From assembly GCA_965217865.1 (NCBI GenBank), contig CBDCJO010000002.1:1280001-1344000 (forward strand): a DNA stretch of 64,000 nt, given 5' to 3'. Positions 1 to 64,000 of this stretch are shown here, in pieces. Each line of letters starts with the position of its first letter. The stretch's first letter is position 1. Origin of the DNA: Candidatus Latescibacterota bacterium (lineage in GTDB: Bacteria > Latescibacterota > UBA2968 > SICM01). The notes under the pieces were generated by a model, which searched no databases, was not told the DNA's origin, and worked only from the letters and a program-made list of their open reading frames with translations. The position numbers and the translations under genes were made by a program.

Positions 1-458
1 GTGCCGCTCGGGCAGTGGTTTACGGTCTTGGAAAATCCCCTGACGTGGAGCGGATCACGATTCTGAATCGCACCGTCGATCGTGCTGAAAACCTGGCCGA
101 TGACATTCGGAAGGTGACCGGAAAACAGCTGGAAGGGGGACCTCTGTCCGAACAACGGAACGCGTTCCAAAATGCGGGTCTCGTGGTCAACGTAACCTCC
201 CTCGGCATGCACCCGAACGTCGATGGTTCACCCGTGGACGACGTCTCCGCACTCCATCCCGGGTTAACCGTGTTCGATACCGTATTCAACCCCCTCGAAA
301 CCCTGTTGATGCGACAGGCGAAATCTTCTGGTGCCCGCGCGCTTGGCGGGTTGGACATGCTTGTCTTCCAGGGTGCCAGATCCTTAGAGATCTGGACCGG
401 CCTGAAGCCCTCCATTGAAGTTATGAAAAGCTCGGTGCTCAAACGGTTCCGCTCGTGA
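1..458 (+). CDS. aroE: Shikimate dehydrogenase, 5'-truncated by the window edge
   Basis: AARAV, NRT, VNVTSLGM, FDTVFNP and GLDMLVFQGA motifs of the AroE C-terminal domain; aroK and aroB lie nearby. Confidence 0.93.
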   Translation, partial: AARAVVYGLGKSPDVERITILNRTVDRAENLADDIRKVTGKQLEGGPLSEQRNAFQNAGLVVNVTSLGMHPNVDGSPVDDVSALHPGLTVFDTVFNPLETLLMRQAKSSGARALGGLDMLVFQGARSLEIWTGLKPSIEVMKSSVLKRFRS

Positions 459-1180
459 CAGAACCGGATCCTCTTGTCCAGCGAGACTTCGTCCGAGGCA
501 TGTTCGACCGCATTGCAGGACGTTATGATCTCCTGAACCACCTCCTGAGTGCCGGAACTGACGTCAGTTGGAGACGAACAGCCGTCCATCTCCTCGATCC
601 TCAACCGGGATGGCATGTTCTGGACCTTGCGACGGGAACGGGGGACTTCGCTTTCGAGACCGCCTCACGTCAAAACGGCTCTGTCCTCGTGACAGGGGCC
701 GATCTTTCGATGCCCATGCTCAGAATCGGACTTCGGAAGCGAGGGGGGCGAAGGGTCGATCTGCTCTGCTGCGATGCGGAGGGGCTTCCCTTTCAAGATA
801 AAACCTTCAACGGGGTGACCATCGGCTTTGGAATCCGAAACGTGGCTCGTCTGGAGTCGGGTCTGGGAGAGATGTGGCGAATTCTCAAACCCGGAGGGCG
901 CGCTGTCGTCCTCGAATTTTCCAAACCCAGAGCAGTTGTCCTGAAGGACATCTTTAACTTCTACTTCAAGAATATCCTCCCCCGTATCGGAGCCCTCATT
1001 TCCAAGGATAAAATGGCTTACACATATCTTTACGAATCCGTCATCCGATTCCCGGAGGGGGGGGATTTCGTGTCAGCTATGGTGAGGGCGGGTTTCCGAA
1101 GCGTGCGCGAACATCGATTGACGTTCGGAATCGCGACCGCCTACGTTGGGGAGCGGATCCCCTCTGAATGGAGGCCGTAA
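455..1180 (+). CDS. menG: Demethylmenaquinone methyltransferase (UbiE/MenG)
   Basis: MFDRIAGRYDLLNHLLS, LDLATGTGD SAM motif, GFGIRNV, LEFS and AYTYL. Confidence 0.92.
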   Translation: MTEPDPLVQRDFVRGMFDRIAGRYDLLNHLLSAGTDVSWRRTAVHLLDPQPGWHVLDLATGTGDFAFETASRQNGSVLVTGADLSMPMLRIGLRKRGGRRVDLLCCDAEGLPFQDKTFNGVTIGFGIRNVARLESGLGEMWRILKPGGRAVVLEFSKPRAVVLKDIFNFYFKNILPRIGALISKDKMAYTYLYESVIRFPEGGDFVSAMVRAGFRSVREHRLTFGIATAYVGERIPSEWRP

Positions 1181-1998
1181 TGGAAAAAGTTGAAGGGGTG
1201 CGACTCACGACCGCACAACGCATGCATTTCGACATTTACGGATATGTACTGCTGGAAGACGTTTTGACCTGCGATGAGATCGCGCGAATGAAAACCGCTG
1301 TTCACAAGATGAACGAGGATCCTGATCTCGATTCCAAAAAGATCCCCGTGCGTCGAAAGGGAACATACTACGTGATGTTCGAGCGGATCATCGAAAACGA
1401 TCCGGCGCTCCTGGAGTTTGCGGTGCATTCAAAACTCGTTCCCCTGGTCGAAGATGTGGTGGGCGGGGCCGTCCGACTGGAGGAGTCCGTCGCCGTGATT
1501 TCAAGCAGAAACCCTGAAAATTGCCTCGAAGACCTTTTCTCGCGTCGTTATAATCCGACGTCCTTCCACGCTGGCACGCAGCCGGGTTGGGGCACCTACG
1601 AGGAAAAGGATCGATTCCACTGTCTTTTTGTAAAAACGCTGGCCTATCTGACGGATGTGGGGCCGGACGACGGGGGAACGACCGTGATCCCGGGGAGCCA
1701 CAAGTTGCCGTGGGCCCGAAAGGAGTTGATCGACGCCGCGATGGCGGACGATTCCCTCATCCGTCAGATAGAGGCTAAAGCCGGATCGGTCCTGCTCTTC
1801 CCAGAATCACTCGTCCACAGCGGAACTGCCTTGCGAAGCGATAAGGAGCGAACGGTTCTGATCTACGGCTATACCCCGCCCATGCTCAGGGAGTGGACCG
1901 GGCACGAGATTAGCCCTGAGTTCATCGATACCCTTCCTGAAGAGATACGACCGCTTATATCCGGAAGCGACAACTGGCGGTGGCGGAGGAATTACTGA
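1180..1998 (+). CDS. Phytanoyl-CoA dioxygenase (PhyH) family protein
   Basis: FDIYGY, YLTDVGPDDGGTTVIPGSHK and AGSVLLFPESLVH; ATG overlaps the menG stop. Confidence 0.85.
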   Translation: MEKVEGVRLTTAQRMHFDIYGYVLLEDVLTCDEIARMKTAVHKMNEDPDLDSKKIPVRRKGTYYVMFERIIENDPALLEFAVHSKLVPLVEDVVGGAVRLEESVAVISSRNPENCLEDLFSRRYNPTSFHAGTQPGWGTYEEKDRFHCLFVKTLAYLTDVGPDDGGTTVIPGSHKLPWARKELIDAAMADDSLIRQIEAKAGSVLLFPESLVHSGTALRSDKERTVLIYGYTPPMLREWTGHEISPEFIDTLPEEIRPLISGSDNWRWRRNY

Positions 1999-2012
1999 AT
2001 GAAGGCGGCGTT

Positions 2013-2141
2013 CCGTCAATCGTCAATCCTAAACTTCATCCAGACTGTTCCACTGTCTCACGTTTGAACGACGGTCTTTCTGACCCCAGACCTCTGACTC
2101 CCGACAATCGTCTATCGTCCATCGTCCACCGTCGATCTTCC
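2013..2141. repeat. Degenerate 7-bp tandem repeat arrays upstream of argS
   Basis: CCGTCAA TCGTCAA TCCTAAA (2013-2033); CTGACCC CAGACCT CTGACTC (2080-2100); ATCGTCT ATCGTCC ATCGTCC ACCGTCG ATCTTCC (2107-2141). Confidence 0.75.
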
Positions 2142-2147
2142 ATTTAC

Positions 2148-3851
2148 ATGCCAAACCCGTTCATACAACATATTTCCGAACAGGTCTGCATCGCGTCGGG
2201 TCTCCCGGCACACGAAGTGGCTCAAAGAATCGAAATTCCACCCCAGAGCCGGTTGGGGGACTACGCCTTTCCATGCTTTTCTCTGGCCAAGCTTCTCAAA
2301 AAGGCGCCCCCGCTCATCGCAACAGAGTTGGCCGAAAAGATTTTGACCGGCGCCTTGTTTTCAGAGATCCGGCCCGTCGGTCCCTACCTCAACTTTTTCG
2401 TGGAGCGGGGGGCCCTGGCACGACATATTTTGGGCGAGGTCCTGGAAGGGGGAGACGCTTATGGAGAGAGCGACGAAGGGGAGGGAAAGACCATCGTCAT
2501 CGATTTTGCCTCTCCGAATATCGCCAAAGAGTTCCACGTCGGACACCTGATTACCACCATTCTCGGCAACTCGCTGGTTCGGATCCACGAAACCCTGGGC
2601 TACAAAGTCATCGGAGTCAACCATCTGGGTGATTGGGGAACTCCGATTGGCATGGTCATTACGGCCTTTAAGCTATGGGGAGACCGGCTCCAGGTCGAAT
2701 CCAGCCCAATCGATGAACTCCTGAAGCTCTACATCCGGTTTCGTGAGGAGGCCGAGAAAGACGCGGACCTTCACGACCGGGCTCGCACCTGGACCAGGAA
2801 ACTGGAGGAGGGAGATGAGGAAGCGATCTCCCTCTGGAAATGGTTTCGAGATGAGAGCATCAAAGAATATTCCCGGATTTACGACATGCTCGGAGTTCGA
2901 TTCGATGAATATACGGGGGAGAGTTTCTACGCAAAGACAGTCGACCAGGCCATCGACCGGCTCCTCCAGCAGGGACTCGCCGTTGAAAGCGAAGGGCCCT
3001 TGGTCGTGAGGTTGGATGAGGACGATATGCCACCTTGCATCCTCCGACGGAGCGACGGCGCGAGCGTGTATGGGAGCAGGGACATCTCTGCAGCACTTGC
3101 CCGCTATGCGAAGTATCGCTTCGACAAGATGCTCTATGTGACCGACGCCCGCCAGGCCCTGCACTTCAGGCAGTTCTTCAGGGTCCTGGAGTTGATGGGA
3201 AATCCGTGGGCTTCTCAATTGATACACGTAACATACGGTCTCTTGAGCTTCAAAGGCGAGGCCATGGCCACCCGGAGCGGAAACGTAATACTACTGAAAG
3301 ACGTGCTGGGGGAGGCCGTGGAATTGACCCGAAAGATCATCGCCGAGAAAAACCCGGATCTCCGGGACCGAGAGTCGGTTGCAAAGGACGTGGGTATAGG
3401 TGCGGTGATCTTCGCAATGCTCTCCACCCGACGGGGAAAGGACTCGGTCTTTGACTGGGGGGAAGTGCTCAACTTCAACGGGGAAACAGGGCCTTATGTA
3501 CAGTATACTCACGCCCGATATTCTAGTGTCCTTCGAAAGTATGGCCGTGAGGTTCCCCCTCCCGGCGCGGAATGGGAGCGCCTTGTCTCGGATGAAGAAG
3601 CCGCCGTCATAAAACATCTGGAGAGGTTCCCGAAGAGAATACGTGCGGCGGCCGAATCGTATGAACCCTCATTGATCGCGACATATCTTCTCGACCTTTG
3701 CACCGCGGCAAATCTATTCTACAATAACCACCGCGTGATTTCGGATGACCCCGCGCTCACAAAAGCGCGAATATCGCTCGTATATTGCATCAAGCTGGTG
3801 TTGGGAAAGGGATTGCACCTTCTCGGGATGAGGGCACCCGAGAGCATGTAG
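2148..3851 (+). CDS. argS: Arginine--tRNA ligase
   Basis: GDYAFPCF, SPNIAKEFHVGH (HIGH), NHLGDWG, GETGPYVQYTHAR and C-terminal APESM; start placed at ATG 2148. Confidence 0.96.
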   Translation: MPNPFIQHISEQVCIASGLPAHEVAQRIEIPPQSRLGDYAFPCFSLAKLLKKAPPLIATELAEKILTGALFSEIRPVGPYLNFFVERGALARHILGEVLEGGDAYGESDEGEGKTIVIDFASPNIAKEFHVGHLITTILGNSLVRIHETLGYKVIGVNHLGDWGTPIGMVITAFKLWGDRLQVESSPIDELLKLYIRFREEAEKDADLHDRARTWTRKLEEGDEEAISLWKWFRDESIKEYSRIYDMLGVRFDEYTGESFYAKTVDQAIDRLLQQGLAVESEGPLVVRLDEDDMPPCILRRSDGASVYGSRDISAALARYAKYRFDKMLYVTDARQALHFRQFFRVLELMGNPWASQLIHVTYGLLSFKGEAMATRSGNVILLKDVLGEAVELTRKIIAEKNPDLRDRESVAKDVGIGAVIFAMLSTRRGKDSVFDWGEVLNFNGETGPYVQYTHARYSSVLRKYGREVPPPGAEWERLVSDEEAAVIKHLERFPKRIRAAAESYEPSLIATYLLDLCTAANLFYNNHRVISDDPALTKARISLVYCIKLVLGKGLHLLGMRAPESM

Positions 3852-3884
3852 ACTTACGGTTTAATCAAACTTGGAGGATCGACT

Positions 3885-4406
3885 GTCAAGAATCGTCACA
3901 TTTATCTGACCGGATTCATGGGAGCCGGGAAAAGCAAGGTGGGAACCATTTTGGCCGTACGGCTCGACAAGTACTTTGTGGATACCGATGATCTCGTTGA
4001 GGAGAGGGTGGGAAAGTCGATCACGGATATATTTCGGGAAAATGGAGAGGAGAGGTTCCGGCGCTTCGAGCACGAGGTTATAAGAGCGGCTTCCGAGAGA
4101 GATCCCTCAGTCATCGCCCTGGGGGGGGGTGCCGTGACCCGAGAGGAGAATTGGGGAATCATTAAGAATTCGGGAATCTCTGTCTATCTTCACGCAAGCC
4201 CGGAAACAATTTTCCATCGGGTCAGTCGTAAAAGGGATCGCCCTCTTCTCGCCGGATTGGACGACGATGCCTGCCTGGAAAAGATCCGATCGATGCTCTC
4301 CGCCCGGGACCCTTTCTATCGACAAGCGGATATCTCCGTGGAATCGGTGGACGAACGAACCCCCTATCAGACCGCGGATCTCGTCATTCGTGAACTGGAT
4401 AAATAA
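3885..4406 (+). CDS. aroK: Shikimate kinase (start codon uncertain)
   Basis: HIYLTGFMGAGKS P-loop, GEERFR, ALGGGA and RPLL; homology starts upstream of ATG 3918. Confidence 0.93.
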   Translation, partial: VKNRHIYLTGFMGAGKSKVGTILAVRLDKYFVDTDDLVEERVGKSITDIFRENGEERFRRFEHEVIRAASERDPSVIALGGGAVTREENWGIIKNSGISVYLHASPETIFHRVSRKRDRPLLAGLDDDACLEKIRSMLSARDPFYRQADISVESVDERTPYQTADLVIRELDK

Positions 4407-4543
4407 CGCCAGGCATCAAACGTATCCCCTTCCAACGTGACCGCTCTGTTGATTTGTCTTGCTCGCTGCAACTGATCGTTGTGGGTGGGATCGACCCATC
4501 CCGGTAGGTTCCGTACCGGCTTTATGAACGGAAAGTCACTAAA

Positions 4544-5671
4544 ATGAGAACCGTTAAGGTTAAAGTAGGCGAACAAGCTTACCCGATACATATCGGTCAC
4601 GGTATCCTTAAGGAACTCGGAGCGATCTATAGAAAGCTTGAATTGGGCCAGAAAGCAGCGGTCCTTACGGATATGGGAGTTGCCGATCATCATCTGGACC
4701 CGGCTGTGGAGAGCCTTCGTGATGCGGGTGTGGATGTGTTCTCCGTAACCATCCAGGGAGGGGAAGCCAACAAGACCCTCGACACCGTGAAATCCGTCTA
4801 CGATGCGCTCATCGATGCCCGGCTGGACCGGGGTTCCGCCGTGGTATCCCTGGGTGGAGGAGTCGTGGGGGACATCAGCGGATTTGTCGCTGCAACATTT
4901 ATGCGAGGAATAGACTATGTCCAGGTACCCACGACGATCGTGTCGCAGGTGGATGCGAGCGTGGGTGGAAAAACCGGTGTCGATTACGGGGGCGGGAAGA
5001 ACATGATCGGGGCATTCCACCACCCCCGCCTGGTTTGCATCGACACGTCTCTCCTCCGAACACTGCCCCGGCGCGAGGTGGTGGCCGGAATGGTCGAAGT
5101 GGCCAAGCACGCCGTCATCCGTGACGAAGCCATGTTCGCGCTCCTCGAGGGCTGCATTGAAGAAATCGTAGAAATGCGACTCCCGATCGATGAGTTCGAC
5201 GCTCTGATCGAAGGTAACTGTCGGATCAAAGCGGACGTCGTTCAGGCCGACCCTGACGAGCGTACCGGCCTGAGGGCAATCCTCAACTACGGCCATACCA
5301 TCGGACACGCCATCGAGTCTGCGACAGATTATGGTCGTTATCTGCACGGAGAGGCCGTCCTTCTCGGCATGGCTGCAGCGGGAAAGATCGCTTACGATAG
5401 GGGGAGCTGGTCCGGAGTTGACTTCGGTCGTCAGGAGGGACTGCTTCAGCGCCTCGGAATACCGGGGGGCCTGGATCTTTTGCCTGAGGATTCAATACTG
5501 GAGAGGATAGAGATCGATAAGAAATCGCGGGATGGTGTCCTGACTTTCGTCCTTCCGACAAGGATCGGACACGCCACAACCTTTAACGACGTTACGCGAG
5601 ATGAAATTCTAGTGGGAATTGATTATGTTAAACAAGGATCTTTACCAGAAACCGCACGGGCGCCTAATTGA
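4544..5671 (+). CDS. aroB: 3-dehydroquinate synthase
   Basis: GGEANK, LGGGVVGD, VPTT, DASVGGKTG, KNMIGAFHHP and LNYGHTIGHAIE. Confidence 0.96.
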   Translation: MRTVKVKVGEQAYPIHIGHGILKELGAIYRKLELGQKAAVLTDMGVADHHLDPAVESLRDAGVDVFSVTIQGGEANKTLDTVKSVYDALIDARLDRGSAVVSLGGGVVGDISGFVAATFMRGIDYVQVPTTIVSQVDASVGGKTGVDYGGGKNMIGAFHHPRLVCIDTSLLRTLPRREVVAGMVEVAKHAVIRDEAMFALLEGCIEEIVEMRLPIDEFDALIEGNCRIKADVVQADPDERTGLRAILNYGHTIGHAIESATDYGRYLHGEAVLLGMAAAGKIAYDRGSWSGVDFGRQEGLLQRLGIPGGLDLLPEDSILERIEIDKKSRDGVLTFVLPTRIGHATTFNDVTRDEILVGIDYVKQGSLPETARAPN

Positions 5672-5716
5672 AAAGATCTATTTTCCCTATAAGGCGGACC
5701 CGAGATCGCCTAACTC

Positions 5717-6520
5717 ATGCACACCCTGACCTTCGACATCGAAGAATGGTACCACGCCAACTACGACCATTTAGGAACCATATCCGAATGCCCGGAAACC
5801 CATCTGGCTGACAACATTCAATATTTGTTGGACCTGTGCGATCGCTACGGATTGCGCAGCACCTGTTTTATCCTCGGATGCGTGGCCGAAAACAAACCCG
5901 AGTTGATCCGGGAAATTAACCGAAGGGGCCATGAAGTCGCCAGCCACGGTTACGGCCATCGACAGGTGTTCTCAATGACACCGGCAGAATTCGATGCCGA
6001 CTTGTCGCGGTCAATCAAAACCCTGGAGGACGCTGCCGGGACATCCATCCGAAGTTTTCGAGCCCCTTCCTGGTCCATCAACCTGGACATCTTGACCTGG
6101 TATTACGATATCCTCGAGAAACACGGGATCCAACTCAGTTCCAGCATCTTACCAGCCCAAACCTTTTTATACGGCATCCCAGGCTTCCCCCCCAAACCAC
6201 ACCACCCGGTCGTCAACGGTCGCCGGGTCAACGTTTTGGAGCATCCCGTCCCCGTGACCTCGGTCTTTGGGAAAAAGATCGCGTTCTCTGGCGGGTTCTA
6301 CTTTCGATTTTTTCCCTTGTGGTTTATCTGCAGACAGTTTAAACGGCAGTTGCATGAGGGTAACGCTCCGTTCGTATATCTCCACCCTCGAGAGATCGAT
6401 CCCGCTCAGCCCCGTCTCAGCTTGAAGGGAAGGGAACATTTTATACACTATCATGGGATCAATACCGCACCGGCAAAATTCGAACGGCTGTGCGCGTTTT
6501 TGGGCAAGCTCGAGTTATGA
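5717..6520 (+). CDS. Polysaccharide deacetylase (NodB/DUF3473 type)
   Basis: LTFDIEEWY, HEVASHGYGH, FRAPSWS, GGFYFR and YLHPREIDP. Confidence 0.88.
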   Translation: MHTLTFDIEEWYHANYDHLGTISECPETHLADNIQYLLDLCDRYGLRSTCFILGCVAENKPELIREINRRGHEVASHGYGHRQVFSMTPAEFDADLSRSIKTLEDAAGTSIRSFRAPSWSINLDILTWYYDILEKHGIQLSSSILPAQTFLYGIPGFPPKPHHPVVNGRRVNVLEHPVPVTSVFGKKIAFSGGFYFRFFPLWFICRQFKRQLHEGNAPFVYLHPREIDPAQPRLSLKGREHFIHYHGINTAPAKFERLCAFLGKLEL

Positions 6521-7551
6521 CTGGTCAATTACAAATCAAGCTATGTGAATCAGAAGCCGAGGGAAAGGCATGGAACAAATTTGTAAAAGTCGCTCCGGGG
6601 GCAACCGTATATCACCGATGGGAGTGGCGAGAGATTTATCGGAGCAGCTTCGGATTCACCCCCCGATACTGGGGTGCTTTTATAAACGGAGAACTGATCG
6701 GTGTCTTCCCCGGCGTTTTTATGCGGGGGCTGAACTTCCGCCGCCACTGGGTTTCACTTCCCTTTATTACGGCCGCGGGCCCCTGTGCGACAAGCGACGA
6801 AAACTGGAACGCCTTGCTGGACGGCGTGATGAAAGACGAGGCCCCTTATGTCTCCGTCCAGGTTCGGACCCTGGGAAACAGGGCATGTCCAGGATGGAAG
6901 ACCCAGGCCGATTCTGTAACGTGTGTTCTGAGGCTATCCAGCGAAGAAACACTATGGAAGGAATCGTTGAGAGGAAAAGTAAGAAATCAGGTTGGCAAAG
7001 CCATGAAAAACGGCGTCACAACCCGTCGGGGAGGCGCAGAATTGATTCCGGGATTCTATCGGATATGGAACCGGCGAATGTGGGAACTCGGAACGCCCGC
7101 GTTTCCTGAGCGCTTCTTTAAGGAAATCCTCCGGACTTTCGGCGAAGATGCATGGATCCGGATTGTAGAGGTGGGTAATCTGATGGTAGGAGGAATGCTG
7201 TTATTAAAAAACGGGAACCGAATTGCCGATCCCTGGGCGGCAACCTTGAGAGACTTTGACCGGGTATGCGCCAACAACCTGCTGTGTTGGAAGGCCATCC
7301 AGGAGGCATGCAGGCTTGAGATCGCGTATTTCGACATGGGTCGATCCCCCCGAGGCAGCACCACGCTCCGTTTTAAAGAAAGCTGGGGAGCACGACCTGA
7401 ACCTTTATCATACTTGATTCGACCCGGAAAAAAAAGTGGCCCATTTTCCCAACAAAATTTCTCGCTGGCCTCCAGAATATGGTCCCAGGTCCCGATGAAA
7501 GCCACCAACAAAATGGGGCCAATGGTCGTCCGATTCCTGACCGAACTTTAA
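6517..7551 (+). CDS. FemAB-like GNAT-fold protein
   Basis: YHRWEW, SLPF, KVRNQV, LGTP, NNLL, FDMGRS and FKESWGA; ATG overlaps the upstream stop. Confidence 0.82.
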   Translation: MTGQLQIKLCESEAEGKAWNKFVKVAPGATVYHRWEWREIYRSSFGFTPRYWGAFINGELIGVFPGVFMRGLNFRRHWVSLPFITAAGPCATSDENWNALLDGVMKDEAPYVSVQVRTLGNRACPGWKTQADSVTCVLRLSSEETLWKESLRGKVRNQVGKAMKNGVTTRRGGAELIPGFYRIWNRRMWELGTPAFPERFFKEILRTFGEDAWIRIVEVGNLMVGGMLLLKNGNRIADPWAATLRDFDRVCANNLLCWKAIQEACRLEIAYFDMGRSPRGSTTLRFKESWGARPEPLSYLIRPGKKSGPFSQQNFSLASRIWSQVPMKATNKMGPMVVRFLTEL

Positions 7552-8432
7552 GGAGTCACTTACGGCCTCTGGCAGGTGGTCGCGCTTTGAATACAAATCT
7601 GTTCTCCTGAACCTCAATTTCCCCCGACCGTCAATCGATGGTCATGGCTCGCAGGATCTCCCACTGCTCCTCTCTCATCGTTTGCGACGAGTACAAGGCC
7701 ACGCCTGAAGCTCCCGCATCAAGCGTTACTCGGACCGCTTCCTTGAACGCCTTCGGTTCCAGGCTGCTCACCATCAGCCAGGGATAAAGCGGTACGTCTC
7801 GCTCAAGTGATGCGATTCCCGCTCGCGTCTGTTCCCCGATCCAGGCCACGTCTTCCAGGTAGAAAGATTGATAGAGCATTGGGTGAACACCGTCCAGGTC
7901 CCATCTCGACCATTGCTGCCTAACGTGTTGCCAGTTTGAGAACACCGCCGCCGTCATTGCTTTGCCCCGGGCGCGCCCGATGGGCACCAGCATTTCATTT
8001 ACGATGCGGGTGATCAGATCGTAGCGGAACTGCAGCCATTCCTGGCTGGTCGTGGGGTCCTCCATCTCCAGCGGATCTGCCCCGTGCATCTTCTCGAAAT
8101 CGCCCCGACACGCCTCGCAGTAGCAATAATCGTACTCCGGGCACTCCCGGTGCTGGACGATTCCGTATTTCGGTTGCAGCCCCCTGGCCAGGATAGCGTC
8201 CTGTTGGCGGATAACGTCCAGGTAGATCCCGTCCAACTGGTCGAACCGTGCCAACTCGCTTATCCGTCGTTTCAGGAACTCGTGTACTCCGGAGCGGGAA
8301 GGGCAGAGGAATCTATAGGATCCAATGTAGGCGGGTTTGTCCCACGAAGATTCGCCTTTGCGGTTTACATTGAACCACTCCGGATGGTGTTCGTGCACCT
8401 CTGGAATATTGCAGTTCATGGTGTGAACCTAG

Positions 8433-9958
8433 CAGCCCGTTGAAGAACTACCTTTCAACGCACATAAACGGAAAAGACGCCTGGAGTGCGGGTCGGATAA
8501 ATCAAGGTAAGGAGATTGAGCAGGAGACGCTGATAAGAGGTTAAAAAGGTGACCGAGGGCAGCAAACGTGATTGTAGGACGAGCAGTAGACGCTGCAAGG
8601 CCTTGGCCAGGTCCTGGAGGGCCTTCGGAGTACCTACGCCCATCACTTTGCGCATGAGCAGAGCCAGGTTGCAGCCCCCGATGTGGATCAGCAAACGCTT
8701 GAGGATATTGCCGCGGTCTCTCAAGTGCAACCTGCGCATGCCACCGGTATCATATGTGTGAGCGATGGTTCTTTCCACCCGTTCTGCACGACTTCGGCGC
8801 AAGGCCTTGCCGCGATCTCCCTTGATCCGGCGTCGATTCGCATATACCGCGGCCTGCTCATCTCGTCGGCCGTTCCACTTGCGGCGTCCCCGATCCGGTT
8901 CTGAAATGTAACTCCGGATGCCGCCTTGCTTCAGACTGGTCAATACATCGTTGCTATGATATCCTTTGTCCGCAACCACCTCCCGTATACGCTGTCTGTG
9001 CAAACGTTTGGCAGCTTTTTCGTCCTTCGCGACCTGCTTGAGATTGAGCGGCGCCTCGAGCAGCGTCCAGGGCAACGACTCGGTATCTCCTTCATCTGCT
9101 CCCGACAACGCCACTGCCACAATGGCATTGGTGTCCAGATCCACCGCGTGCTCCACCTTGTGCGCCATGTGCGTGCGACCGTCCTTCATCTTAGCGATCT
9201 TGGCATCCGGGTCGTGCGGGTGCTCCCAGTCCTGGTTCGATCCCTTCTTCGGTCGCTTCTTATCGATCTTGGACAAGTCCTCGCGGGTAGGCGTTTCAAT
9301 GCCCGAGGCCTTGGCCAGATTCTCAAGGAATGCCTGGTAGCCTTCACCCGTGTCACGGCGTACAATGCTGCGCATCGCGGCGTTGGCCTCCAGTGTCGTA
9401 GCATCCACGCCCAACGTCTTCCCCTTCACCAGACCCGCTTTGCACAAGACCCTCAGGATCCACTTGAAAACCGCTTCGTGAACTTCCAAGGGAAGCCGAT
9501 GCCGGATGCGAGACAGGCTGGAATGATCCGGGGTCTGTTCGTCAAGGGCATACCCCAAAAACCGGCGCAACGTCAGCGAGTCAGATACACGCCATTCGAT
9601 CCCACGTTCCGAATCAAGTCCCTCGAAATACCCAATCAAAAGCATCCGAAAATAAACCCCGGGCGGAATGCCCTTGCGACCCATATGAGGAGCGTAATAC
9701 CGCTGGCAAAGCCCTTCGACGAACTCGTCGAAGCCGTTCGCCCCCAATACCTGATTCAGCTTCTCGTAGAACGGATGACCCGGAGATTTCACCAAAGTGT
9801 TCGATGCGATGAACAGGTTTTCCTGTCTCTGTCGTCCTCGTTTTCCCATTGCCATTTGCTCGTCCTCCCTTCTCAGTTTGAACCTGATATATCATAGGAC
9901 CAAACCACAAGGAAAGACAACAGTCATCTTGGCATAAACGCACTTTTTCAACAGGCTG
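8433..9958 (-). mobile_element. IS5/IS1182-type insertion sequence, copy 1 (1526 bp)
   Basis: Imperfect 17-bp terminal inverted repeats CAGCCTGTTGAAAAAGT / CAGCCCGTTGAAGAACT; CTAG at 8429-8432 and 9959-9962. Confidence 0.95.
8455..9855 (-). CDS. DDE transposase with DUF772-like N-terminus
   Basis: SERGI, TPDHSSLSR, VDAT, ADKGY and RAERVER; 466 aa. Confidence 0.95.
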   Translation of the reverse strand: MAMGKRGRQRQENLFIASNTLVKSPGHPFYEKLNQVLGANGFDEFVEGLCQRYYAPHMGRKGIPPGVYFRMLLIGYFEGLDSERGIEWRVSDSLTLRRFLGYALDEQTPDHSSLSRIRHRLPLEVHEAVFKWILRVLCKAGLVKGKTLGVDATTLEANAAMRSIVRRDTGEGYQAFLENLAKASGIETPTREDLSKIDKKRPKKGSNQDWEHPHDPDAKIAKMKDGRTHMAHKVEHAVDLDTNAIVAVALSGADEGDTESLPWTLLEAPLNLKQVAKDEKAAKRLHRQRIREVVADKGYHSNDVLTSLKQGGIRSYISEPDRGRRKWNGRRDEQAAVYANRRRIKGDRGKALRRSRAERVERTIAHTYDTGGMRRLHLRDRGNILKRLLIHIGGCNLALLMRKVMGVGTPKALQDLAKALQRLLLVLQSRLLPSVTFLTSYQRLLLNLLTLIYPTRTPGVFSVYVR

Positions 9959-10302
9959 CTAGGCGTGGACTTCAAGGCCTTCAGCCTTGGCCAGCGGCAT
10001 GATTCGCTCAAGCCACGGCTCCTTCACCGGCAGGTGCCCGCTTCCGTAGAACGCTTCCCAGCTGTTGAATACCTCCGGTACAATGACGTCCAGGCCGTGG
10101 AATCGCCAGTGGGAAAATCGCCGTCGCCACTCATCGTCAGTAGCCTGCAAGCCGGCCGCAATAGAGATCCAGTGCTTGGTCGGGACATTACCCCGGTGCA
10201 GGATTGGCGCCGTGCAACCGAGCTTCCAACCTCCCGCGACGAGGGCTGTGGTCTTAAGAAACTGCCGTCGGTCCATTCCTGTCCCTTCATCAACCATGTC
10301 TG

Positions 10303-11265
10303 TCATCGGTTACTAAGTGGGCGGTTGGGGGTCGATTGCACATCATAGTTGATGAACGACAAGATCAATTGGCTTCCAAGAATCACGGGTAAAGCTGCCA
10401 GCATAACGGTCCCGCTGGGGGCGTTGGTTCCCTGCCGTATATATTCTATCCACCGGGTAATTCCAAACCAGACACCAAAGGAGAAAAACCCGATGCCCAA
10501 AAGCAGTTCGAGAGAGGCGATATTGAAATCCCTAAGATAGTAGTTGTAGAAGATACGCTTGATAAAATTTCGCAGGTGATTTATCAAGAAGACCGGTATC
10601 TCTCTAAGAATGTTCAGATTGCTTTTCTCTTCGCCATAGCTGTCATTCATCGGGACATCAACCACCATCGCTCGAACGAGATTGAGCCGGAAGAGCATGT
10701 CGCTCTCAAAAAAATAGCGTTGATGTATCTTTTCTGAAGTGAGCAAGGAAAAAACATCCCGGTGGATGGCAATATAGCCGTTTGTGGGGTCGAACAAATT
10801 CCAGTAACCACTGGAGAGCTTAGAAAGAAAAGAGAGTGCAGCGTTTCCCACGATTCGCATAAGAGGCATTCCTTTGATATTTTGCGGATTGTGGAAACGG
10901 TTGCCTTTGGTATAGTCCGCACGTCCCTCCTCGATGGGAATCGTGAACCGATGTAGAATCGCCGGATCCATCTGCCCGTCACCGTCGATCTTTACGAGAA
11001 TTTCGGCACCATCCTTCGCCGCACGGGCGAAACCGGTTAAGGTTGCGCCGCCTACCCCTCGGTTCTCCTCGTGATAGATCACCTCCACGCGAGAGCTGTT
11101 GATATGTTCGGCAACATACCGTCCGCTTCCCTCCGGACAGGCATCGTCCACGATGTAAATTCGGAAGGCTTGCTCTCCGATCCCCTCTACGACGGACAGG
11201 ATATGTCTCCTAACCTTGTAACATGGAATGATTACTGCAACGGACGGTGCGGTTCCTTCCTCCAT
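10303..11265 (-). CDS. Glycosyltransferase family 2 with C-terminal TM helices
   Basis: VIIPCY, VDDACP, KIDGDGQ, KGNRF and YFFESDML. Confidence 0.92.
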   Translation of the reverse strand: MEEGTAPSVAVIIPCYKVRRHILSVVEGIGEQAFRIYIVDDACPEGSGRYVAEHINSSRVEVIYHEENRGVGGATLTGFARAAKDGAEILVKIDGDGQMDPAILHRFTIPIEEGRADYTKGNRFHNPQNIKGMPLMRIVGNAALSFLSKLSSGYWNLFDPTNGYIAIHRDVFSLLTSEKIHQRYFFESDMLFRLNLVRAMVVDVPMNDSYGEEKSNLNILREIPVFLINHLRNFIKRIFYNYYLRDFNIASLELLLGIGFFSFGVWFGITRWIEYIRQGTNAPSGTVMLAALPVILGSQLILSFINYDVQSTPNRPLSNR

Positions 11266-11267
11266 GC

Positions 11268-12668
11268 CTATCCTTCCCTTTTGGGTTTGAGCGATGGTGC
11301 GAGTTTAATCGCATAAAAACAGTAGAGGGGGAGTAGCAGACCCGTCACATGTAAGAAGAATCTTCCCACATTGGTTCCAACTAAAGTGAATTCTACATTT
11401 GCGGTAAAGTTGGAGAGGTAGACGATGCATATGACGATAGAAAAAAGATAGACCGTCAGCGCTTTGACATTCGCGTTGCCCTTCCGGATTAACAATGAGA
11501 CACCCAGAACAAAGAAGAACCACCAAAAGATATTGAAAATACCCCAGCCGAAGAGAAACCCATAGGTCATGCGGAACGCGTCGGGATCAAAAGCATGAGG
11601 GACAAGCAATTCAAGTCTTGGAGAATGAGGGGCTAGCAATCCAAGTCTGGTGCCTAGATTTATGATGAGTTCATCTCCGATCCAATAGTAAATAGTCAAC
11701 AAAACCACCGCCATTATTATCTGTACAGAAAATATTCTTTTCCACGGGATGTTCTTGTCGCGATTCAGGTAGCAACTGAGCCAGATCAAGCCCAACCAAA
11801 ATGCCCACATTTTTCCTTCCATCTTGGTGAGGATGCTGCCCAGAATAGCGGTAATACCGATGATTAACCACAGGGAATCCGGTTTCTTCCCACCCAGGAA
11901 TGCGAGGGTGAGAAACCCCATTCCCATCAGGAAAAAGTAACCCACCGGCAGGTCGTTGAAGCCGATCCGAATGGCGTGCATAACGGCGAGGGGGATGGCC
12001 GAGAAGAGGTATGCGCACGCCAGCGAGGCGGTCAGATTCCGGGTAATTCGTAGGCAAACCGTGAAGACGATTCCTATACTTGAGAGATAGACCATCAGCC
12101 ACGGCAGACCTAAGACGCTGTCGCGCCAACGATCGAGGAAAAGCCTCACCCAGGCAAAGAGGAGAGGCGGTCCCCAGGGGGAGTCAATCGGATGTCCTTT
12201 AAGGACTTCGGAGGGGGTGACCCCCTCGCCGATTTTTTTCGCGAAGCCCACATAGCCGATGTGATATGCCGCATCCGAATCGATGACCGAGTTGACAAGG
12301 TTGACATAGACCACCAGACCCACCTTGATCAGGATCAGTGCGAGGAGGAGTCCGTCGTACCAATGCGGCCGATGCTCGATAATGACCATCGGTTCCCCCC
12401 GTGCCGCCTGGATATGGCACCGGATACCGAATGCGGTTAGTGCCAACAAAACCCCCGATACCACCATGTGCCAACCGGTCACCATCCATTCCGTGCGCAC
12501 CAACAAGTGGCCGAAAAAGTAGAGGATTACGACGCCGATGCCCCAGGCAAAGGGGACCCACGACAACCATTGGATACGCTCCCGAAAGGAGACGATCTGG
12601 AGAAGGCCCAGCCCCCCTAGAATCAACAGGAGTTGGCTGAACAGAGCAATTCCAAACACCTTAATCAT
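11268..12668 (-). CDS. Multi-pass membrane protein, possible GT-C glycosyltransferase
   Basis: Many hydrophobic segments, loop motifs IDSDA, NDLP and TKMEG; adjacent to the GT2 gene. Confidence 0.6.
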   Translation of the reverse strand: MIKVFGIALFSQLLLILGGLGLLQIVSFRERIQWLSWVPFAWGIGVVILYFFGHLLVRTEWMVTGWHMVVSGVLLALTAFGIRCHIQAARGEPMVIIEHRPHWYDGLLLALILIKVGLVVYVNLVNSVIDSDAAYHIGYVGFAKKIGEGVTPSEVLKGHPIDSPWGPPLLFAWVRLFLDRWRDSVLGLPWLMVYLSSIGIVFTVCLRITRNLTASLACAYLFSAIPLAVMHAIRIGFNDLPVGYFFLMGMGFLTLAFLGGKKPDSLWLIIGITAILGSILTKMEGKMWAFWLGLIWLSCYLNRDKNIPWKRIFSVQIIMAVVLLTIYYWIGDELIINLGTRLGLLAPHSPRLELLVPHAFDPDAFRMTYGFLFGWGIFNIFWWFFFVLGVSLLIRKGNANVKALTVYLFSIVICIVYLSNFTANVEFTLVGTNVGRFFLHVTGLLLPLYCFYAIKLAPSLKPKREG

Positions 12669-12691
12669 GGATGATCTTTAGCAGTTTGGCG

Positions 12692-13837
12692 TTATGAGAA
12701 ACCTGTCCGATCGTTTCTACCTTGTGGGTTGCTTTGGTGTTCCCGGTGCTGGATGATTCCTAGGTTTCGATCGTGGATCAGTTTTCGGGGATGGTAGTAG
12801 AAGATAAATTGGGTATTCTCGTCAATATGGGCATTGTTCCCATAACGATCACGCACGTTGTCATACTCTCCATAGTATAGAAACCAAACCCAGTTGGTCT
12901 CGCCGCGAACGGGCCACGGAATCGGGTCGGGGAAGGCCACCGGGGTTCCGTTGGGAACATGCCTTTTCAGAAGGCGATCTAATCTTGCGAATTCCAGGCC
13001 GAAACGGGATCTATATTCCTCGAACCGGTCGACGTGCCAGGCCGAGATGGTGCTGCTATATTTAGCGTGTTTCAAGAGGGTATGATTGACCGTCACATCG
13101 AAGAGGACAAAGCAAGCAAGCGCCCCCCAGAAGAAAAGGAGAATTGTGTCCCGCCGTGTTCGGATCAGGACGATGGTACCGAGTAGCGCGGCAACGCTCC
13201 CTAACGCCGTACTCAGGGGGACGCCCAACACATCCAGACCATACTGGAAATTTATGGAGCTGACTTTTACTGGTTCCACAGTCCAGTACTCCTCCCATGC
13301 GACCCGAGCCAAGTCGATCAGATTCAGCTGGGAAAGGAGTGCGATTCGTCTGATCTCGGTATTGGTTTGCAGGATCAGGCCAAAGCGATTGATTTGTCCT
13401 TTGCCGGGAAAACGGTCGTCCCACGCATAGCGTTTGTTCCAAGGCCGATCGTTCTGGGTGTCTATCAGGATGGTGGAAGCCATCGCTGGGACCTTCACAG
13501 GAATCGTAAACGCATTTTCGATCTCCGGTATCCACACCAAGGACACAGTACGTTCTCCCGGTGTGGGTGCCAGCTCCACCTTGACATATGGCGTATCTTT
13601 CCACCGCAGTCCCCTGAGGGCCTTCTGCTCGTCCTTTGGGTGGCTTAGGAGAAAAGCGGTTGTGTCGACTTCGATCTCAAGCCCATCGAGGGTTTGGGTT
13701 GCAGCCTTCACCCCACCCTGTACCTGCCAATTATTTTGGACACAGAAATCATAGACGACTTTTTTGAAGAAAGGTTGGATGAGGAAATATCCAACTAATA
13801 GGATCGGCAAGGAGAACATTATCAAGCGGGTGGTCAT
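12692..13837 (-). CDS. Hypothetical membrane-anchored protein, possible late frameshift
   Basis: 381-aa ORF with an N-terminal anchor and two internal TM segments; first gene of the minus-strand unit. Confidence 0.65.
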   Translation of the reverse strand: MTTRLIMFSLPILLVGYFLIQPFFKKVVYDFCVQNNWQVQGGVKAATQTLDGLEIEVDTTAFLLSHPKDEQKALRGLRWKDTPYVKVELAPTPGERTVSLVWIPEIENAFTIPVKVPAMASTILIDTQNDRPWNKRYAWDDRFPGKGQINRFGLILQTNTEIRRIALLSQLNLIDLARVAWEEYWTVEPVKVSSINFQYGLDVLGVPLSTALGSVAALLGTIVLIRTRRDTILLFFWGALACFVLFDVTVNHTLLKHAKYSSTISAWHVDRFEEYRSRFGLEFARLDRLLKRHVPNGTPVAFPDPIPWPVRGETNWVWFLYYGEYDNVRDRYGNNAHIDENTQFIFYYHPRKLIHDRNLGIIQHREHQSNPQGRNDRTGFS

Positions 13838-14025
13838 AATCGGGCTTTCGAGCCTACGGTTGAATCATTCGACTTCCGTGATCGAGACGATCGGGTTTTC
13901 TAGCGGTTATTTGCATTATTTAGAGCATTAGACAGGAATGTCAAGAAAATTCGCTTCCATTTACCCAGGTTTTCCCCATCGTCTTGATTCCTTCCATTGC
14001 TCCGCATTTTTTATTTCATTTTCGT

Positions 14026-14073
14026 AAAAAAAAGCAGAGCCACAAGGCCTCCACACCTTGTATTAAACTCTGC
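14026..14073 (-). terminator. Probable intrinsic terminator
   Basis: GCAGAG/CTCTGC and ACAAGG/CCTTGT paired stems followed by T8 on the minus strand. Confidence 0.5.
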
Positions 14074-14149
14074 CGGGGCGACCCGATCTGAGCCGTCCGA
14101 TGCTTACCGATCCCAAATTATTTCTCGGCCGTCTACCTTATCCTCGACC

Positions 14150-15643
14150 CTACTTGATGACCCTCCGGAACTGGATGTCTACCGGGAGAAAGAAAGTCAC
14201 TGGAAGTGATCCGATAGCCCCCTGGGATTCGAGATCCACGACCTTTACACCTACCTCAACACCCCCGTTCTGTGTGACAAACATGGCGTACGCCGTCTTT
14301 CCATCCGGTGCGACGCCGAACACATCAACATCCACCCCCAGTTCAATGCGGTCCACCGTCCCTGTCTCTGTATCAAGGATGATAAACTCGCCGATGAGGG
14401 TCGGAACCCCTTCGGAGGACCCGGGGACGATGGTCAGGATGTTTCGAAGCAGGGTTGCGTAGACCGTCTTCCCGTTAGACGAGACATCCACACCCTTGAT
14501 TCTTGACTCCCGATGGGGTTCGTCCGGTTTCGTCGCAAAAAACTCGATAACCTCATCGGTCTCTATGTCCACGACGCTTATGGTATCGCCAATCTCGTTA
14601 CTCAGATAAGCTCTCTTCCCATCCGGCGCCATGGCGATCCACGCCGGGTTCGAGTTTGGTATGAAGATGGAATCTTTCAAAACCTCCGCTAACAGATCGA
14701 TGACGAGTAATTGATCCGTTCGATTCCCGACATAGGCTTTCTGCCCATCCGTTGTGAGCGTGATACCTCTCGGACTCCCGGGAAGGGGGATGAACTTAGC
14801 CTGATTTTTGGATGTCAGGTCTACGACTGCCACACCCCGGGTATCCCCAAGGAATGGTAACACGTCCACGGTGACATAGCCCCGCTGACCGTCTGGAGAA
14901 ATCGCGATTTTGAATCCGTTCTCTATAGGCAAGGAAAATTCGAATGTGCCGTCCGGCTGAAAGGCCCTGAAGGAATCCGTGCTGGCAACATAAAGAAAGC
15001 TGCCGTTCGGCGAGAAAGCGAGGCCCCTGGGTTGGGGGACATTAATCGTACCCACGCTCAGATTATCCCGCAGGTTGACGATCTCGATCGTCCCCTTAAA
15101 AAGAGGGCCCCCAAACTGGTCCGCGATGTAGGCGGTTACTTCCTCTGTAGCGCCACCCCCCTCCTCCCCTTCTTTCTTCCCGAAATCCGCCGCGAAAAGA
15201 AAGAAGTCATCAAAGTTGATCATTCCGTTGTCGTCGAGGTCGAGCTTCGCGTCGAAAATCTCTTCTCCTTGCTCTGTCCCGAAAACCGCCGCGAACAGAA
15301 AAAAGTCTTCAAGATCCACAGATCCGTCGCGATCAAAGTCGGCCTTCAAAGGGGTCGCCTGACTGGGTGAAGGGGCGCCATACGGTGTTGCATCTGCACC
15401 GAGGACAACAACCGCATCCGCCTTTTCATCTGTGTTTTCTGGAACTTGAGAAAACAACGGATAAGAGATGATCCACAGGAGAGGGGTGCTCGACAGAATG
15501 AGCGTGAAGATTAACCCCCCTAAGCAGATGCGATACGCAGGCTTGAAGCAAGCCGGACTTCTGGACCGGAGGATGACCGCCAAACCGACGACTGCAACGA
15601 AAAAAAACGGGCTGAACAACAGCTCTTCGACCAGACCCCTCAA
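14150..15643 (-). CDS. Chimeric ORF: YdcF-like N-terminus, dockerin-like EF-hand pair and YncE/YVTN beta-propeller
   Basis: TMs then ADAVVVLG; DFDRDGSVDLEDFFLF and DLDDNGMINFDDFFLF; repeated [S/T]PDG..AYV blades; start placed at TTG 15643. Confidence 0.7.
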   Translation of the reverse strand: MRGLVEELLFSPFFFVAVVGLAVILRSRSPACFKPAYRICLGGLIFTLILSSTPLLWIISYPLFSQVPENTDEKADAVVVLGADATPYGAPSPSQATPLKADFDRDGSVDLEDFFLFAAVFGTEQGEEIFDAKLDLDDNGMINFDDFFLFAADFGKKEGEEGGGATEEVTAYIADQFGGPLFKGTIEIVNLRDNLSVGTINVPQPRGLAFSPNGSFLYVASTDSFRAFQPDGTFEFSLPIENGFKIAISPDGQRGYVTVDVLPFLGDTRGVAVVDLTSKNQAKFIPLPGSPRGITLTTDGQKAYVGNRTDQLLVIDLLAEVLKDSIFIPNSNPAWIAMAPDGKRAYLSNEIGDTISVVDIETDEVIEFFATKPDEPHRESRIKGVDVSSNGKTVYATLLRNILTIVPGSSEGVPTLIGEFIILDTETGTVDRIELGVDVDVFGVAPDGKTAYAMFVTQNGGVEVGVKVVDLESQGAIGSLPVTFFLPVDIQFRRVIK

Positions 15644-15680
15644 CCTCTTCCTCCGATGAATACCAGTACGTTTATCGACT

Positions 15681-16595
15681 TTACCGGATCTCCGCAAGAA
15701 TCCTTTTCGACACCTTGCACACCATCGTATAGGCCGGATCAAATATATTTCCAAGGTCGTATTCCACGCACTGGCCTAACAGGATGTGAGCCGACCGAGC
15801 GTCCAAGTCGTAATCCTGTTCAAGCCACCGCACCATCTCCGACGTTGCGTGTTGTACGCACTGATCGAGCGGGCGGGCGTTTCCAATCGTCATGATATAA
15901 TCCTCATTTTCCGCCCTCGGCCATTCGATCTGTCTCCCCTTGATCAGGCCGACCGTAAACGAAACATCGAAGGAGATCTCGATCCCGGTACCAACGATCT
16001 CCCCATCCCCCTGAAGCGCGTGTCCATCCCCGAGGTGGAATAGCGCCCCGGGAACGAAAACGGGGAGATATACGGTCACCCCCTCGACAAACCCCCGATA
16101 GTCCATGTTCCCCCCGTGAGTGGAAGAGATGGCCGTGGAAATGGCCTGCCCCCAGGGCGGCGCTACACCGAAACAACCCAGCATCGGGGACAATGGGAGG
16201 GAGAGGCTGCCTAATTTTGTCTGGGGTTCAATCATCGTGGCTTTACCCTCCTCGAGATCCACCTCCCACTTGGACAACATTCGTTCCGGGCTCTCTTGGA
16301 CGTGGTCGGGTTCCAGAACGTTCGGCGCAATGACGGTAGCGCTGAAACCAAACTTCCTGTTGGGCGTTAACCGGTCAAAGTGAACCGAGAGGGTGTCACC
16401 CGGCTCTGCGCCCCTGACAAAAAAGGGGCCGGTCTGTGGATTCCCGCCCGCCGTCACCTGATCACTCGAAGCGTCCCCTCCCCTTGCGTCCACCGTCGTG
16501 GTGATAACCGTGTCGCCGGATGTGATTGTCAAGACCGGTTCGTGTGCTCCAATCGCTCTATGATACGTACTGGGTTCAAATCTGTGTGTAGCCAT
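15681..16595 (-). CDS. Acetamidase/formamidase family protein
   Basis: NPQTGPFFVRGAEPGDTL, HGGNMD and LGDGHALQGDGEI. Confidence 0.92.
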   Translation of the reverse strand: MATHRFEPSTYHRAIGAHEPVLTITSGDTVITTTVDARGGDASSDQVTAGGNPQTGPFFVRGAEPGDTLSVHFDRLTPNRKFGFSATVIAPNVLEPDHVQESPERMLSKWEVDLEEGKATMIEPQTKLGSLSLPLSPMLGCFGVAPPWGQAISTAISSTHGGNMDYRGFVEGVTVYLPVFVPGALFHLGDGHALQGDGEIVGTGIEISFDVSFTVGLIKGRQIEWPRAENEDYIMTIGNARPLDQCVQHATSEMVRWLEQDYDLDARSAHILLGQCVEYDLGNIFDPAYTMVCKVSKRILAEIR

Positions 16596-16628
16596 CTTCC
16601 CTCTCCAATGATCTGTTCATCGCGTTTG

Positions 16629-17705
16629 TTAAGAGAGCTTGACATCTTTTCGCCTGAAATTTGAAATCTTCTGCCATTGGCCTTTCCAAAAGGACTCCCC
16701 ACCGACAAAGAAGATAACCGCGGCCTGTAAAATCGTTACGAGATCCCTTGGCACCCCTGCCGTTAGCTGGAGAAACCGGTCAGCCGTTCGAAATCCACCA
16801 AACAGGAGGGCCGTTACGATGACACCCATGGGATGGTTACGAGCGAGGAGGGCAACCGCAATACCGTCGAACCCGTAACCCGGAGAGAACTGCGCGTAAA
16901 ACGTGCCGTGGACGCCACAAACCTCAACCGCCCCCGCCAGACCCGCAAGCCCCCCGCTTATCGTTAGAGTCTGGATAGTGATCCGATCCACGTTGATACC
17001 GGAGCTGAAGCTGGCCACAGGATTGTGACCCACCGCTCGCACCTCGAACCCATATGGGGTGTCAAACAGAAGGATACAGAGGAGACCGCAGAGAATTAAA
17101 GCGATTAGCAGACCCGCATTAACACCCACGGGTGGGACACTCCACAGGACAGGAAGGACGGCGCTCTCGGCGATATCCTGCGTCCGAGACGCCGCTTCCG
17201 AAGCTGCCATCGGTCCGTTTACGAGGTAGCCCGTCAAGTGAATAGCGATATAGTTCATTAATATCGTGTTGATGACTTCGTGGACCCCTCGCCGGGCCTT
17301 GAGCCATCCGGGAATCGCCCCCCAGATGGCCCCCGCACAGGTCCCCGCCAAAAGCGCCATCGGAAGATGGACGACGCCCGGAAGCCGAATAAATCCTATG
17401 CCCACAGCGGCGGCGGCGACTCCTCCAACGTAGAGCTGCCCTTCTCCACCTATATTGAACAGACCCGCCCGAAGTCCAAACGCCACGGCCAAACCGACGA
17501 ACATCAGGGGAGTCGCCTTCATCAGTGTAGAGGTGATCCCTTCGGCCGAACCGAAGGCACCGACAAACAGAGCCCCCATGGCCCTGGAGGGATCTCCACC
17601 CGAGAGGGTAACCACAACACCGCATACGGCCAGAGAAAGAAAAAGCGGGAACAAGATCGAAAAAACCCGTTGCGCCTTCGCCCGCAAATTTCTCATAAGC
17701 TTCAC
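16629..17705 (-). CDS. Nucleoside/sugar ABC transporter permease (NupB-like)
   Basis: GLFNIGGEGQ, HEVINTILMNY and GYGFDGIAVALL. Confidence 0.9.
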   Translation of the reverse strand: MKLMRNLRAKAQRVFSILFPLFLSLAVCGVVVTLSGGDPSRAMGALFVGAFGSAEGITSTLMKATPLMFVGLAVAFGLRAGLFNIGGEGQLYVGGVAAAAVGIGFIRLPGVVHLPMALLAGTCAGAIWGAIPGWLKARRGVHEVINTILMNYIAIHLTGYLVNGPMAASEAASRTQDIAESAVLPVLWSVPPVGVNAGLLIALILCGLLCILLFDTPYGFEVRAVGHNPVASFSSGINVDRITIQTLTISGGLAGLAGAVEVCGVHGTFYAQFSPGYGFDGIAVALLARNHPMGVIVTALLFGGFRTADRFLQLTAGVPRDLVTILQAAVIFFVGGESFWKGQWQKISNFRRKDVKLS

Positions 17706-19228
17706 GACTTCACATCGTCATTTTGACCGGCCAACATCAGACTCCCCAACACCCCCTCATCCACGTCCCGGCGGGGTAAATCCGCTACGATTCGTCCCTT
17801 GACCATCACAAGGACCCGATCGGAAAGGCTCAGAATCTCTTCCAAATCCTGGGAAATCAACATGACCCCGCTTCCGCGATCCCGAGCCGTTATAAGCTCT
17901 TGCCTGACAAATGCCGTCCCCCGAATATCCAATCCCCGCGTTGGTTGAACGGCCAGGATAAATTCGGGATTGCTTCCAAGTTCACGGCCTACCACCACTT
18001 TCTGACGGTTCCCCCCAGATAGCGAACGGATAGGACTCCCCAGATCGGCTGCATCCACTTCGAATCGGGAGATCAGAGATTCTGCGTGCGAACGGATTTC
18101 CTTCCGGTCAAATCGGAGTCCCTTGCGGTAGCCCTTATCCAGATGGTAACCCAGTATCGTATTCTCCACAACCGAGAAAGGTAAAATCAGGCCCTCCAAC
18201 TCACGATCCTCGGGGATCCAGACAATCCCTTTTTCCCGGAGTTCAGAAGCGTCGCTCCCGGTGATATCCTCCCCCCGGTAAATGATTTTACCCGATGCTA
18301 CCGACAAACATCCCATCAGGGTCCGCGCCAACTCAGTCTGGCCATTGCCCAATACCCCGGCAACACCCACGATTTCCCGTCGTCGCAGGGTGAAAGAGAC
18401 CCCGTTGAGACCGTGGACATCCGGAGGGGAATCGAGATTTCGGCCTTCCAGAAGAACCTCCCCCGGATCCAACCGACGTGTCGGATGCACTTCGGAAAAC
18501 GTTCCCTCCCCGACGATGGCGCGAACCAGGTCCGCTTCAAGATTGTCTTTTACTTCAAACCGACCCGTTATCCGGCCGCGGCAAAGAACGGTTGCCCGAT
18601 CCGCATGAGCCATCACCTCGGATATCCGGTGCGTGACGAATACGACAGTCAATCCTTCCGACTTAAGGCGCCCCACGATGTCGAACAACCTCCGACCTTC
18701 CTCCGGCGAGAGAGCAGAGGTGGGTTCGTCCAGAACCAGACATTTCGCGTGTCGATAAAGGCCTTTCATGATCTCCACCATCTGCTGTTGACCCACCGGG
18801 AGTTCATCTGCCCGGTCCCTTGGACTTAGGGGAACTCCGAGACGGGAGATCAGAGATTGGACTTTTCCTTCCATACCCCTATGGTCCAGGAAAGGCCCTC
18901 GTCGAGGTTCAGCCCCCAGGACCACGTTTTGTGCCACGCTTAAGGTTGGAACCACTGCGAAATGCTGCTGAACGATCACGATGCCACGGGCAAGGACCTG
19001 TCGGGGGTCACCGGAAGGAACGGGATCTCCATCGATGATAATCTCTCCGGATGTCGGGGAGGTCAACCCGCAGAGGATGTTGACGAGGGTCGACTTGCCC
19101 GCGCCGTTTTCTCCGACCAGAGCGTGAACCTCTCCGGTCCGCACGTCGAAATCGACGTCGTTGACGGCAACGAGCTCACCATAATATTTGGTGATGCTCC
19201 GCATCTTCACGAAATGGTTTTCATACAA
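17702..19228 (-). CDS. Nucleoside/sugar ABC transporter ATP-binding protein with tandem NBDs (NupA-like)
   Basis: GENGAGKST, LDEPT, LSGGNRQK and QPTRGLD; start placed at TTG 19228. Confidence 0.9.
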   Translation of the reverse strand: MYENHFVKMRSITKYYGELVAVNDVDFDVRTGEVHALVGENGAGKSTLVNILCGLTSPTSGEIIIDGDPVPSGDPRQVLARGIVIVQQHFAVVPTLSVAQNVVLGAEPRRGPFLDHRGMEGKVQSLISRLGVPLSPRDRADELPVGQQQMVEIMKGLYRHAKCLVLDEPTSALSPEEGRRLFDIVGRLKSEGLTVVFVTHRISEVMAHADRATVLCRGRITGRFEVKDNLEADLVRAIVGEGTFSEVHPTRRLDPGEVLLEGRNLDSPPDVHGLNGVSFTLRRREIVGVAGVLGNGQTELARTLMGCLSVASGKIIYRGEDITGSDASELREKGIVWIPEDRELEGLILPFSVVENTILGYHLDKGYRKGLRFDRKEIRSHAESLISRFEVDAADLGSPIRSLSGGNRQKVVVGRELGSNPEFILAVQPTRGLDIRGTAFVRQELITARDRGSGVMLISQDLEEILSLSDRVLVMVKGRIVADLPRRDVDEGVLGSLMLAGQNDDVKS

Positions 19229-19565
19229 TGTGAGCAATCTCCCTCGGCAACTTAAATGTCCCATCTTCACTCGGTTCAAACTCAAGAACCCGGATGACGG
19301 CATCCGTATTCAGCGGTCCGTAAATATGAGGGAACCGATCCCCTTCGCCGGCATCTTCATATCGAATCTCCTCTCGGACCTTTTCTGAGTCGATACAGAG
19401 AAGTACCATCCCTCTATTTCCCCGAAAAAGCCTGTTCGCAACTCTGATAATTTGGCCTGGGGTGGAGGAATGAATAAAGCCCTGAGAATCCAGCTTATCA
19501 CCTCGATATAACCCACGCAATTTTTCACGCTCCCATTGTTGACGACGAGCAATATGTAAGATCAA
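19221..19565 (-). CDS. DUF952 domain protein
   Basis: ILHI, GFIH.ST and FPHIYGPLN. Confidence 0.9.
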   Translation of the reverse strand: MILHIARRQQWEREKLRGLYRGDKLDSQGFIHSSTPGQIIRVANRLFRGNRGMVLLCIDSEKVREEIRYEDAGEGDRFPHIYGPLNTDAVIRVLEFEPSEDGTFKLPREIAHIV

Positions 19566-19820
19566 TCCCTTTCCCTTTCTCCAAAAGCAACTGGATGACG
19601 ATCTCCATATATTATGTTATTCTGATGCATTCGCTTCCTTATCCAAATTGTTCAACAATCTCACGATGCGGGGATCGTCTGGGGCAATGGAGCGGGCTTT
19701 CTCGAAAAACTCTCTGGCCTTTTTAAAGTCCTTCAACTGTTCCTGATAGACCTGCCCTGCCAGAGCGTAAACGATATAATTTCCGGGATCAAAATCTATG
19801 ACGCGATTATAGAAGCTTAG

Positions 19821-21346
19821 CAGCCTGTTGAAAAAGTGCGTTTATGCCAAGATGACTGTTGTCTTTCCTTGTGGTTTGGTCCTATGATATATCAGGTTCA
19901 AACTGAGAAGGGAGGACGAGCAAATGGCAATGGGAAAACGAGGACGACAGAGACAGGAAAACCTGTTCATCGCATCGAACACTTTGGTGAAATCTCCGGG
20001 TCATCCGTTCTACGAGAAGCTGAATCAGGTATTGGGGGCGAACGGCTTCGACGAGTTCGTCGAGGGGCTTTGCCAGCGGTATTACGCTCCTCATATGGGT
20101 CGCAAGGGCATTCCGCCCGGGGTTTATTTTCGGATGCTTTTGATTGGGTATTTCGAGGGACTTGATTCGGAACGTGGGATCGAATGGCGTGTATCTGACT
20201 CGCTGACGTTGCGCCGGTTTTTGGGGTATGCCCTTGACGAACAGACCCCGGATCATTCCAGCCTGTCTCGCATCCGGCATCGGCTTCCCTTGGAAGTTCA
20301 CGAAGCGGTTTTCAAGTGGATCCTGAGGGTCTTGTGCAAAGCGGGTCTGGTGAAGGGGAAGACGTTGGGCGTGGATGCTACGACACTGGAGGCCAACGCC
20401 GCGATGCGCAGCATTGTACGCCGTGACACGGGTGAAGGCTACCAGGCATTCCTTGAGAATCTGGCCAAGGCCTCGGGCATTGAAACGCCTACCCGCGAGG
20501 ACTTGTCCAAGATCGATAAGAAGCGACCGAAGAAGGGATCGAACCAGGACTGGGAGCACCCGCACGACCCGGATGCCAAGATCGCTAAGATGAAGGACGG
20601 TCGCACGCACATGGCGCACAAGGTGGAGCACGCGGTGGATCTGGACACCAATGCCATTGTGGCAGTGGCGTTGTCGGGAGCAGATGAAGGAGATACCGAG
20701 TCGTTGCCCTGGACGCTGCTCGAGGCGCAGCTCAATCTCAAGCAGGTCGCGAAGGACGAAAAAGCTGCCAAACGTTTGCACAGACAGCGTATACGGGAGG
20801 TGGTTGCGGACAAAGGATATCATAGCAACGATGTATTGACCAGTCTGAAGCAAGGCGGCATCCGGAGTTACATTTCAGAACCGGATCGGGGACGCCGCAA
20901 GTGGAACGGCCGACGAGATGAGCAGGCCGCGGTATATGCGAATCGACGCCGGATCAAGGGAGATCGCGGCAAGGCCTTGCGCCGAAGTCGTGCAGAACGG
21001 GTGGAAAGAACCATCGCTCACACATATGATACCGGTGGCATGCGCAGGTTGCACTTGAGAGACCGCGGCAATATCCTCAAGCGTTTGCTGATCCACATCG
21101 GGGGCTGCAACCTGGCTCTGCTCATGCGCAAAGTGATGGGCGTAGGTACTCCGAAGGCCCTCCAGGACCTGGCCAAGGCCTTGCAGCGTCTACTGCTCGT
21201 CCTACAATCACGTTTGCTGCCCTCGGTTACCTTTTTAACCTCTTATCAGCGTCTCCTGCTCAATCTCCTTACCTTGATTTATCTGACCCGCACTCCAGGC
21301 GTCTTTTCCGTTTATGTGCGTTGAAAGGTAGTTCTTCAACGGGCTG
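19821..21346 (+). mobile_element. IS copy 2 (1526 bp)
   Basis: Same inverted repeats; flanks TTAG (19817-19820) and CTAG (21347-21350). Confidence 0.95.
19924..21324 (+). CDS. DDE transposase
   Basis: 466 aa; protein identical to copies 3 and 4. Confidence 0.95.
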   Translation: MAMGKRGRQRQENLFIASNTLVKSPGHPFYEKLNQVLGANGFDEFVEGLCQRYYAPHMGRKGIPPGVYFRMLLIGYFEGLDSERGIEWRVSDSLTLRRFLGYALDEQTPDHSSLSRIRHRLPLEVHEAVFKWILRVLCKAGLVKGKTLGVDATTLEANAAMRSIVRRDTGEGYQAFLENLAKASGIETPTREDLSKIDKKRPKKGSNQDWEHPHDPDAKIAKMKDGRTHMAHKVEHAVDLDTNAIVAVALSGADEGDTESLPWTLLEAQLNLKQVAKDEKAAKRLHRQRIREVVADKGYHSNDVLTSLKQGGIRSYISEPDRGRRKWNGRRDEQAAVYANRRRIKGDRGKALRRSRAERVERTIAHTYDTGGMRRLHLRDRGNILKRLLIHIGGCNLALLMRKVMGVGTPKALQDLAKALQRLLLVLQSRLLPSVTFLTSYQRLLLNLLTLIYLTRTPGVFSVYVR

Positions 21347-23367
21347 CTAGGCTATTCAAGTATTCAATATTCCCAGGCTCCAGCCTCACGGCTTCACTGT
21401 GAGCCTCGATCGCCTCTTCGTGACGTCCCAACTGACGGAAGCAATAGCCAAGGCGGAAACATGCTTCCGCAAACCCCGGTTCCAACTGAATGACGTTTTT
21501 AAATGAAACGATTGCTTCCTGATACCGCCCAAGTTGCATCAATGCTTCGCCCCTCAACTTACTGACCATCCGATTGTTGGGATGACATTGCAGACTATGC
21601 TTAAATGACTTCTTCGCCTGCAGCCAGAGCCTCATATCATAGAATGTAAGACCCAGCATCTGATGCGCCCCAAAATAGTAAGGTCGGTAAGAGATGGACT
21701 TAGCAAAGTTTTCAGTGGCCTGAACCAGACGGTTCGGATCTACGTTCCTCGCCTTCCAATCGTACCATCCTTCTGTATAAGAATAATCTGCAATAACTGT
21801 GTTATAACTCACGGCCAAGCCAATAAAAAAAGTCGCAAAGCTCACACATGCCAAAATCAAGACAGAAACCACGGACCTGATCTCGAGAATGGGAATTTTT
21901 TGTTCTCCTAGACCGGATACCTGGCGATCCAACACAGCCGCAAGTCCAATGACAATCCAGAAATTGGACGCTGACGCGGGATTCTGAAAATTGGAACTAA
22001 ACAGGGCATGAACCAGCGTTGCCGCAGATCCAGCCACGAGGGCCACTCCAATCATGTTGGTATTTCCATTGGCGTAGGATCGCAACAGTCTATAGGAAAT
22101 CCCACTAATCACATAGAACATCCAGAGAAATGCCGCCAATCCCAGGATTCCGGTCTCTGCCAGAACTTGCAAATAATCATTATGCGCCCCATAGAGAGCC
22201 AAATCTCCTTCCACATTTTTACGCATTCGCTGGAGAATCTCGATACTATCCGCGCTCATATGCACCGGGATATTGAAGGGAAAATTTCCCACTCCAACCC
22301 CAAACCATAATCGCTCCCGAATCATCTTGGCTGTATCTCTCCAGAGAAAGAATCGTTGGCGTGTTGAATCATCTTCAAAATGAACAGCTGTTTCAAACCG
22401 ACCAAATGTATCCAACACGCGTTCCTTGAGATCCATCCCAACGGTTGATCTCTCGCCCAGAGGAATACTCATAGCAAATACAATCAGCAGAACCACAATG
22501 ATCGAGGAAATCGAATATTTAAAAATCGAGCCTTTTCTCAAGCGAATACCCACTCGCATGGCCCTCCAGATCAAAGCTCCGATAAAAATCCCCGAAGAGA
22601 CCACCATCCCGATCCATCCGCCTCGGGCTCCCAAAACGGAGATCAAAACCAACATTGATAATAAAGCCCCGCCTGCGAGCCAGCGGGCAAACCCACGACT
22701 CACAACCGTCAGTGCAACGGCTATAGGCAATGTGATATCGAGATACTCTGCCACAAAAGTCATGTTTCCGAGTGTTGACACCGGCATGCTCCACTTGGAG
22801 GAGAACGCGTAAACACGATGGTACTGCAGCAATCCGATCACCGAGACAACCGATGCGGTGAAAACGATTCCCCACAAGATCACAAGTCGTTCCCCCTCCA
22901 CCTTCACGCAATTGAAAACCACGAGACATAGAAGGAAATTACAGATATACTGGAACATCGTCTCCAAGCCTACGGGACGGTTGTATGCTTGGAAGAGAGA
23001 GATGAAGTTCGCTGCTAAAAAACTGAGAAAGGCATAGTAAAGCGGGGATTGGACAAGAGACAACTTTCCGTCAATTGCCATTCGAATGAACCAAAGGGAA
23101 CAGGCCAAGGTCGTGAGAATCTGAACCAAAGCAATCTTCGGGATATTATACGTAGACAGGGAGGTGGTGAAATAGGAAGGGGTCAATACGACGAGGAGCA
23201 GCAGGGTCCCGATCACACCAAATTGCAGTCCAGACTTTAACGGGGAATGAACGGAGTCCTGATTGTCTTCTTTCAACACGATTCGCCGTGTTCCCATAAC
23301 CTTGAACCTGAAAAAATACGTGAACTTCCTCTATCCAGGGAAGGACACCAAAATTGAAGGCTTCCGG

Positions 23368-24297
23368 TTAATGGCTTGCTTCAATCTTCCGGATGGCATT
23401 TTCGAGCCGAACGGCAACAAAACGATCCCCTTCCGTGTCCAGCCACCGTCTTAGCATTGGAAGGCTTTCTGATTGGGCCGAAAAACCCAAACCCACTGCG
23501 GCAGCCGCCCGGACTACCCATTCCGGGTCCTCTGCCAGAGGGATGAGTATTTTGATAGCCGGTTCTCCCCCGATTTTTCCGATGGTGTGGGAAGAGAGGG
23601 CTCGAATCAACGGATCTGGATGGGGCAGCAAATCGGAAAGCGATTTTAAAGCCGGAGCACCCATAACCACCAGTGCGCCCGCCGCAGCAAATCGCACGCT
23701 GTGATGGGAATCTGACATCGATTTTATCAGGGAAGGAACCGACCGAAGGTCCCTCAACTGTCCAAGGGATTTGGCACTTGCCCTTCTGACGCTCAAGGAG
23801 GGATCATGTAGCGCCTTAATCAGAACCGGAACGGCCAACGAGTCTCCGATTTCGCCCAAAGCCGAGGCTGCCACACTCCGAATACTTGAGTCTTTCATCA
23901 AACCGATGAGGGCTTGCCGGCAATCGGGATGCTTCACCCGGCCGATCATCTTCGTCGCATATCGACGGGCGTCAATGGTGTCACCATCCCTGGCACAACG
24001 GACGAGAACGGGAAGGCCCGCCGCCGCCATTTCCACCAAGGCTTCCATCACCCCGTTCTTTACCCACCAACTCCCCTCAGCCAGGGTTTTTTCGAGCTCG
24101 GGAATGATCTTTTTTCCTCTTTGGGCCAACTCCTGGATGGCCTTCGACCTTTCCGGAAAGTCCAGGCCCCCGATCTTCCCGATGAGCGCCGAGACATCCT
24201 TGGAGCCAGGATCGGCCCCTGCGCCAACCGCACTCCAACCCATAATAACAGAATACGTAGCGAGATGTCGCAAAAGGATATACATAGAAAGCACCAA
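23368..24297 (-). CDS. HEAT/PBS-lyase repeat protein
   Basis: Repeated VR..AA.ALG.IG motifs and a signal-like N-terminus. Confidence 0.85.
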   Translation of the reverse strand: MVLSMYILLRHLATYSVIMGWSAVGAGADPGSKDVSALIGKIGGLDFPERSKAIQELAQRGKKIIPELEKTLAEGSWWVKNGVMEALVEMAAAGLPVLVRCARDGDTIDARRYATKMIGRVKHPDCRQALIGLMKDSSIRSVAASALGEIGDSLAVPVLIKALHDPSLSVRRASAKSLGQLRDLRSVPSLIKSMSDSHHSVRFAAAGALVVMGAPALKSLSDLLPHPDPLIRALSSHTIGKIGGEPAIKILIPLAEDPEWVVRAAAAVGLGFSAQSESLPMLRRWLDTEGDRFVAVRLENAIRKIEASH

Positions 24298-24382
24298 GAA
24301 TCAAGTTTGAAAAAGCCTATCGACTCGAAAGGTACAGCTCCCGACTTAAATAATCATTTTTCCATCCTTAATTCCTGTCCCT

Positions 24383-26326
24383 TCACCAGAGGACACTTGT
24401 CGTGTCATCAAGCCCAACACCATATTCCCCGTTCGTCCGGATCTCCCCATCCTTCCCAAAACCGGAGTATCGATCATCTCCCCCCCCGTCAAGGAGGACA
24501 CCGATGCTCCCAAATCCTCGAGAACCGACACCCGATCCCTGTACTTCATCATCCCCGGTGTATCGGTCATTTCCGGCTCCGTCAACCAAAAATCCAACCC
24601 CATTTGCATTACCCGAACCCTGAGACAACCACGTGGATTCGTAGCTGTCGTCACCTGACTCATCCAAAATAAGGCCAAACGCCAGGTCGTGCCCGCATCC
24701 CTGAGAGACCCCCCAGGATTGGTAGATATCGTCTCCCCCCTTGTCCATCAGCCCTCCGATGGCCAGATGGACGCCACTCCCCTGGGCATAGCGTCTTGCA
24801 ATGTACACATCCCGACCCTCTCGGTCCATCAACAATCCCAACCCCATCCAGTACGCAGATCCCTGTGTAAAGTAGTCCCCTTCGTAGCGATCATCTCCCA
24901 ACAAGTCGACCAGCAGCCCGACACCCCCGACTGCGAACGGACGGATCCCCGTCCCAAAGCCCTGTGCCAGACTCCGAAAACGGCCTTCCTCCCTGAAGTC
25001 CGGCAACATGCCTCCTGCGAAATAGGTGTCATCCCCCTCCCTATCGAAAAGCCCCCCGGCCCCGCGAGTTCCTCCGTAGCCCTGAGCGGCTCCCCCGGCC
25101 TGGTAACGGTCTTGGCCATCCCCGTCGATAAGCAAGCCCAGACCAAAGATACCGGCCCCTTGGGCACCAATCCCCGCCTCGTAACGATCATCCCCTTTCA
25201 GGTCCACCAGCATCCCAACACCCAATACACCACACCCCTGACAGAGTCCGCCTTGGCTTATGTATTGATCGTTTCCCGCCATGTCCACAAGGACACCCGC
25301 ACCCATCCACCCCGTTCCCTGGGGAAAATCTCCTTCGGAGGCATAGATGTCGTCACCCGAAAGGTCGACACATACAGAGGCCTTAAGCTTGCCGTCCAAA
25401 CTCGAACCTGTCCATCCCTTGTACTCATCATCACCCCCCAAATCCAGAATGATTGCCGCCGGACGTCTGTATACAGTAGGTCCGGGTCCGCCAACGATAA
25501 CCGCACCTGCGGGAGTTTCGAACGACGCAACTACATCTCCAGAAACACCGTCGATAATCGGATTGGCGGATTCACCGGATGACATGAACTTGGTTGGCAA
25601 CGCCCCCACCCCCTGAATCCCCGCCAAAAGGTACTGGGCTGCGGCCACCATTCGGACTTCGTCCACCTTTGATGCGATATTAACAATCCGTCTTGCTTCA
25701 TATTCTTCGACCTGCCCCCTGATCATCTTTCCGGCCCGGACAAGTATCTTCCTTTCCTCCTCCGTTATATTCTCCAGGCCTTTTTCCACTTCAATTCTGC
25801 TCGCGATCAGACCTGTCAATAAAGTCCCGACGGCTCGCCCAATAGGCCGCGGAAGGTCATCAAACGCCGTCTTCCAGGATTGCTCTTCAACTCCGTTCAG
25901 GCGAGAACCGCACGCCGCGTAGAGACGACGGGCTGCATCAGGTGCCGATGCCGTGGAAATGTAGGGAAGTCGCCCCTCCGTGCGAATGTCGATCAGATCC
26001 GCCAAGCTTTTCAGGGCAAAAATGGAAGAGGCGTTCCCTTCGATTCCCTGGACGACTGAGTCAGGGACGGAGATGGCCTGGAGAGGATTGCTCAACCCCT
26101 GGCGGAGCAGCGCAGGGGCTTCGTCCAGCGCGGATAAGTCCGTCACGATGGCCAGATCGGAACGTCTCATGTGGATGGCTTTTAAAGCCCGGTCCAAGGG
26201 AAGTTCTTCCCTGTGCTCATCCAGAGATACGGAATCCGAATGCCCGTAATCTGTAAAAAAAAGAAGGGGGAGTATGAAAATAAAGGCGGGAAGCGGCGTC
26301 CTTTTCATTTTGAAAGGATATCGCAA
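24383..26326 (-). CDS. Secreted hypothetical protein with tandem D-x-x-G-[D/N]-D-x-Y glycine-rich repeats
   Basis: Signal peptide; about ten repeats such as LDLGGDDEY, VDMAGNDQY and LDGGGDDRY. Confidence 0.8.
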   Translation of the reverse strand: MRYPFKMKRTPLPAFIFILPLLFFTDYGHSDSVSLDEHREELPLDRALKAIHMRRSDLAIVTDLSALDEAPALLRQGLSNPLQAISVPDSVVQGIEGNASSIFALKSLADLIDIRTEGRLPYISTASAPDAARRLYAACGSRLNGVEEQSWKTAFDDLPRPIGRAVGTLLTGLIASRIEVEKGLENITEEERKILVRAGKMIRGQVEEYEARRIVNIASKVDEVRMVAAAQYLLAGIQGVGALPTKFMSSGESANPIIDGVSGDVVASFETPAGAVIVGGPGPTVYRRPAAIILDLGGDDEYKGWTGSSLDGKLKASVCVDLSGDDIYASEGDFPQGTGWMGAGVLVDMAGNDQYISQGGLCQGCGVLGVGMLVDLKGDDRYEAGIGAQGAGIFGLGLLIDGDGQDRYQAGGAAQGYGGTRGAGGLFDREGDDTYFAGGMLPDFREEGRFRSLAQGFGTGIRPFAVGGVGLLVDLLGDDRYEGDYFTQGSAYWMGLGLLMDREGRDVYIARRYAQGSGVHLAIGGLMDKGGDDIYQSWGVSQGCGHDLAFGLILDESGDDSYESTWLSQGSGNANGVGFLVDGAGNDRYTGDDEVQGSGVGSRGFGSIGVLLDGGGDDRYSGFGKDGEIRTNGEYGVGLDDTTSVLW

Positions 26327-26327
26327 T

Positions 26328-27095
26328 CTAGGTAACAGAGGAATGAGTTTTAAGCAAGCCGGGTTGCCCGTTTTTTGGAGGAGTCATCTCAATTGTCCGG
26401 CTTGACTGACCATGGGTTTTTTGAGCCACAAGCATGACCATAATCATCCCGAGTCCGCTCGACAGGACATTGAGTTTCACGTCCGACCATTCTCCAACCC
26501 GATTCGGCAACCAGGCTTGGATCCCCTCGTCCAATCCACCCAGGCAAGATGCCATCACCCATCCCCAAAGATAGGCGGATCGATATCCCATGTCAACCCT
26601 CAACGACCTGTATATCAGATAGCTCAGAAAACCATATTCCGCTAAATGAAGCCGTTCTGCCGGTGATTCCTGGAGCAAAAAAATAGCCACAGTGTAAACG
26701 GTGTACAGGAAGACCAAGGCCGCATAGACCCACAAACGGCGCTCGCGTTTCCTGAAAAGGAGATAGATGAGCAGCCAAATCCCGATGGCCACGATACACG
26801 TTTGCCCCGCCCAATGGATCCTTCCGTCGGTGTAACCATAAAGTGTTTTCCAGATTTCCGGCAGAAAGGGCAAGGTGAGGAAGATAATGGAGGTATATAT
26901 GACAACACCCCCCCACCAACGGCATCTATGGAAACCATACCTTTTCGAAAGAATCAGATAGACGATCATGGCCAACAAGGTCCAACCAACCAAGTCCGCT
27001 GGAGGGATGGTCCCTATCCAACTGACCAGGTCAAAGAACCCCCTCAAGAGCCCGACCGCGAGCAGCCTAAAATCATTTACCCACCCGGCCTTCAT
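26328..27095 (-). CDS. VanZ-family membrane protein
   Basis: ERLHLAEYGFL, DEGIQAWLPNR and DVKLN; ATG 27095 overlaps the upstream TGA. Confidence 0.82.
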   Translation of the reverse strand: MKAGWVNDFRLLAVGLLRGFFDLVSWIGTIPPADLVGWTLLAMIVYLILSKRYGFHRCRWWGGVVIYTSIIFLTLPFLPEIWKTLYGYTDGRIHWAGQTCIVAIGIWLLIYLLFRKRERRLWVYAALVFLYTVYTVAIFLLQESPAERLHLAEYGFLSYLIYRSLRVDMGYRSAYLWGWVMASCLGGLDEGIQAWLPNRVGEWSDVKLNVLSSGLGMIMVMLVAQKTHGQSSRTIEMTPPKNGQPGLLKTHSSVT

Positions 27096-28972
27096 CGGCG
27101 ATCCCGTGATATCAACAGATAAAGGAGCACCCCCGCCCCGAGGCACACGACCCCTACCACCACATGTTCTGTCCTTGTTACAAACCAGTTCATAAGAAAA
27201 AAGAAGGGGCTCGATGGCTGGTGAGGGGAGTCGGTTTTGGCTTCCACAAAAAACGTACGCCATTCACTCCACCCAGTCGTTGCATCCGCTCGCCTGACCC
27301 GGAACCGCCAGGGGTTGTAGAGAGCAAGTGTGTTCCATAATCCTCCGTCAAACGGTCCGTACTTCGGGGCGTTTCCCACAACCTGAATCCGTCCTTCCAA
27401 AAAACGGTGGGTGCCTTCTGCGACCCTATACTCGGCTGTGTAATCTGAGTTGACATCACCGGTCCACCGGGGGGAAATCGAACCATCTACCGCCTCGAAT
27501 CGTAGCGTATCCCGATCCGATGGGAAGAGAATTCGGATTGACTCGCCTTTCGACTGATCTTTCTGATATGACGATGAGTCTGTATCGGCTTCGGATCGCA
27601 CCCCCTCCGATTCTGCAATTCCCTGTGGGTAATCGGATATGAGGCTGTCCCCGGATGCAACAACCTGTGATAGTTTTTCCCTTAGCCTCCAGCGATCGAG
27701 GTCCAACTGCATCTTTCTAGCAATCTCCGGAAACCGGGTTATCAAATTTTGTCGTTCAAGGGGGTCTTCAATCAAGTGAAATAATTCAGACTCATTCCCG
27801 GACGGTCCAAATGAGCTGATGAGTTTCCACGAAGATGTCCGCATCGCCAGAATTCGGGTCAAAAGCATCTCAGGGGATGCCTGATATCCCCCTGGAGTCG
27901 TTTCGCAATACGCCGGCCGCTCCTGCCATCCCGGCTCTCCCCTGATCAAAGGCACCAGGGACCGGCCTTCTACCCCCCCAGGCCTCTTTTTTCCCAGAAT
28001 ATCCAGTATAGTCGGCAGGATGTCGATGTTCTGCACCTGCTCATCAACCACGCGTCCTTGCGGAAGGCCCCCGGGAAACCTGAATACGAGAGGAATCCGA
28101 ATCACTTCGTCATAGGAATTGCCGTTGAGGGATGTGGAGGCGTGTCCCACAAACCCGTGATCCAACAGCTCCTCGCCGTGGTCCGCAGTAATAACCAGAA
28201 GCGTCTTATCCTTCAGATTGAATCGGATCAACATCTCCTCGATCCTCTTGATGAATCGCTCGTCCATCTCCAGAATCTGGCCGTCATACAGGCCTTCAAC
28301 CCATTCACGATCTTCGGCTTTAAAGTCCACGTGCCCGTAGGGAATCATAACGTCTTTCGTCACGGCATTGAGCTTCTTGGCCGAGACCTGCGACCAATCA
28401 AACGACGGCAAAATCCTGGACCCGTATGCCGGAGATGGATTGTATGGAAGATGCAGGTTTCGATAATGGTAATAGATAAAAAACCTTTGGTCCCGGTAAT
28501 CCTGAATTGCCTTGAACAGGATCTCATCTTGGGTTGATATCAGAGAGTCTCGGCGGGGGTAGGGATCGAACCCCAACCCTACGAAGTTCGGAATAACGGT
28601 TAAGTAGCAAACGTCCGGACACACATAACCAAGCGGGGCCAATAAACGTGGAAGGGTCGGAATATCTTTGCTTAAAGATTTTCCCCTTACATCTACTCCG
28701 TGAGATGGGGCGTAAAGACCCGTCAGAATCGAGATCAACCCGGGGGTCGTCCAAGAAGACGACGATATCGCCTGGGTGAAAAGAACACCCTCCTCCGCGA
28801 TTCGGTCCAGATTCGGGCTGGTCTGTCTGGTGTATCCCATGGCCCCAATGTGATCCGGCCTGAAGGTATCGACGGTGAGAAGGAGGATATTGGGCAATTC
28901 ACGGCCGGAAGAACTCTGCTGCAGAAGGAATATGAGCAGGCAACATAATAAGGGGGAATAAACGATTTTCAC
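27092..28972 (-). CDS. Sulfatase-like (alkaline phosphatase superfamily) protein with C-terminal TM anchor
   Basis: PNILLLTVDTFRPDH, SSWTTP, HLPY, ITADHGE and DILPTIL; start placed at GTG 28972. Confidence 0.87.
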   Translation of the reverse strand: MKIVYSPLLCCLLIFLLQQSSSGRELPNILLLTVDTFRPDHIGAMGYTRQTSPNLDRIAEEGVLFTQAISSSSWTTPGLISILTGLYAPSHGVDVRGKSLSKDIPTLPRLLAPLGYVCPDVCYLTVIPNFVGLGFDPYPRRDSLISTQDEILFKAIQDYRDQRFFIYYHYRNLHLPYNPSPAYGSRILPSFDWSQVSAKKLNAVTKDVMIPYGHVDFKAEDREWVEGLYDGQILEMDERFIKRIEEMLIRFNLKDKTLLVITADHGEELLDHGFVGHASTSLNGNSYDEVIRIPLVFRFPGGLPQGRVVDEQVQNIDILPTILDILGKKRPGGVEGRSLVPLIRGEPGWQERPAYCETTPGGYQASPEMLLTRILAMRTSSWKLISSFGPSGNESELFHLIEDPLERQNLITRFPEIARKMQLDLDRWRLREKLSQVVASGDSLISDYPQGIAESEGVRSEADTDSSSYQKDQSKGESIRILFPSDRDTLRFEAVDGSISPRWTGDVNSDYTAEYRVAEGTHRFLEGRIQVVGNAPKYGPFDGGLWNTLALYNPWRFRVRRADATTGWSEWRTFFVEAKTDSPHQPSSPFFFLMNWFVTRTEHVVVGVVCLGAGVLLYLLISRDRR

Positions 28973-29213
28973 GTGACCCCTTCGATTATTAATTCCTCGA
29001 TGGAAAATCTGATGCATTTGATGAAATCCGACCCTTGTCGGGGGCTTTGATGATAGGATCAGCCCAGCGCTGGAGGAAACAAACTGCTTGGTGGTCTTAT
29101 TGGATTTTCGTACCATCGTAGATTCCAATCCGAAAAGAGAATCTGCTGAGACTGCCACAAATTATACCAAAGCCGTGAGATCCCTTTCACAATCGATGGC
29201 CAAGGAGGTTCAT

Positions 29214-29948
29214 ATGGGGAAACTTGAGAACAAAGTTGCACTCGTCACAGGTGGCAGCCGCGGGATCGGAAAAGGAATTTCGCGTGGGCTTATTGAAGAA
29301 GGGGCGAACGTCATTATCGTCTCTCGAGACAGCCAGGCGCTGGATCGGGCTGCCGCTGAACTTTCTTCAGGCAATTCCACGGTCCTGGCAAAACCCGCGG
29401 ATGTGGCCGATGAGGAACAGGTTGAGGACGTCTTCCGCGCGGCAGTGGAGCAATTCGGCCGGCTGGACATCCTTGTAAACAACGCAGGTGCATTCGACGG
29501 GGGCCGCCCCCTTGAAGACCTTTCGGTGGAGGTTTGGGACCGCGTGATGGCCGTCAACTTGCGTGGCCCCTTCCTCTGTACTCGCGCCGCCATGCGTATC
29601 ATGAAGCCCCGGGGGGGCGGGAGGATCATCAACGTTGGGAGCATCTCAGCCCAGCGGGTACGTCCCGACTCGGCCCCGTACAGCGCCAGCAAACACGGTC
29701 TCTGGGGCCTCACCCAGGTGACCGCCCTTGAAGGAAGGGAACACGGGATCGTGTGCAGTTGTCTTCACCCCGGCAACACCCTCGTCGAACGCCGTCGGGA
29801 GAGCTCTTCAGATGTGGATGCGGAACCCATGATGACGGTTGACGAATTAGCCCAGGTCGCGGTAACGATGGCAACCCTTCCGCCTCACGTAAACCTCCTG
29901 GAGGCCATCGTGTTGCCTGTGAACCAACTCTACATCGGCCGGGGATGA
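29214..29948 (+). CDS. SDR family oxidoreductase
   Basis: TGGSRGIG, NNAG and YSASK; AGGAGG RBS. Confidence 0.93.
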   Translation: MGKLENKVALVTGGSRGIGKGISRGLIEEGANVIIVSRDSQALDRAAAELSSGNSTVLAKPADVADEEQVEDVFRAAVEQFGRLDILVNNAGAFDGGRPLEDLSVEVWDRVMAVNLRGPFLCTRAAMRIMKPRGGGRIINVGSISAQRVRPDSAPYSASKHGLWGLTQVTALEGREHGIVCSCLHPGNTLVERRRESSSDVDAEPMMTVDELAQVAVTMATLPPHVNLLEAIVLPVNQLYIGRG

Positions 29949-29962
29949 TCTTCACATTCCAC

Positions 29963-29991
29963 TTGACTGAGGCAGGAACCGGGTGTATAAT
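29963..29991 (+). promoter_or_regulatory. Sigma70-type promoter for ltaE
   Basis: TTGACT-N17-TATAAT. Confidence 0.75.
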
Positions 29992-30074
29992 TATCTCCTC
30001 ATTTTTTTACGGATTCCGGCTCAACTTTACTCCTTTTAACCAACCTGAGCATCAAGACATTATGAAGGCTTTCT

Positions 30075-31115
30075 ATGGGAAAAAATCGTATTGATTTATG
30101 TAGCGATACCCTCTCAAAGCCCACCCCGGAGATGCGCCGATTTATGTGCGATGCCGAGGTGGGTGATGAGCAGAGGGGGGAAGATCCGACCACGAATGAA
30201 CTCCAACACACGGTTTGTGAACTGTTGGGAAAAGAGGCATCCGTCTTTCTCCCGTCGGGAACGATGTGCAATCAGGTGGCCTTTGCGGTCCATTGCCGCG
30301 CCGGTGATCTGATCCTCCTGGAACGTGGGGCCCATCCCCTTATCGCAGAAGGAGCGGGCTCAGCGGTTATCACCGGCGCCGCAATGTATCCCATCGATGG
30401 TCACGGCGGTATGTTCACAGCCGATCAGGTCAAGGAGGCCATCTGGTTGTCCACCCGCCACCGGCCCCCATTCCGGCTGGTATCCGTTGAGCAGACCACC
30501 AACCTCGGGGGAGGTCGCGTCTGGCCGCTGGCTCAGATCCGTGAGGTGTGTAACGCCGCCAAAGACTGCGGCGCATCCACCCACATGGATGGAGCCCGGT
30601 TGCTGAACGCCGTTGTAGCGTCCGGGACGTCCGCCAAGGAATTTGCAGCCACTTTCGACTCGGTCTGGATCGATCTGAGCAAGGGACTCGGGGCCCCTGT
30701 GGGCGGTGTTCTTGCCGGATCAGCAGAGTTTATCGACAAAGCCTGGGGATGGAAGCACAGGCTTGGAGGTGCCATGCGACAATCGGGCATCATCGGCGCG
30801 GCCGGTATCTATGCCCTGCGTCACCACGTCGACAGGATGGCAGAAGACCATGAAAATGCAAAGATGTTTGCCAGCGAAATTTCTCGTTGTCCGAACATCG
30901 GCCTGAACCACGAGGTGGAGACGAATATCATCAGATTCGATGTCGGGAAAACAGGCCTTTCCGCACAGGCATTCGTCGATCATCTCCTTGAAAAAGGAGT
31001 CTGGCTGAGTGTACACGGCCGAACCACCTGCCGCGCCGTCACCCACATCGGGACCTCTCGCGAAGATGTTGAAGAGGCTGCCAAAACGATCCGTGAATTT
31101 GGTGAACGAACCTAA
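30075..31115 (+). CDS. ltaE: Low-specificity L-threonine aldolase
   Basis: DLCSDT, SGTMCNQ, HMDGARL, LSKGLGAPVG and GGAMRQSG. Confidence 0.88.
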   Translation: MGKNRIDLCSDTLSKPTPEMRRFMCDAEVGDEQRGEDPTTNELQHTVCELLGKEASVFLPSGTMCNQVAFAVHCRAGDLILLERGAHPLIAEGAGSAVITGAAMYPIDGHGGMFTADQVKEAIWLSTRHRPPFRLVSVEQTTNLGGGRVWPLAQIREVCNAAKDCGASTHMDGARLLNAVVASGTSAKEFAATFDSVWIDLSKGLGAPVGGVLAGSAEFIDKAWGWKHRLGGAMRQSGIIGAAGIYALRHHVDRMAEDHENAKMFASEISRCPNIGLNHEVETNIIRFDVGKTGLSAQAFVDHLLEKGVWLSVHGRTTCRAVTHIGTSREDVEEAAKTIREFGERT

Positions 31116-31153
31116 AACCATAGATCGGAGAAACCCGATTCCAATCTGTGTCG

Positions 31154-31187
31154 AAGGCGCGATTCCGAAACCCGCGCCTTTATTTTT
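31154..31187 (+). terminator. Intrinsic terminator after ltaE
   Basis: AAGGCGCG-loop-CGCGCCTT followed by TATTTTT. Confidence 0.6.
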
Positions 31188-31323
31188 GTCGATGTTCAAC
31201 CCTCCAGTTTTCTGACTGCCGATCCCCCGCTTATGATAAACCTTGTATGATCCGTGATGAATGCCATCTTAACCGCGGACTCTCCGCTGAAACTGGCCGT
31301 TTTGAATTGAAAAAGGAGGATCA

Positions 31324-31635
31324 ATGGTCACAATCGGGCTGTACTATCAGGTTTACGAAGACAAAATATCTATTTTCGAAGAAAAATTTCAGGAAGTTCT
31401 CAAGGCGATGCAGGGACTGAAGGGTCATCTGGACAGCAGTCTATATCGGAAGGTGGACGATCCGGGTGCCTATGCAATTCTCAGCGAGTGGGACAGTCAG
31501 GACGACTTTACCGCCTTCATCACCAGCGAGACATTCCGGGGCGTCACGCGCTGGGGCATGGAGGGCATCCTCAAAGGCAGACCCCGTCACAAGGTTTATC
31601 CCCGGTCGGATGATCTTGCCCGTCCTGCCCACTAG
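31324..31635 (+). CDS. Antibiotic biosynthesis monooxygenase (ABM) family protein
   Basis: 103 aa with YAILSEW and GRPRHKVY; AGGAGG RBS. Confidence 0.82.
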   Translation: MVTIGLYYQVYEDKISIFEEKFQEVLKAMQGLKGHLDSSLYRKVDDPGAYAILSEWDSQDDFTAFITSETFRGVTRWGMEGILKGRPRHKVYPRSDDLARPAH

Positions 31636-31830
31636 CAAAGAATTATAATCTAAGGAACACGTCACAAATGCTGGGTCGAGGCGAATGGTTCGGTTCTCAT
31701 ATTCATCGTGTATGCATCCGTGGGTTTAAACAGAGAAACGACTTTGCCTCGATATGCAAAGCCGCCTTTTCCTCGGTTTAAGCAATTTCGGGTTTCGAAC
31801 TCGATTCTGTATCCCTAGAACCCTCCCGCT

Positions 31831-32241
31831 TTACACCTCCTTCAATCGCTCGAGGAGTTTCACGGCCTCATGGATGTCCCCGGCCTGATCCTCTGAATAC
31901 TCCCGCTCGATCGTCAAGGGTCCATCATAACCGATTTCTTTGAGGGTTCGGACAAAATCATCCATCCTCACATCCCCTTCGCCCAGTGGGCAGTCTTCAT
32001 ACCACTTCTGACTCGGGTCCCTGGTCTTTTTGGCGTCTTTACAATGGACACTCTTGACATAAATCCCCACCTTTTTCAAGGCCTCAATCGGTTCGCCCGC
32101 GTTGTAAAGAATCATGTTCGCAGGGTCGAAGTTGATAGCAAGGTTTTCCCTCCCCACGGCCTGGATGAATCGAATCAGGGCTTCAACTGTCTCTTGTCCT
32201 GTCTCAAGGTGAAACCCCTGGCCGTTATCCCGACAATGGTC
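31831..32241 (-). pseudogene. 3' fragment of a sugar phosphate isomerase/epimerase (AP endonuclease 2 TIM barrel)
   Basis: DHCRDNGQGFHLETGQE...NFDPANM...HCKD...GPLTIERE; the N-terminal half is absent. Confidence 0.8.
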
Positions 32242-32483
32242 GCGGGATTTGCCACATCCACATTGTAAGTGATATCCAGCGGACCTCCGAGGAAAAGCTT
32301 ATTGTCGTCCGAGTAGTTGGTGAAGGTCATCTTGATATCCATCGAAAGCGCGGTGGAAGTGGCATCGAAGTGCCCCACGGCCTTCACATTCCCCGATGAC
32401 GATCCGTTCACCGTAAGGTCCACGGCCTTGGCAAGGGGGGATGCCACCGGCTTGCTCGCGGCGTTCTGAAACACCGCCCCTAT

Positions 32484-34009
32484 CAGCCCGTTGAAGAACT
32501 ACCTTTCAACGCACATAAACGGAAAAGACGCCTGGAGTGCGGGTCAGATAAATCAAGGTAAGGAGATTGAGCAGGAGACGCTGATAAGAGGTTAAAAAGG
32601 TGACCGAGGGCAGCAAACGTGATTGTAGGACGAGCAGTAGACGCTGCAAGGCCTTGGCCAGGTCCTGGAGGGCCTTCGGAGTACCTACGCCCATCACTTT
32701 GCGCATGAGCAGAGCCAGGTTGCAGCCCCCGATGTGGATCAGCAAACGCTTGAGGATATTGCCGCGGTCTCTCAAGTGCAACCTGCGCATGCCACCGGTA
32801 TCATATGTGTGAGCGATGGTTCTTTCCACCCGTTCTGCACGACTTCGGCGCAAGGCCTTGCCGCGATCTCCCTTGATCCGGCGTCGATTCGCATATACCG
32901 CGGCCTGCTCATCTCGTCGGCCGTTCCACTTGCGGCGTCCCCGATCCGGTTCTGAAATGTAACTCCGGATGCCGCCTTGCTTCAGACTGGTCAATACATC
33001 GTTGCTATGATATCCTTTGTCCGCAACCACCTCCCGTATACGCTGTCTGTGCAAACGTTTGGCAGCTTTTTCGTCCTTCGCGACCTGCTTGAGATTGAGC
33101 TGCGCCTCGAGCAGCGTCCAGGGCAACGACTCGGTATCTCCTTCATCTGCTCCCGACAACGCCACTGCCACAATGGCATTGGTGTCCAGATCCACCGCGT
33201 GCTCCACCTTGTGCGCCATGTGCGTGCGACCGTCCTTCATCTTAGCGATCTTGGCATCCGGGTCGTGCGGGTGCTCCCAGTCCTGGTTCGATCCCTTCTT
33301 CGGTCGCTTCTTATCGATCTTGGACAAGTCCTCGCGGGTAGGCGTTTCAATGCCCGAGGCCTTGGCCAGATTCTCAAGGAATGCCTGGTAGCCTTCACCC
33401 GTGTCACGGCGTACAATGCTGCGCATCGCGGCGTTGGCCTCCAGTGTCGTAGCATCCACGCCCAACGTCTTCCCCTTCACCAGACCCGCTTTGCACAAGA
33501 CCCTCAGGATCCACTTGAAAACCGCTTCGTGAACTTCCAAGGGAAGCCGATGCCGGATGCGAGACAGGCTGGAATGATCCGGGGTCTGTTCGTCAAGGGC
33601 ATACCCCAAAAACCGGCGCAACGTCAGCGAGTCAGATACACGCCATTCGATCCCACGTTCCGAATCAAGTCCCTCGAAATACCCAATCAAAAGCATCCGA
33701 AAATAAACCCCGGGCGGAATGCCCTTGCGACCCATATGAGGAGCGTAATACCGCTGGCAAAGCCCCTCGACGAACTCGTCGAAGCCGTTCGCCCCCAATA
33801 CCTGATTCAGCTTCTCGTAGAACGGATGACCCGGAGATTTCACCAAAGTGTTCGATGCGATGAACAGGTTTTCCTGTCTCTGTCGGCCTCGTTTTCCCAT
33901 TGCCATTTGCTCGTCCTCCCTTCTCAGTTTGAACCTGATATATCATAGGACCAAACCACAAGGAAAGACAACAGTCATCTTGGCATAAACGCACTTTTTC
34001 AACAGGCTG
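32484..34009 (-). mobile_element. IS copy 3 (1526 bp)
   Basis: Same inverted repeats; CTAT duplicated at 32480-32483 and 34010-34013. Confidence 0.95.
32506..33906 (-). CDS. DDE transposase
   Basis: 466 aa, same element. Confidence 0.95.
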   Translation of the reverse strand: MAMGKRGRQRQENLFIASNTLVKSPGHPFYEKLNQVLGANGFDEFVEGLCQRYYAPHMGRKGIPPGVYFRMLLIGYFEGLDSERGIEWRVSDSLTLRRFLGYALDEQTPDHSSLSRIRHRLPLEVHEAVFKWILRVLCKAGLVKGKTLGVDATTLEANAAMRSIVRRDTGEGYQAFLENLAKASGIETPTREDLSKIDKKRPKKGSNQDWEHPHDPDAKIAKMKDGRTHMAHKVEHAVDLDTNAIVAVALSGADEGDTESLPWTLLEAQLNLKQVAKDEKAAKRLHRQRIREVVADKGYHSNDVLTSLKQGGIRSYISEPDRGRRKWNGRRDEQAAVYANRRRIKGDRGKALRRSRAERVERTIAHTYDTGGMRRLHLRDRGNILKRLLIHIGGCNLALLMRKVMGVGTPKALQDLAKALQRLLLVLQSRLLPSVTFLTSYQRLLLNLLTLIYLTRTPGVFSVYVR

Positions 34010-34554
34010 CTATGGCACTTGAAATCGTAGCATTGACTCTACCGAAAACGGTGCCCCCGTTCTCAGCACTGATGGTCGTATTAGCAAGATCAGTCCCCCC
34101 TGTAGGGGCCCCCCCTATGTTTTCGTCGTCCTTTTTATCACCGCACCCCACACTTAACAAAACCAGGATAGCCAGTCCTCCGATCACGTTCCGAAGAGAG
34201 AACTGATTTTTGATTTTGTTCACGTTCCATCCTCCTGATCCCGACAGGTTCCAAGCCTTTCCCCCGAACGATCTCCCGCCATTCGATTTTCTCAAGAAAT
34301 CCGGAATAAAATAGAATATATCACACGCGGTGATACCCCGCAACGGATAAATGTGGGTGGGAATAACATTCATGTTCCGTACAAATCGGGCTCGCGGGAC
34401 AAAAATCTGGTGTAAATTTTCGCGTTAGGTCCGTCTGGCGTTTCTTTTCTTGTATTTTCAAACCCGATTTTCTATTATTTATCCGATCTAAATTTCGTAG
34501 TTTGGTTATTTGTTCCTACCTTCCCGGTCGCCGGGCCCTCCCTATTCTCTCAAT

Positions 34555-36018
34555 ATGGAAAACCGATACGTCAAGATCGGTTCCTTAAAGAACATAGAGG
34601 CTTTTCGTTCCCACATCTCCAGCCTCGGGCTCGGCCTGGAATGTGATGATTCCATCCTCCCGGGTCCGGAATCTCCTCTGGCAAATTCCTTTAACCTGAA
34701 CGGCTTTCGAATCGGAAATCGGTTTGCGATCCACCCTATGGAAGGTTGGGACGCGGGGGAGGATGGGAACCCGTCGCCCCCCCTGATTCGCAGGTGGGTT
34801 CGCTTTGGCCAGAGTGGAGCGAAACTGATCTGGGGAGGTGAGGCGGTGGCCGTGCGACACGAAGCCAGGGCGAATCCAAACCAGCTCTATTTCGGTGAAC
34901 ATACACGGGCTGGCCTCGCTCGGCTGTTCAATGTCCTATCGGATGCGCACCGCGAACGGTTTGGAAATACGGACGACCTGTTGGTGGGCCTCCAACTTAC
35001 GGATTCCGGGAGGTTCAGCAAACCGAATCGGAAAGACCGGATGGAACCCCGAGTCCTGTATCGCCACCCCATCCTGGACCGTAAATTTCACCTCTCTCAG
35101 GAGTGCCATGTACTCACCGACGGAGAGATCCGTGAGGTCATTTCCGACTACGTTCGCGCGGGGCGAGCGGCTCAAGAGATCGGCTTTCATTTTGTAGATA
35201 TAAAGCACTGCCACGGCTACCTCGGACACGAGTTCTTGAGCGCTCATACCCGGCGGGGCGATTTCGGCGGTCCATTCGATAACCGCACTCGCTTCCTTCA
35301 GGAGGTCGTTGCCGGCATCCGGTCAGAAGCCCCCGGCTTGATGATCGGGGTCCGATTAAGCGCCTTCGATTTGGTCCCCTACCGCCCGGATCCTGAGCTG
35401 ACCTCAGAGAACGGTCTGGGACCCGGAATTCCCGAAGACTATTCCGGTTGTCTCCCATATCGCTACGGGTTCGGGGTCAATGAAAGGGAGCCGGTGAAGA
35501 TCGACCTGACGGAAACCTACCGCTTCATGGACCTTCTTCGATCACTGAATATCGAACTGGTTAACATTACAGCCGGTAGCCCATACTACAATCCCCATAT
35601 TCAACGGCCTGCCTACTATCCCCCCTCCGACGGCTATCAACCTCCGGAAGACCCGCTGGTGGGCGTATGGCGGCAGATCGAAGTCACCAAACGAATTAAA
35701 TTCAAGTATCCCGACCTCCCTATTGTCGGAACCGGTTATTCTTACCTCCAGGAATATCTTCCCCACGTAGCTCAACACGTGGTCAGAGATGGTGGAGCCG
35801 ACTTCGTGGGAATTGGACGTATGGTGTTGAGCTATCACGATCTACCCCACGACACCCTAGCAAAGGGAACCCTGGACCTCCGGCGTCTATGTCGGACATT
35901 CAGCGACTGCACCACGGCACCCCGGAATGGCCTTCGGTCCGGATGTTACCCCCTGGACACCTACTACAAAAAATCTCCTGAAGCAAAAATCATTCGGACG
36001 GTTAAGAAAAAGATTTAA
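34555..36018 (+). CDS. NADH:flavin oxidoreductase (Old Yellow Enzyme family)
   Basis: HPMEGWD, DIKHCHGYLGHEFLSA, GGPFDNRTRF and FVGIGR. Confidence 0.9.
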   Translation: MENRYVKIGSLKNIEAFRSHISSLGLGLECDDSILPGPESPLANSFNLNGFRIGNRFAIHPMEGWDAGEDGNPSPPLIRRWVRFGQSGAKLIWGGEAVAVRHEARANPNQLYFGEHTRAGLARLFNVLSDAHRERFGNTDDLLVGLQLTDSGRFSKPNRKDRMEPRVLYRHPILDRKFHLSQECHVLTDGEIREVISDYVRAGRAAQEIGFHFVDIKHCHGYLGHEFLSAHTRRGDFGGPFDNRTRFLQEVVAGIRSEAPGLMIGVRLSAFDLVPYRPDPELTSENGLGPGIPEDYSGCLPYRYGFGVNEREPVKIDLTETYRFMDLLRSLNIELVNITAGSPYYNPHIQRPAYYPPSDGYQPPEDPLVGVWRQIEVTKRIKFKYPDLPIVGTGYSYLQEYLPHVAQHVVRDGGADFVGIGRMVLSYHDLPHDTLAKGTLDLRRLCRTFSDCTTAPRNGLRSGCYPLDTYYKKSPEAKIIRTVKKKI

Positions 36019-36066
36019 CCCCTGGATCAACCGCCGCTCATCCATCTCGTTGGGAGACCACCACCC

Positions 36067-36900
36067 ATGAAATTCGCCGCCTGTAACGAATTCTTTGAAG
36101 GATGGCCGATCGAACGGGTTTTCGACTACTGTAAGTCCATCGGATATGACGGCGTGGAGATCGCACCCTTCACCCTCGCAGAATCTGTCGATCAGATCAC
36201 GGCACATCGGAGGACGGAGATCCGTCGATCTGCGGAGGCCGCCGAGATCGAGATTGTCGGCTTGCATTGGCTTTTGGCCAGCCCGGACGGCCTGTATATC
36301 AACCATCCCGATCCTGGAATTCGGCGGCGGACACAGGACTACATAAAGGCCCTCATCCATTTCGGCGGGGATCTGGGGGCGAGGTTGATGATCCACGGAT
36401 CCCCAAAACAGCGGACCCTGCAAGAGGGGTGGAACCGGGAGGAATCGTGGAAATACACTGTGGATACTTTCGCAGCATGTATGGACGTGGCAAAGGAACG
36501 TGGGGTGACCTACTGCATCGAGGCACTAAGCCTAGCGAACACAAACTTCATCAACACCGTGGACGAATCCCTCGACATGGTACGAAAAATCGATCACCCT
36601 AATTTTCAGACGATGGTCGATTGTTGCAGCGGATCCACCGAGGATATTCCTCTTCCTGACCTTTTCCGGAAGGCCGGGGTTCGTATGAAACACGTTCACG
36701 TCAACGACCCGAACGGACGGGGGCCCGGATTCGGGGATCTGAAATTCGGCCTGGTCCTCAAGGCCCTTCGCGATCTCGAATACGAGGGCTACATATCTCT
36801 GGAAGTCTTCGACTTTTCACCAGACCCACAGACCATCGCATCTCGCAGTCTTGGCTACCTGAAAGGGCTCCTCGAAACCGGCCCTCATCCGCCCGAATGA
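36067..36900 (+). CDS. Sugar phosphate isomerase/epimerase (D-tagatose 3-epimerase-like)
   Basis: GYDGVEIAPF, CIEAL, HVHVND and SLEVFD. Confidence 0.85.
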   Translation: MKFAACNEFFEGWPIERVFDYCKSIGYDGVEIAPFTLAESVDQITAHRRTEIRRSAEAAEIEIVGLHWLLASPDGLYINHPDPGIRRRTQDYIKALIHFGGDLGARLMIHGSPKQRTLQEGWNREESWKYTVDTFAACMDVAKERGVTYCIEALSLANTNFINTVDESLDMVRKIDHPNFQTMVDCCSGSTEDIPLPDLFRKAGVRMKHVHVNDPNGRGPGFGDLKFGLVLKALRDLEYEGYISLEVFDFSPDPQTIASRSLGYLKGLLETGPHPPE

Positions 36901-36938
36901 CATTGGATCACCCAAACTCCATCATTGGAGGATTTTCA

Positions 36939-37508
36939 ATGACCCTTACAGAAGTGATTCTGTCAAGACGGACAATATTCAAATTCAAGCCGGATCCCGT
37001 TCCGAACGAGATCCTCGAGAAAATTTTGGCCTATGGCATCTGGGCACCTAACCATCACTTGACAGAACCATGGAGGTTTACCGTACTTGGGATAGAGACA
37101 AAACTCAAACTTGCCCAACGATATAAAGAAATCCAACTTTCCAAAGTTCCCCCCCACGTCGATGCGGAGAACCGGGAAAAAATAGGAGAAGCCGGTTATC
37201 GGAAGTTTATGTCTAAACCGACGGTTATTGCCGTGTCGTGTCTCCAGGAAGGAGACGAACAGCGTCGCAGGGAGGACTACGCGGCAACCTGTTGCGCCGT
37301 GCAGAACATACAGCTGGCCGCCTGGGATGCGGGTATCGGCATGCAATGGAGCACCGGACCGATCACCATGGAGCCATCTACCTATAGACTCTTGGACCTT
37401 GACCCGGAACGTCATTACATCATCGGGTTCTACTATATCGGTTACCCAAACGAGGTGCCCGGCCCCAAGAGAAAACCCCTGGGTGAGGTCATTCATTGGA
37501 CTACCTGA
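36939..37508 (+). CDS. Nitroreductase family protein
   Basis: SRRTI, WAPNHHLTEPWRF and QNIQLAAW; GGAGGA RBS. Confidence 0.88.
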   Translation: MTLTEVILSRRTIFKFKPDPVPNEILEKILAYGIWAPNHHLTEPWRFTVLGIETKLKLAQRYKEIQLSKVPPHVDAENREKIGEAGYRKFMSKPTVIAVSCLQEGDEQRRREDYAATCCAVQNIQLAAWDAGIGMQWSTGPITMEPSTYRLLDLDPERHYIIGFYYIGYPNEVPGPKRKPLGEVIHWTT

Positions 37509-38818
37509 ACACGCAAAATTTGGATCGAGCCCATATTTTCCACCCCTGGACAACACAGGGGCCTCAGGATCTTGTTCCCGTGATAGAGCGGGGTGAAGGA
37601 TGCTATTTCTGGGACACCCGGGGACGAAAATATCTCGATTTTCTGGCTCAGCTCTTCAACCTCAATCTGGGACACGGGAATCTCCGGGTGATCCACGCCA
37701 TTCAGCAGCAGGCTGAGAAGCTTTGTGCTTTAAATCCGACATTCACTTCCGAGCCCCGTGCAAAACTCGGGGAACTCCTGGCGGAGATCACCCCCGGTGA
37801 CCTGACAAAAACATTCCTCACCAACAGTGGGAGTGAAGCCAACGAGATGGCCTTTCAAATGGCCCGTATGGTTACAGGACGCCAGAAGATCCTCGCGCGA
37901 TATCGCTCATACCACGGGACGACCATCGGAACCTTCTCCGTGGGCGGCGATCCGCGACGGTTGAGTTCAGAGCCGGGTGTTCCCGGAACCGTGCGGTTTT
38001 TCGATCCATACTGCTACCGATGCGACTACGGGATGACCTTCCCGGAATGTGATCTCCACTGCATGCATAAGGTGGAGCAGATTGTTCAGTTCGAGGGCCC
38101 CGAATGCATCGCTGCGATCATTGTCGAACCCATCTCCGGTGCCAACGGATGTATCGTCCCCCCGGAAGGCTACCTGGGTGGTCTCCGAGAGATCTGCGAT
38201 CGCTACGGCATCCTTCTGATCGCCGATGAGGTCATCGATGGATTCGGCAGAACTGGCCGTTGGTTCGCGGTGGACCACTGGGACGTGGTCCCCGATATCC
38301 TGGTCTTCGCAAAAGGCATCACTTCGGGTTATGCGCCCATGGGTGGCGCCATTGTTCGAACTGCTGTCTCAGACCACTTCGAGGGGGAATACATGCCGAT
38401 GGGGTGTACCTACAATGGGCATCCCATCGCGTGCGCGGCTGCAGTGGCCGCTATATCGGAGTACCGTGAGCAGGACCTTCCTGCCCGCGCGGAGCGGATG
38501 GGAGAAATATTGATGGCCGGGCTTGAGGACCTTCAGAGCCGTCATCCGGTAATAGGAGAGATCCGTGGCAAGGGGCTTCTCACCTGCCTGGAACTCGTCG
38601 AAGACCGGAATACGCGGGAACCGATCGTCCCCTGGAATAGTCCTTCCCCACTGCCGGGGCGGATAAAATCCGCCCTTTTCGATCGAGGCATGCACGCATA
38701 CGTCCGCTGGAACATGGTCTTCCTGGCACCCCCACTGATCATCTCTGAGGAGGAGATCCAGGAAGGGATGGCCATCCTGGATGAGGTGCTCGCCAGGATC
38801 GAAGCCGGAACATTGTAA
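37496..38818 (+). CDS. Class III PLP-dependent aminotransferase
   Basis: SGSEANE, SYHG, LLIADEV..GFGRTG, FAKG and IRGKGL. Confidence 0.92.
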   Translation: MDYLNTQNLDRAHIFHPWTTQGPQDLVPVIERGEGCYFWDTRGRKYLDFLAQLFNLNLGHGNLRVIHAIQQQAEKLCALNPTFTSEPRAKLGELLAEITPGDLTKTFLTNSGSEANEMAFQMARMVTGRQKILARYRSYHGTTIGTFSVGGDPRRLSSEPGVPGTVRFFDPYCYRCDYGMTFPECDLHCMHKVEQIVQFEGPECIAAIIVEPISGANGCIVPPEGYLGGLREICDRYGILLIADEVIDGFGRTGRWFAVDHWDVVPDILVFAKGITSGYAPMGGAIVRTAVSDHFEGEYMPMGCTYNGHPIACAAAVAAISEYREQDLPARAERMGEILMAGLEDLQSRHPVIGEIRGKGLLTCLELVEDRNTREPIVPWNSPSPLPGRIKSALFDRGMHAYVRWNMVFLAPPLIISEEEIQEGMAILDEVLARIEAGTL

Positions 38819-38842
38819 CATCTCAATACACGGAATAATAAG

Positions 38843-39439
38843 GTGAGTGAAATGGACATTAAAATGTTCCTCAATCATGTTGTCGAGGTGACCAATGGTC
38901 TATCCGCCGGAGAGGTCAACTCCCTCGCTGATGCCATTGAGCGATGCTACACGGAAGGCAGGTTCGTCTTCATCATCGGCAACGGGGGGAGTGGTTCCAA
39001 TGCCTCCCACATGTGCGAGGACCTGGGCAAGGGAACCCTGAGCGACACGGAGGACCAGAAACGGTTGAAGGTTCTGAGCCTAACGGATAACACCCCTTAC
39101 ATCCTGGCCTGGGGAAACGATGAGGGTTACGAACGAATCTTCGTCGAACAGATCAAAAACCTGGCCTCCCCCGAGGACCTGCTCATAGCCATAAGCGGTT
39201 CCGGCAATAGCCCCAATATCTTGAGGGCCGTCGAATATGCCAATGAGATCGGCATGCAGACATTCGGGATGACGGGGTTCGACGGAGGTAAAGTCAAGGA
39301 ATTGTGCGGCCAAACCCTTCACGTCCGGATCCACGACATGGGCATCGTGGAGTCGATGCACACGGTTATTTTTCACTACCTGATTGTGGAACTCAAAGAG
39401 AGGTTCAAGAGGATTCATGAAATAGATACGGTTAAATGA
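38843..39439 (+). CDS. SIS-domain protein (GmhA-like phosphosugar isomerase)
   Basis: GNGGS, AWGND and ISGSGNSPN. Confidence 0.88.
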   Translation: MSEMDIKMFLNHVVEVTNGLSAGEVNSLADAIERCYTEGRFVFIIGNGGSGSNASHMCEDLGKGTLSDTEDQKRLKVLSLTDNTPYILAWGNDEGYERIFVEQIKNLASPEDLLIAISGSGNSPNILRAVEYANEIGMQTFGMTGFDGGKVKELCGQTLHVRIHDMGIVESMHTVIFHYLIVELKERFKRIHEIDTVK

Positions 39440-39529
39440 GTAAGGGCTCCGAACTCCTTCCATCTCTTCCCATAGTTCCATACATCCAATATGTTTCTCC
39501 TCTCCGGGGGAGGCTACGGGGGCGGGATC

Positions 39530-40516
39530 ATGAGCAGCTACGTGATGGGTGTCGAGATCGGCGGGACGAAGCTCCAGGCGGGTATCGGGTTTGAGGGAGA
39601 GAACCTGAGGGGTCTGGTCCGGGAGGCCGTCGATCCCGCTCAGGGCCCTAAGGCCATCCTCGCAGGGGTCGAATCCATCATCCCAAAACTCCTCAAAAAG
39701 ACAGGCCTGGACCTGTCGGATATTGGGGGTATCGGTGTCGGATTTGGCGGGCCTGTAGAAGCCAAAAAAGGTCTTATCCTCATCTCCCACCAGGTGGAGG
39801 GTTGGGGGGGGTTCGATCTTGGCGGATGGTTTGAGCAGACGTTCGGCATTCAGACTACAATCGAAAACGATTCAAGCGCCGCGGCTTTGGCGGAGGCCGT
39901 TCTTGGCGCGGGACAGGGGTACAGCCGTGTCTTCTACACGAACATCGGCAGCGGCGTGGGAGGCGGTTGGGTGGTGGATGGGGTCGTGGACAACGGGCAG
40001 GGAATCGGGGCCGCGGAGATCGGTCACACATACGTCTCTTTCGGGGGAACACCCCCCGATAAGGTGGAAGACATATGTTCCGGGTGGGCTATCGGGCGAC
40101 GGGCCCGGGCCGCTGTCGAGAAGAACCCCGAGTCCCTCATCCTGAAGCTCGCCTCGGGCAACCCCGACGCCATCTCCGCCGTCACGGTCGCTGATGCTGC
40201 CAAGCAAAGGGATCCACTCGCTCTTCGGCTCTTCGACGAAACCGGCCATGCCTTCGGGATCTCCCTTGCCAACTTAATCACCCTCCTTCATCCACAGGCC
40301 GTCGTTATCGGTGGAGGCGTATCTTTGGCCGGTGACCTTTTCCTCGATCGTGTCCGCGACTACGTAAAACACTATGTATTTCACCTCTATTCCGAATCCT
40401 ATCACATCGTCCCAGCCGCCCTTGGCGAGAAGGTGGTCGTCATCGGGGCTGCCCTGTTGGCCCGACAGATGACAGACGGCGGAAATCCAAGTAGATCACA
40501 ATTAACCGAATCCTGA
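39530..40516 (+). CDS. ROK family sugar kinase
   Basis: GVEIGGTK, ENDS, GSGVGGG and AEIGH. Confidence 0.9.
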   Translation: MSSYVMGVEIGGTKLQAGIGFEGENLRGLVREAVDPAQGPKAILAGVESIIPKLLKKTGLDLSDIGGIGVGFGGPVEAKKGLILISHQVEGWGGFDLGGWFEQTFGIQTTIENDSSAAALAEAVLGAGQGYSRVFYTNIGSGVGGGWVVDGVVDNGQGIGAAEIGHTYVSFGGTPPDKVEDICSGWAIGRRARAAVEKNPESLILKLASGNPDAISAVTVADAAKQRDPLALRLFDETGHAFGISLANLITLLHPQAVVIGGGVSLAGDLFLDRVRDYVKHYVFHLYSESYHIVPAALGEKVVVIGAALLARQMTDGGNPSRSQLTES

Positions 40517-40553
40517 ATTCCGCCCCCCTATATCCCTTCTTGAATGACCTCCC

Positions 40554-41303
40554 ATGACCACCCTCTCCGTCCAATCCGTCTCCAAGCGATTCGGCGATTT
40601 TTTGGCCGTCGATCAGCTTTCCCTCGAAGGTTCTCCCGGAAACATCACCGGACTGCTCGGGCCGAATGGATCGGGAAAAACCACCGCCATCCGGATGATC
40701 CTGAACATCGTAGCGCCCGATCACGGAAATGTCCTTTTGTTTGGACGGCCCTTTGAAGAAACGACCAAGGACAGAATCGGATACCTACCGGAAGAAAGAG
40801 GCCTCTATGACAAAATGAAAGTCTTTGAGCTCCTCCGATTTTTCTCGAGTATCAAGAACGTAGAGAAGCATTCGTCGCAGAGGGCCATTTTGGAATGGCT
40901 TGAGCGGTTAGACCTCACCGCGTGGAAGGGGAATAGGGTGGATACCCTCTCGAAGGGGATGCAGCAGAAGGTTCAGTTCATCGCAACCGTAGTTCACGAA
41001 CCTGACCTGATCATTTTGGACGAACCTTTTTCGGGACTTGATCCCGTGAACAACGAGGTCCTGCGGGACATCTTGTTTGACCTGAAACGTAAGGGAAAGA
41101 CGATCCTCCTTTCCACCCACCATATGGAGTTTGCGGAACGCCTCTGCGACGACATCTGCCTGATCAATCACGGCCGAAAGGTCCTGGGAGGCAGCATGTC
41201 CGAAATCAAACAGGCTTACGGTGACATGACCACACGGCGTTATGTCGTTGAGGAGCCGTCGTTGAACGACATTTTCCTGAAAGCCGTCAAAGAATCGTCC
41301 TGA
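40554..41303 (+). CDS. ABC exporter ATP-binding protein (NatA/YhaQ-like)
   Basis: GPNGSGKTT, LSKGMQQK and LDEPFSGLDP. Confidence 0.92.
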   Translation: MTTLSVQSVSKRFGDFLAVDQLSLEGSPGNITGLLGPNGSGKTTAIRMILNIVAPDHGNVLLFGRPFEETTKDRIGYLPEERGLYDKMKVFELLRFFSSIKNVEKHSSQRAILEWLERLDLTAWKGNRVDTLSKGMQQKVQFIATVVHEPDLIILDEPFSGLDPVNNEVLRDILFDLKRKGKTILLSTHHMEFAERLCDDICLINHGRKVLGGSMSEIKQAYGDMTTRRYVVEEPSLNDIFLKAVKESS

Positions 41304-41348
41304 TTCCGGAGAAGGGAGACACCTCGGTTTTTCCGAGCTTTTAGCGTC

Positions 41349-42602
41349 GTGAATAAACTTCTAAAAATCTCCGGCCGTGAATACACCACCCGGGTCCGGT
41401 CGAAATTGTTCATCATTGGGACGATCCTGGGGCCCATCTTCATCGTTGGAATCGGTGCGATACCCGCCCTTGTGATGCACATCCCTTCCGAACGCCAGCG
41501 CACCATCGCGTTGGTCGATCTTACGGGAAACCTTTTCGGACCCCTCCGCCGGGCTCTGGATGACACGGTGAAGGGGGGAAAACCCCGATTCCAATTGGTC
41601 CAAACCCGGATCCATGGAAGCCTTGAGTCGACCAGACGAATGCTCAACGAAGAGCTTGAACGGAGGACCATCCACGCCTATATCGTCATCCCCGAGGATG
41701 TCTACAGCGGGGAGGTGCCCGGATACTTCGCCAACACGCTGGGAAAACCGGAAGTCCGGATACTAAACGATGCGATCAATCGGATTGTTGTAACGAAAAG
41801 GCTTCGGAATGCCGGATTTGATGCGGAAAAAGTCAGAGGGTTAATGAAGGAAGTGGAGATGCGGACCGTTAAGGTCCAGGATGGAAAGGAGCGGGAAGGC
41901 GGATTCCTATCCGACAACATTGTGACCTTCGTCTTCGTGATGATCCTCTATGGGACCATCTTCGTCCACAGCACCTCACTCATGCAGAGCGTAATCGAGG
42001 ACAAAAACGCGCGAGTTATCGAGATCCTCCTCTCCTCGGTGACCCCCGCTCAGTTGATGGGAGGAAAGATACTCGGTGTGGGGGCGGTGGGGTTAACACA
42101 GAATCTTATCTGGCTCCTCTTCGGAGCAGGAGGGGCCTTCTGGCTAAGAGCGTCCTTCACAGATCTGCCGTTCCCGGATTTCTCGTTCAATCTTCTGTTC
42201 TGCTTTTTTATCTTCTTGATACTTGGCTTTATCCTTTTCGCTTCCCTCTACGTGGGCGTTGGGTCACTTTGTAATTCCAATCAAGATGCACAACCCCTCG
42301 CGCTTCCAATGACCGTGATCCTGATGGTGCCGATGATGTTGATGGGAGTCGTCGCCCAGCATCCCGACAGCAGTCTGACCATCGCCTTATCGTTGATCCC
42401 CTTCTTCTCCCCGATGGTGATGTTTATGCGGATAAACCTCCTCCATCCTCCGGCTTATCAGATCGCCATCTCCTTGTTGTTCCTCCTGGTGACCATCTTT
42501 CTGATGATACGGTTTACGGCGAAAGTCTTTCAGACAGGCATTCTTGTCTATGGGAAACGGCCTTCCTTTTCAGAAATCTTCCGTTGGCTTCGAAAGGTGT
42601 AG
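41349..42602 (+). CDS. ABC-2 exporter permease (NatB/YhaP-like)
   Basis: EDKNARVIEILLSS, GKILG and IPFFSP. Confidence 0.9.
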   Translation: MNKLLKISGREYTTRVRSKLFIIGTILGPIFIVGIGAIPALVMHIPSERQRTIALVDLTGNLFGPLRRALDDTVKGGKPRFQLVQTRIHGSLESTRRMLNEELERRTIHAYIVIPEDVYSGEVPGYFANTLGKPEVRILNDAINRIVVTKRLRNAGFDAEKVRGLMKEVEMRTVKVQDGKEREGGFLSDNIVTFVFVMILYGTIFVHSTSLMQSVIEDKNARVIEILLSSVTPAQLMGGKILGVGAVGLTQNLIWLLFGAGGAFWLRASFTDLPFPDFSFNLLFCFFIFLILGFILFASLYVGVGSLCNSNQDAQPLALPMTVILMVPMMLMGVVAQHPDSSLTIALSLIPFFSPMVMFMRINLLHPPAYQIAISLLFLLVTIFLMIRFTAKVFQTGILVYGKRPSFSEIFRWLRKV

Positions 42603-42615
42603 CGCGGTTCATGGA

Positions 42616-43086
42616 TCACTCCCGTCGGTTTTCCGCGATCATCGCCGTCAATTCCGCTTCTGCCACCAACAGCCCCTTCACATACGCTTTCCCCCCGACC
42701 TTGCAGACGCTTTGCCTTCGGTGTAATAATTCAACCTCCATCCGGAGCTGGTCCCCAGGCACGACGGGCTTGCGGAAGCGGGCTTTTTCGATGGACATAA
42801 AAAAGGGGGTGGTGTCTGCCCCTCCGGATATTGTGCCCATCATTAAAAGACCACCGGTTTGAGCCAAGGCCTCGACGATCAATACGCCGGGCATGATGGG
42901 ACGTCCCGGGAAGTGTCCGGCAAGGTAAGGCTCATCTGCCGTCACATCCTTGATGCCGATGGCCCGCTCGCCGGGGACAAGGTCGATCACCCTATCCACA
43001 AATAGGAATGGATATCGGTGTGGAAGGATTTTCTGAATGGCCTTCTGATCCAACTCGATCGGGATGCGGGAACGATCTTCGGACAT
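42616..43086 (-). CDS. fabZ: 3-hydroxyacyl-ACP dehydratase
   Basis: LPHRYPFLFVDRV and GHFPGRPIMPGVLIVEALAQ. Confidence 0.95.
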   Translation of the reverse strand: MSEDRSRIPIELDQKAIQKILPHRYPFLFVDRVIDLVPGERAIGIKDVTADEPYLAGHFPGRPIMPGVLIVEALAQTGGLLMMGTISGGADTTPFFMSIEKARFRKPVVPGDQLRMEVELLHRRQSVCKVGGKAYVKGLLVAEAELTAMIAENRRE

Positions 43087-43189
43087 GGCCTATCCTTTCC
43101 TTCCGAAAACATTGCCCAAAGGGTGGGGTGTTAAAGCGGGCTGGATTTCCCTTCAAACTGCGATTCGGAAATTTGACAAATGTTAAGAT

Positions 43190-43222
43190 AAAAAGGCGCT
43201 GTTCGGAACGGAACAGCGCCTT
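43190..43222 (-). terminator. Intrinsic terminator after skp
   Basis: 12-bp stem AAGGCGCTGTTC/GAACAGCGCCTT with a T-run on the minus strand. Confidence 0.75.
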
Positions 43223-43245
43223 GTACATCCAACACCGGAATCCCT

Positions 43246-43815
43246 TCAACGGCCTGTGGACCCGGCCTTTGGGGACCCTTTTTTCTTTTCCTCCAGTTCC
43301 TTGTTCAATGCCTCCATCACCATGGGTGTGATATCATATTTCTCGTTTGCATAGGCCATCTGTGCAGCGTTGAATATGAAATCGTATCCCTCCGATTTGG
43401 CTACCCGGCCTAAGATATTATTTACACTCTTGTAGATCGGGGCTGAGAGTTCCGCGTTCTTTCTGGTTAGACGGCCTCCCGGTGAAGTCAACCCCTCAAC
43501 GAATTTCTGAATTTCTCCGACCCTCCGCTGGATCTCCCTCTGCATTTCCTCTTTCTTTTTGTCGCTCAGGAGAAGCTCCTGACGCTTGTATTCATCCTGT
43601 AACTGCTTGAGGGCGTTTTCTTTATCAGCATACTCTTTCTGCATTTCGTTCTCGTACCGCTTGAACTCGCTCTCAGCCTCCCTGAAGGGTTTGTAGTCCT
43701 TCAGGATGCGCTCCGAATCTACGAATCCAAACTTTACCTGGGCATAAGCCGGAAGGTTCAGCCCCAAAGCAGAGAACATCAAAATTCCCAGAGCAACGGC
43801 AATTCTGTTTCCCAT
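43246..43815 (-). CDS. skp: OmpH/Skp periplasmic chaperone
   Basis: Signal peptide, KFGFVD, coiled coil, GYDFIF and DIT; follows bamA. Confidence 0.9.
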   Translation of the reverse strand: MGNRIAVALGILMFSALGLNLPAYAQVKFGFVDSERILKDYKPFREAESEFKRYENEMQKEYADKENALKQLQDEYKRQELLLSDKKKEEMQREIQRRVGEIQKFVEGLTSPGGRLTRKNAELSAPIYKSVNNILGRVAKSEGYDFIFNAAQMAYANEKYDITPMVMEALNKELEEKKKGSPKAGSTGR

Positions 43816-43845
43816 CTGATTTGACCTCCTTAAAATTAATGAACA

Positions 43846-46197
43846 TTAGAAGAACTGCGGACCGAATTGAAAATGCGTAAGCATCCCTACAGGTTGTCCA
43901 TCCACCCGTCGACGGTCGAAACCCCATCCGAAATCGAAACCTATGATTCCAACCAGCGGAGCGAAAATCCGCACCCCCAAGCCCGCGGACCGCCTGAGGT
44001 CGAATAAGCTCAGCTCTCCCACGTTCTCCCAGGCGTTCCCCGCATCGAAAAATGCAAGCAAGTAGATCTGATTCGGAACGACGGGCATGCTGGCCTCAAG
44101 GTTATAGATCAACATCGACCGGCCCCCGATCAATCCCCCCGTGGCGTTTATCGGACCCACGCTCCGGTCGTTATATCCCCGAAGCACTGTGCCGTCGATC
44201 AGATCGGTGCCCCCCGGGGTGAACCTCTCGTTGAACGGTGCCGTGGAACCCCGGAAGCCCGCGATCGCCCCGAACTGCTGTTTGAAGCTGAGGGCAACCT
44301 TCCAGAAAAGGGGGAAGTAAAAACTGTTGTTGATCGTATGCCTGTGATAGTTGATGTTACCCCCCAGACCCGCCAACTCGAGAGTGTAGTTAAACACCGA
44401 CCCTTCGCTTGCAAACTGAGGAAGGTTCCGGCTGTCCCGACTCATGATAAAACTCATCCGGCTGGTGATATTGTCCTGGAGCTGTGGGGGCCTGTTGACA
44501 TCCAGGGAATCACTGTCGAAATCAACGAACTTCGTCTCTGAGATCCCATAGGAAATCCCTGCCTGGGTGTAATCATCGGGCCATCGCAAACGCCGTCCCA
44601 ATCGAATGTTGAAACCGACATCCCGGATGTCGAATTCGTTTCCGGTGATCCGACGGTTCACCCGGAATACCGAACCGGACAGACTGGTCGGGGTGTTGAA
44701 CAGCCAGGGTTCTGAAAAACTGACCTGGAGTTGGGAAAGGCGACTGCCGAACTCCCAGTTGAAACTGAGCAACTGACCGTTGCCCAGGAAATTTGGGATC
44801 GATAGCCCGATCGTGCCCACCAACCCCCCCTGTTCGCTGAATCCCCCGCCGACGGATGCCGTTCCTGTCGACTTCTCCTCCACCCGAAACGTCAAGTCGA
44901 TCTGGGTGAGATCCTCGTTGGGCTGGACATCGGGTTCCACGTTGTTGAAGTAGTCCAGCACCATGACGTTCCGAAGGCTCCGCTCAAGGAGCGACCGGCT
45001 GAAGGTCTGACCCGGCCGGATGAACAGTTCCCGACGGATCACGCGGTCCTTGGTCTTGCTGTTTCCGACGATGTTGATCATACGAATCTTCGAAGGGTCA
45101 TTTTCAACGATTTCAAAATGGACGTCGATGGAATCCCCGCGAATCGTCTCCCTGGGGAGGATCTGGGTGGCGATGTGACCGATGTTACCGTACTCCGATC
45201 GGAGATTCTCCAGGGTCTTATCGAACCTCTCCTGGCTGTATACCTCTCCATGTTCAGCGGTGATCAAACGGGACAAATCTTTATCATCGAAGATCTCGTT
45301 TCCGGACCAGGTAATCCGACCGAAGTTGTACCGGGTTCCTTCTTCGACTGTAATATCGATGAAAAGATCTTTCTTCGATTCATCGTAATACAGGCTGTCG
45401 GAAAGTATATAAGCCTCCCGATAGCCTTTTTTTTTGTAGAATTCCTCGACATTCCTCAGATCCTCACGATAATTCTCTTCTTTGAAATCCCCTCCTCGTA
45501 AAAATCTTTTGGGTTTGGTCTCTTTCATCTGCTTTCGAAGCTTGGAGTCGGTGAACTTCTCATTTCCATGGAAATCGACCCTCCTGAGCTTCACCCGAGG
45601 CCCCTCGTCGATTTTAATAATGAGAGGATGCCGCCCCTTCGGCGTGATCTCCCCCAGTTTCAACGTCACTTCGGTCAGCAGATATCTCTCTTTTTTATAG
45701 AGGTCTAAAATTTGGGTTTTCGCCCGCAATTCATCCCGTGGTCCAAAAAACTGCCCCGTTATGAATCCCAAAGTTTTCTCGAGTTTGCCTTTTTTGATTT
45801 TTCGATTCCCCTGGAACACGAGTTTGTCGAGCTTCGGAAATTCCGTCAGACTAATTCTTAGTTTTATACGTTCCGGACCGTCGAGGACTCCTTCGATGAT
45901 GATGTCGGAAAAAATCCTGAGGTTATAAAGTGATCGGATAGCATTGGCGATCTCGTGCCGATCCGGTGACAACACAAGGCCTTCGTGCAAACCGGAGTTG
46001 AATAGAATCATCTCTTCTTCAGCAGACACATTTCCGATCAGCTCGATCTCGGAAATTTCAAGCCCGGTTTGACCGAAACTTGAACCAGGTATAATCAGGA
46101 TCAGGAGGGATAGGAATTTGAGGGGCGACAATAGGGTATCCGAGATAAAGTCTTTGGGTCGAGGGATGTTGCTTTTTTTTTGATCCAGGGGGGCCAC
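43846..46197 (-). CDS. bamA: Outer membrane protein assembly factor BamA
   Basis: POTRA repeats (GN.KT.D.VIRRE), N.LG.GQ, LRGY loop and a C-terminal Phe. Confidence 0.95.
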   Translation of the reverse strand: MAPLDQKKSNIPRPKDFISDTLLSPLKFLSLLILIIPGSSFGQTGLEISEIELIGNVSAEEEMILFNSGLHEGLVLSPDRHEIANAIRSLYNLRIFSDIIIEGVLDGPERIKLRISLTEFPKLDKLVFQGNRKIKKGKLEKTLGFITGQFFGPRDELRAKTQILDLYKKERYLLTEVTLKLGEITPKGRHPLIIKIDEGPRVKLRRVDFHGNEKFTDSKLRKQMKETKPKRFLRGGDFKEENYREDLRNVEEFYKKKGYREAYILSDSLYYDESKKDLFIDITVEEGTRYNFGRITWSGNEIFDDKDLSRLITAEHGEVYSQERFDKTLENLRSEYGNIGHIATQILPRETIRGDSIDVHFEIVENDPSKIRMINIVGNSKTKDRVIRRELFIRPGQTFSRSLLERSLRNVMVLDYFNNVEPDVQPNEDLTQIDLTFRVEEKSTGTASVGGGFSEQGGLVGTIGLSIPNFLGNGQLLSFNWEFGSRLSQLQVSFSEPWLFNTPTSLSGSVFRVNRRITGNEFDIRDVGFNIRLGRRLRWPDDYTQAGISYGISETKFVDFDSDSLDVNRPPQLQDNITSRMSFIMSRDSRNLPQFASEGSVFNYTLELAGLGGNINYHRHTINNSFYFPLFWKVALSFKQQFGAIAGFRGSTAPFNERFTPGGTDLIDGTVLRGYNDRSVGPINATGGLIGGRSMLIYNLEASMPVVPNQIYLLAFFDAGNAWENVGELSLFDLRRSAGLGVRIFAPLVGIIGFDFGWGFDRRRVDGQPVGMLTHFQFGPQFF

Positions 46198-46292
46198 ACC
46201 AAAAGAAAGAGCCGAAGAATCGTAGTTCCCATGACTCCTCGACTCCCCTGACTTGTTTTAACTCTCATAAAGCCACGAAGTTCCCGAAGCCG

Positions 46293-48755
46293 TTAGGCCT
46301 TCTGGCTTTCAGCAACCTCTTCATCTACATCATCGGACTGGTTTGCATCTACAAAATGGAGTATGTCCCCCTTCTTCGTCACCCGGATGCGGCTTCCCTG
46401 GATGAATTTCCCCTTGAGGATTTCTTCAGAGAGGGGATCTTCGATCATCTTCTGGATCGTGCGGTTAAGATGTCGAGCCCCGAATTGCACGTCATAACCC
46501 TTGTCGGCAATCAGACTCTTCGCCCCGGGGGTAAGGCTGACGGTCATATCCTGATCGCTCAATCGTTTGAGGATATCGTCGATCTGCAGGTCGATGATCT
46601 GTGTGATCTCTTTCTTAGTCAAAGCGTTGAATACAACGACTTCATCCAGTCGATTGATAAACTCGGGATTGAACGTCTTTTTTACTTCCTCCCGAACCTT
46701 TTCCTCTATCTGGTTCCGGAGCGTTTTTTGATCTGATTTCTGGAAGCCTAGGGAACCCGCTTTATTCAGATCCCGCGTTCCAAGATTGGATGTCATAATC
46801 AGGATTGCGTTCTTGAAATCCACCTTCCGTCCGAAACTGTCGGTCAACCGCCCCTCGTCCAATACCTGCAGAAGAATGTTAAAGACATCGGGATGAGCCT
46901 TTTCGATCTCGTCCAGCATAACGACAGAATACGGCTTTCTCCTAACCTTCTCCGTGAGTTGTCCTCCCTCATCGTAGCCCACATATCCGGGGGGGGCGCC
47001 AACCAGGCGTGAAACCGCAAATTTCTCCATATACTCGGACATATCGACCGTGATCAACGCGTCCGCGTCATCGAAGAGGTATTTGGCAAGCACCCGGGGA
47101 AAAAAAGACTTTCCGATCCCGGTCGGACCGAGGAACATAAACGTTCCGATCGGTCTGTTGGGATTCTTTAAACCTGCCCGTGTACGGCGAATCGCCCGGG
47201 AGACGATCTGCGCCGCCTCTTCCTGCCCGATGATCTGCTTATTCAGAGCCTCTTCCATACCGACCAGTTTTTCCGTTTCGGTCTTGGCGAGTCGAAATAC
47301 CGGGATGCCTGTCATGCTGGAGACCACATCGGCGATATTGTCCTCAGTCACTTCGATGACCTCGTCCCGGACCCTCTGCTCCCACTTCCGCCTCTCCTCG
47401 TCAAGCTTTTCTTTTATGGTCCTTTCTTGATCACGTAGCTTTGCGGCTTCTTCGAACATCTGGTTTTCCGCTGCTTCGTTTTTATCCTTAGTAATCTCTT
47501 CCACCTGAGTTTCGATCTGCTTGATCTCTTCCGGGGGGGTCAGGCGGGAAAGATGTACCCGAGATCCTGTCTCATCGATCACGTCGATCGCTTTGTCAGG
47601 CAGATAGCGGTCGGTGATATAACGGTCGGCCATGGCAACAGCCTGCTTGATGGCCTTGTCTGTGTATACGACCCGGTGATGCTCCTCATAGCTCGATTTG
47701 AGCCCGATCAAAATCTTGATTGTGTCGTCCGCAGATGGGGGATCGACCATGATCGTCTGAAACCGCCGTTCAAGCGCCCCATCCTTCTCAATATACTTTC
47801 GATATTCTTCGAGGGTGGTTGCCCCAATGCACTGAAGTTCTCCCCGGGATAAGGCGGGTTTGAACATGTTCGAAGCATCGAGTGTCCCTTCCGCACTCCC
47901 TGCACCCACAATCGTATGAAGCTCATCGATGAAAATGATCACTTCTTGGCTCTGTTGCAGCTCGTTCATGACGGCCTTGATCCGTTCTTCGAACTGACCT
48001 CGGTATTTCGTCCCCGCTACGATTCCCCCCATGTCCAGGGTCACGACACGTTTTTCCACGAGTATCTGCGGCACCTTCCGCTCGATGATCCGTTGGGCAA
48101 GTCCCTCTACGATAGCGGTTTTACCAACCCCCGGCTCGCCGATCAGAACGGGGTTATTTTTCTTTCGACGGGATAGAATCTGCGAGACCCTTTCGATCTC
48201 TTTTTCCCTTCCGATAATCGGATCCAATTTCGCTTCACGCGCAAGCTGAGTCAGATCCCTGCCGAAATGATCCAGGAATGGGGTCTTGCTCTTTTTTCTG
48301 TCCCGCTTCCCAGTGGTCTTTCCGTTGAGGACTGCGACGACTTCCTCCTTAGCAGTTTTGTGATCCACCCCGAAGGCCGCAAGGATCTGGGCTGCTACAC
48401 CGTCCTTGTCCTTTAGAAGGGCCAAAAGGAGATGCTCTGTTCCGACGAATTGAGACTTCATCTCCTTTGCTTCATTTGCTGCGATTTCAAGAATCTGCTT
48501 CGCGCGAGGGGTAAATGGGACCTCTCCCATTGTCATCTGTCCCCCTGAGGACGCCACATAGTCATCGACCGATTGTTTGATTGCTTCGAGATTCAGGCCC
48601 AAATTGATCAACACGGTCGTGGCCTTTCCCTTTCCCTCTTTGATGATCCCCAGGAGAAGGTGTTCGGTTCCGATGTAATTGTGGCCGAGCCGGGCTGATT
48701 CCTCACGCGCCATCTGCATGACGCGCTTCACTCTATCCGTAAACATATGATTCAT
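46293..48755 (-). CDS. clpC: ATP-dependent Clp protease ATP-binding subunit ClpC
   Basis: Two Clp-N repeats, [11 protein letters not shown]-type M domain, GPTGIGKS and GAPPGYVGY. Confidence 0.96.
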
Positions 48756-48877
48756 CTCTAATACCTCCTGTCACCTACCCATCACCGTTCGGCAATCGGT
48801 TAAAACCGAAGAAGCAAAAAAACCAACATGAAATTGCAAGTGATACGACTCACCTTGTACCACAATGATTTTATCCT

Positions 48878-49936
48878 TTAATTTTTCTTTTCCTCCAGCC
48901 ATTTTCTAACGACTTTCGCTCGGAGAACGTCCCGCTCTATCGGCTCCAAGGTTTTCCCCACACTGCGTTGAAGGTGAGATGGCTGGGTCCGGACCAACAG
49001 TTCGTTGAGCATCTTTACGTCCGGCCTGGGAATCACGCCCAGGCTGTGGCCCAACCGGGCCGCGGATGAAAGGTTCATAAACTCCTGAGTCGTCAAAACG
49101 CGTGCGTTCTCAAGGATGCCGCAAGCCCGCCAGATCTTGTCTTCGATTTGCGGGCGCGCTTCCTTCAAAAGAGTCTGTCGGGCATTTTGTTCAAATGAAA
49201 TGATCTGCCGGGTCACTTTCTCAAGACCCTCGATGACCTGCTCCACTTCTTTTCCCAGGGTAATCTGGTTTGACACCTGAAACAGGTTTCCCATGACATC
49301 CGAACCCTCCCCGTAAAATCCTCTCACAGCAAAACCCATCTGAGCGATTCCCCGGATCACTTTCTCCATATCTTGGGTCAGTACCAATCCTGGGAGGTGT
49401 ATTAGCACGGAAGACCTCAAGCCCGTTCCGACATTGGTCGGACAAGCCGTATGATAACCCCATTTTGAGGAGTAAGCGTAACTTAACGAACCTTTCATAT
49501 CCTCGTCGATCTCATTCGCAAGTGAGTAGGCCTTTCGCGGCTGAAATCCGGAGAGGATGACCTGTAGACGCAAATGATCCTCTTCGTTGATCATGATGCT
49601 CAAACTCTCATCGGGGCTCACCAGGATTCCCCGATGCCCCTCCGCATTGGCCAGGGCAAGACTGATGAGATGTCGTTCGACCAGCAGTTGGCGCTCTGCC
49701 TCGGAAAGGCCTGCGGCATCGAGGTAAACGGCCTCGGACATCCGATGACAACTACGAGCCGCCCCTTTAACCACCTCCACGATCCGCACCCGGTCCTTCT
49801 CGTCGGCGCGCGAAATGAAACGCATCCCTTTTAAATTTCGCGCGAGGCGGATCCGGCTGCTGACCACCAGACTGGACTCTTGGCCGGATCCATCCAGCCA
49901 TCTGGCCACACGATTGACAAAGTCATCGAGTATCAT
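48878..49936 (-). CDS. mcsB: Protein arginine kinase
   Basis: SSRIRLARN, NEEDH and CPTNVGTG. Confidence 0.95.
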   Translation of the reverse strand: MILDDFVNRVARWLDGSGQESSLVVSSRIRLARNLKGMRFISRADEKDRVRIVEVVKGAARSCHRMSEAVYLDAAGLSEAERQLLVERHLISLALANAEGHRGILVSPDESLSIMINEEDHLRLQVILSGFQPRKAYSLANEIDEDMKGSLSYAYSSKWGYHTACPTNVGTGLRSSVLIHLPGLVLTQDMEKVIRGIAQMGFAVRGFYGEGSDVMGNLFQVSNQITLGKEVEQVIEGLEKVTRQIISFEQNARQTLLKEARPQIEDKIWRACGILENARVLTTQEFMNLSSAARLGHSLGVIPRPDVKMLNELLVRTQPSHLQRSVGKTLEPIERDVLRAKVVRKWLEEKKN

Positions 49937-50000
49937 TTTTCAAACATTTCCCCAATAGCGAACCAGATCACAAAAGACCCCGGCCCTGGATTCCAACCTT

Positions 50001-50495
50001 TCAGACTTTCTCGTCTTTTCCTGAGCGTTCCTTAATCAGCGCAATCTGATCCCGGAGTTTGGCGGCCTCTTCAAAATTTTCCTCGGCAACCGCCTTTTTG
50101 AGATCACCCTGAAGGATTTCGATTTTTTCTCTGTTTGCATCGAGGTTCGCAGGGACGGAACCGTGGTCCGATTGGCGTTCGACTCCGTGAATCCGCTTGA
50201 AAACCCGGTCCAGTTCCGACTCGAAGGCCAGATAACAACCATCGCATCCAAACTGGCCTGTCTTTTTGAACTCCGCGAAAGTCAATCCACAAGAGGAGCA
50301 CGTCAAGCTCGGGACTTCGATCTCCTCATTTTCGTTCTGCGCCAGAAGGCTGGAAAGCGTCACAGTTACACCTTCGCTTCCACCACTTCTTTTTTCCGCG
50401 CACTCAATACAAAGATGATGAACGGTCTTTTCCCCGTCTAGAATCTGGATAAACGGGACCGAGGCTGGATTTTTTTTACAGTCTTGACAAACCAT
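50001..50495 (-). CDS. mcsA: McsA (CxxC zinc motifs plus UVR domain)
   Basis: Four CxxC motifs and [11 protein letters not shown]. Confidence 0.92.
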   Translation of the reverse strand: MVCQDCKKNPASVPFIQILDGEKTVHHLCIECAEKRSGGSEGVTVTLSSLLAQNENEEIEVPSLTCSSCGLTFAEFKKTGQFGCDGCYLAFESELDRVFKRIHGVERQSDHGSVPANLDANREKIEILQGDLKKAVAEENFEEAAKLRDQIALIKERSGKDEKV

Positions 50496-50503
50496 CGGGA
50501 TTT

Positions 50504-51250
50504 CTATTTCGGGGTCGATCCGTTTTCGACACGAAAACTCGAACCAGTCCCGTGACTTCCATCTTTGATCCGGATGCCAGCCACTTTCCCATCCGATAGC
50601 CGAACTTCCCGATCCGCCCTCCGGGCTACATCGATATCGTGGGTAACGATCACAAAGGCCTGTCCCATATCACGGGCAAGTTTCCCGATCAGATCATGCA
50701 GTTCATGCTTATTGGCTCTATCCAAGTTTCCTGACGGCTCATCGGCAAGGACAACATCCGGTTCCGTGATAATCGCGCGGGCTACTGCGACACGCTGCAT
50801 TTCGCCGCCGGAAAGTTCCCCCGGGAGATGCTTCTCCCGGTCCGCCAGTCCTATCCTTCCAAGCATCGACTGGCCACGGTCCAATGCCGCCTTCTGATCG
50901 ACTCGAGCGATCATGAGCGGCAGAATAACATTTTCCAGTGCCGTAAACTCGTTAAGAAGATGGTGGAACTGAAATATAAACCCGATCTTTCGATTTCGGA
51001 AAACCGATGCCTCATCGGGGCCCATATCCAGCACATCCACACCGTCAAACGTCAACCGTCCCCCTTCAGGACGGTCCAGAAGCCCCAGGATATGAAGAAG
51101 GGTACTCTTGCCAACCCCCGACGGTCCGGTCACCGCGACGATCTCTCCCCGGTCCAGATCCAGGTCGACTCCCTTCAATACCTCCAGGTTGCCGTCCCCG
51201 GTGGGATATACCTTTCGAATCCCACGGGCTTCAAGCATCGGAACGGTCAT
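50504..51250 (-). CDS. lolD: Lipoprotein-releasing ABC ATPase (LolD-like)
   Basis: GPSGVGKST, GFIFQFHHLL, LSGGEMQR and ADEPSGNLD. Confidence 0.85.
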   Translation of the reverse strand: MTVPMLEARGIRKVYPTGDGNLEVLKGVDLDLDRGEIVAVTGPSGVGKSTLLHILGLLDRPEGGRLTFDGVDVLDMGPDEASVFRNRKIGFIFQFHHLLNEFTALENVILPLMIARVDQKAALDRGQSMLGRIGLADREKHLPGELSGGEMQRVAVARAIITEPDVVLADEPSGNLDRANKHELHDLIGKLARDMGQAFVIVTHDIDVARRADREVRLSDGKVAGIRIKDGSHGTGSSFRVENGSTPK

Positions 51251-52772
51251 CCCCGGACTTCTCGGCGATCTCCCGCCCTTCTTCCGGCCTCATGAGAGGG
51301 AAGAGAATCACGTCACGAATGGAGGGAGAGTCGGTCAATAACATAACCAACCGGTCGATCCCGATCCCAAGTCCCCCGGTGGGTGGCATGCCGTGTTCGA
51401 GGGCCCTGACATAGTCTTCGTCCAGAACCTGCGCTTCTTCGTCTCCGATCGCCCTCAACGCCATCTGAGCTTCGAATCGAGACCGTTGTTCAAACGGGTC
51501 ATTTAATTCCGAAAAAGCGTTTCCTCTCTCCCCCGCGGCGATGAATGGTTCAAACCGTTCTGTGAGTGTCGGGTCGTCGCGATGCCTTTTTGCAAGTGGT
51601 GAGGTCTCAACAGGATAGTCCTTGATGATCGTTGGCTGGACAAGGTGGTCAACCACACAGGCGTCGAAGATCCCATCGATCAATTTCCCCCGGTTCATCC
51701 CAACCTTATCCTCCACCCCAAGTCGCTTGCACGCGGTGCGAAGTTCATCATCCGACGATGCCTTCACATCGATCTTACCATACTCCCATATGGCGTCCAG
51801 CATCGACAACCGCCGCCAGGGAGGCGTCAGGTCGATCTGTTGACCCTGATAAGAGATGATCTTGGTTCCGTTTACCTCTTCGGCTGCTGCGGAGATCATA
51901 TCCTCAGCAATCCCCATCATGTCATGATAATCGGCATTCGCCTGATAAAGCTCCAGGAGCGTGAATTCAGGGTTGTGGGACCGGTCGATCCCCTCATTTC
52001 GAAAAACCTTCGAGAATTCGTAGACCTTCTCAAACCCACCGACGATTAACCTTTTGAGATAGAGCTCATTGGAGATCCGGAGGTAGAGGGGCATTCCAAG
52101 AGCATTATGAAAGGATTTGAACGGTTTCGCGGAGGCCCCACCGTAGATCGGTTGAAGCACAGGGGTGTCGACCTCCAGGAAACCCCTCTCATCCAGGAAA
52201 CGGCGGAGGGAGGAGACGATCCGCGTGCGCTTTCTAAAAATTTCCCTCACTTCCGGGTTCAACTGAAGGTCTAGATATCGATAACGGTACCTTTTCTCCT
52301 TGTCCGAGAACGCATCGAAAACCACCCGCTTACCATTCTCGGTGCGCTCCTTGGGGATCGGCGGAGGACGCAGGGATTTTGTCTGGATTTCCAATTTCTC
52401 AACACCGAGGGTCATCTCCCCCATCCGAGTTCGGAAAACCTTCCCCGAAACCCCCACGATGTCTCCCAGGTCCAAAAGACCCCACAACTCGAACTGCTCG
52501 TCTCCGACAACATCCAGGCGAACCTGGATCTGCAACCGTCCATCCTCGTCCCAAAGATCCCCGAACGCCGCCTTCCCGTGGCCTCGAACAGCCATCAAAC
52601 GGCCTGAGCAGGCCACACCCTCTTTCGATGCCTCCAGTGTCTCGAATTGTTCTTTGACATCTCCTGATCTATGGGTTACTTCAAACCTGTAGGGATACGG
52701 GTTGATATCTTTCTGTCGAATTTTTTCGAGTTTCTGCTTCCTCTGAGCAAAAAGCGGATTTTCGGAAGCCAA
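51231..52772 (-). CDS. lysS: Lysine--tRNA ligase (class II)
   Basis: RYLDL, GGASAKPF, FRNEG, HNPEF and GMPPTGGLGIGIDR. Confidence 0.97.
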   Translation of the reverse strand: MASENPLFAQRKQKLEKIRQKDINPYPYRFEVTHRSGDVKEQFETLEASKEGVACSGRLMAVRGHGKAAFGDLWDEDGRLQIQVRLDVVGDEQFELWGLLDLGDIVGVSGKVFRTRMGEMTLGVEKLEIQTKSLRPPPIPKERTENGKRVVFDAFSDKEKRYRYRYLDLQLNPEVREIFRKRTRIVSSLRRFLDERGFLEVDTPVLQPIYGGASAKPFKSFHNALGMPLYLRISNELYLKRLIVGGFEKVYEFSKVFRNEGIDRSHNPEFTLLELYQANADYHDMMGIAEDMISAAAEEVNGTKIISYQGQQIDLTPPWRRLSMLDAIWEYGKIDVKASSDDELRTACKRLGVEDKVGMNRGKLIDGIFDACVVDHLVQPTIIKDYPVETSPLAKRHRDDPTLTERFEPFIAAGERGNAFSELNDPFEQRSRFEAQMALRAIGDEEAQVLDEDYVRALEHGMPPTGGLGIGIDRLVMLLTDSPSIRDVILFPLMRPEEGREIAEKSGDDRSDA

Positions 52773-52893
52773 CAGGGTCTCCTGATAACCAAGGTATTCG
52801 GGATTGATACGTGGGGAAAGATTCGGCGAGGTGTCAATTATGAAGATCGCTTGAAAAGACTGATCATCAAAATTGACAAGCGGTTGCGAAAAA

Positions 52894-52922
52894 AATATAC
52901 AACATCCCTATGAATCTGTCAA
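52894..52922 (-). promoter_or_regulatory. Sigma70-type promoter for the lysS operon
   Basis: Minus-strand TTGACA-N17-TATATT. Confidence 0.6.
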
Positions 52923-52970
52923 GATTTACATATTTTGGATTTCCGCCACCGGGATCCCCTTTTTAAAGGG

Positions 52971-52999
52971 TTGACAGACCACTACCTGCGGCTTAATAT
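52971..52999 (+). promoter_or_regulatory. Sigma70-type promoter, divergent from lysS
   Basis: TTGACA-N17-TAATAT. Confidence 0.6.
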
Positions 53000-53087
53000 T
53001 GCGACTTTGATCTACATGATGTGTGAAGTGATTGTTCGGTTCTGTGGTTTTCCTGAGTTGGCATTGGGGTGTTTGAGGACCCCGATC

Positions 53088-53408
53088 ATGTTCGAAAAAC
53101 CAATCCGAGAAAGAATCTACCAGACGGTCTCTTTAATTCCCGAGGGGACCGTGGCCACATACGGCCAGATCGCCGTCATTGCGGGCGGAGGCTTTGGTCC
53201 CAGACAGGTCGGGAGGGCCCTTGCGGAGATGCCCCGGAAAGTGAGTTGTCCGTGGCACCGGGTGATCAATGCACGGGGGGAGATCCCCCGCCGTAAAGGC
53301 TCAAAAACAGCTCATCTGCGTCAGCAGAGACGCCTGGAGAGGGAAGGGATTATCTTTAAAAGCGGTCGAGTGGATCTTCAAATCTACAGGTGGTACCCCC
53401 AAGTATAG
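53088..53408 (+). CDS. Alkyltransferase-like protein (MGMT family, PWHRV type)
   Basis: IPEGTVATYGQIA, RQVG and PWHRVIN. Confidence 0.9.
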   Translation: MFEKPIRERIYQTVSLIPEGTVATYGQIAVIAGGGFGPRQVGRALAEMPRKVSCPWHRVINARGEIPRRKGSKTAHLRQQRRLEREGIIFKSGRVDLQIYRWYPQV

Positions 53409-53491
53409 GAAAAAAACCGGTTCAAGACAATAAAGGTGCATCCGAAGCGATAACCCAATTTTTTCCAAAGTCTTATCGAAAGGCAAAAACT

Positions 53492-54634
53492 ATGAAGATC
53501 ACAGCCTTAAACACTTTCATAGCAAAATACAGAGGCCGACCGGGAGCCCTCGTCAAGGTGGAGACCGACGAAGGCCTTTACGGATGGGGAGAGGCCTACG
53601 GCAGCGGACCAGAGCTCTCGGTCAAACCCATCGTCGACTACATTTTCGAGATGATCAAGGGAGAGGACCCCCGGCGCATCGAGTACATCATGATGAAGCT
53701 GCACCAGCAATTCCGCTTTCCCCAGGGCGGACCCAGCCTGGCGGCCATCTCAGCGATCGATCATGCGCTATGGGATATCAGCGGAAAGGCGGCGGATCTC
53801 CCCGTCTATATGCTCCTCGGTGGGGCAGCCCGGGACCGGGTCCTCGTCTATCATGGTGTTGGAGGCGGGGACGGGGTGGAAATCGCGGAAAAAACCCGGC
53901 AGTTGAACGAGGAGTGGGGATTTACCGTCTTTAAAACCAGCCCTTACCGGCTGGAGCCCGACAACAATCGGTGGGGCCGAGTCTGCGCTGCTGCCGCCGC
54001 CTACTTCGAGGAGATCCGAAAGCACACGCCGGAAGACTGGGAGTTCGCCTTCGATCCGCACGCCAAGATCTTCGAGCCCATCCGGGGCCTGCAATTGGCG
54101 AATGCCCTCGCGCCATACGATCCATACTTCTACGAGGAGCCCATGCGGCCCGAGCACATCCCGGCCTGGTCGCGCCTCCGCTCCCAGATGAAGGTCCCTC
54201 TGGCCACGGGCGAGGACCTCTACACCCGGTTCCAGTTCCTCGACCTGATGGCAGCTCAGGGCGCGGACATCATCCAGCCCGACATCTGCATCTGCGGCGG
54301 CCTGCTCGAAATGCGCAAGATCGCTGCCATCGCCGAGGCGCATTACGTCAGCGTTGCGCCCCATAACCCGATGGGCCCAGTGGCCACGGCCGTCAATCTT
54401 CACTTCGCCGCGGCCACGTCCAACTTCAAGGTCCTGGAGTACGTCCTGCCGGAGCCCGGTCAATGGGAGGGCTGGCTGGATGATCCCTACCTGCCCAAGG
54501 ACGGGTATCTTGAGCTCCGGGACCGCCCAGGGCTCGGGGTGGATGTGAACGAAGAGGCCTTGAGCGAAGAAAACTATTTCCACTGGCAGCGCACCTGCCC
54601 GGTCCGACCGGACGGTTCGACGGGTTATATTTGA
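53492..54634 (+). CDS. Mandelate racemase/enolase superfamily dehydratase (DgoD-like)
   Basis: GWGE, AIDHALWDI, EEP, ATGE, QPD and APHNP. Confidence 0.9.
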   Translation: MKITALNTFIAKYRGRPGALVKVETDEGLYGWGEAYGSGPELSVKPIVDYIFEMIKGEDPRRIEYIMMKLHQQFRFPQGGPSLAAISAIDHALWDISGKAADLPVYMLLGGAARDRVLVYHGVGGGDGVEIAEKTRQLNEEWGFTVFKTSPYRLEPDNNRWGRVCAAAAAYFEEIRKHTPEDWEFAFDPHAKIFEPIRGLQLANALAPYDPYFYEEPMRPEHIPAWSRLRSQMKVPLATGEDLYTRFQFLDLMAAQGADIIQPDICICGGLLEMRKIAAIAEAHYVSVAPHNPMGPVATAVNLHFAAATSNFKVLEYVLPEPGQWEGWLDDPYLPKDGYLELRDRPGLGVDVNEEALSEENYFHWQRTCPVRPDGSTGYI

Positions 54635-54719
54635 GTGCGCAGGCTGCGTCCCAGCAGTCTTCACTTTTCAATTTTACTTTCCGATATCTTTCCCATCCCC
54701 CATCCCTCATCTTCATCCT

Positions 54720-55667
54720 TTATTTCAGGAAAGATTCGACCACTTTTCTCGCCGGCAGCGCCGTCATCCCCCCTTGTCTTGTGGCTGTGATCCCTCCTGC
54801 CGCATTGGCCAAACGAACTAGCCCGCGCAGAGTCGGTTCCTCCATATCTTCCGGGAGAAGGCTTGATTCCAGTATTCCAAGAATCAATCCCGCGAAAAAG
54901 GCGTCCCCGCAGCCCGTCGAGTCGACCTCCTCCACGCTGAACGCCGGTACATATCCTTCCGCCCTACCGTTACTGAAATACGCCCCTTCGGCCCCAAGGG
55001 TGACCAGGCAAAGCCTTGGCCCCTGATCCAGAATCCACTGACTCCCGGCCTTCAGGTCACGCGTTCCGGCCAACAATTCGAGCTCGACCTCATTCAGTTT
55101 ACAAACGGTTGCTCCCCGAACGCCTTCTAGAATTCCCTCCCGGGCGGCTTCAAGGCCGGGCCAGAGGCTCGGTCGCAGGTTGGCATCATAAGCCACAACA
55201 GAATGGGCCTGGTTTGCCCAGTTTGACCCCTGAAGGGCGGCTTCTTTTCCCTCGCCGGTCAACGTAACCGAGCCATACAGAAATACCTCGGCTGAGGCGA
55301 TATAGGATCTGTCAAGATCCTCGAACCTGAGTTTTGAATCCGCGGTGCGATAGATGGTGAACTCCTGTTCGCCCGTCGTCGGCGAGGCCACCAGGGCCAT
55401 CGTCGTGGGACTGCCCGTAACCTGACGAAAATGTGTGGTATCCACACCCTCGTTTTTTAAGAGTTCGACCAACATCAGACCGAAAGGATCATCTCCAACC
55501 CTTCCGATAAAACCCACATCAACACCGAGCCTTGAGAGCGCCACTGCGACATTTGCCGGAGCCCCTCCCGGGGCAGGGATAAACCGAAGAGCCTCCTTCA
55601 AAGAGACCCCGGCTGGCTCGGCGAACATATCTATGATCGCCTCGCCCAGACAAACCACTTTGGGCAT
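54720..55667 (-). CDS. PfkB family carbohydrate kinase (fructokinase-like)
   Basis: GGAPANVA, DANLR and DSTGCGDAF. Confidence 0.92.
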   Translation of the reverse strand: MPKVVCLGEAIIDMFAEPAGVSLKEALRFIPAPGGAPANVAVALSRLGVDVGFIGRVGDDPFGLMLVELLKNEGVDTTHFRQVTGSPTTMALVASPTTGEQEFTIYRTADSKLRFEDLDRSYIASAEVFLYGSVTLTGEGKEAALQGSNWANQAHSVVAYDANLRPSLWPGLEAAREGILEGVRGATVCKLNEVELELLAGTRDLKAGSQWILDQGPRLCLVTLGAEGAYFSNGRAEGYVPAFSVEEVDSTGCGDAFFAGLILGILESSLLPEDMEEPTLRGLVRLANAAGGITATRQGGMTALPARKVVESFLK

Positions 55668-55806
55668 AAAGCTTTCCTTCCGTCAAGAACAAGCAACAAA
55701 TGCTGAAAAATATTGCGACGGTTCGGACTTAAACAAAGAGCCATCTCAGGAGAAAGTGTATATAACTATATGATTAACAATGTGCTATGCACATTACACA
55801 TAATTA

Positions 55807-55822
55807 TGGCATAAATGTTGCA
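55807..55822 (+). promoter_or_regulatory. Sigma54 (-24/-12) promoter
   Basis: TGGCATAAATGTTGCA with exact GG-N10-GC spacing, in an AT-rich intergenic region. Confidence 0.75.
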
Positions 55823-55896
55823 TAATAATTTTGTCAAAGACAACCCGGTATGTTACGCCTTTGAACGTTTTTCCACTACATGACTGGAGTCATACG

Positions 55897-56076
55897 ATGA
55901 AATCCCAAACGAAAACCCTCGTGCTTCCGGATAATCGGGGCAACCTGTTCGTCAACCTGATCACAGCCCTGGCCTTTCTGACGATCGGTTACGGTATCTT
56001 TAAGATGGAATTCGACCTCTACGTCCCGACTGAAAGCCAGGGAGCTGAAACCATTACGGCAGGCATCAGGGGCTAA
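55897..56076 (+). CDS. 59-aa single-TM small protein
   Basis: GGAG RBS, ATG 55897, one hydrophobic segment LFVNLITALAFLTIGYGIF; own promoter and terminator. Confidence 0.65.
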   Translation: MKSQTKTLVLPDNRGNLFVNLITALAFLTIGYGIFKMEFDLYVPTESQGAETITAGIRG

Positions 56077-56097
56077 CCCGGTCGTCGACACAAACCA

Positions 56098-56130
56098 GGG
56101 GTGTATCGCAAGTCGATACACCCCTTTTTT
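56098..56130 (+). terminator. Intrinsic terminator
   Basis: GGGGTGTATCG-CAAGT-CGATACACCCC-TTTTTT. Confidence 0.88.
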
Positions 56131-56268
56131 ATGGCCTAAAAGAAATCCCTCCAATCCCCTGTCATCACCTCCCTTTCAATGGCTCCAAACATCGATTATA
56201 ATATTCTTTCAATCCGGTTTCTTTGATTGCGCCATCTCAATATAATATTTAAATTGGAAATTCCCCTT

Positions 56269-57168
56269 TCAATTTAAATATCCGAACGCTTTCAAGTCTC
56301 CGTCCTTCTTCCGCCAATTTTCCCGGACCTTTACCCACAGATCGAGATAGACCGGGCGGTCGAGGAATTTTTGTATACGGCGCCGGGCTTCGGTACCGAT
56401 GCTTTTGAGCATCTTCCCGTTTGCCCCAATGACAATCCCCTTCTGTGAACCCTTCTCCACACAGACATTGGCACGCACGTAAGTCTTGGCCTCACGCTCC
56501 TTGAATTCCTCCACAGTGATCGCAGTCGCGTAAGGAACCTCATCTCTAAGAATGTCGAAAACCACCTCCCGGATCAATTCGGACACAAAAAACCGTTCGG
56601 GCTGATCCGTCAGAACCTCGTCCGGATACAGTCTAGGGCCGAAAGGAAGGCCTTCTTCGATTTGGTTTAACAGATCTTCGACACCTTGACCCGTCAGCCC
56701 TGAGATCGGCAGGACCTGATCGTGGCCAACCGCTTCCCGGACACGAGAGATTCCGGTTTCGATACGAACTGCCGAACTCAGGTCGATCTTGTTCAAGGAG
56801 ATGATAACCCGCCCCTTCGCCCCATTCAGTGTACTCTTGAAATCATCGTCCAAGTCCGAATCCAGGGTTTGAACGTCCAGTAGGCCCAAGACGACATCAG
56901 CCTCCCTGAGTCGGCGGGTCACGTGCGTTCGCATGATCTCCTGGAGGCGATACCGCGGGTCCAGAAGCCCCGGGGTATCCCAGAAAACGACCTGCGCGTT
57001 CGGCCGGTTGACGATGCCCAGAAGGGGAATGCGTGTGGTCTGCGGTTTGGGTGTAATGATGGCCAGACGTTCGCCGACAAGGGTGTTGAAAAGGGTCGAC
57101 TTTCCGGCGTTGGGCTTTCCGACAATGGCAACGCCCCCGGAGCGGAAACATTTCTCATTGGACGACAT
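56269..57168 (-). CDS. era: GTPase Era
   Basis: GKPNAGKST, KPQTTR, DTPG, NKID and a KH domain (GIVIG..G); start at ATG 57168. Confidence 0.95.
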   Translation of the reverse strand: MSSNEKCFRSGGVAIVGKPNAGKSTLFNTLVGERLAIITPKPQTTRIPLLGIVNRPNAQVVFWDTPGLLDPRYRLQEIMRTHVTRRLREADVVLGLLDVQTLDSDLDDDFKSTLNGAKGRVIISLNKIDLSSAVRIETGISRVREAVGHDQVLPISGLTGQGVEDLLNQIEEGLPFGPRLYPDEVLTDQPERFFVSELIREVVFDILRDEVPYATAITVEEFKEREAKTYVRANVCVEKGSQKGIVIGANGKMLKSIGTEARRRIQKFLDRPVYLDLWVKVRENWRKKDGDLKAFGYLN

Positions 57169-57172
57169 ATCT

Positions 57173-58204
57173 TCAGAACTGCGCCGTTGCCGAAACTCTG
57201 TAGCTGTTGTTAAGGTCCCCGTGAGATAAAAATGCGAGGTCCACCCCGAAACGTCTGTAGAACCGCACACCGCCTCCGGCCGTGAAACGGCGCTCCTGGG
57301 CCCCGAGACGGAGGGAGACCAGCTCCCGATATGAGTACTCGATGCCGAAGTTGAACCTCCGCCCATCCTCGATACTCACCGCATCGCGGCCAATGCTGGC
57401 GCTGAAACTACCCATGATGCGACCCTTGACGAAGGTTGGATGATAGGTATAGGCCGCACCGATCAGTGCGGTGGGATTAATCTTATCCGTTGCTGCGCTT
57501 GAATAAGTGATTCGACTCTCCGTGAGATCTCGAACGACAAGCCCGACCGTCAGACCTGGGGTGACCTCCCCGAGGAAACCCAGGTCGAGGCCGTAACCGA
57601 AACCCGTGCCCGAACCGGTTTTGCGGCGGATTAATTTTACGCTGCCACCAATTGCGAATAGTTTCCGGATCGGATGGGCGTAAGATAAATGGACGGCATA
57701 ATCAGCCGAGCTCACATCTCCCACCCGAACCGGTCGATTGTCCGAACCAATGGGCCGGTTTGGATCCTCCAGGACGGTTATCGGGATGTTGTCGACCCCT
57801 ACCCGAAGAAGACTGAACCCGACGCTGCCAACATCCTGAACCGTTGTGCCGAAATTGACCTGATCGTGTGCGACCAGACCTCCAAACAGTTCTGCGTGTT
57901 GGGCGTGGACCTCACGGCCGCGGATTCGAGTTAATCCCGCTGGATTCCAGGTGCCTGCGGTTGCATCGTCGCTCACCGCGACGAAAGCGCCTCCCATTCC
58001 CAACGCCCTCGCCCCGGAACCCAGGTGGAGAAATTCCCCCGCGAACTTGGCACGCGCGTACGCTGCATCAGTGCCGGTAAAACATAATGCCAGGATCAAA
58101 AGATGTGGGATGAACCTTCGAATCCTGCCTTCATCCCTTTCTCCGATTCCCACCCCTTTCCAATTATCCCGAGGAGCCCTGTTAAGGGCGGTTCGAGGTA
58201 TCAT
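57173..58204 (-). CDS. PorV/PorQ-like (UPF0164) outer-membrane beta-barrel
   Basis: GARALGMGGAFVAVSDDATA..WNPAGL, amphipathic strands and a C-terminal Phe. Confidence 0.8.
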   Translation of the reverse strand: MIPRTALNRAPRDNWKGVGIGERDEGRIRRFIPHLLILALCFTGTDAAYARAKFAGEFLHLGSGARALGMGGAFVAVSDDATAGTWNPAGLTRIRGREVHAQHAELFGGLVAHDQVNFGTTVQDVGSVGFSLLRVGVDNIPITVLEDPNRPIGSDNRPVRVGDVSSADYAVHLSYAHPIRKLFAIGGSVKLIRRKTGSGTGFGYGLDLGFLGEVTPGLTVGLVVRDLTESRITYSSAATDKINPTALIGAAYTYHPTFVKGRIMGSFSASIGRDAVSIEDGRRFNFGIEYSYRELVSLRLGAQERRFTAGGGVRFYRRFGVDLAFLSHGDLNNSYRVSATAQF

Positions 58205-58348
58205 CCTTCATCCTTGGTTCTTCTAACCTCCCGCCCAGAGAGACCAAATCCACTGTCAATCATTTGAGCGCTGAACTTTTACAACAACTTAACAACCCCC
58301 CCAAGATTTGTCAAGGTGTACGAGATCCAAGAGTGTTAAGGAGGCAGC

Positions 58349-59326
58349 ATGTATTCCAGGATCGCTGATGAGACACTGAAATCGGGCGAGCTGATGGAGG
58401 TTGGGGTGGTCTTGGGTCCCGACAATAACCACTCGGAAAAAATCAAACCCTTCCTCTCACACAAGCCGGGAGTCTGGGGGTGGCACATCGAAAAATCCCT
58501 CAAAGAAGGTCTGGACGGACTCGAAACCAGGTATTATATCGGAATGTTGGACGGCGCCATCATCAGCAGCATAATGACCGTTGAAAGCCATCAAACCGGG
58601 ATCCTCGCTCACGTCTTCACCAATCCGGACCAGAGACGGAAAGGGGCATGTGACCACCTCATGCGACACCTGATGGCAGACTTTCGCACACGCGGGGGAG
58701 GTCAGCTCGTCCTCGGAACAGGTTTCGATTCGCCGCCGTACTGGATATACCACAAATATGGATTCCGATGCCTCTACCCGGGGACGGGTGACATGCGATA
58801 CGCGACCGAGACGGATTTCGACCTCCGGCACTTCACGTGTGAAACCTCCAGGGTCATTGAGCTCGGCTGGAAGGACTGGCCTCGCTTGAACGCCCTCTGC
58901 GCAGCCCCCGGTCAGGATATCGTTCGGGGGGTTTCCTGGGGAATCATCGGGCAGATCAACTTCGAGGGGGGGTTCCTGGACATGAAGCGGGCATTGGAAA
59001 CCGATGAGGGGACCCAGGCGCGATTGCTGGAGTCTGAAAACGGATCTGTTGTGGGCTTCGCCTCTGTGTCTCCCGACCGACGCTGGGGAGGCGATACTTT
59101 CATCCTCGACTGCTTCTCACACAGCAACTACAACGGAGAACTGGGTCGGCTGCTGGAGGCGTTTCAGCTGCCCTCGGGAAAAATTCAGGCCTATGCCGAT
59201 GCGGATGGAAAGGACAAGATCCAGACCCTTCAAGAAGCGGGGTTCGAGCTGGAGGCTACGCTGGAGAGACAGATGATGTGGCGGGGGGAACGTCTGGACG
59301 TGCTGCTGATGAGCAGGTTCGGTTGA
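58349..59326 (+). CDS. Tandem GNAT-family N-acetyltransferase
   Basis: VFTNPDQRRKGA, YHKYGF and AGFELEA; AGGAGG RBS. Confidence 0.8.
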   Translation: MYSRIADETLKSGELMEVGVVLGPDNNHSEKIKPFLSHKPGVWGWHIEKSLKEGLDGLETRYYIGMLDGAIISSIMTVESHQTGILAHVFTNPDQRRKGACDHLMRHLMADFRTRGGGQLVLGTGFDSPPYWIYHKYGFRCLYPGTGDMRYATETDFDLRHFTCETSRVIELGWKDWPRLNALCAAPGQDIVRGVSWGIIGQINFEGGFLDMKRALETDEGTQARLLESENGSVVGFASVSPDRRWGGDTFILDCFSHSNYNGELGRLLEAFQLPSGKIQAYADADGKDKIQTLQEAGFELEATLERQMMWRGERLDVLLMSRFG

Positions 59327-60537
59327 GGCCGGAAGGAAACACTGTCAGCCATCGGTCGACCGGGGTAGTTCATACGTCAAACCCTTTTCCGGGGCCAGGA
59401 CATCGATCCACGGATACTTTTCCCGAATCGCGCAGGTCATCCACCGGATCGATTCCGGTTCTCCGTGGACAAGAACAACACGTGACGGCGTTAACTCCTC
59501 GACCAACCGGAGAAGTTGCAGGCGATCCGCGTGGGCGGAAAAATGGAACCGCTCCACCTCGCACGCGACATCGATAAGCGCCTCGTCAAAACCAAAGGGG
59601 ACCCTGTCTCCAGGCTGCGAAGTCAGGATGCAATGTCCGGGGGCATCGGGATCCACGTACCCCACGAAGAAGATGGCATGCCTGGCGTCTGGAAGCATTT
59701 CGCAGGCGATCCGATGTGAAAGGGTGCCGCGCTCCATCATCCCCGATGAGACGACGATCACGCTCGGCCTTTTCAGGTGAACCCCCTCCGTCGGATCCCC
59801 TCTGGGAAGCTGTCGGATATCGAGCCGATCAATCACGAGACTTGGATCGCGACGCCTTGAACAACCCGCTGTTCGATCGTAAACCCGGGACACCGAGCAA
59901 CCAAGACCCGCCGTGAAGATCTCCACCTCGGGAATCCGTCCCTGGGACCGAAGCCGGTCTAGGGTGACCAGTATCTCCTGCGTCCGGCCCAGGGCGAACG
60001 CAGGGATGAGGACGCTCCCCCCCCCCGGACTATGACCTGGGTGATCCCCCTAGCCAGTCTTCGGACTTCATCATGCCTCCGCACCCCGACCGTCTCCGGG
60101 TTCGCAGCCAGGGTGGATTCAAGGATTAGCGTGTCGATGGGCCCATCGGGATAGACCGCACCTTTGAGGACCTCCTGATCCGACCGGGAGGTGTCCCCGG
60201 TGTAGAATACGGATTCGGAATCCCCGCTCAAAAGGATCCCGGCTGCACCCAGAATATGACCCGCATCGAAGAAACGGACCCTGATGTCAGAGGCGTTTGG
60301 CACCTGGGATTGGATCTGAAACTCCCGATCGCAGCTCATCCCGTGGAAACAATACGAGACCATCTCCACATCTTCGTGGGTGTATAACGGATATTCCCGA
60401 ACACCCAACTCCGAGTGCTGTCGCTCCATCACCCGCACCGTGCTGTGGAGCATCTCGGGAGCAAGCTCGTGCGAGGGTCGGGTCATATAAACCAGCGCGT
60501 GTGGATTCCTTCGGAGGGCGACGGGAAGGGCCCCTAC

Positions 60538-62063
60538 CAGCCTGTTGAAAAAGTGCGTTTATGCCAAGATGACTGTTGTCTTTCCTTGTGGTTTGGTCCT
60601 ATGATATATCAGGTTCAAACTGAGAAGGGAGGACGAGCAAATGGCAATGGGAAAACGAGGACGACAGAGACAGGAAAACCTGTTCATCGCATCGAACACT
60701 TTGGTGAAATCTCCGGGTCATCCGTTCTACGAGAAGCTGAATCAGGTATTGGGGGCGAACGGCTTCGACGAGTTCGTCGAGGGGCTTTGCCAGCGGTATT
60801 ACGCTCCTCATATGGGTCGCAAGGGCATTCCGCCCGGGGTTTATTTTCGGATGCTTTTGATTGGGTATTTCGAGGGACTTGATTCGGAACGTGGGATCGA
60901 ATGGCGTGTATCTGACTCGCTGACGTTGCGCCGGTTTTTGGGGTATGCCCTTGACGAACAGACCCCGGATCATTCCAGCCTGTCTCGCATCCGGCATCGG
61001 CTTCCCTTGGAAGTTCACGAAGCGGTTTTCAAGTGGATCCTGAGGGTCTTGTGCAAAGCGGGTCTGGTGAAGGGGAAGACGTTGGGCGTGGATGCTACGA
61101 CACTGGAGGCCAACGCCGCGATGCGCAGCATTGTACGCCGTGACACGGGTGAAGGCTACCAGGCATTCCTTGAGAATCTGGCCAAGGCCTCGGGCATTGA
61201 AACGCCTACCCGCGAGGACTTGTCCAAGATCGATAAGAAGCGACCGAAGAAGGGATCGAACCAGGACTGGGAGCACCCGCACGACCCGGATGCCAAGATC
61301 GCTAAGATGAAGGACGGTCGCACGCACATGGCGCACAAGGTGGAGCACGCGGTGGATCTGGACACCAATGCCATTGTGGCAGTGGCGTTGTCGGGAGCAG
61401 ATGAAGGAGATACCGAGTCGTTGCCCTGGACGCTGCTCGAGGCGCAGCTCAATCTCAAGCAGGTCGCGAAGGACGAAAAAGCTGCCAAACGTTTGCACAG
61501 ACAGCGTATACGGGAGGTGGTTGCGGACAAAGGATATCATAGCAACGATGTATTGACCAGTCTGAAGCAAGGCGGCATCCGGAGTTACATTTCAGAACCG
61601 GATCGGGGACGCCGCAAGTGGAACGGCCGACGAGATGAGCAGGCCGCGGTATATGCGAATCGACGCCGGATCAAGGGAGATCGCGGCAAGGCCTTGCGCC
61701 GAAGTCGTGCAGAACGGGTGGAAAGAACCATCGCTCACACATATGATACCGGTGGCATGCGCAGGTTGCACTTGAGAGACCGCGGCAATATCCTCAAGCG
61801 TTTGCTGATCCACATCGGGGGCTGCAACCTGGCTCTGCTCATGCGCAAAGTGATGGGCGTAGGTACTCCGAAGGCCCTCCAGGACCTGGCCAAGGCCTTG
61901 CAGCGTCTACTGCTCGTCCTACAATCACGTTTGCTGCCCTCGGTCACCTTTTTAACCTCTTATCAGCGTCTCCTGCTCAATCTCCTTACCTTGATTTATC
62001 TGACCCGCACTCCAGGCGTCTTTTCCGTTTATGTGCGTTGAAAGGTAGTTCTTCAACGGGCTG
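60538..62063 (+). mobile_element. IS copy 4 (1526 bp)
   Basis: Same inverted repeats; flanks CTAC (60534-60537) and ATAG (62064-62067). Confidence 0.95.
60641..62041 (+). CDS. DDE transposase
   Basis: 466 aa, same element. Confidence 0.95.
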   Translation: MAMGKRGRQRQENLFIASNTLVKSPGHPFYEKLNQVLGANGFDEFVEGLCQRYYAPHMGRKGIPPGVYFRMLLIGYFEGLDSERGIEWRVSDSLTLRRFLGYALDEQTPDHSSLSRIRHRLPLEVHEAVFKWILRVLCKAGLVKGKTLGVDATTLEANAAMRSIVRRDTGEGYQAFLENLAKASGIETPTREDLSKIDKKRPKKGSNQDWEHPHDPDAKIAKMKDGRTHMAHKVEHAVDLDTNAIVAVALSGADEGDTESLPWTLLEAQLNLKQVAKDEKAAKRLHRQRIREVVADKGYHSNDVLTSLKQGGIRSYISEPDRGRRKWNGRRDEQAAVYANRRRIKGDRGKALRRSRAERVERTIAHTYDTGGMRRLHLRDRGNILKRLLIHIGGCNLALLMRKVMGVGTPKALQDLAKALQRLLLVLQSRLLPSVTFLTSYQRLLLNLLTLIYLTRTPGVFSVYVR

Positions 62064-62302
62064 ATAGGTGGTCGAGATGACAATGGCTCAGAATAACCGC
62101 ACAAAGGGGAAGTTGCCCGATCCTGTCGAAATCCGGGAGACCTTCATAACCGATACGTCGAGGATGAAACCCCGCGTCCAGCATAACGGCGGCCCCCTCC
62201 ATATCGATCAGGTAGGAATTCGCCCCGATCTCATCACCCCCGCCCAGAACCGTAAACTTCAAGTCAGACCGCCCCTTCGTTTTGCCGGACTGTGTTGTAC
62301 AC

Positions 62303-63262
62303 TCACTGAACCTTGTATCCCAGCCGTTTGTCGACAACGTTTAGCAGTGGTTCTCCCTTCGCGAACCGTCTCATATTCTCTACGAGAACGCGGTCCATGT
62401 TCCCGTATCCCTCCGGTGACAGACCTGCGACGTGAGATGTAACGACCACATTGGGCATGTCCCAGAGCGGGCTGTCTTCTGGAAGCGGCTCCTTCTCGAA
62501 AACGTCCAGCCCTGCTCCTGCGATTTCGCCTTCCCGCAACGCCGCGATCAGATCAGCCTCGACCACGATTGAACCCCGCGCAATGTTGATCAGGTAAGCG
62601 GTCCGCTTCATCATCGAGAGTCTTTCACGGTTTACCATCCCTCGGGTCTTCTCCGTAAGTGGCAGCCCGACGACGATGGCGTCGGATTCCCGAAAAACGA
62701 AACTGATGTCCTCCGGCCCGAAAACCTCATCGACCCCTTCGGGGGGGGATTTCACCTGCGCGTCCAGCGCGATCACCCGCATTCCGAAGGGTTTGGCCCG
62801 TCGGGCTACAGCCATGCCGATGCTTCCAAGTCCAAGCACTCCAACGGTCTTCCCCGCCAGTTGCTGCACCGGAATTTTACGGTTCCAGCCTCGCCTCAGC
62901 TGCAAGTCGTGATACGTCCTCATTTGACGGGTCAGCGAGAGCAGCAGGGTCAATGCATGATCGGCCATAGCCGCATCGAGAGCCCCAGCCGTGTTCGTAA
63001 TGATAACATCGCTGTCGATCATCTCCGAATAGAGCATGGTCTCGAATCCCACCCCGATGCTCTGCACCCATCTCAGCTTCCGGGCCTTAAGGAAAAACGC
63101 CTTGGGCAGCCGGCCGTACACCGCGTCGGCATTCGCAATCTCCGCCTGAATCAGCTCCGGCTCTTTGGCCAGAACCAGGTTGTATTCCGGGACCTGGCGC
63201 CTGATTCGATCCGCCATCCCCGGCTCGTTCTCCCAGATCATAAGCAGCTTCAACTTGGGCAT
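62303..63262 (-). CDS. D-2-hydroxyacid dehydrogenase
   Basis: GLGSIG, NIARG, AGLDVFEKEP and SHVAG. Confidence 0.93.
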   Translation of the reverse strand: MPKLKLLMIWENEPGMADRIRRQVPEYNLVLAKEPELIQAEIANADAVYGRLPKAFFLKARKLRWVQSIGVGFETMLYSEMIDSDVIITNTAGALDAAMADHALTLLLSLTRQMRTYHDLQLRRGWNRKIPVQQLAGKTVGVLGLGSIGMAVARRAKPFGMRVIALDAQVKSPPEGVDEVFGPEDISFVFRESDAIVVGLPLTEKTRGMVNRERLSMMKRTAYLINIARGSIVVEADLIAALREGEIAGAGLDVFEKEPLPEDSPLWDMPNVVVTSHVAGLSPEGYGNMDRVLVENMRRFAKGEPLLNVVDKRLGYKVQ

Positions 63263-63476
63263 GCCCTCGCTCCTTTACTGAGAATTTCTGGGTGAGTTAT
63301 ATTTTATCCGATTTGGGATGCATCTGCAGCGTTGATTCTCCGCGTGGACGTTTCGTTCCTAAACCAAAGGGGGAGAGTAGGCTTTGGGGATTAAGAAGTA
63401 CCGCGCGACCAAGCCCTTTCCCGATCTAACCTTTTACCGACATGAATTTTTTCGATAGCAACTGCATGCTTGGCCC

Positions 63477-63535
63477 ATCGCGGAGTGCATGGCCGCTGTT
63501 CCGTTGCAGACGTACAGCGCGTACTTCACGCCCAT
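63477..63535 (-). pseudogene. Short relic resembling a DegT/DnrJ/StrS aminotransferase
   Basis: MGVKYALYVCNGTAAMHSAM resembles the GVK.A....NGTAA.H.A motif. Confidence 0.45.
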
Positions 63536-63722
63536 GCCTTTGGGCGCCTGAATAGCCCAAAGACTCGCAGCGTATCCTGATTTCCAGCAACGACAATTTA
63601 CGCCATCGGCTGCGGGGATCAAACACTTTATCGCATACAAAGGAATTGCATTGAACCACGCTGTGCATTCATATATATTTATTCGCTCCCCTCCACACTC
63701 CTAAAATCCTCCTGCGTGTATT

Positions 63723-64000
63723 GTGACCGTTCTCTTCAAAAAGAAAGTCCTCGTGATGGGTCTGGGCCTCTTCGGCGGGGGACTGGGCGTGACCCGGTTT
63801 CTCGCCAGGGAAGGTGCTCGGGTCACCGTGACCGATCTCAGGTCTGAAGAGGACCTCAGGGAGTCCGTCGAGGCCCTGAAGGGCCTGCCGGTTTCATTGA
63901 AATTGGGGGGCCACGACGAAGCCGATTTTCTGGCGGCCGACCTGATCGTGGCCAACCCCGCCGTTCCCCGCCACTCAGACTACCTGTCCCTGGCCGAACG
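63723..64000 (+). CDS. murD: UDP-N-acetylmuramoyl-L-alanine--D-glutamate ligase, 3'-truncated by the window edge
   Basis: Manual translation: [14 protein letters not shown]...GARVTVTD...LGGH...[11 protein letters not shown]. Confidence 0.88.

Follow-up and report, generated by a model that had tools for sequence, protein, structure and literature searches.

Unequal flanks at gapless insertion sites of an IS1182-like insertion sequence in a Latescibacterota genome, with a candidate piggyBac-like explanation

The stretch of DNA analysed here (the window) comprises 64,000 nucleotides from a Candidatus Latescibacterota bacterium and carries four copies of an unnamed IS1182-like DDE insertion sequence. 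Copy 4 extends over 1526 bp from CAGCC to GGCTG (positions 60538-62063, + strand). Its left terminal inverted repeat (60538-60554, +) matches the right repeat (62047-62063, -) in 14 of 17 bases, and the sole protein that it encodes is a transposase of 466 aa with a DUF772 and a DDE_Tnp_1 domain (60641-62041, +). The element interrupts a beta-CASP metallo-beta-lactamase gene on the minus strand, whose 5' part (62068-62337, start approximate) reads up to HCHLDH and whose 3' part (59345-60533) resumes from GALP. The 3' part itself lies in two reading frames, with a break near 59950. Between gene and element stand the unequal flanks CTAC on the left (60534-60537, +) and ATAG on the right (62064-62067, +). 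The other copies in the window are copy 1 (8433-9958, -) with the perfect pair CTAG/CTAG, copy 2 (19821-21346, +) with TTAG/CTAG, where the adjoining TPR-containing gene has a deletion of 48 codons, and copy 3 (32484-34009, -) with the perfect pair ATAG/ATAG. Re-reading all four pairs confirmed the flanks given in an earlier account made from the letters of the window (the sequence-only reading). Genome-wide, 87 full copies of the element were counted, along with 15 single ends.

The transposase matched the Pfam profiles PF05598 (DUF772, 71.6 bits) and PF01609 (DDE_Tnp_1, 26.9 bits), both above the cut-off. A DUF772 N-terminal domain and a DDE_Tnp_1-type core in one ORF is the layout of the IS1182 family, and the short terminal inverted repeats (14/17 bases) are a trait of that family as well. 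The best NCBIfam match was likewise IS1182 (NF033551), at 164 bits and below the cut-off of 270; the homologs tested also remained under this cut-off (20 of 20, 138-183 bits). All IS5 profiles scored below their cut-offs (best NF033581, 79.8 versus 140), and no IS701 profile was among the NCBIfam matches listed. Residues D151, D296 and E361 are conserved, the third being a glutamate, and their motifs suggest that they form the catalytic triad. The structure model was confident (pLDDT 90.8) and ended in a single long C-terminal helix (residues 410-456) without cysteines. By VIA-align, the closest solved fold was Tn5 (1mm8; Z 16.0, 277 residues, rmsd 4.5, 10% identity), ahead of Tn4430 (Z 13.2) and, in third place, piggyBac (Z 11.8, rmsd 5.9, 293 aligned; Foldseek E 0.043). 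Two of these closest folds, Tn5 and piggyBac, belong to hairpin-type enzymes. A Foldseek search with the model returned nothing at E <= 0.001, and by that measure the fold matches are weak. On these values, an RNase H-like core with an insertion domain of the piggyBac type is no more than a candidate feature of the transposase. A Tn5-like fold in a predicted structure does not by itself show membership of IS4/Tn5. Nor is the transposase a piggyBac-family protein, its motif being DDE rather than DDD and its closest solved fold that of Tn5; the sequence-only reading had put forward a candidate piggyBac/PiggyMac-like element. The clade is large, as 8000 of 8000 scored candidate homologs passed, and most of its members are unnamed.

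By the textbook, DDE transposition leaves identical repeats on both sides of the element, and a mismatch between the two is usually put down to rearrangement. When the flanks of all 87 full copies were tabulated, the central TA (positions 2-3) was intact on both sides in every copy (87/87). Meanwhile, the two flanks were unequal in 36 copies, which differed at position 1 (15 copies), at position 4 (14 copies) or at both (7 copies). Identical pairs were found in 51/87 copies versus 28 expected under random pairing. Only 6 different 4-mers occur among the 174 flanks, with CTAG dominant, and none of these flanks differs from CTAG at more than one position (0/174). At position 1, the combination C/A was found in 13 copies and A/C in 1 (p = 0.002). 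The 18 concordant pairs other than CTAG, versus 4 expected, led us to reject a TA duplication beside fixed variable ends, which had been listed as an alternative. Pure reshuffling of flanks between copies was rejected because of the asymmetry between C/A and A/C together with the gapless sites described below. Likelihood fits, in which both-sides carry came to ~0.7, were set aside because they predate the finding that many discordant pairs are rearranged. The codon-model test of contiguity judged only 8/87 sites. In an ORF-span test, discordant sites spanned long frames more often than random pairs did (9/36 at 80 codons, p = 0.004). However, copy 2 passes this test at 65 codons although host DNA is deleted there, and thus an open frame alone is no proof of contiguity.

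For copy 4 the empty site could be read directly. In one of four runs compared over positions 44100-64000 (X12), a contig joins 60534 to 62065 and reads CTAG, which gives the codons His-Leu-Gly; runs X2-X9, with small word shares, were left aside. Orthologs in two genomes of the same family (G001 and G002) read HCHLDHLGALP, gap-free across the site and with Leu-Gly. The empty allele and the leucine of the orthologs therefore identify the original site as CTAG, and not as the CTAC (His-Val-Gly) that had been predicted. With CTAG as the target, both bases that touch the element are foreign: the left C at 60537 replaces G and the right A at 62064 replaces C, and the empty allele has neither. Plain segregation into target, element and donor, as originally pictured, cannot yield such a copy. 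By contrast, the central observation of the sequence-only reading, discordant flanks at copy 4 with no host DNA deleted, is borne out by the empty allele and the gapless orthologs. The left junction recurs with 0 differences in contigs from X10 and X11 (two studies), and the right junction is present in an X10 contig; this support is at the level of contigs rather than of single molecules that span both sides. Because the junctions recur in independent contigs, mis-polishing, another of the alternatives first listed, is excluded at this site. The strain of X12 is near-identical and has no copy 4, so the copy is either young or was cleanly excised there; the empty allele of X12 may accordingly be older than the insertion or the product of excision without a scar.

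The donor of copy 4 had been sought among the other copies of the window. Seven copies in the genome have exactly the sequence of copy 4, while copy 3 differs from it at 1 site, and the suggested link from copy 3 to copy 4 therefore found no support. The match between the right 4-mer of copy 4 and the duplication of another copy is no more than chance would give, as only six 4-mers are in use and ATAG stands on the right in 18/87 copies. The pair CTAC/ATAG itself occurs in no other copy of the genome. Copy 2, which had been read as a record of perhaps copy 1, borders a deletion of 48 codons relative to both orthologs and is a case of ordinary adjacent deletion.

Copy 2 is not the only rearranged copy. 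The copies in rows 64, 66 and 67 of the genome-wide copy table (row numbers are used for such copies from here on) share flanks with one another, and those in rows 16, 46, 75, 78 and 84 are probably deleted, as judged from translations. Altogether, the 36 discordant copies comprise 9 gapless, 4 rearranged, 5 probably rearranged and 18 that were assigned to none of these classes. Of the discordant copies that could be judged, roughly half (at least 4 and probably 9) thus have a classical cause, either adjacent deletion or recombination between copies. Discordance without deletion, as claimed in the sequence-only reading, holds for copy 4 and for eight further sites; that reading overlooked rearrangement as the classical source of unequal flanks.

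The 8 other gapless sites are those of rows 24, 52, 68, 74, 82, 93, 95 and 98. At row 68 (CTAT/CTAG) an empty paralog in the same genome, 99-100% identical in the flanks, reads CTAG, and at row 82 (CTAG/CTAA) an empty paralog in the same genome reads CTAA. The site of row 52 (CTAG/CTAT) encodes Tyr in 103/104 spanning homologs, where CTAG would create a stop; the left flank of row 95 would also give a stop, and there the 2 usable alignments among 5 loci have Tyr or Phe, with Tyr in the best ortholog. Row 74 is gap-free against orthologs and a paralog, and rows 24 and 98 make a weaker case, being aligned to paralogs of 77%. At row 93, Pro in both close orthologs suggests a CTAG target with a foreign outer base, unless the host codon had changed earlier, and our first rule, that the outer base always belongs to the host, was dropped because of this site. 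Row 98 perhaps has a foreign outer base as well. At 7/9 gapless sites only inner bases are involved, and wherever the right inner base is foreign (copy 4, rows 24 and 74) it is A. None of the nine gapless discordant copies has a private substitution. From background divergence, 0.5 changes would be expected at the variable positions, and point mutation as the cause of the discordance is therefore excluded (P = 4e-9 for 9 or more); the equally numerous TA positions show no changes.

An unbiased test was also made with DNA paralogs adjoining both flanks. Out of the 87 sites 12 qualified, of which 10 were concordant and 2 discordant (95% interval 2-48%). The empty paralogs at these 12 sites have a 4-base core between the flanks, and the duplication is hence one of 4 bp. 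Copy 4 gave the only read-based empty allele that was found; none was found in the 4 runs for rows 77 or 78, whose junctions were confirmed as assembled, and no orthologs of rows 77, 78, 21 and 46 were found at the thresholds used.

These sites also bear on the view that everything is classical or artefactual, in which rearrangement and mis-polishing where repeats end would account for all other cases and copy 4 would be a single accident. The proven deletion at copy 2, the shared flanks of rows 64, 66 and 67 and the five copies that look deleted all fit it, as do the unequal or 'hybrid' target duplications after rearrangement that are described in PMC7002104. Polishing could account for rows 52, 82 and 95, where the foreign base is the majority G. 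On the other hand, both foreign bases of copy 4 are minority bases and its junctions stand in independent contigs, rows 24, 68, 74 and 98 are gapless with minority bases for which polishing is an unlikely source, and the junctions of rows 77 and 78 were borne out as assembled. We thus give an entirely classical or artefactual origin very little chance. The anomaly is real, and gap-filling transposition leaves it unexplained.

The best explanation, which we consider probable, is that the element ends bring along short 5' overhangs of donor DNA, which pair within the 4-nt gap of the target and are sometimes fixed, as the pattern of the flanks suggests. In such a piggyBac-like scheme, the ends released by the transposase would each keep a 5' overhang of up to 4 nt of donor flank, formed by way of a hairpin like that of Tn5 or piggyBac or of a second nick. 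The overhang could pair in the gap because donor flank and target would have TA in common in every case and the outer base in many. Trimming and fill-in, nick translation or mismatch repair would mostly restore the target and leave a perfect duplication, whereas ligation would keep the mismatch, and the donor base, mostly the inner one, would sometimes be retained. Replication alone could then fix a donor base on one side, which would fit 7/9 gapless sites and possibly row 98. At copy 4, both sides would have been repaired toward the donor, probably by strand-unbiased repair, for which the MutS1 and MutL of the host, both scoring above cut-off, may serve, their role being assumed. What is observed is that foreign bases occur at positions 1 or 4 of gapless sites, that the target is N-TA-N and that a perfect 4-bp duplication is the usual outcome. 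The N-TA-N target of the sequence-only reading accordingly stands in 87/87 copies, while the donor origin of the bases is retained as the likeliest explanation and not as a result. Against the overhang reading, no intermediate has been observed and no donor copy was identified for copy 4; moreover, nick-directed repair should favour the target strand, and donor fixation on two sides therefore needs an extra assumption.

Three patterns point to the flanks of other copies as the source of the foreign bases. Besides the excess of C/A over A/C, T as the left inner base goes together with an internal SNP at position 20 of the element (3/7 versus 3/87, family-wise p = 0.023), while the outer-base control for the same linkage gave p = 0.97 and the right side showed no linkage (p = 0.62). 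Third, flanks with two departures from CTAG are lacking, which is what pairing of entire donor 4-mers in the gap would predict. That both foreign bases stem from one circle-junction spacer is unlikely, and this source was rejected: the spacer would have to read ATAC for copy 4 or ATAT for row 98, 4-mers that are absent from the 174 flanks.

Other copies would also be the source under gene conversion. Here the element would insert in the ordinary way, and heteroduplex or repair synthesis extending a few bases beyond its end, into the TA micro-homology that the copies share, would later replace the inner base. The copies do recombine or are chimeric, as 77/153 SNP pairs fail the four-gamete test, and such mosaic haplotypes keep this rival alive. 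Gene conversion would also produce the same SNP linkage and agrees with the more frequent alteration of inner than of outer bases; among the copies identical to copy 4, one carries CTAC as its left flank and another ATAG as its right flank. Yet between random copies only ~3 bases match beyond the inner base, and RecA normally needs far more homology. Copy 4 would further require two events, though it is absent from a near-identical strain, and discordant copies are not older than the rest (3 private substitutions in 36 versus 17 in 51, a difference that is not significant). Gene conversion is hence an unlikely account.

A shift in register would dispense with mismatch repair. If the enzyme cut one base outside the 3' end and attacked one base further in, a donor base would travel on the transferred strand and TA (or 3 bases) would be duplicated by normal gap filling. 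Both foreign inner bases of copy 4 and the confinement to inner bases at 7/9 gapless sites would follow. The same shift predicts ~4 to 6 flanks with two departures from CTAG, an estimate that includes rearranged copies, versus 0/174 seen, and could not produce a foreign outer base such as the one indicated at row 93 and perhaps at row 98; we regard it as quite unlikely. Least probable of all is that the element-adjacent base was changed through quasi-palindrome correction, in which the template is switched between the inverted ends, or through misincorporation during gap filling. Template switching agrees with rows 52, 82, 95 and 98, where the left inner base complements the right one, but fails at copy 4 and at rows 24, 68 and 74. 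As for misincorporation, the foreign right inner base is always A, which matches the excess of ATAG among right flanks rather than random error.

Relatives of the element at 50-67% identity share the CAG...CTG ends and the N-TA-N targets. Discordant copies were counted in 1/12 resolved (14 fetched) in genome G023, 1/5 in G007, 8/17 in G041, 1/4 in G042, 0/9 resolved (10 fetched) in G121, 2/4 in G089 and 1/7 on plasmids, and related elements elsewhere thus mostly show perfect duplications. Several of the discordant copies look rearranged, and no gapless discordant site was shown among these relatives, so the non-classical behaviour is shown in one genome only. The copy on pLB1 has a perfect duplication with respect to its empty allele, a single CTAA, and no empty allele was found for the discordant copy on a plasmid of Sphingobium UT26. 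TTAA flanks occur in a few relatives and in 0/174 flanks of the source genome. A close homologue, 50% identical and with the same end structure, resides on plasmids of cultured sphingomonads, which makes an experimental test practical.

The overhang reading may reach further than this genome. It is conceivable, while short of probable, that a widespread IS1182-like clade transposes like piggyBac, with 4-nt donor overhangs, insertion free of synthesis, donor bases written into the new site, possibly scarless excision, a possible base change on excision and flanks that form a partial record of the donor. Unequal flanks arise here where no host DNA moved, and a flank mismatch alone cannot tell rearrangement from insertion chemistry. 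If donor overhangs are indeed involved, a bacterial element would use the synthesis-free route of piggyBac, scarless excision and base-changing insertion would be testable in bacteria, and a small CTAG-targeting tool might result. No earlier description of donor bases in the flanks of bacterial insertion sequences, IS5 and IS701 included, was found in the literature searched, subscription papers, ISfinder and supplements aside.

Among known processes, adjacent deletion promoted by insertion sequences, together with 'hybrid' target duplication, accounts for copy 2 and probably for some half of the discordant copies that could be judged. Such processes presuppose that host DNA was lost or exchanged, and at the 9 gapless sites this is ruled out. 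The IS1182 family is closest by profile match, by the DUF772 plus DDE_Tnp_1 layout and by the short terminal inverted repeats. According to Wan et al. 2017 (PMC5678879), its member IS1272 inserts by replacement of inverted-repeat targets and leaves no target duplication. That is a different anomaly from the one seen here, where 4-bp duplications form at N-TA-N. The best structural match is IS4/Tn5, but the duplication here is 4 bp and not ~9 bp. Tn5 of the IS4 family duplicates 9 bp of target, whereas IS5 and IS701 elements use 4-bp YTAR/CTAG targets, and a TA-centred 4-bp target with preference for CTAG resembles the latter, although the IS5 profiles stayed below cut-off. PiggyMac-type excision makes 4-nt staggered cuts centred on TA, a geometry that would by analogy fit the invariant central TA of the flanks. 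Earlier piggyBac work includes Mitra 2008 and Li 2013, the latter with mutations at noncanonical integration sites in its title. For piggyBac, Chen et al. 2020 (PMC7351741) describe a hairpin that takes in 4 nt of the flank and is opened to a 4-nt overhang, seamless repair, complementary donor ends and a DDD triad; Tn5 is described there with the same hairpin reaction order, flush at the end and taking no flank. The present element resembles piggyBac in its tetranucleotide target, its 4-bp stagger and, as the flanks suggest, its 4-nt donor overhangs. It differs in having DDE rather than DDD, a CTAG-centred N-TA-N rather than TTAA as target, and a model that contains no C-terminal cysteine-rich domain. 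Taken together, the element probably works like piggyBac, but is not one of its family, and its degenerate N-TA-N target would make mismatched overhangs routine rather than rare, unlike in piggyBac.

The right junction of copy #77 of the 1526-bp element, one of its 87 full copies in this genome, was compared at L071:6597 (G000:C2:4216596) with the contigs of four sequencing runs. In three of the four runs, which come from two studies, the contigs stop exactly past CTA, and the left junction is unbroken in the contigs compared at this locus. A second inner-base allele would give such a break. Among the joints listed for the contigs of the four runs at the locus, none was an empty-site joint. 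The gene interrupted by #77 (L071:6184-8526) is aminoglycoside adenylyltransferase-like, as judged from an NTP_transf_2 domain upstream and an AadA_C domain downstream of the element.

The beta-CASP metallo-beta-lactamase gene is broken twice, by the fourth copy of the window and by a frame split near window position 59950, which leaves its 3' part (window 59345-60533) in two frames. Because the orthologs keep one open frame of 487 codons and a contig of run X10 shows 0 differences from the window, the frameshift looks real.

Copies #64, #66 and #67 (G000:C2:3356318-3673602) share flanks. A DEAD-box helicase gene is seemingly split, one piece lying to the right of #66 and another to the left of #64, and the remaining flanks of both copies recur at #67. 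The arrangement appears to be a duplication or inversion via element copies.

Seven copies (#4, #15, #30, #45, #72, #73 and #96 in the genome-wide table) lie at CTAG adjoining the end of another repeat. The repeat beside #4 carries an ORF that, by its motif, resembles an IS630-type transposase; that adjoining #72 and #73 is about 195 bp and is possibly a miniature derivative of it. Within the element itself, 13 of the 87 copies have an extra C at alignment column 1397, where the transposase gene approaches its 3' end, and 475-aa transposase forms from the same organism are present in the protein set.

Homologous elements in relatives were compared for flank behavior. For the pCHQ1 copy of the cultured strain Sphingobium indicum UT26S (L112, NC_014007.1), flanked by CTAA on the left and CTAG on the right, a search for the empty allele found none; the other plasmid copies, six in number, are perfect. 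In the Terriglobia genome G041, the transposase match contains one TAG in each copy scored, and 8 of the 17 copies (L042-L051, L057-L059, L137, L145, L153 and L154) are discordant, mostly with CTAG as the right flank and a variable 4-mer on the left.
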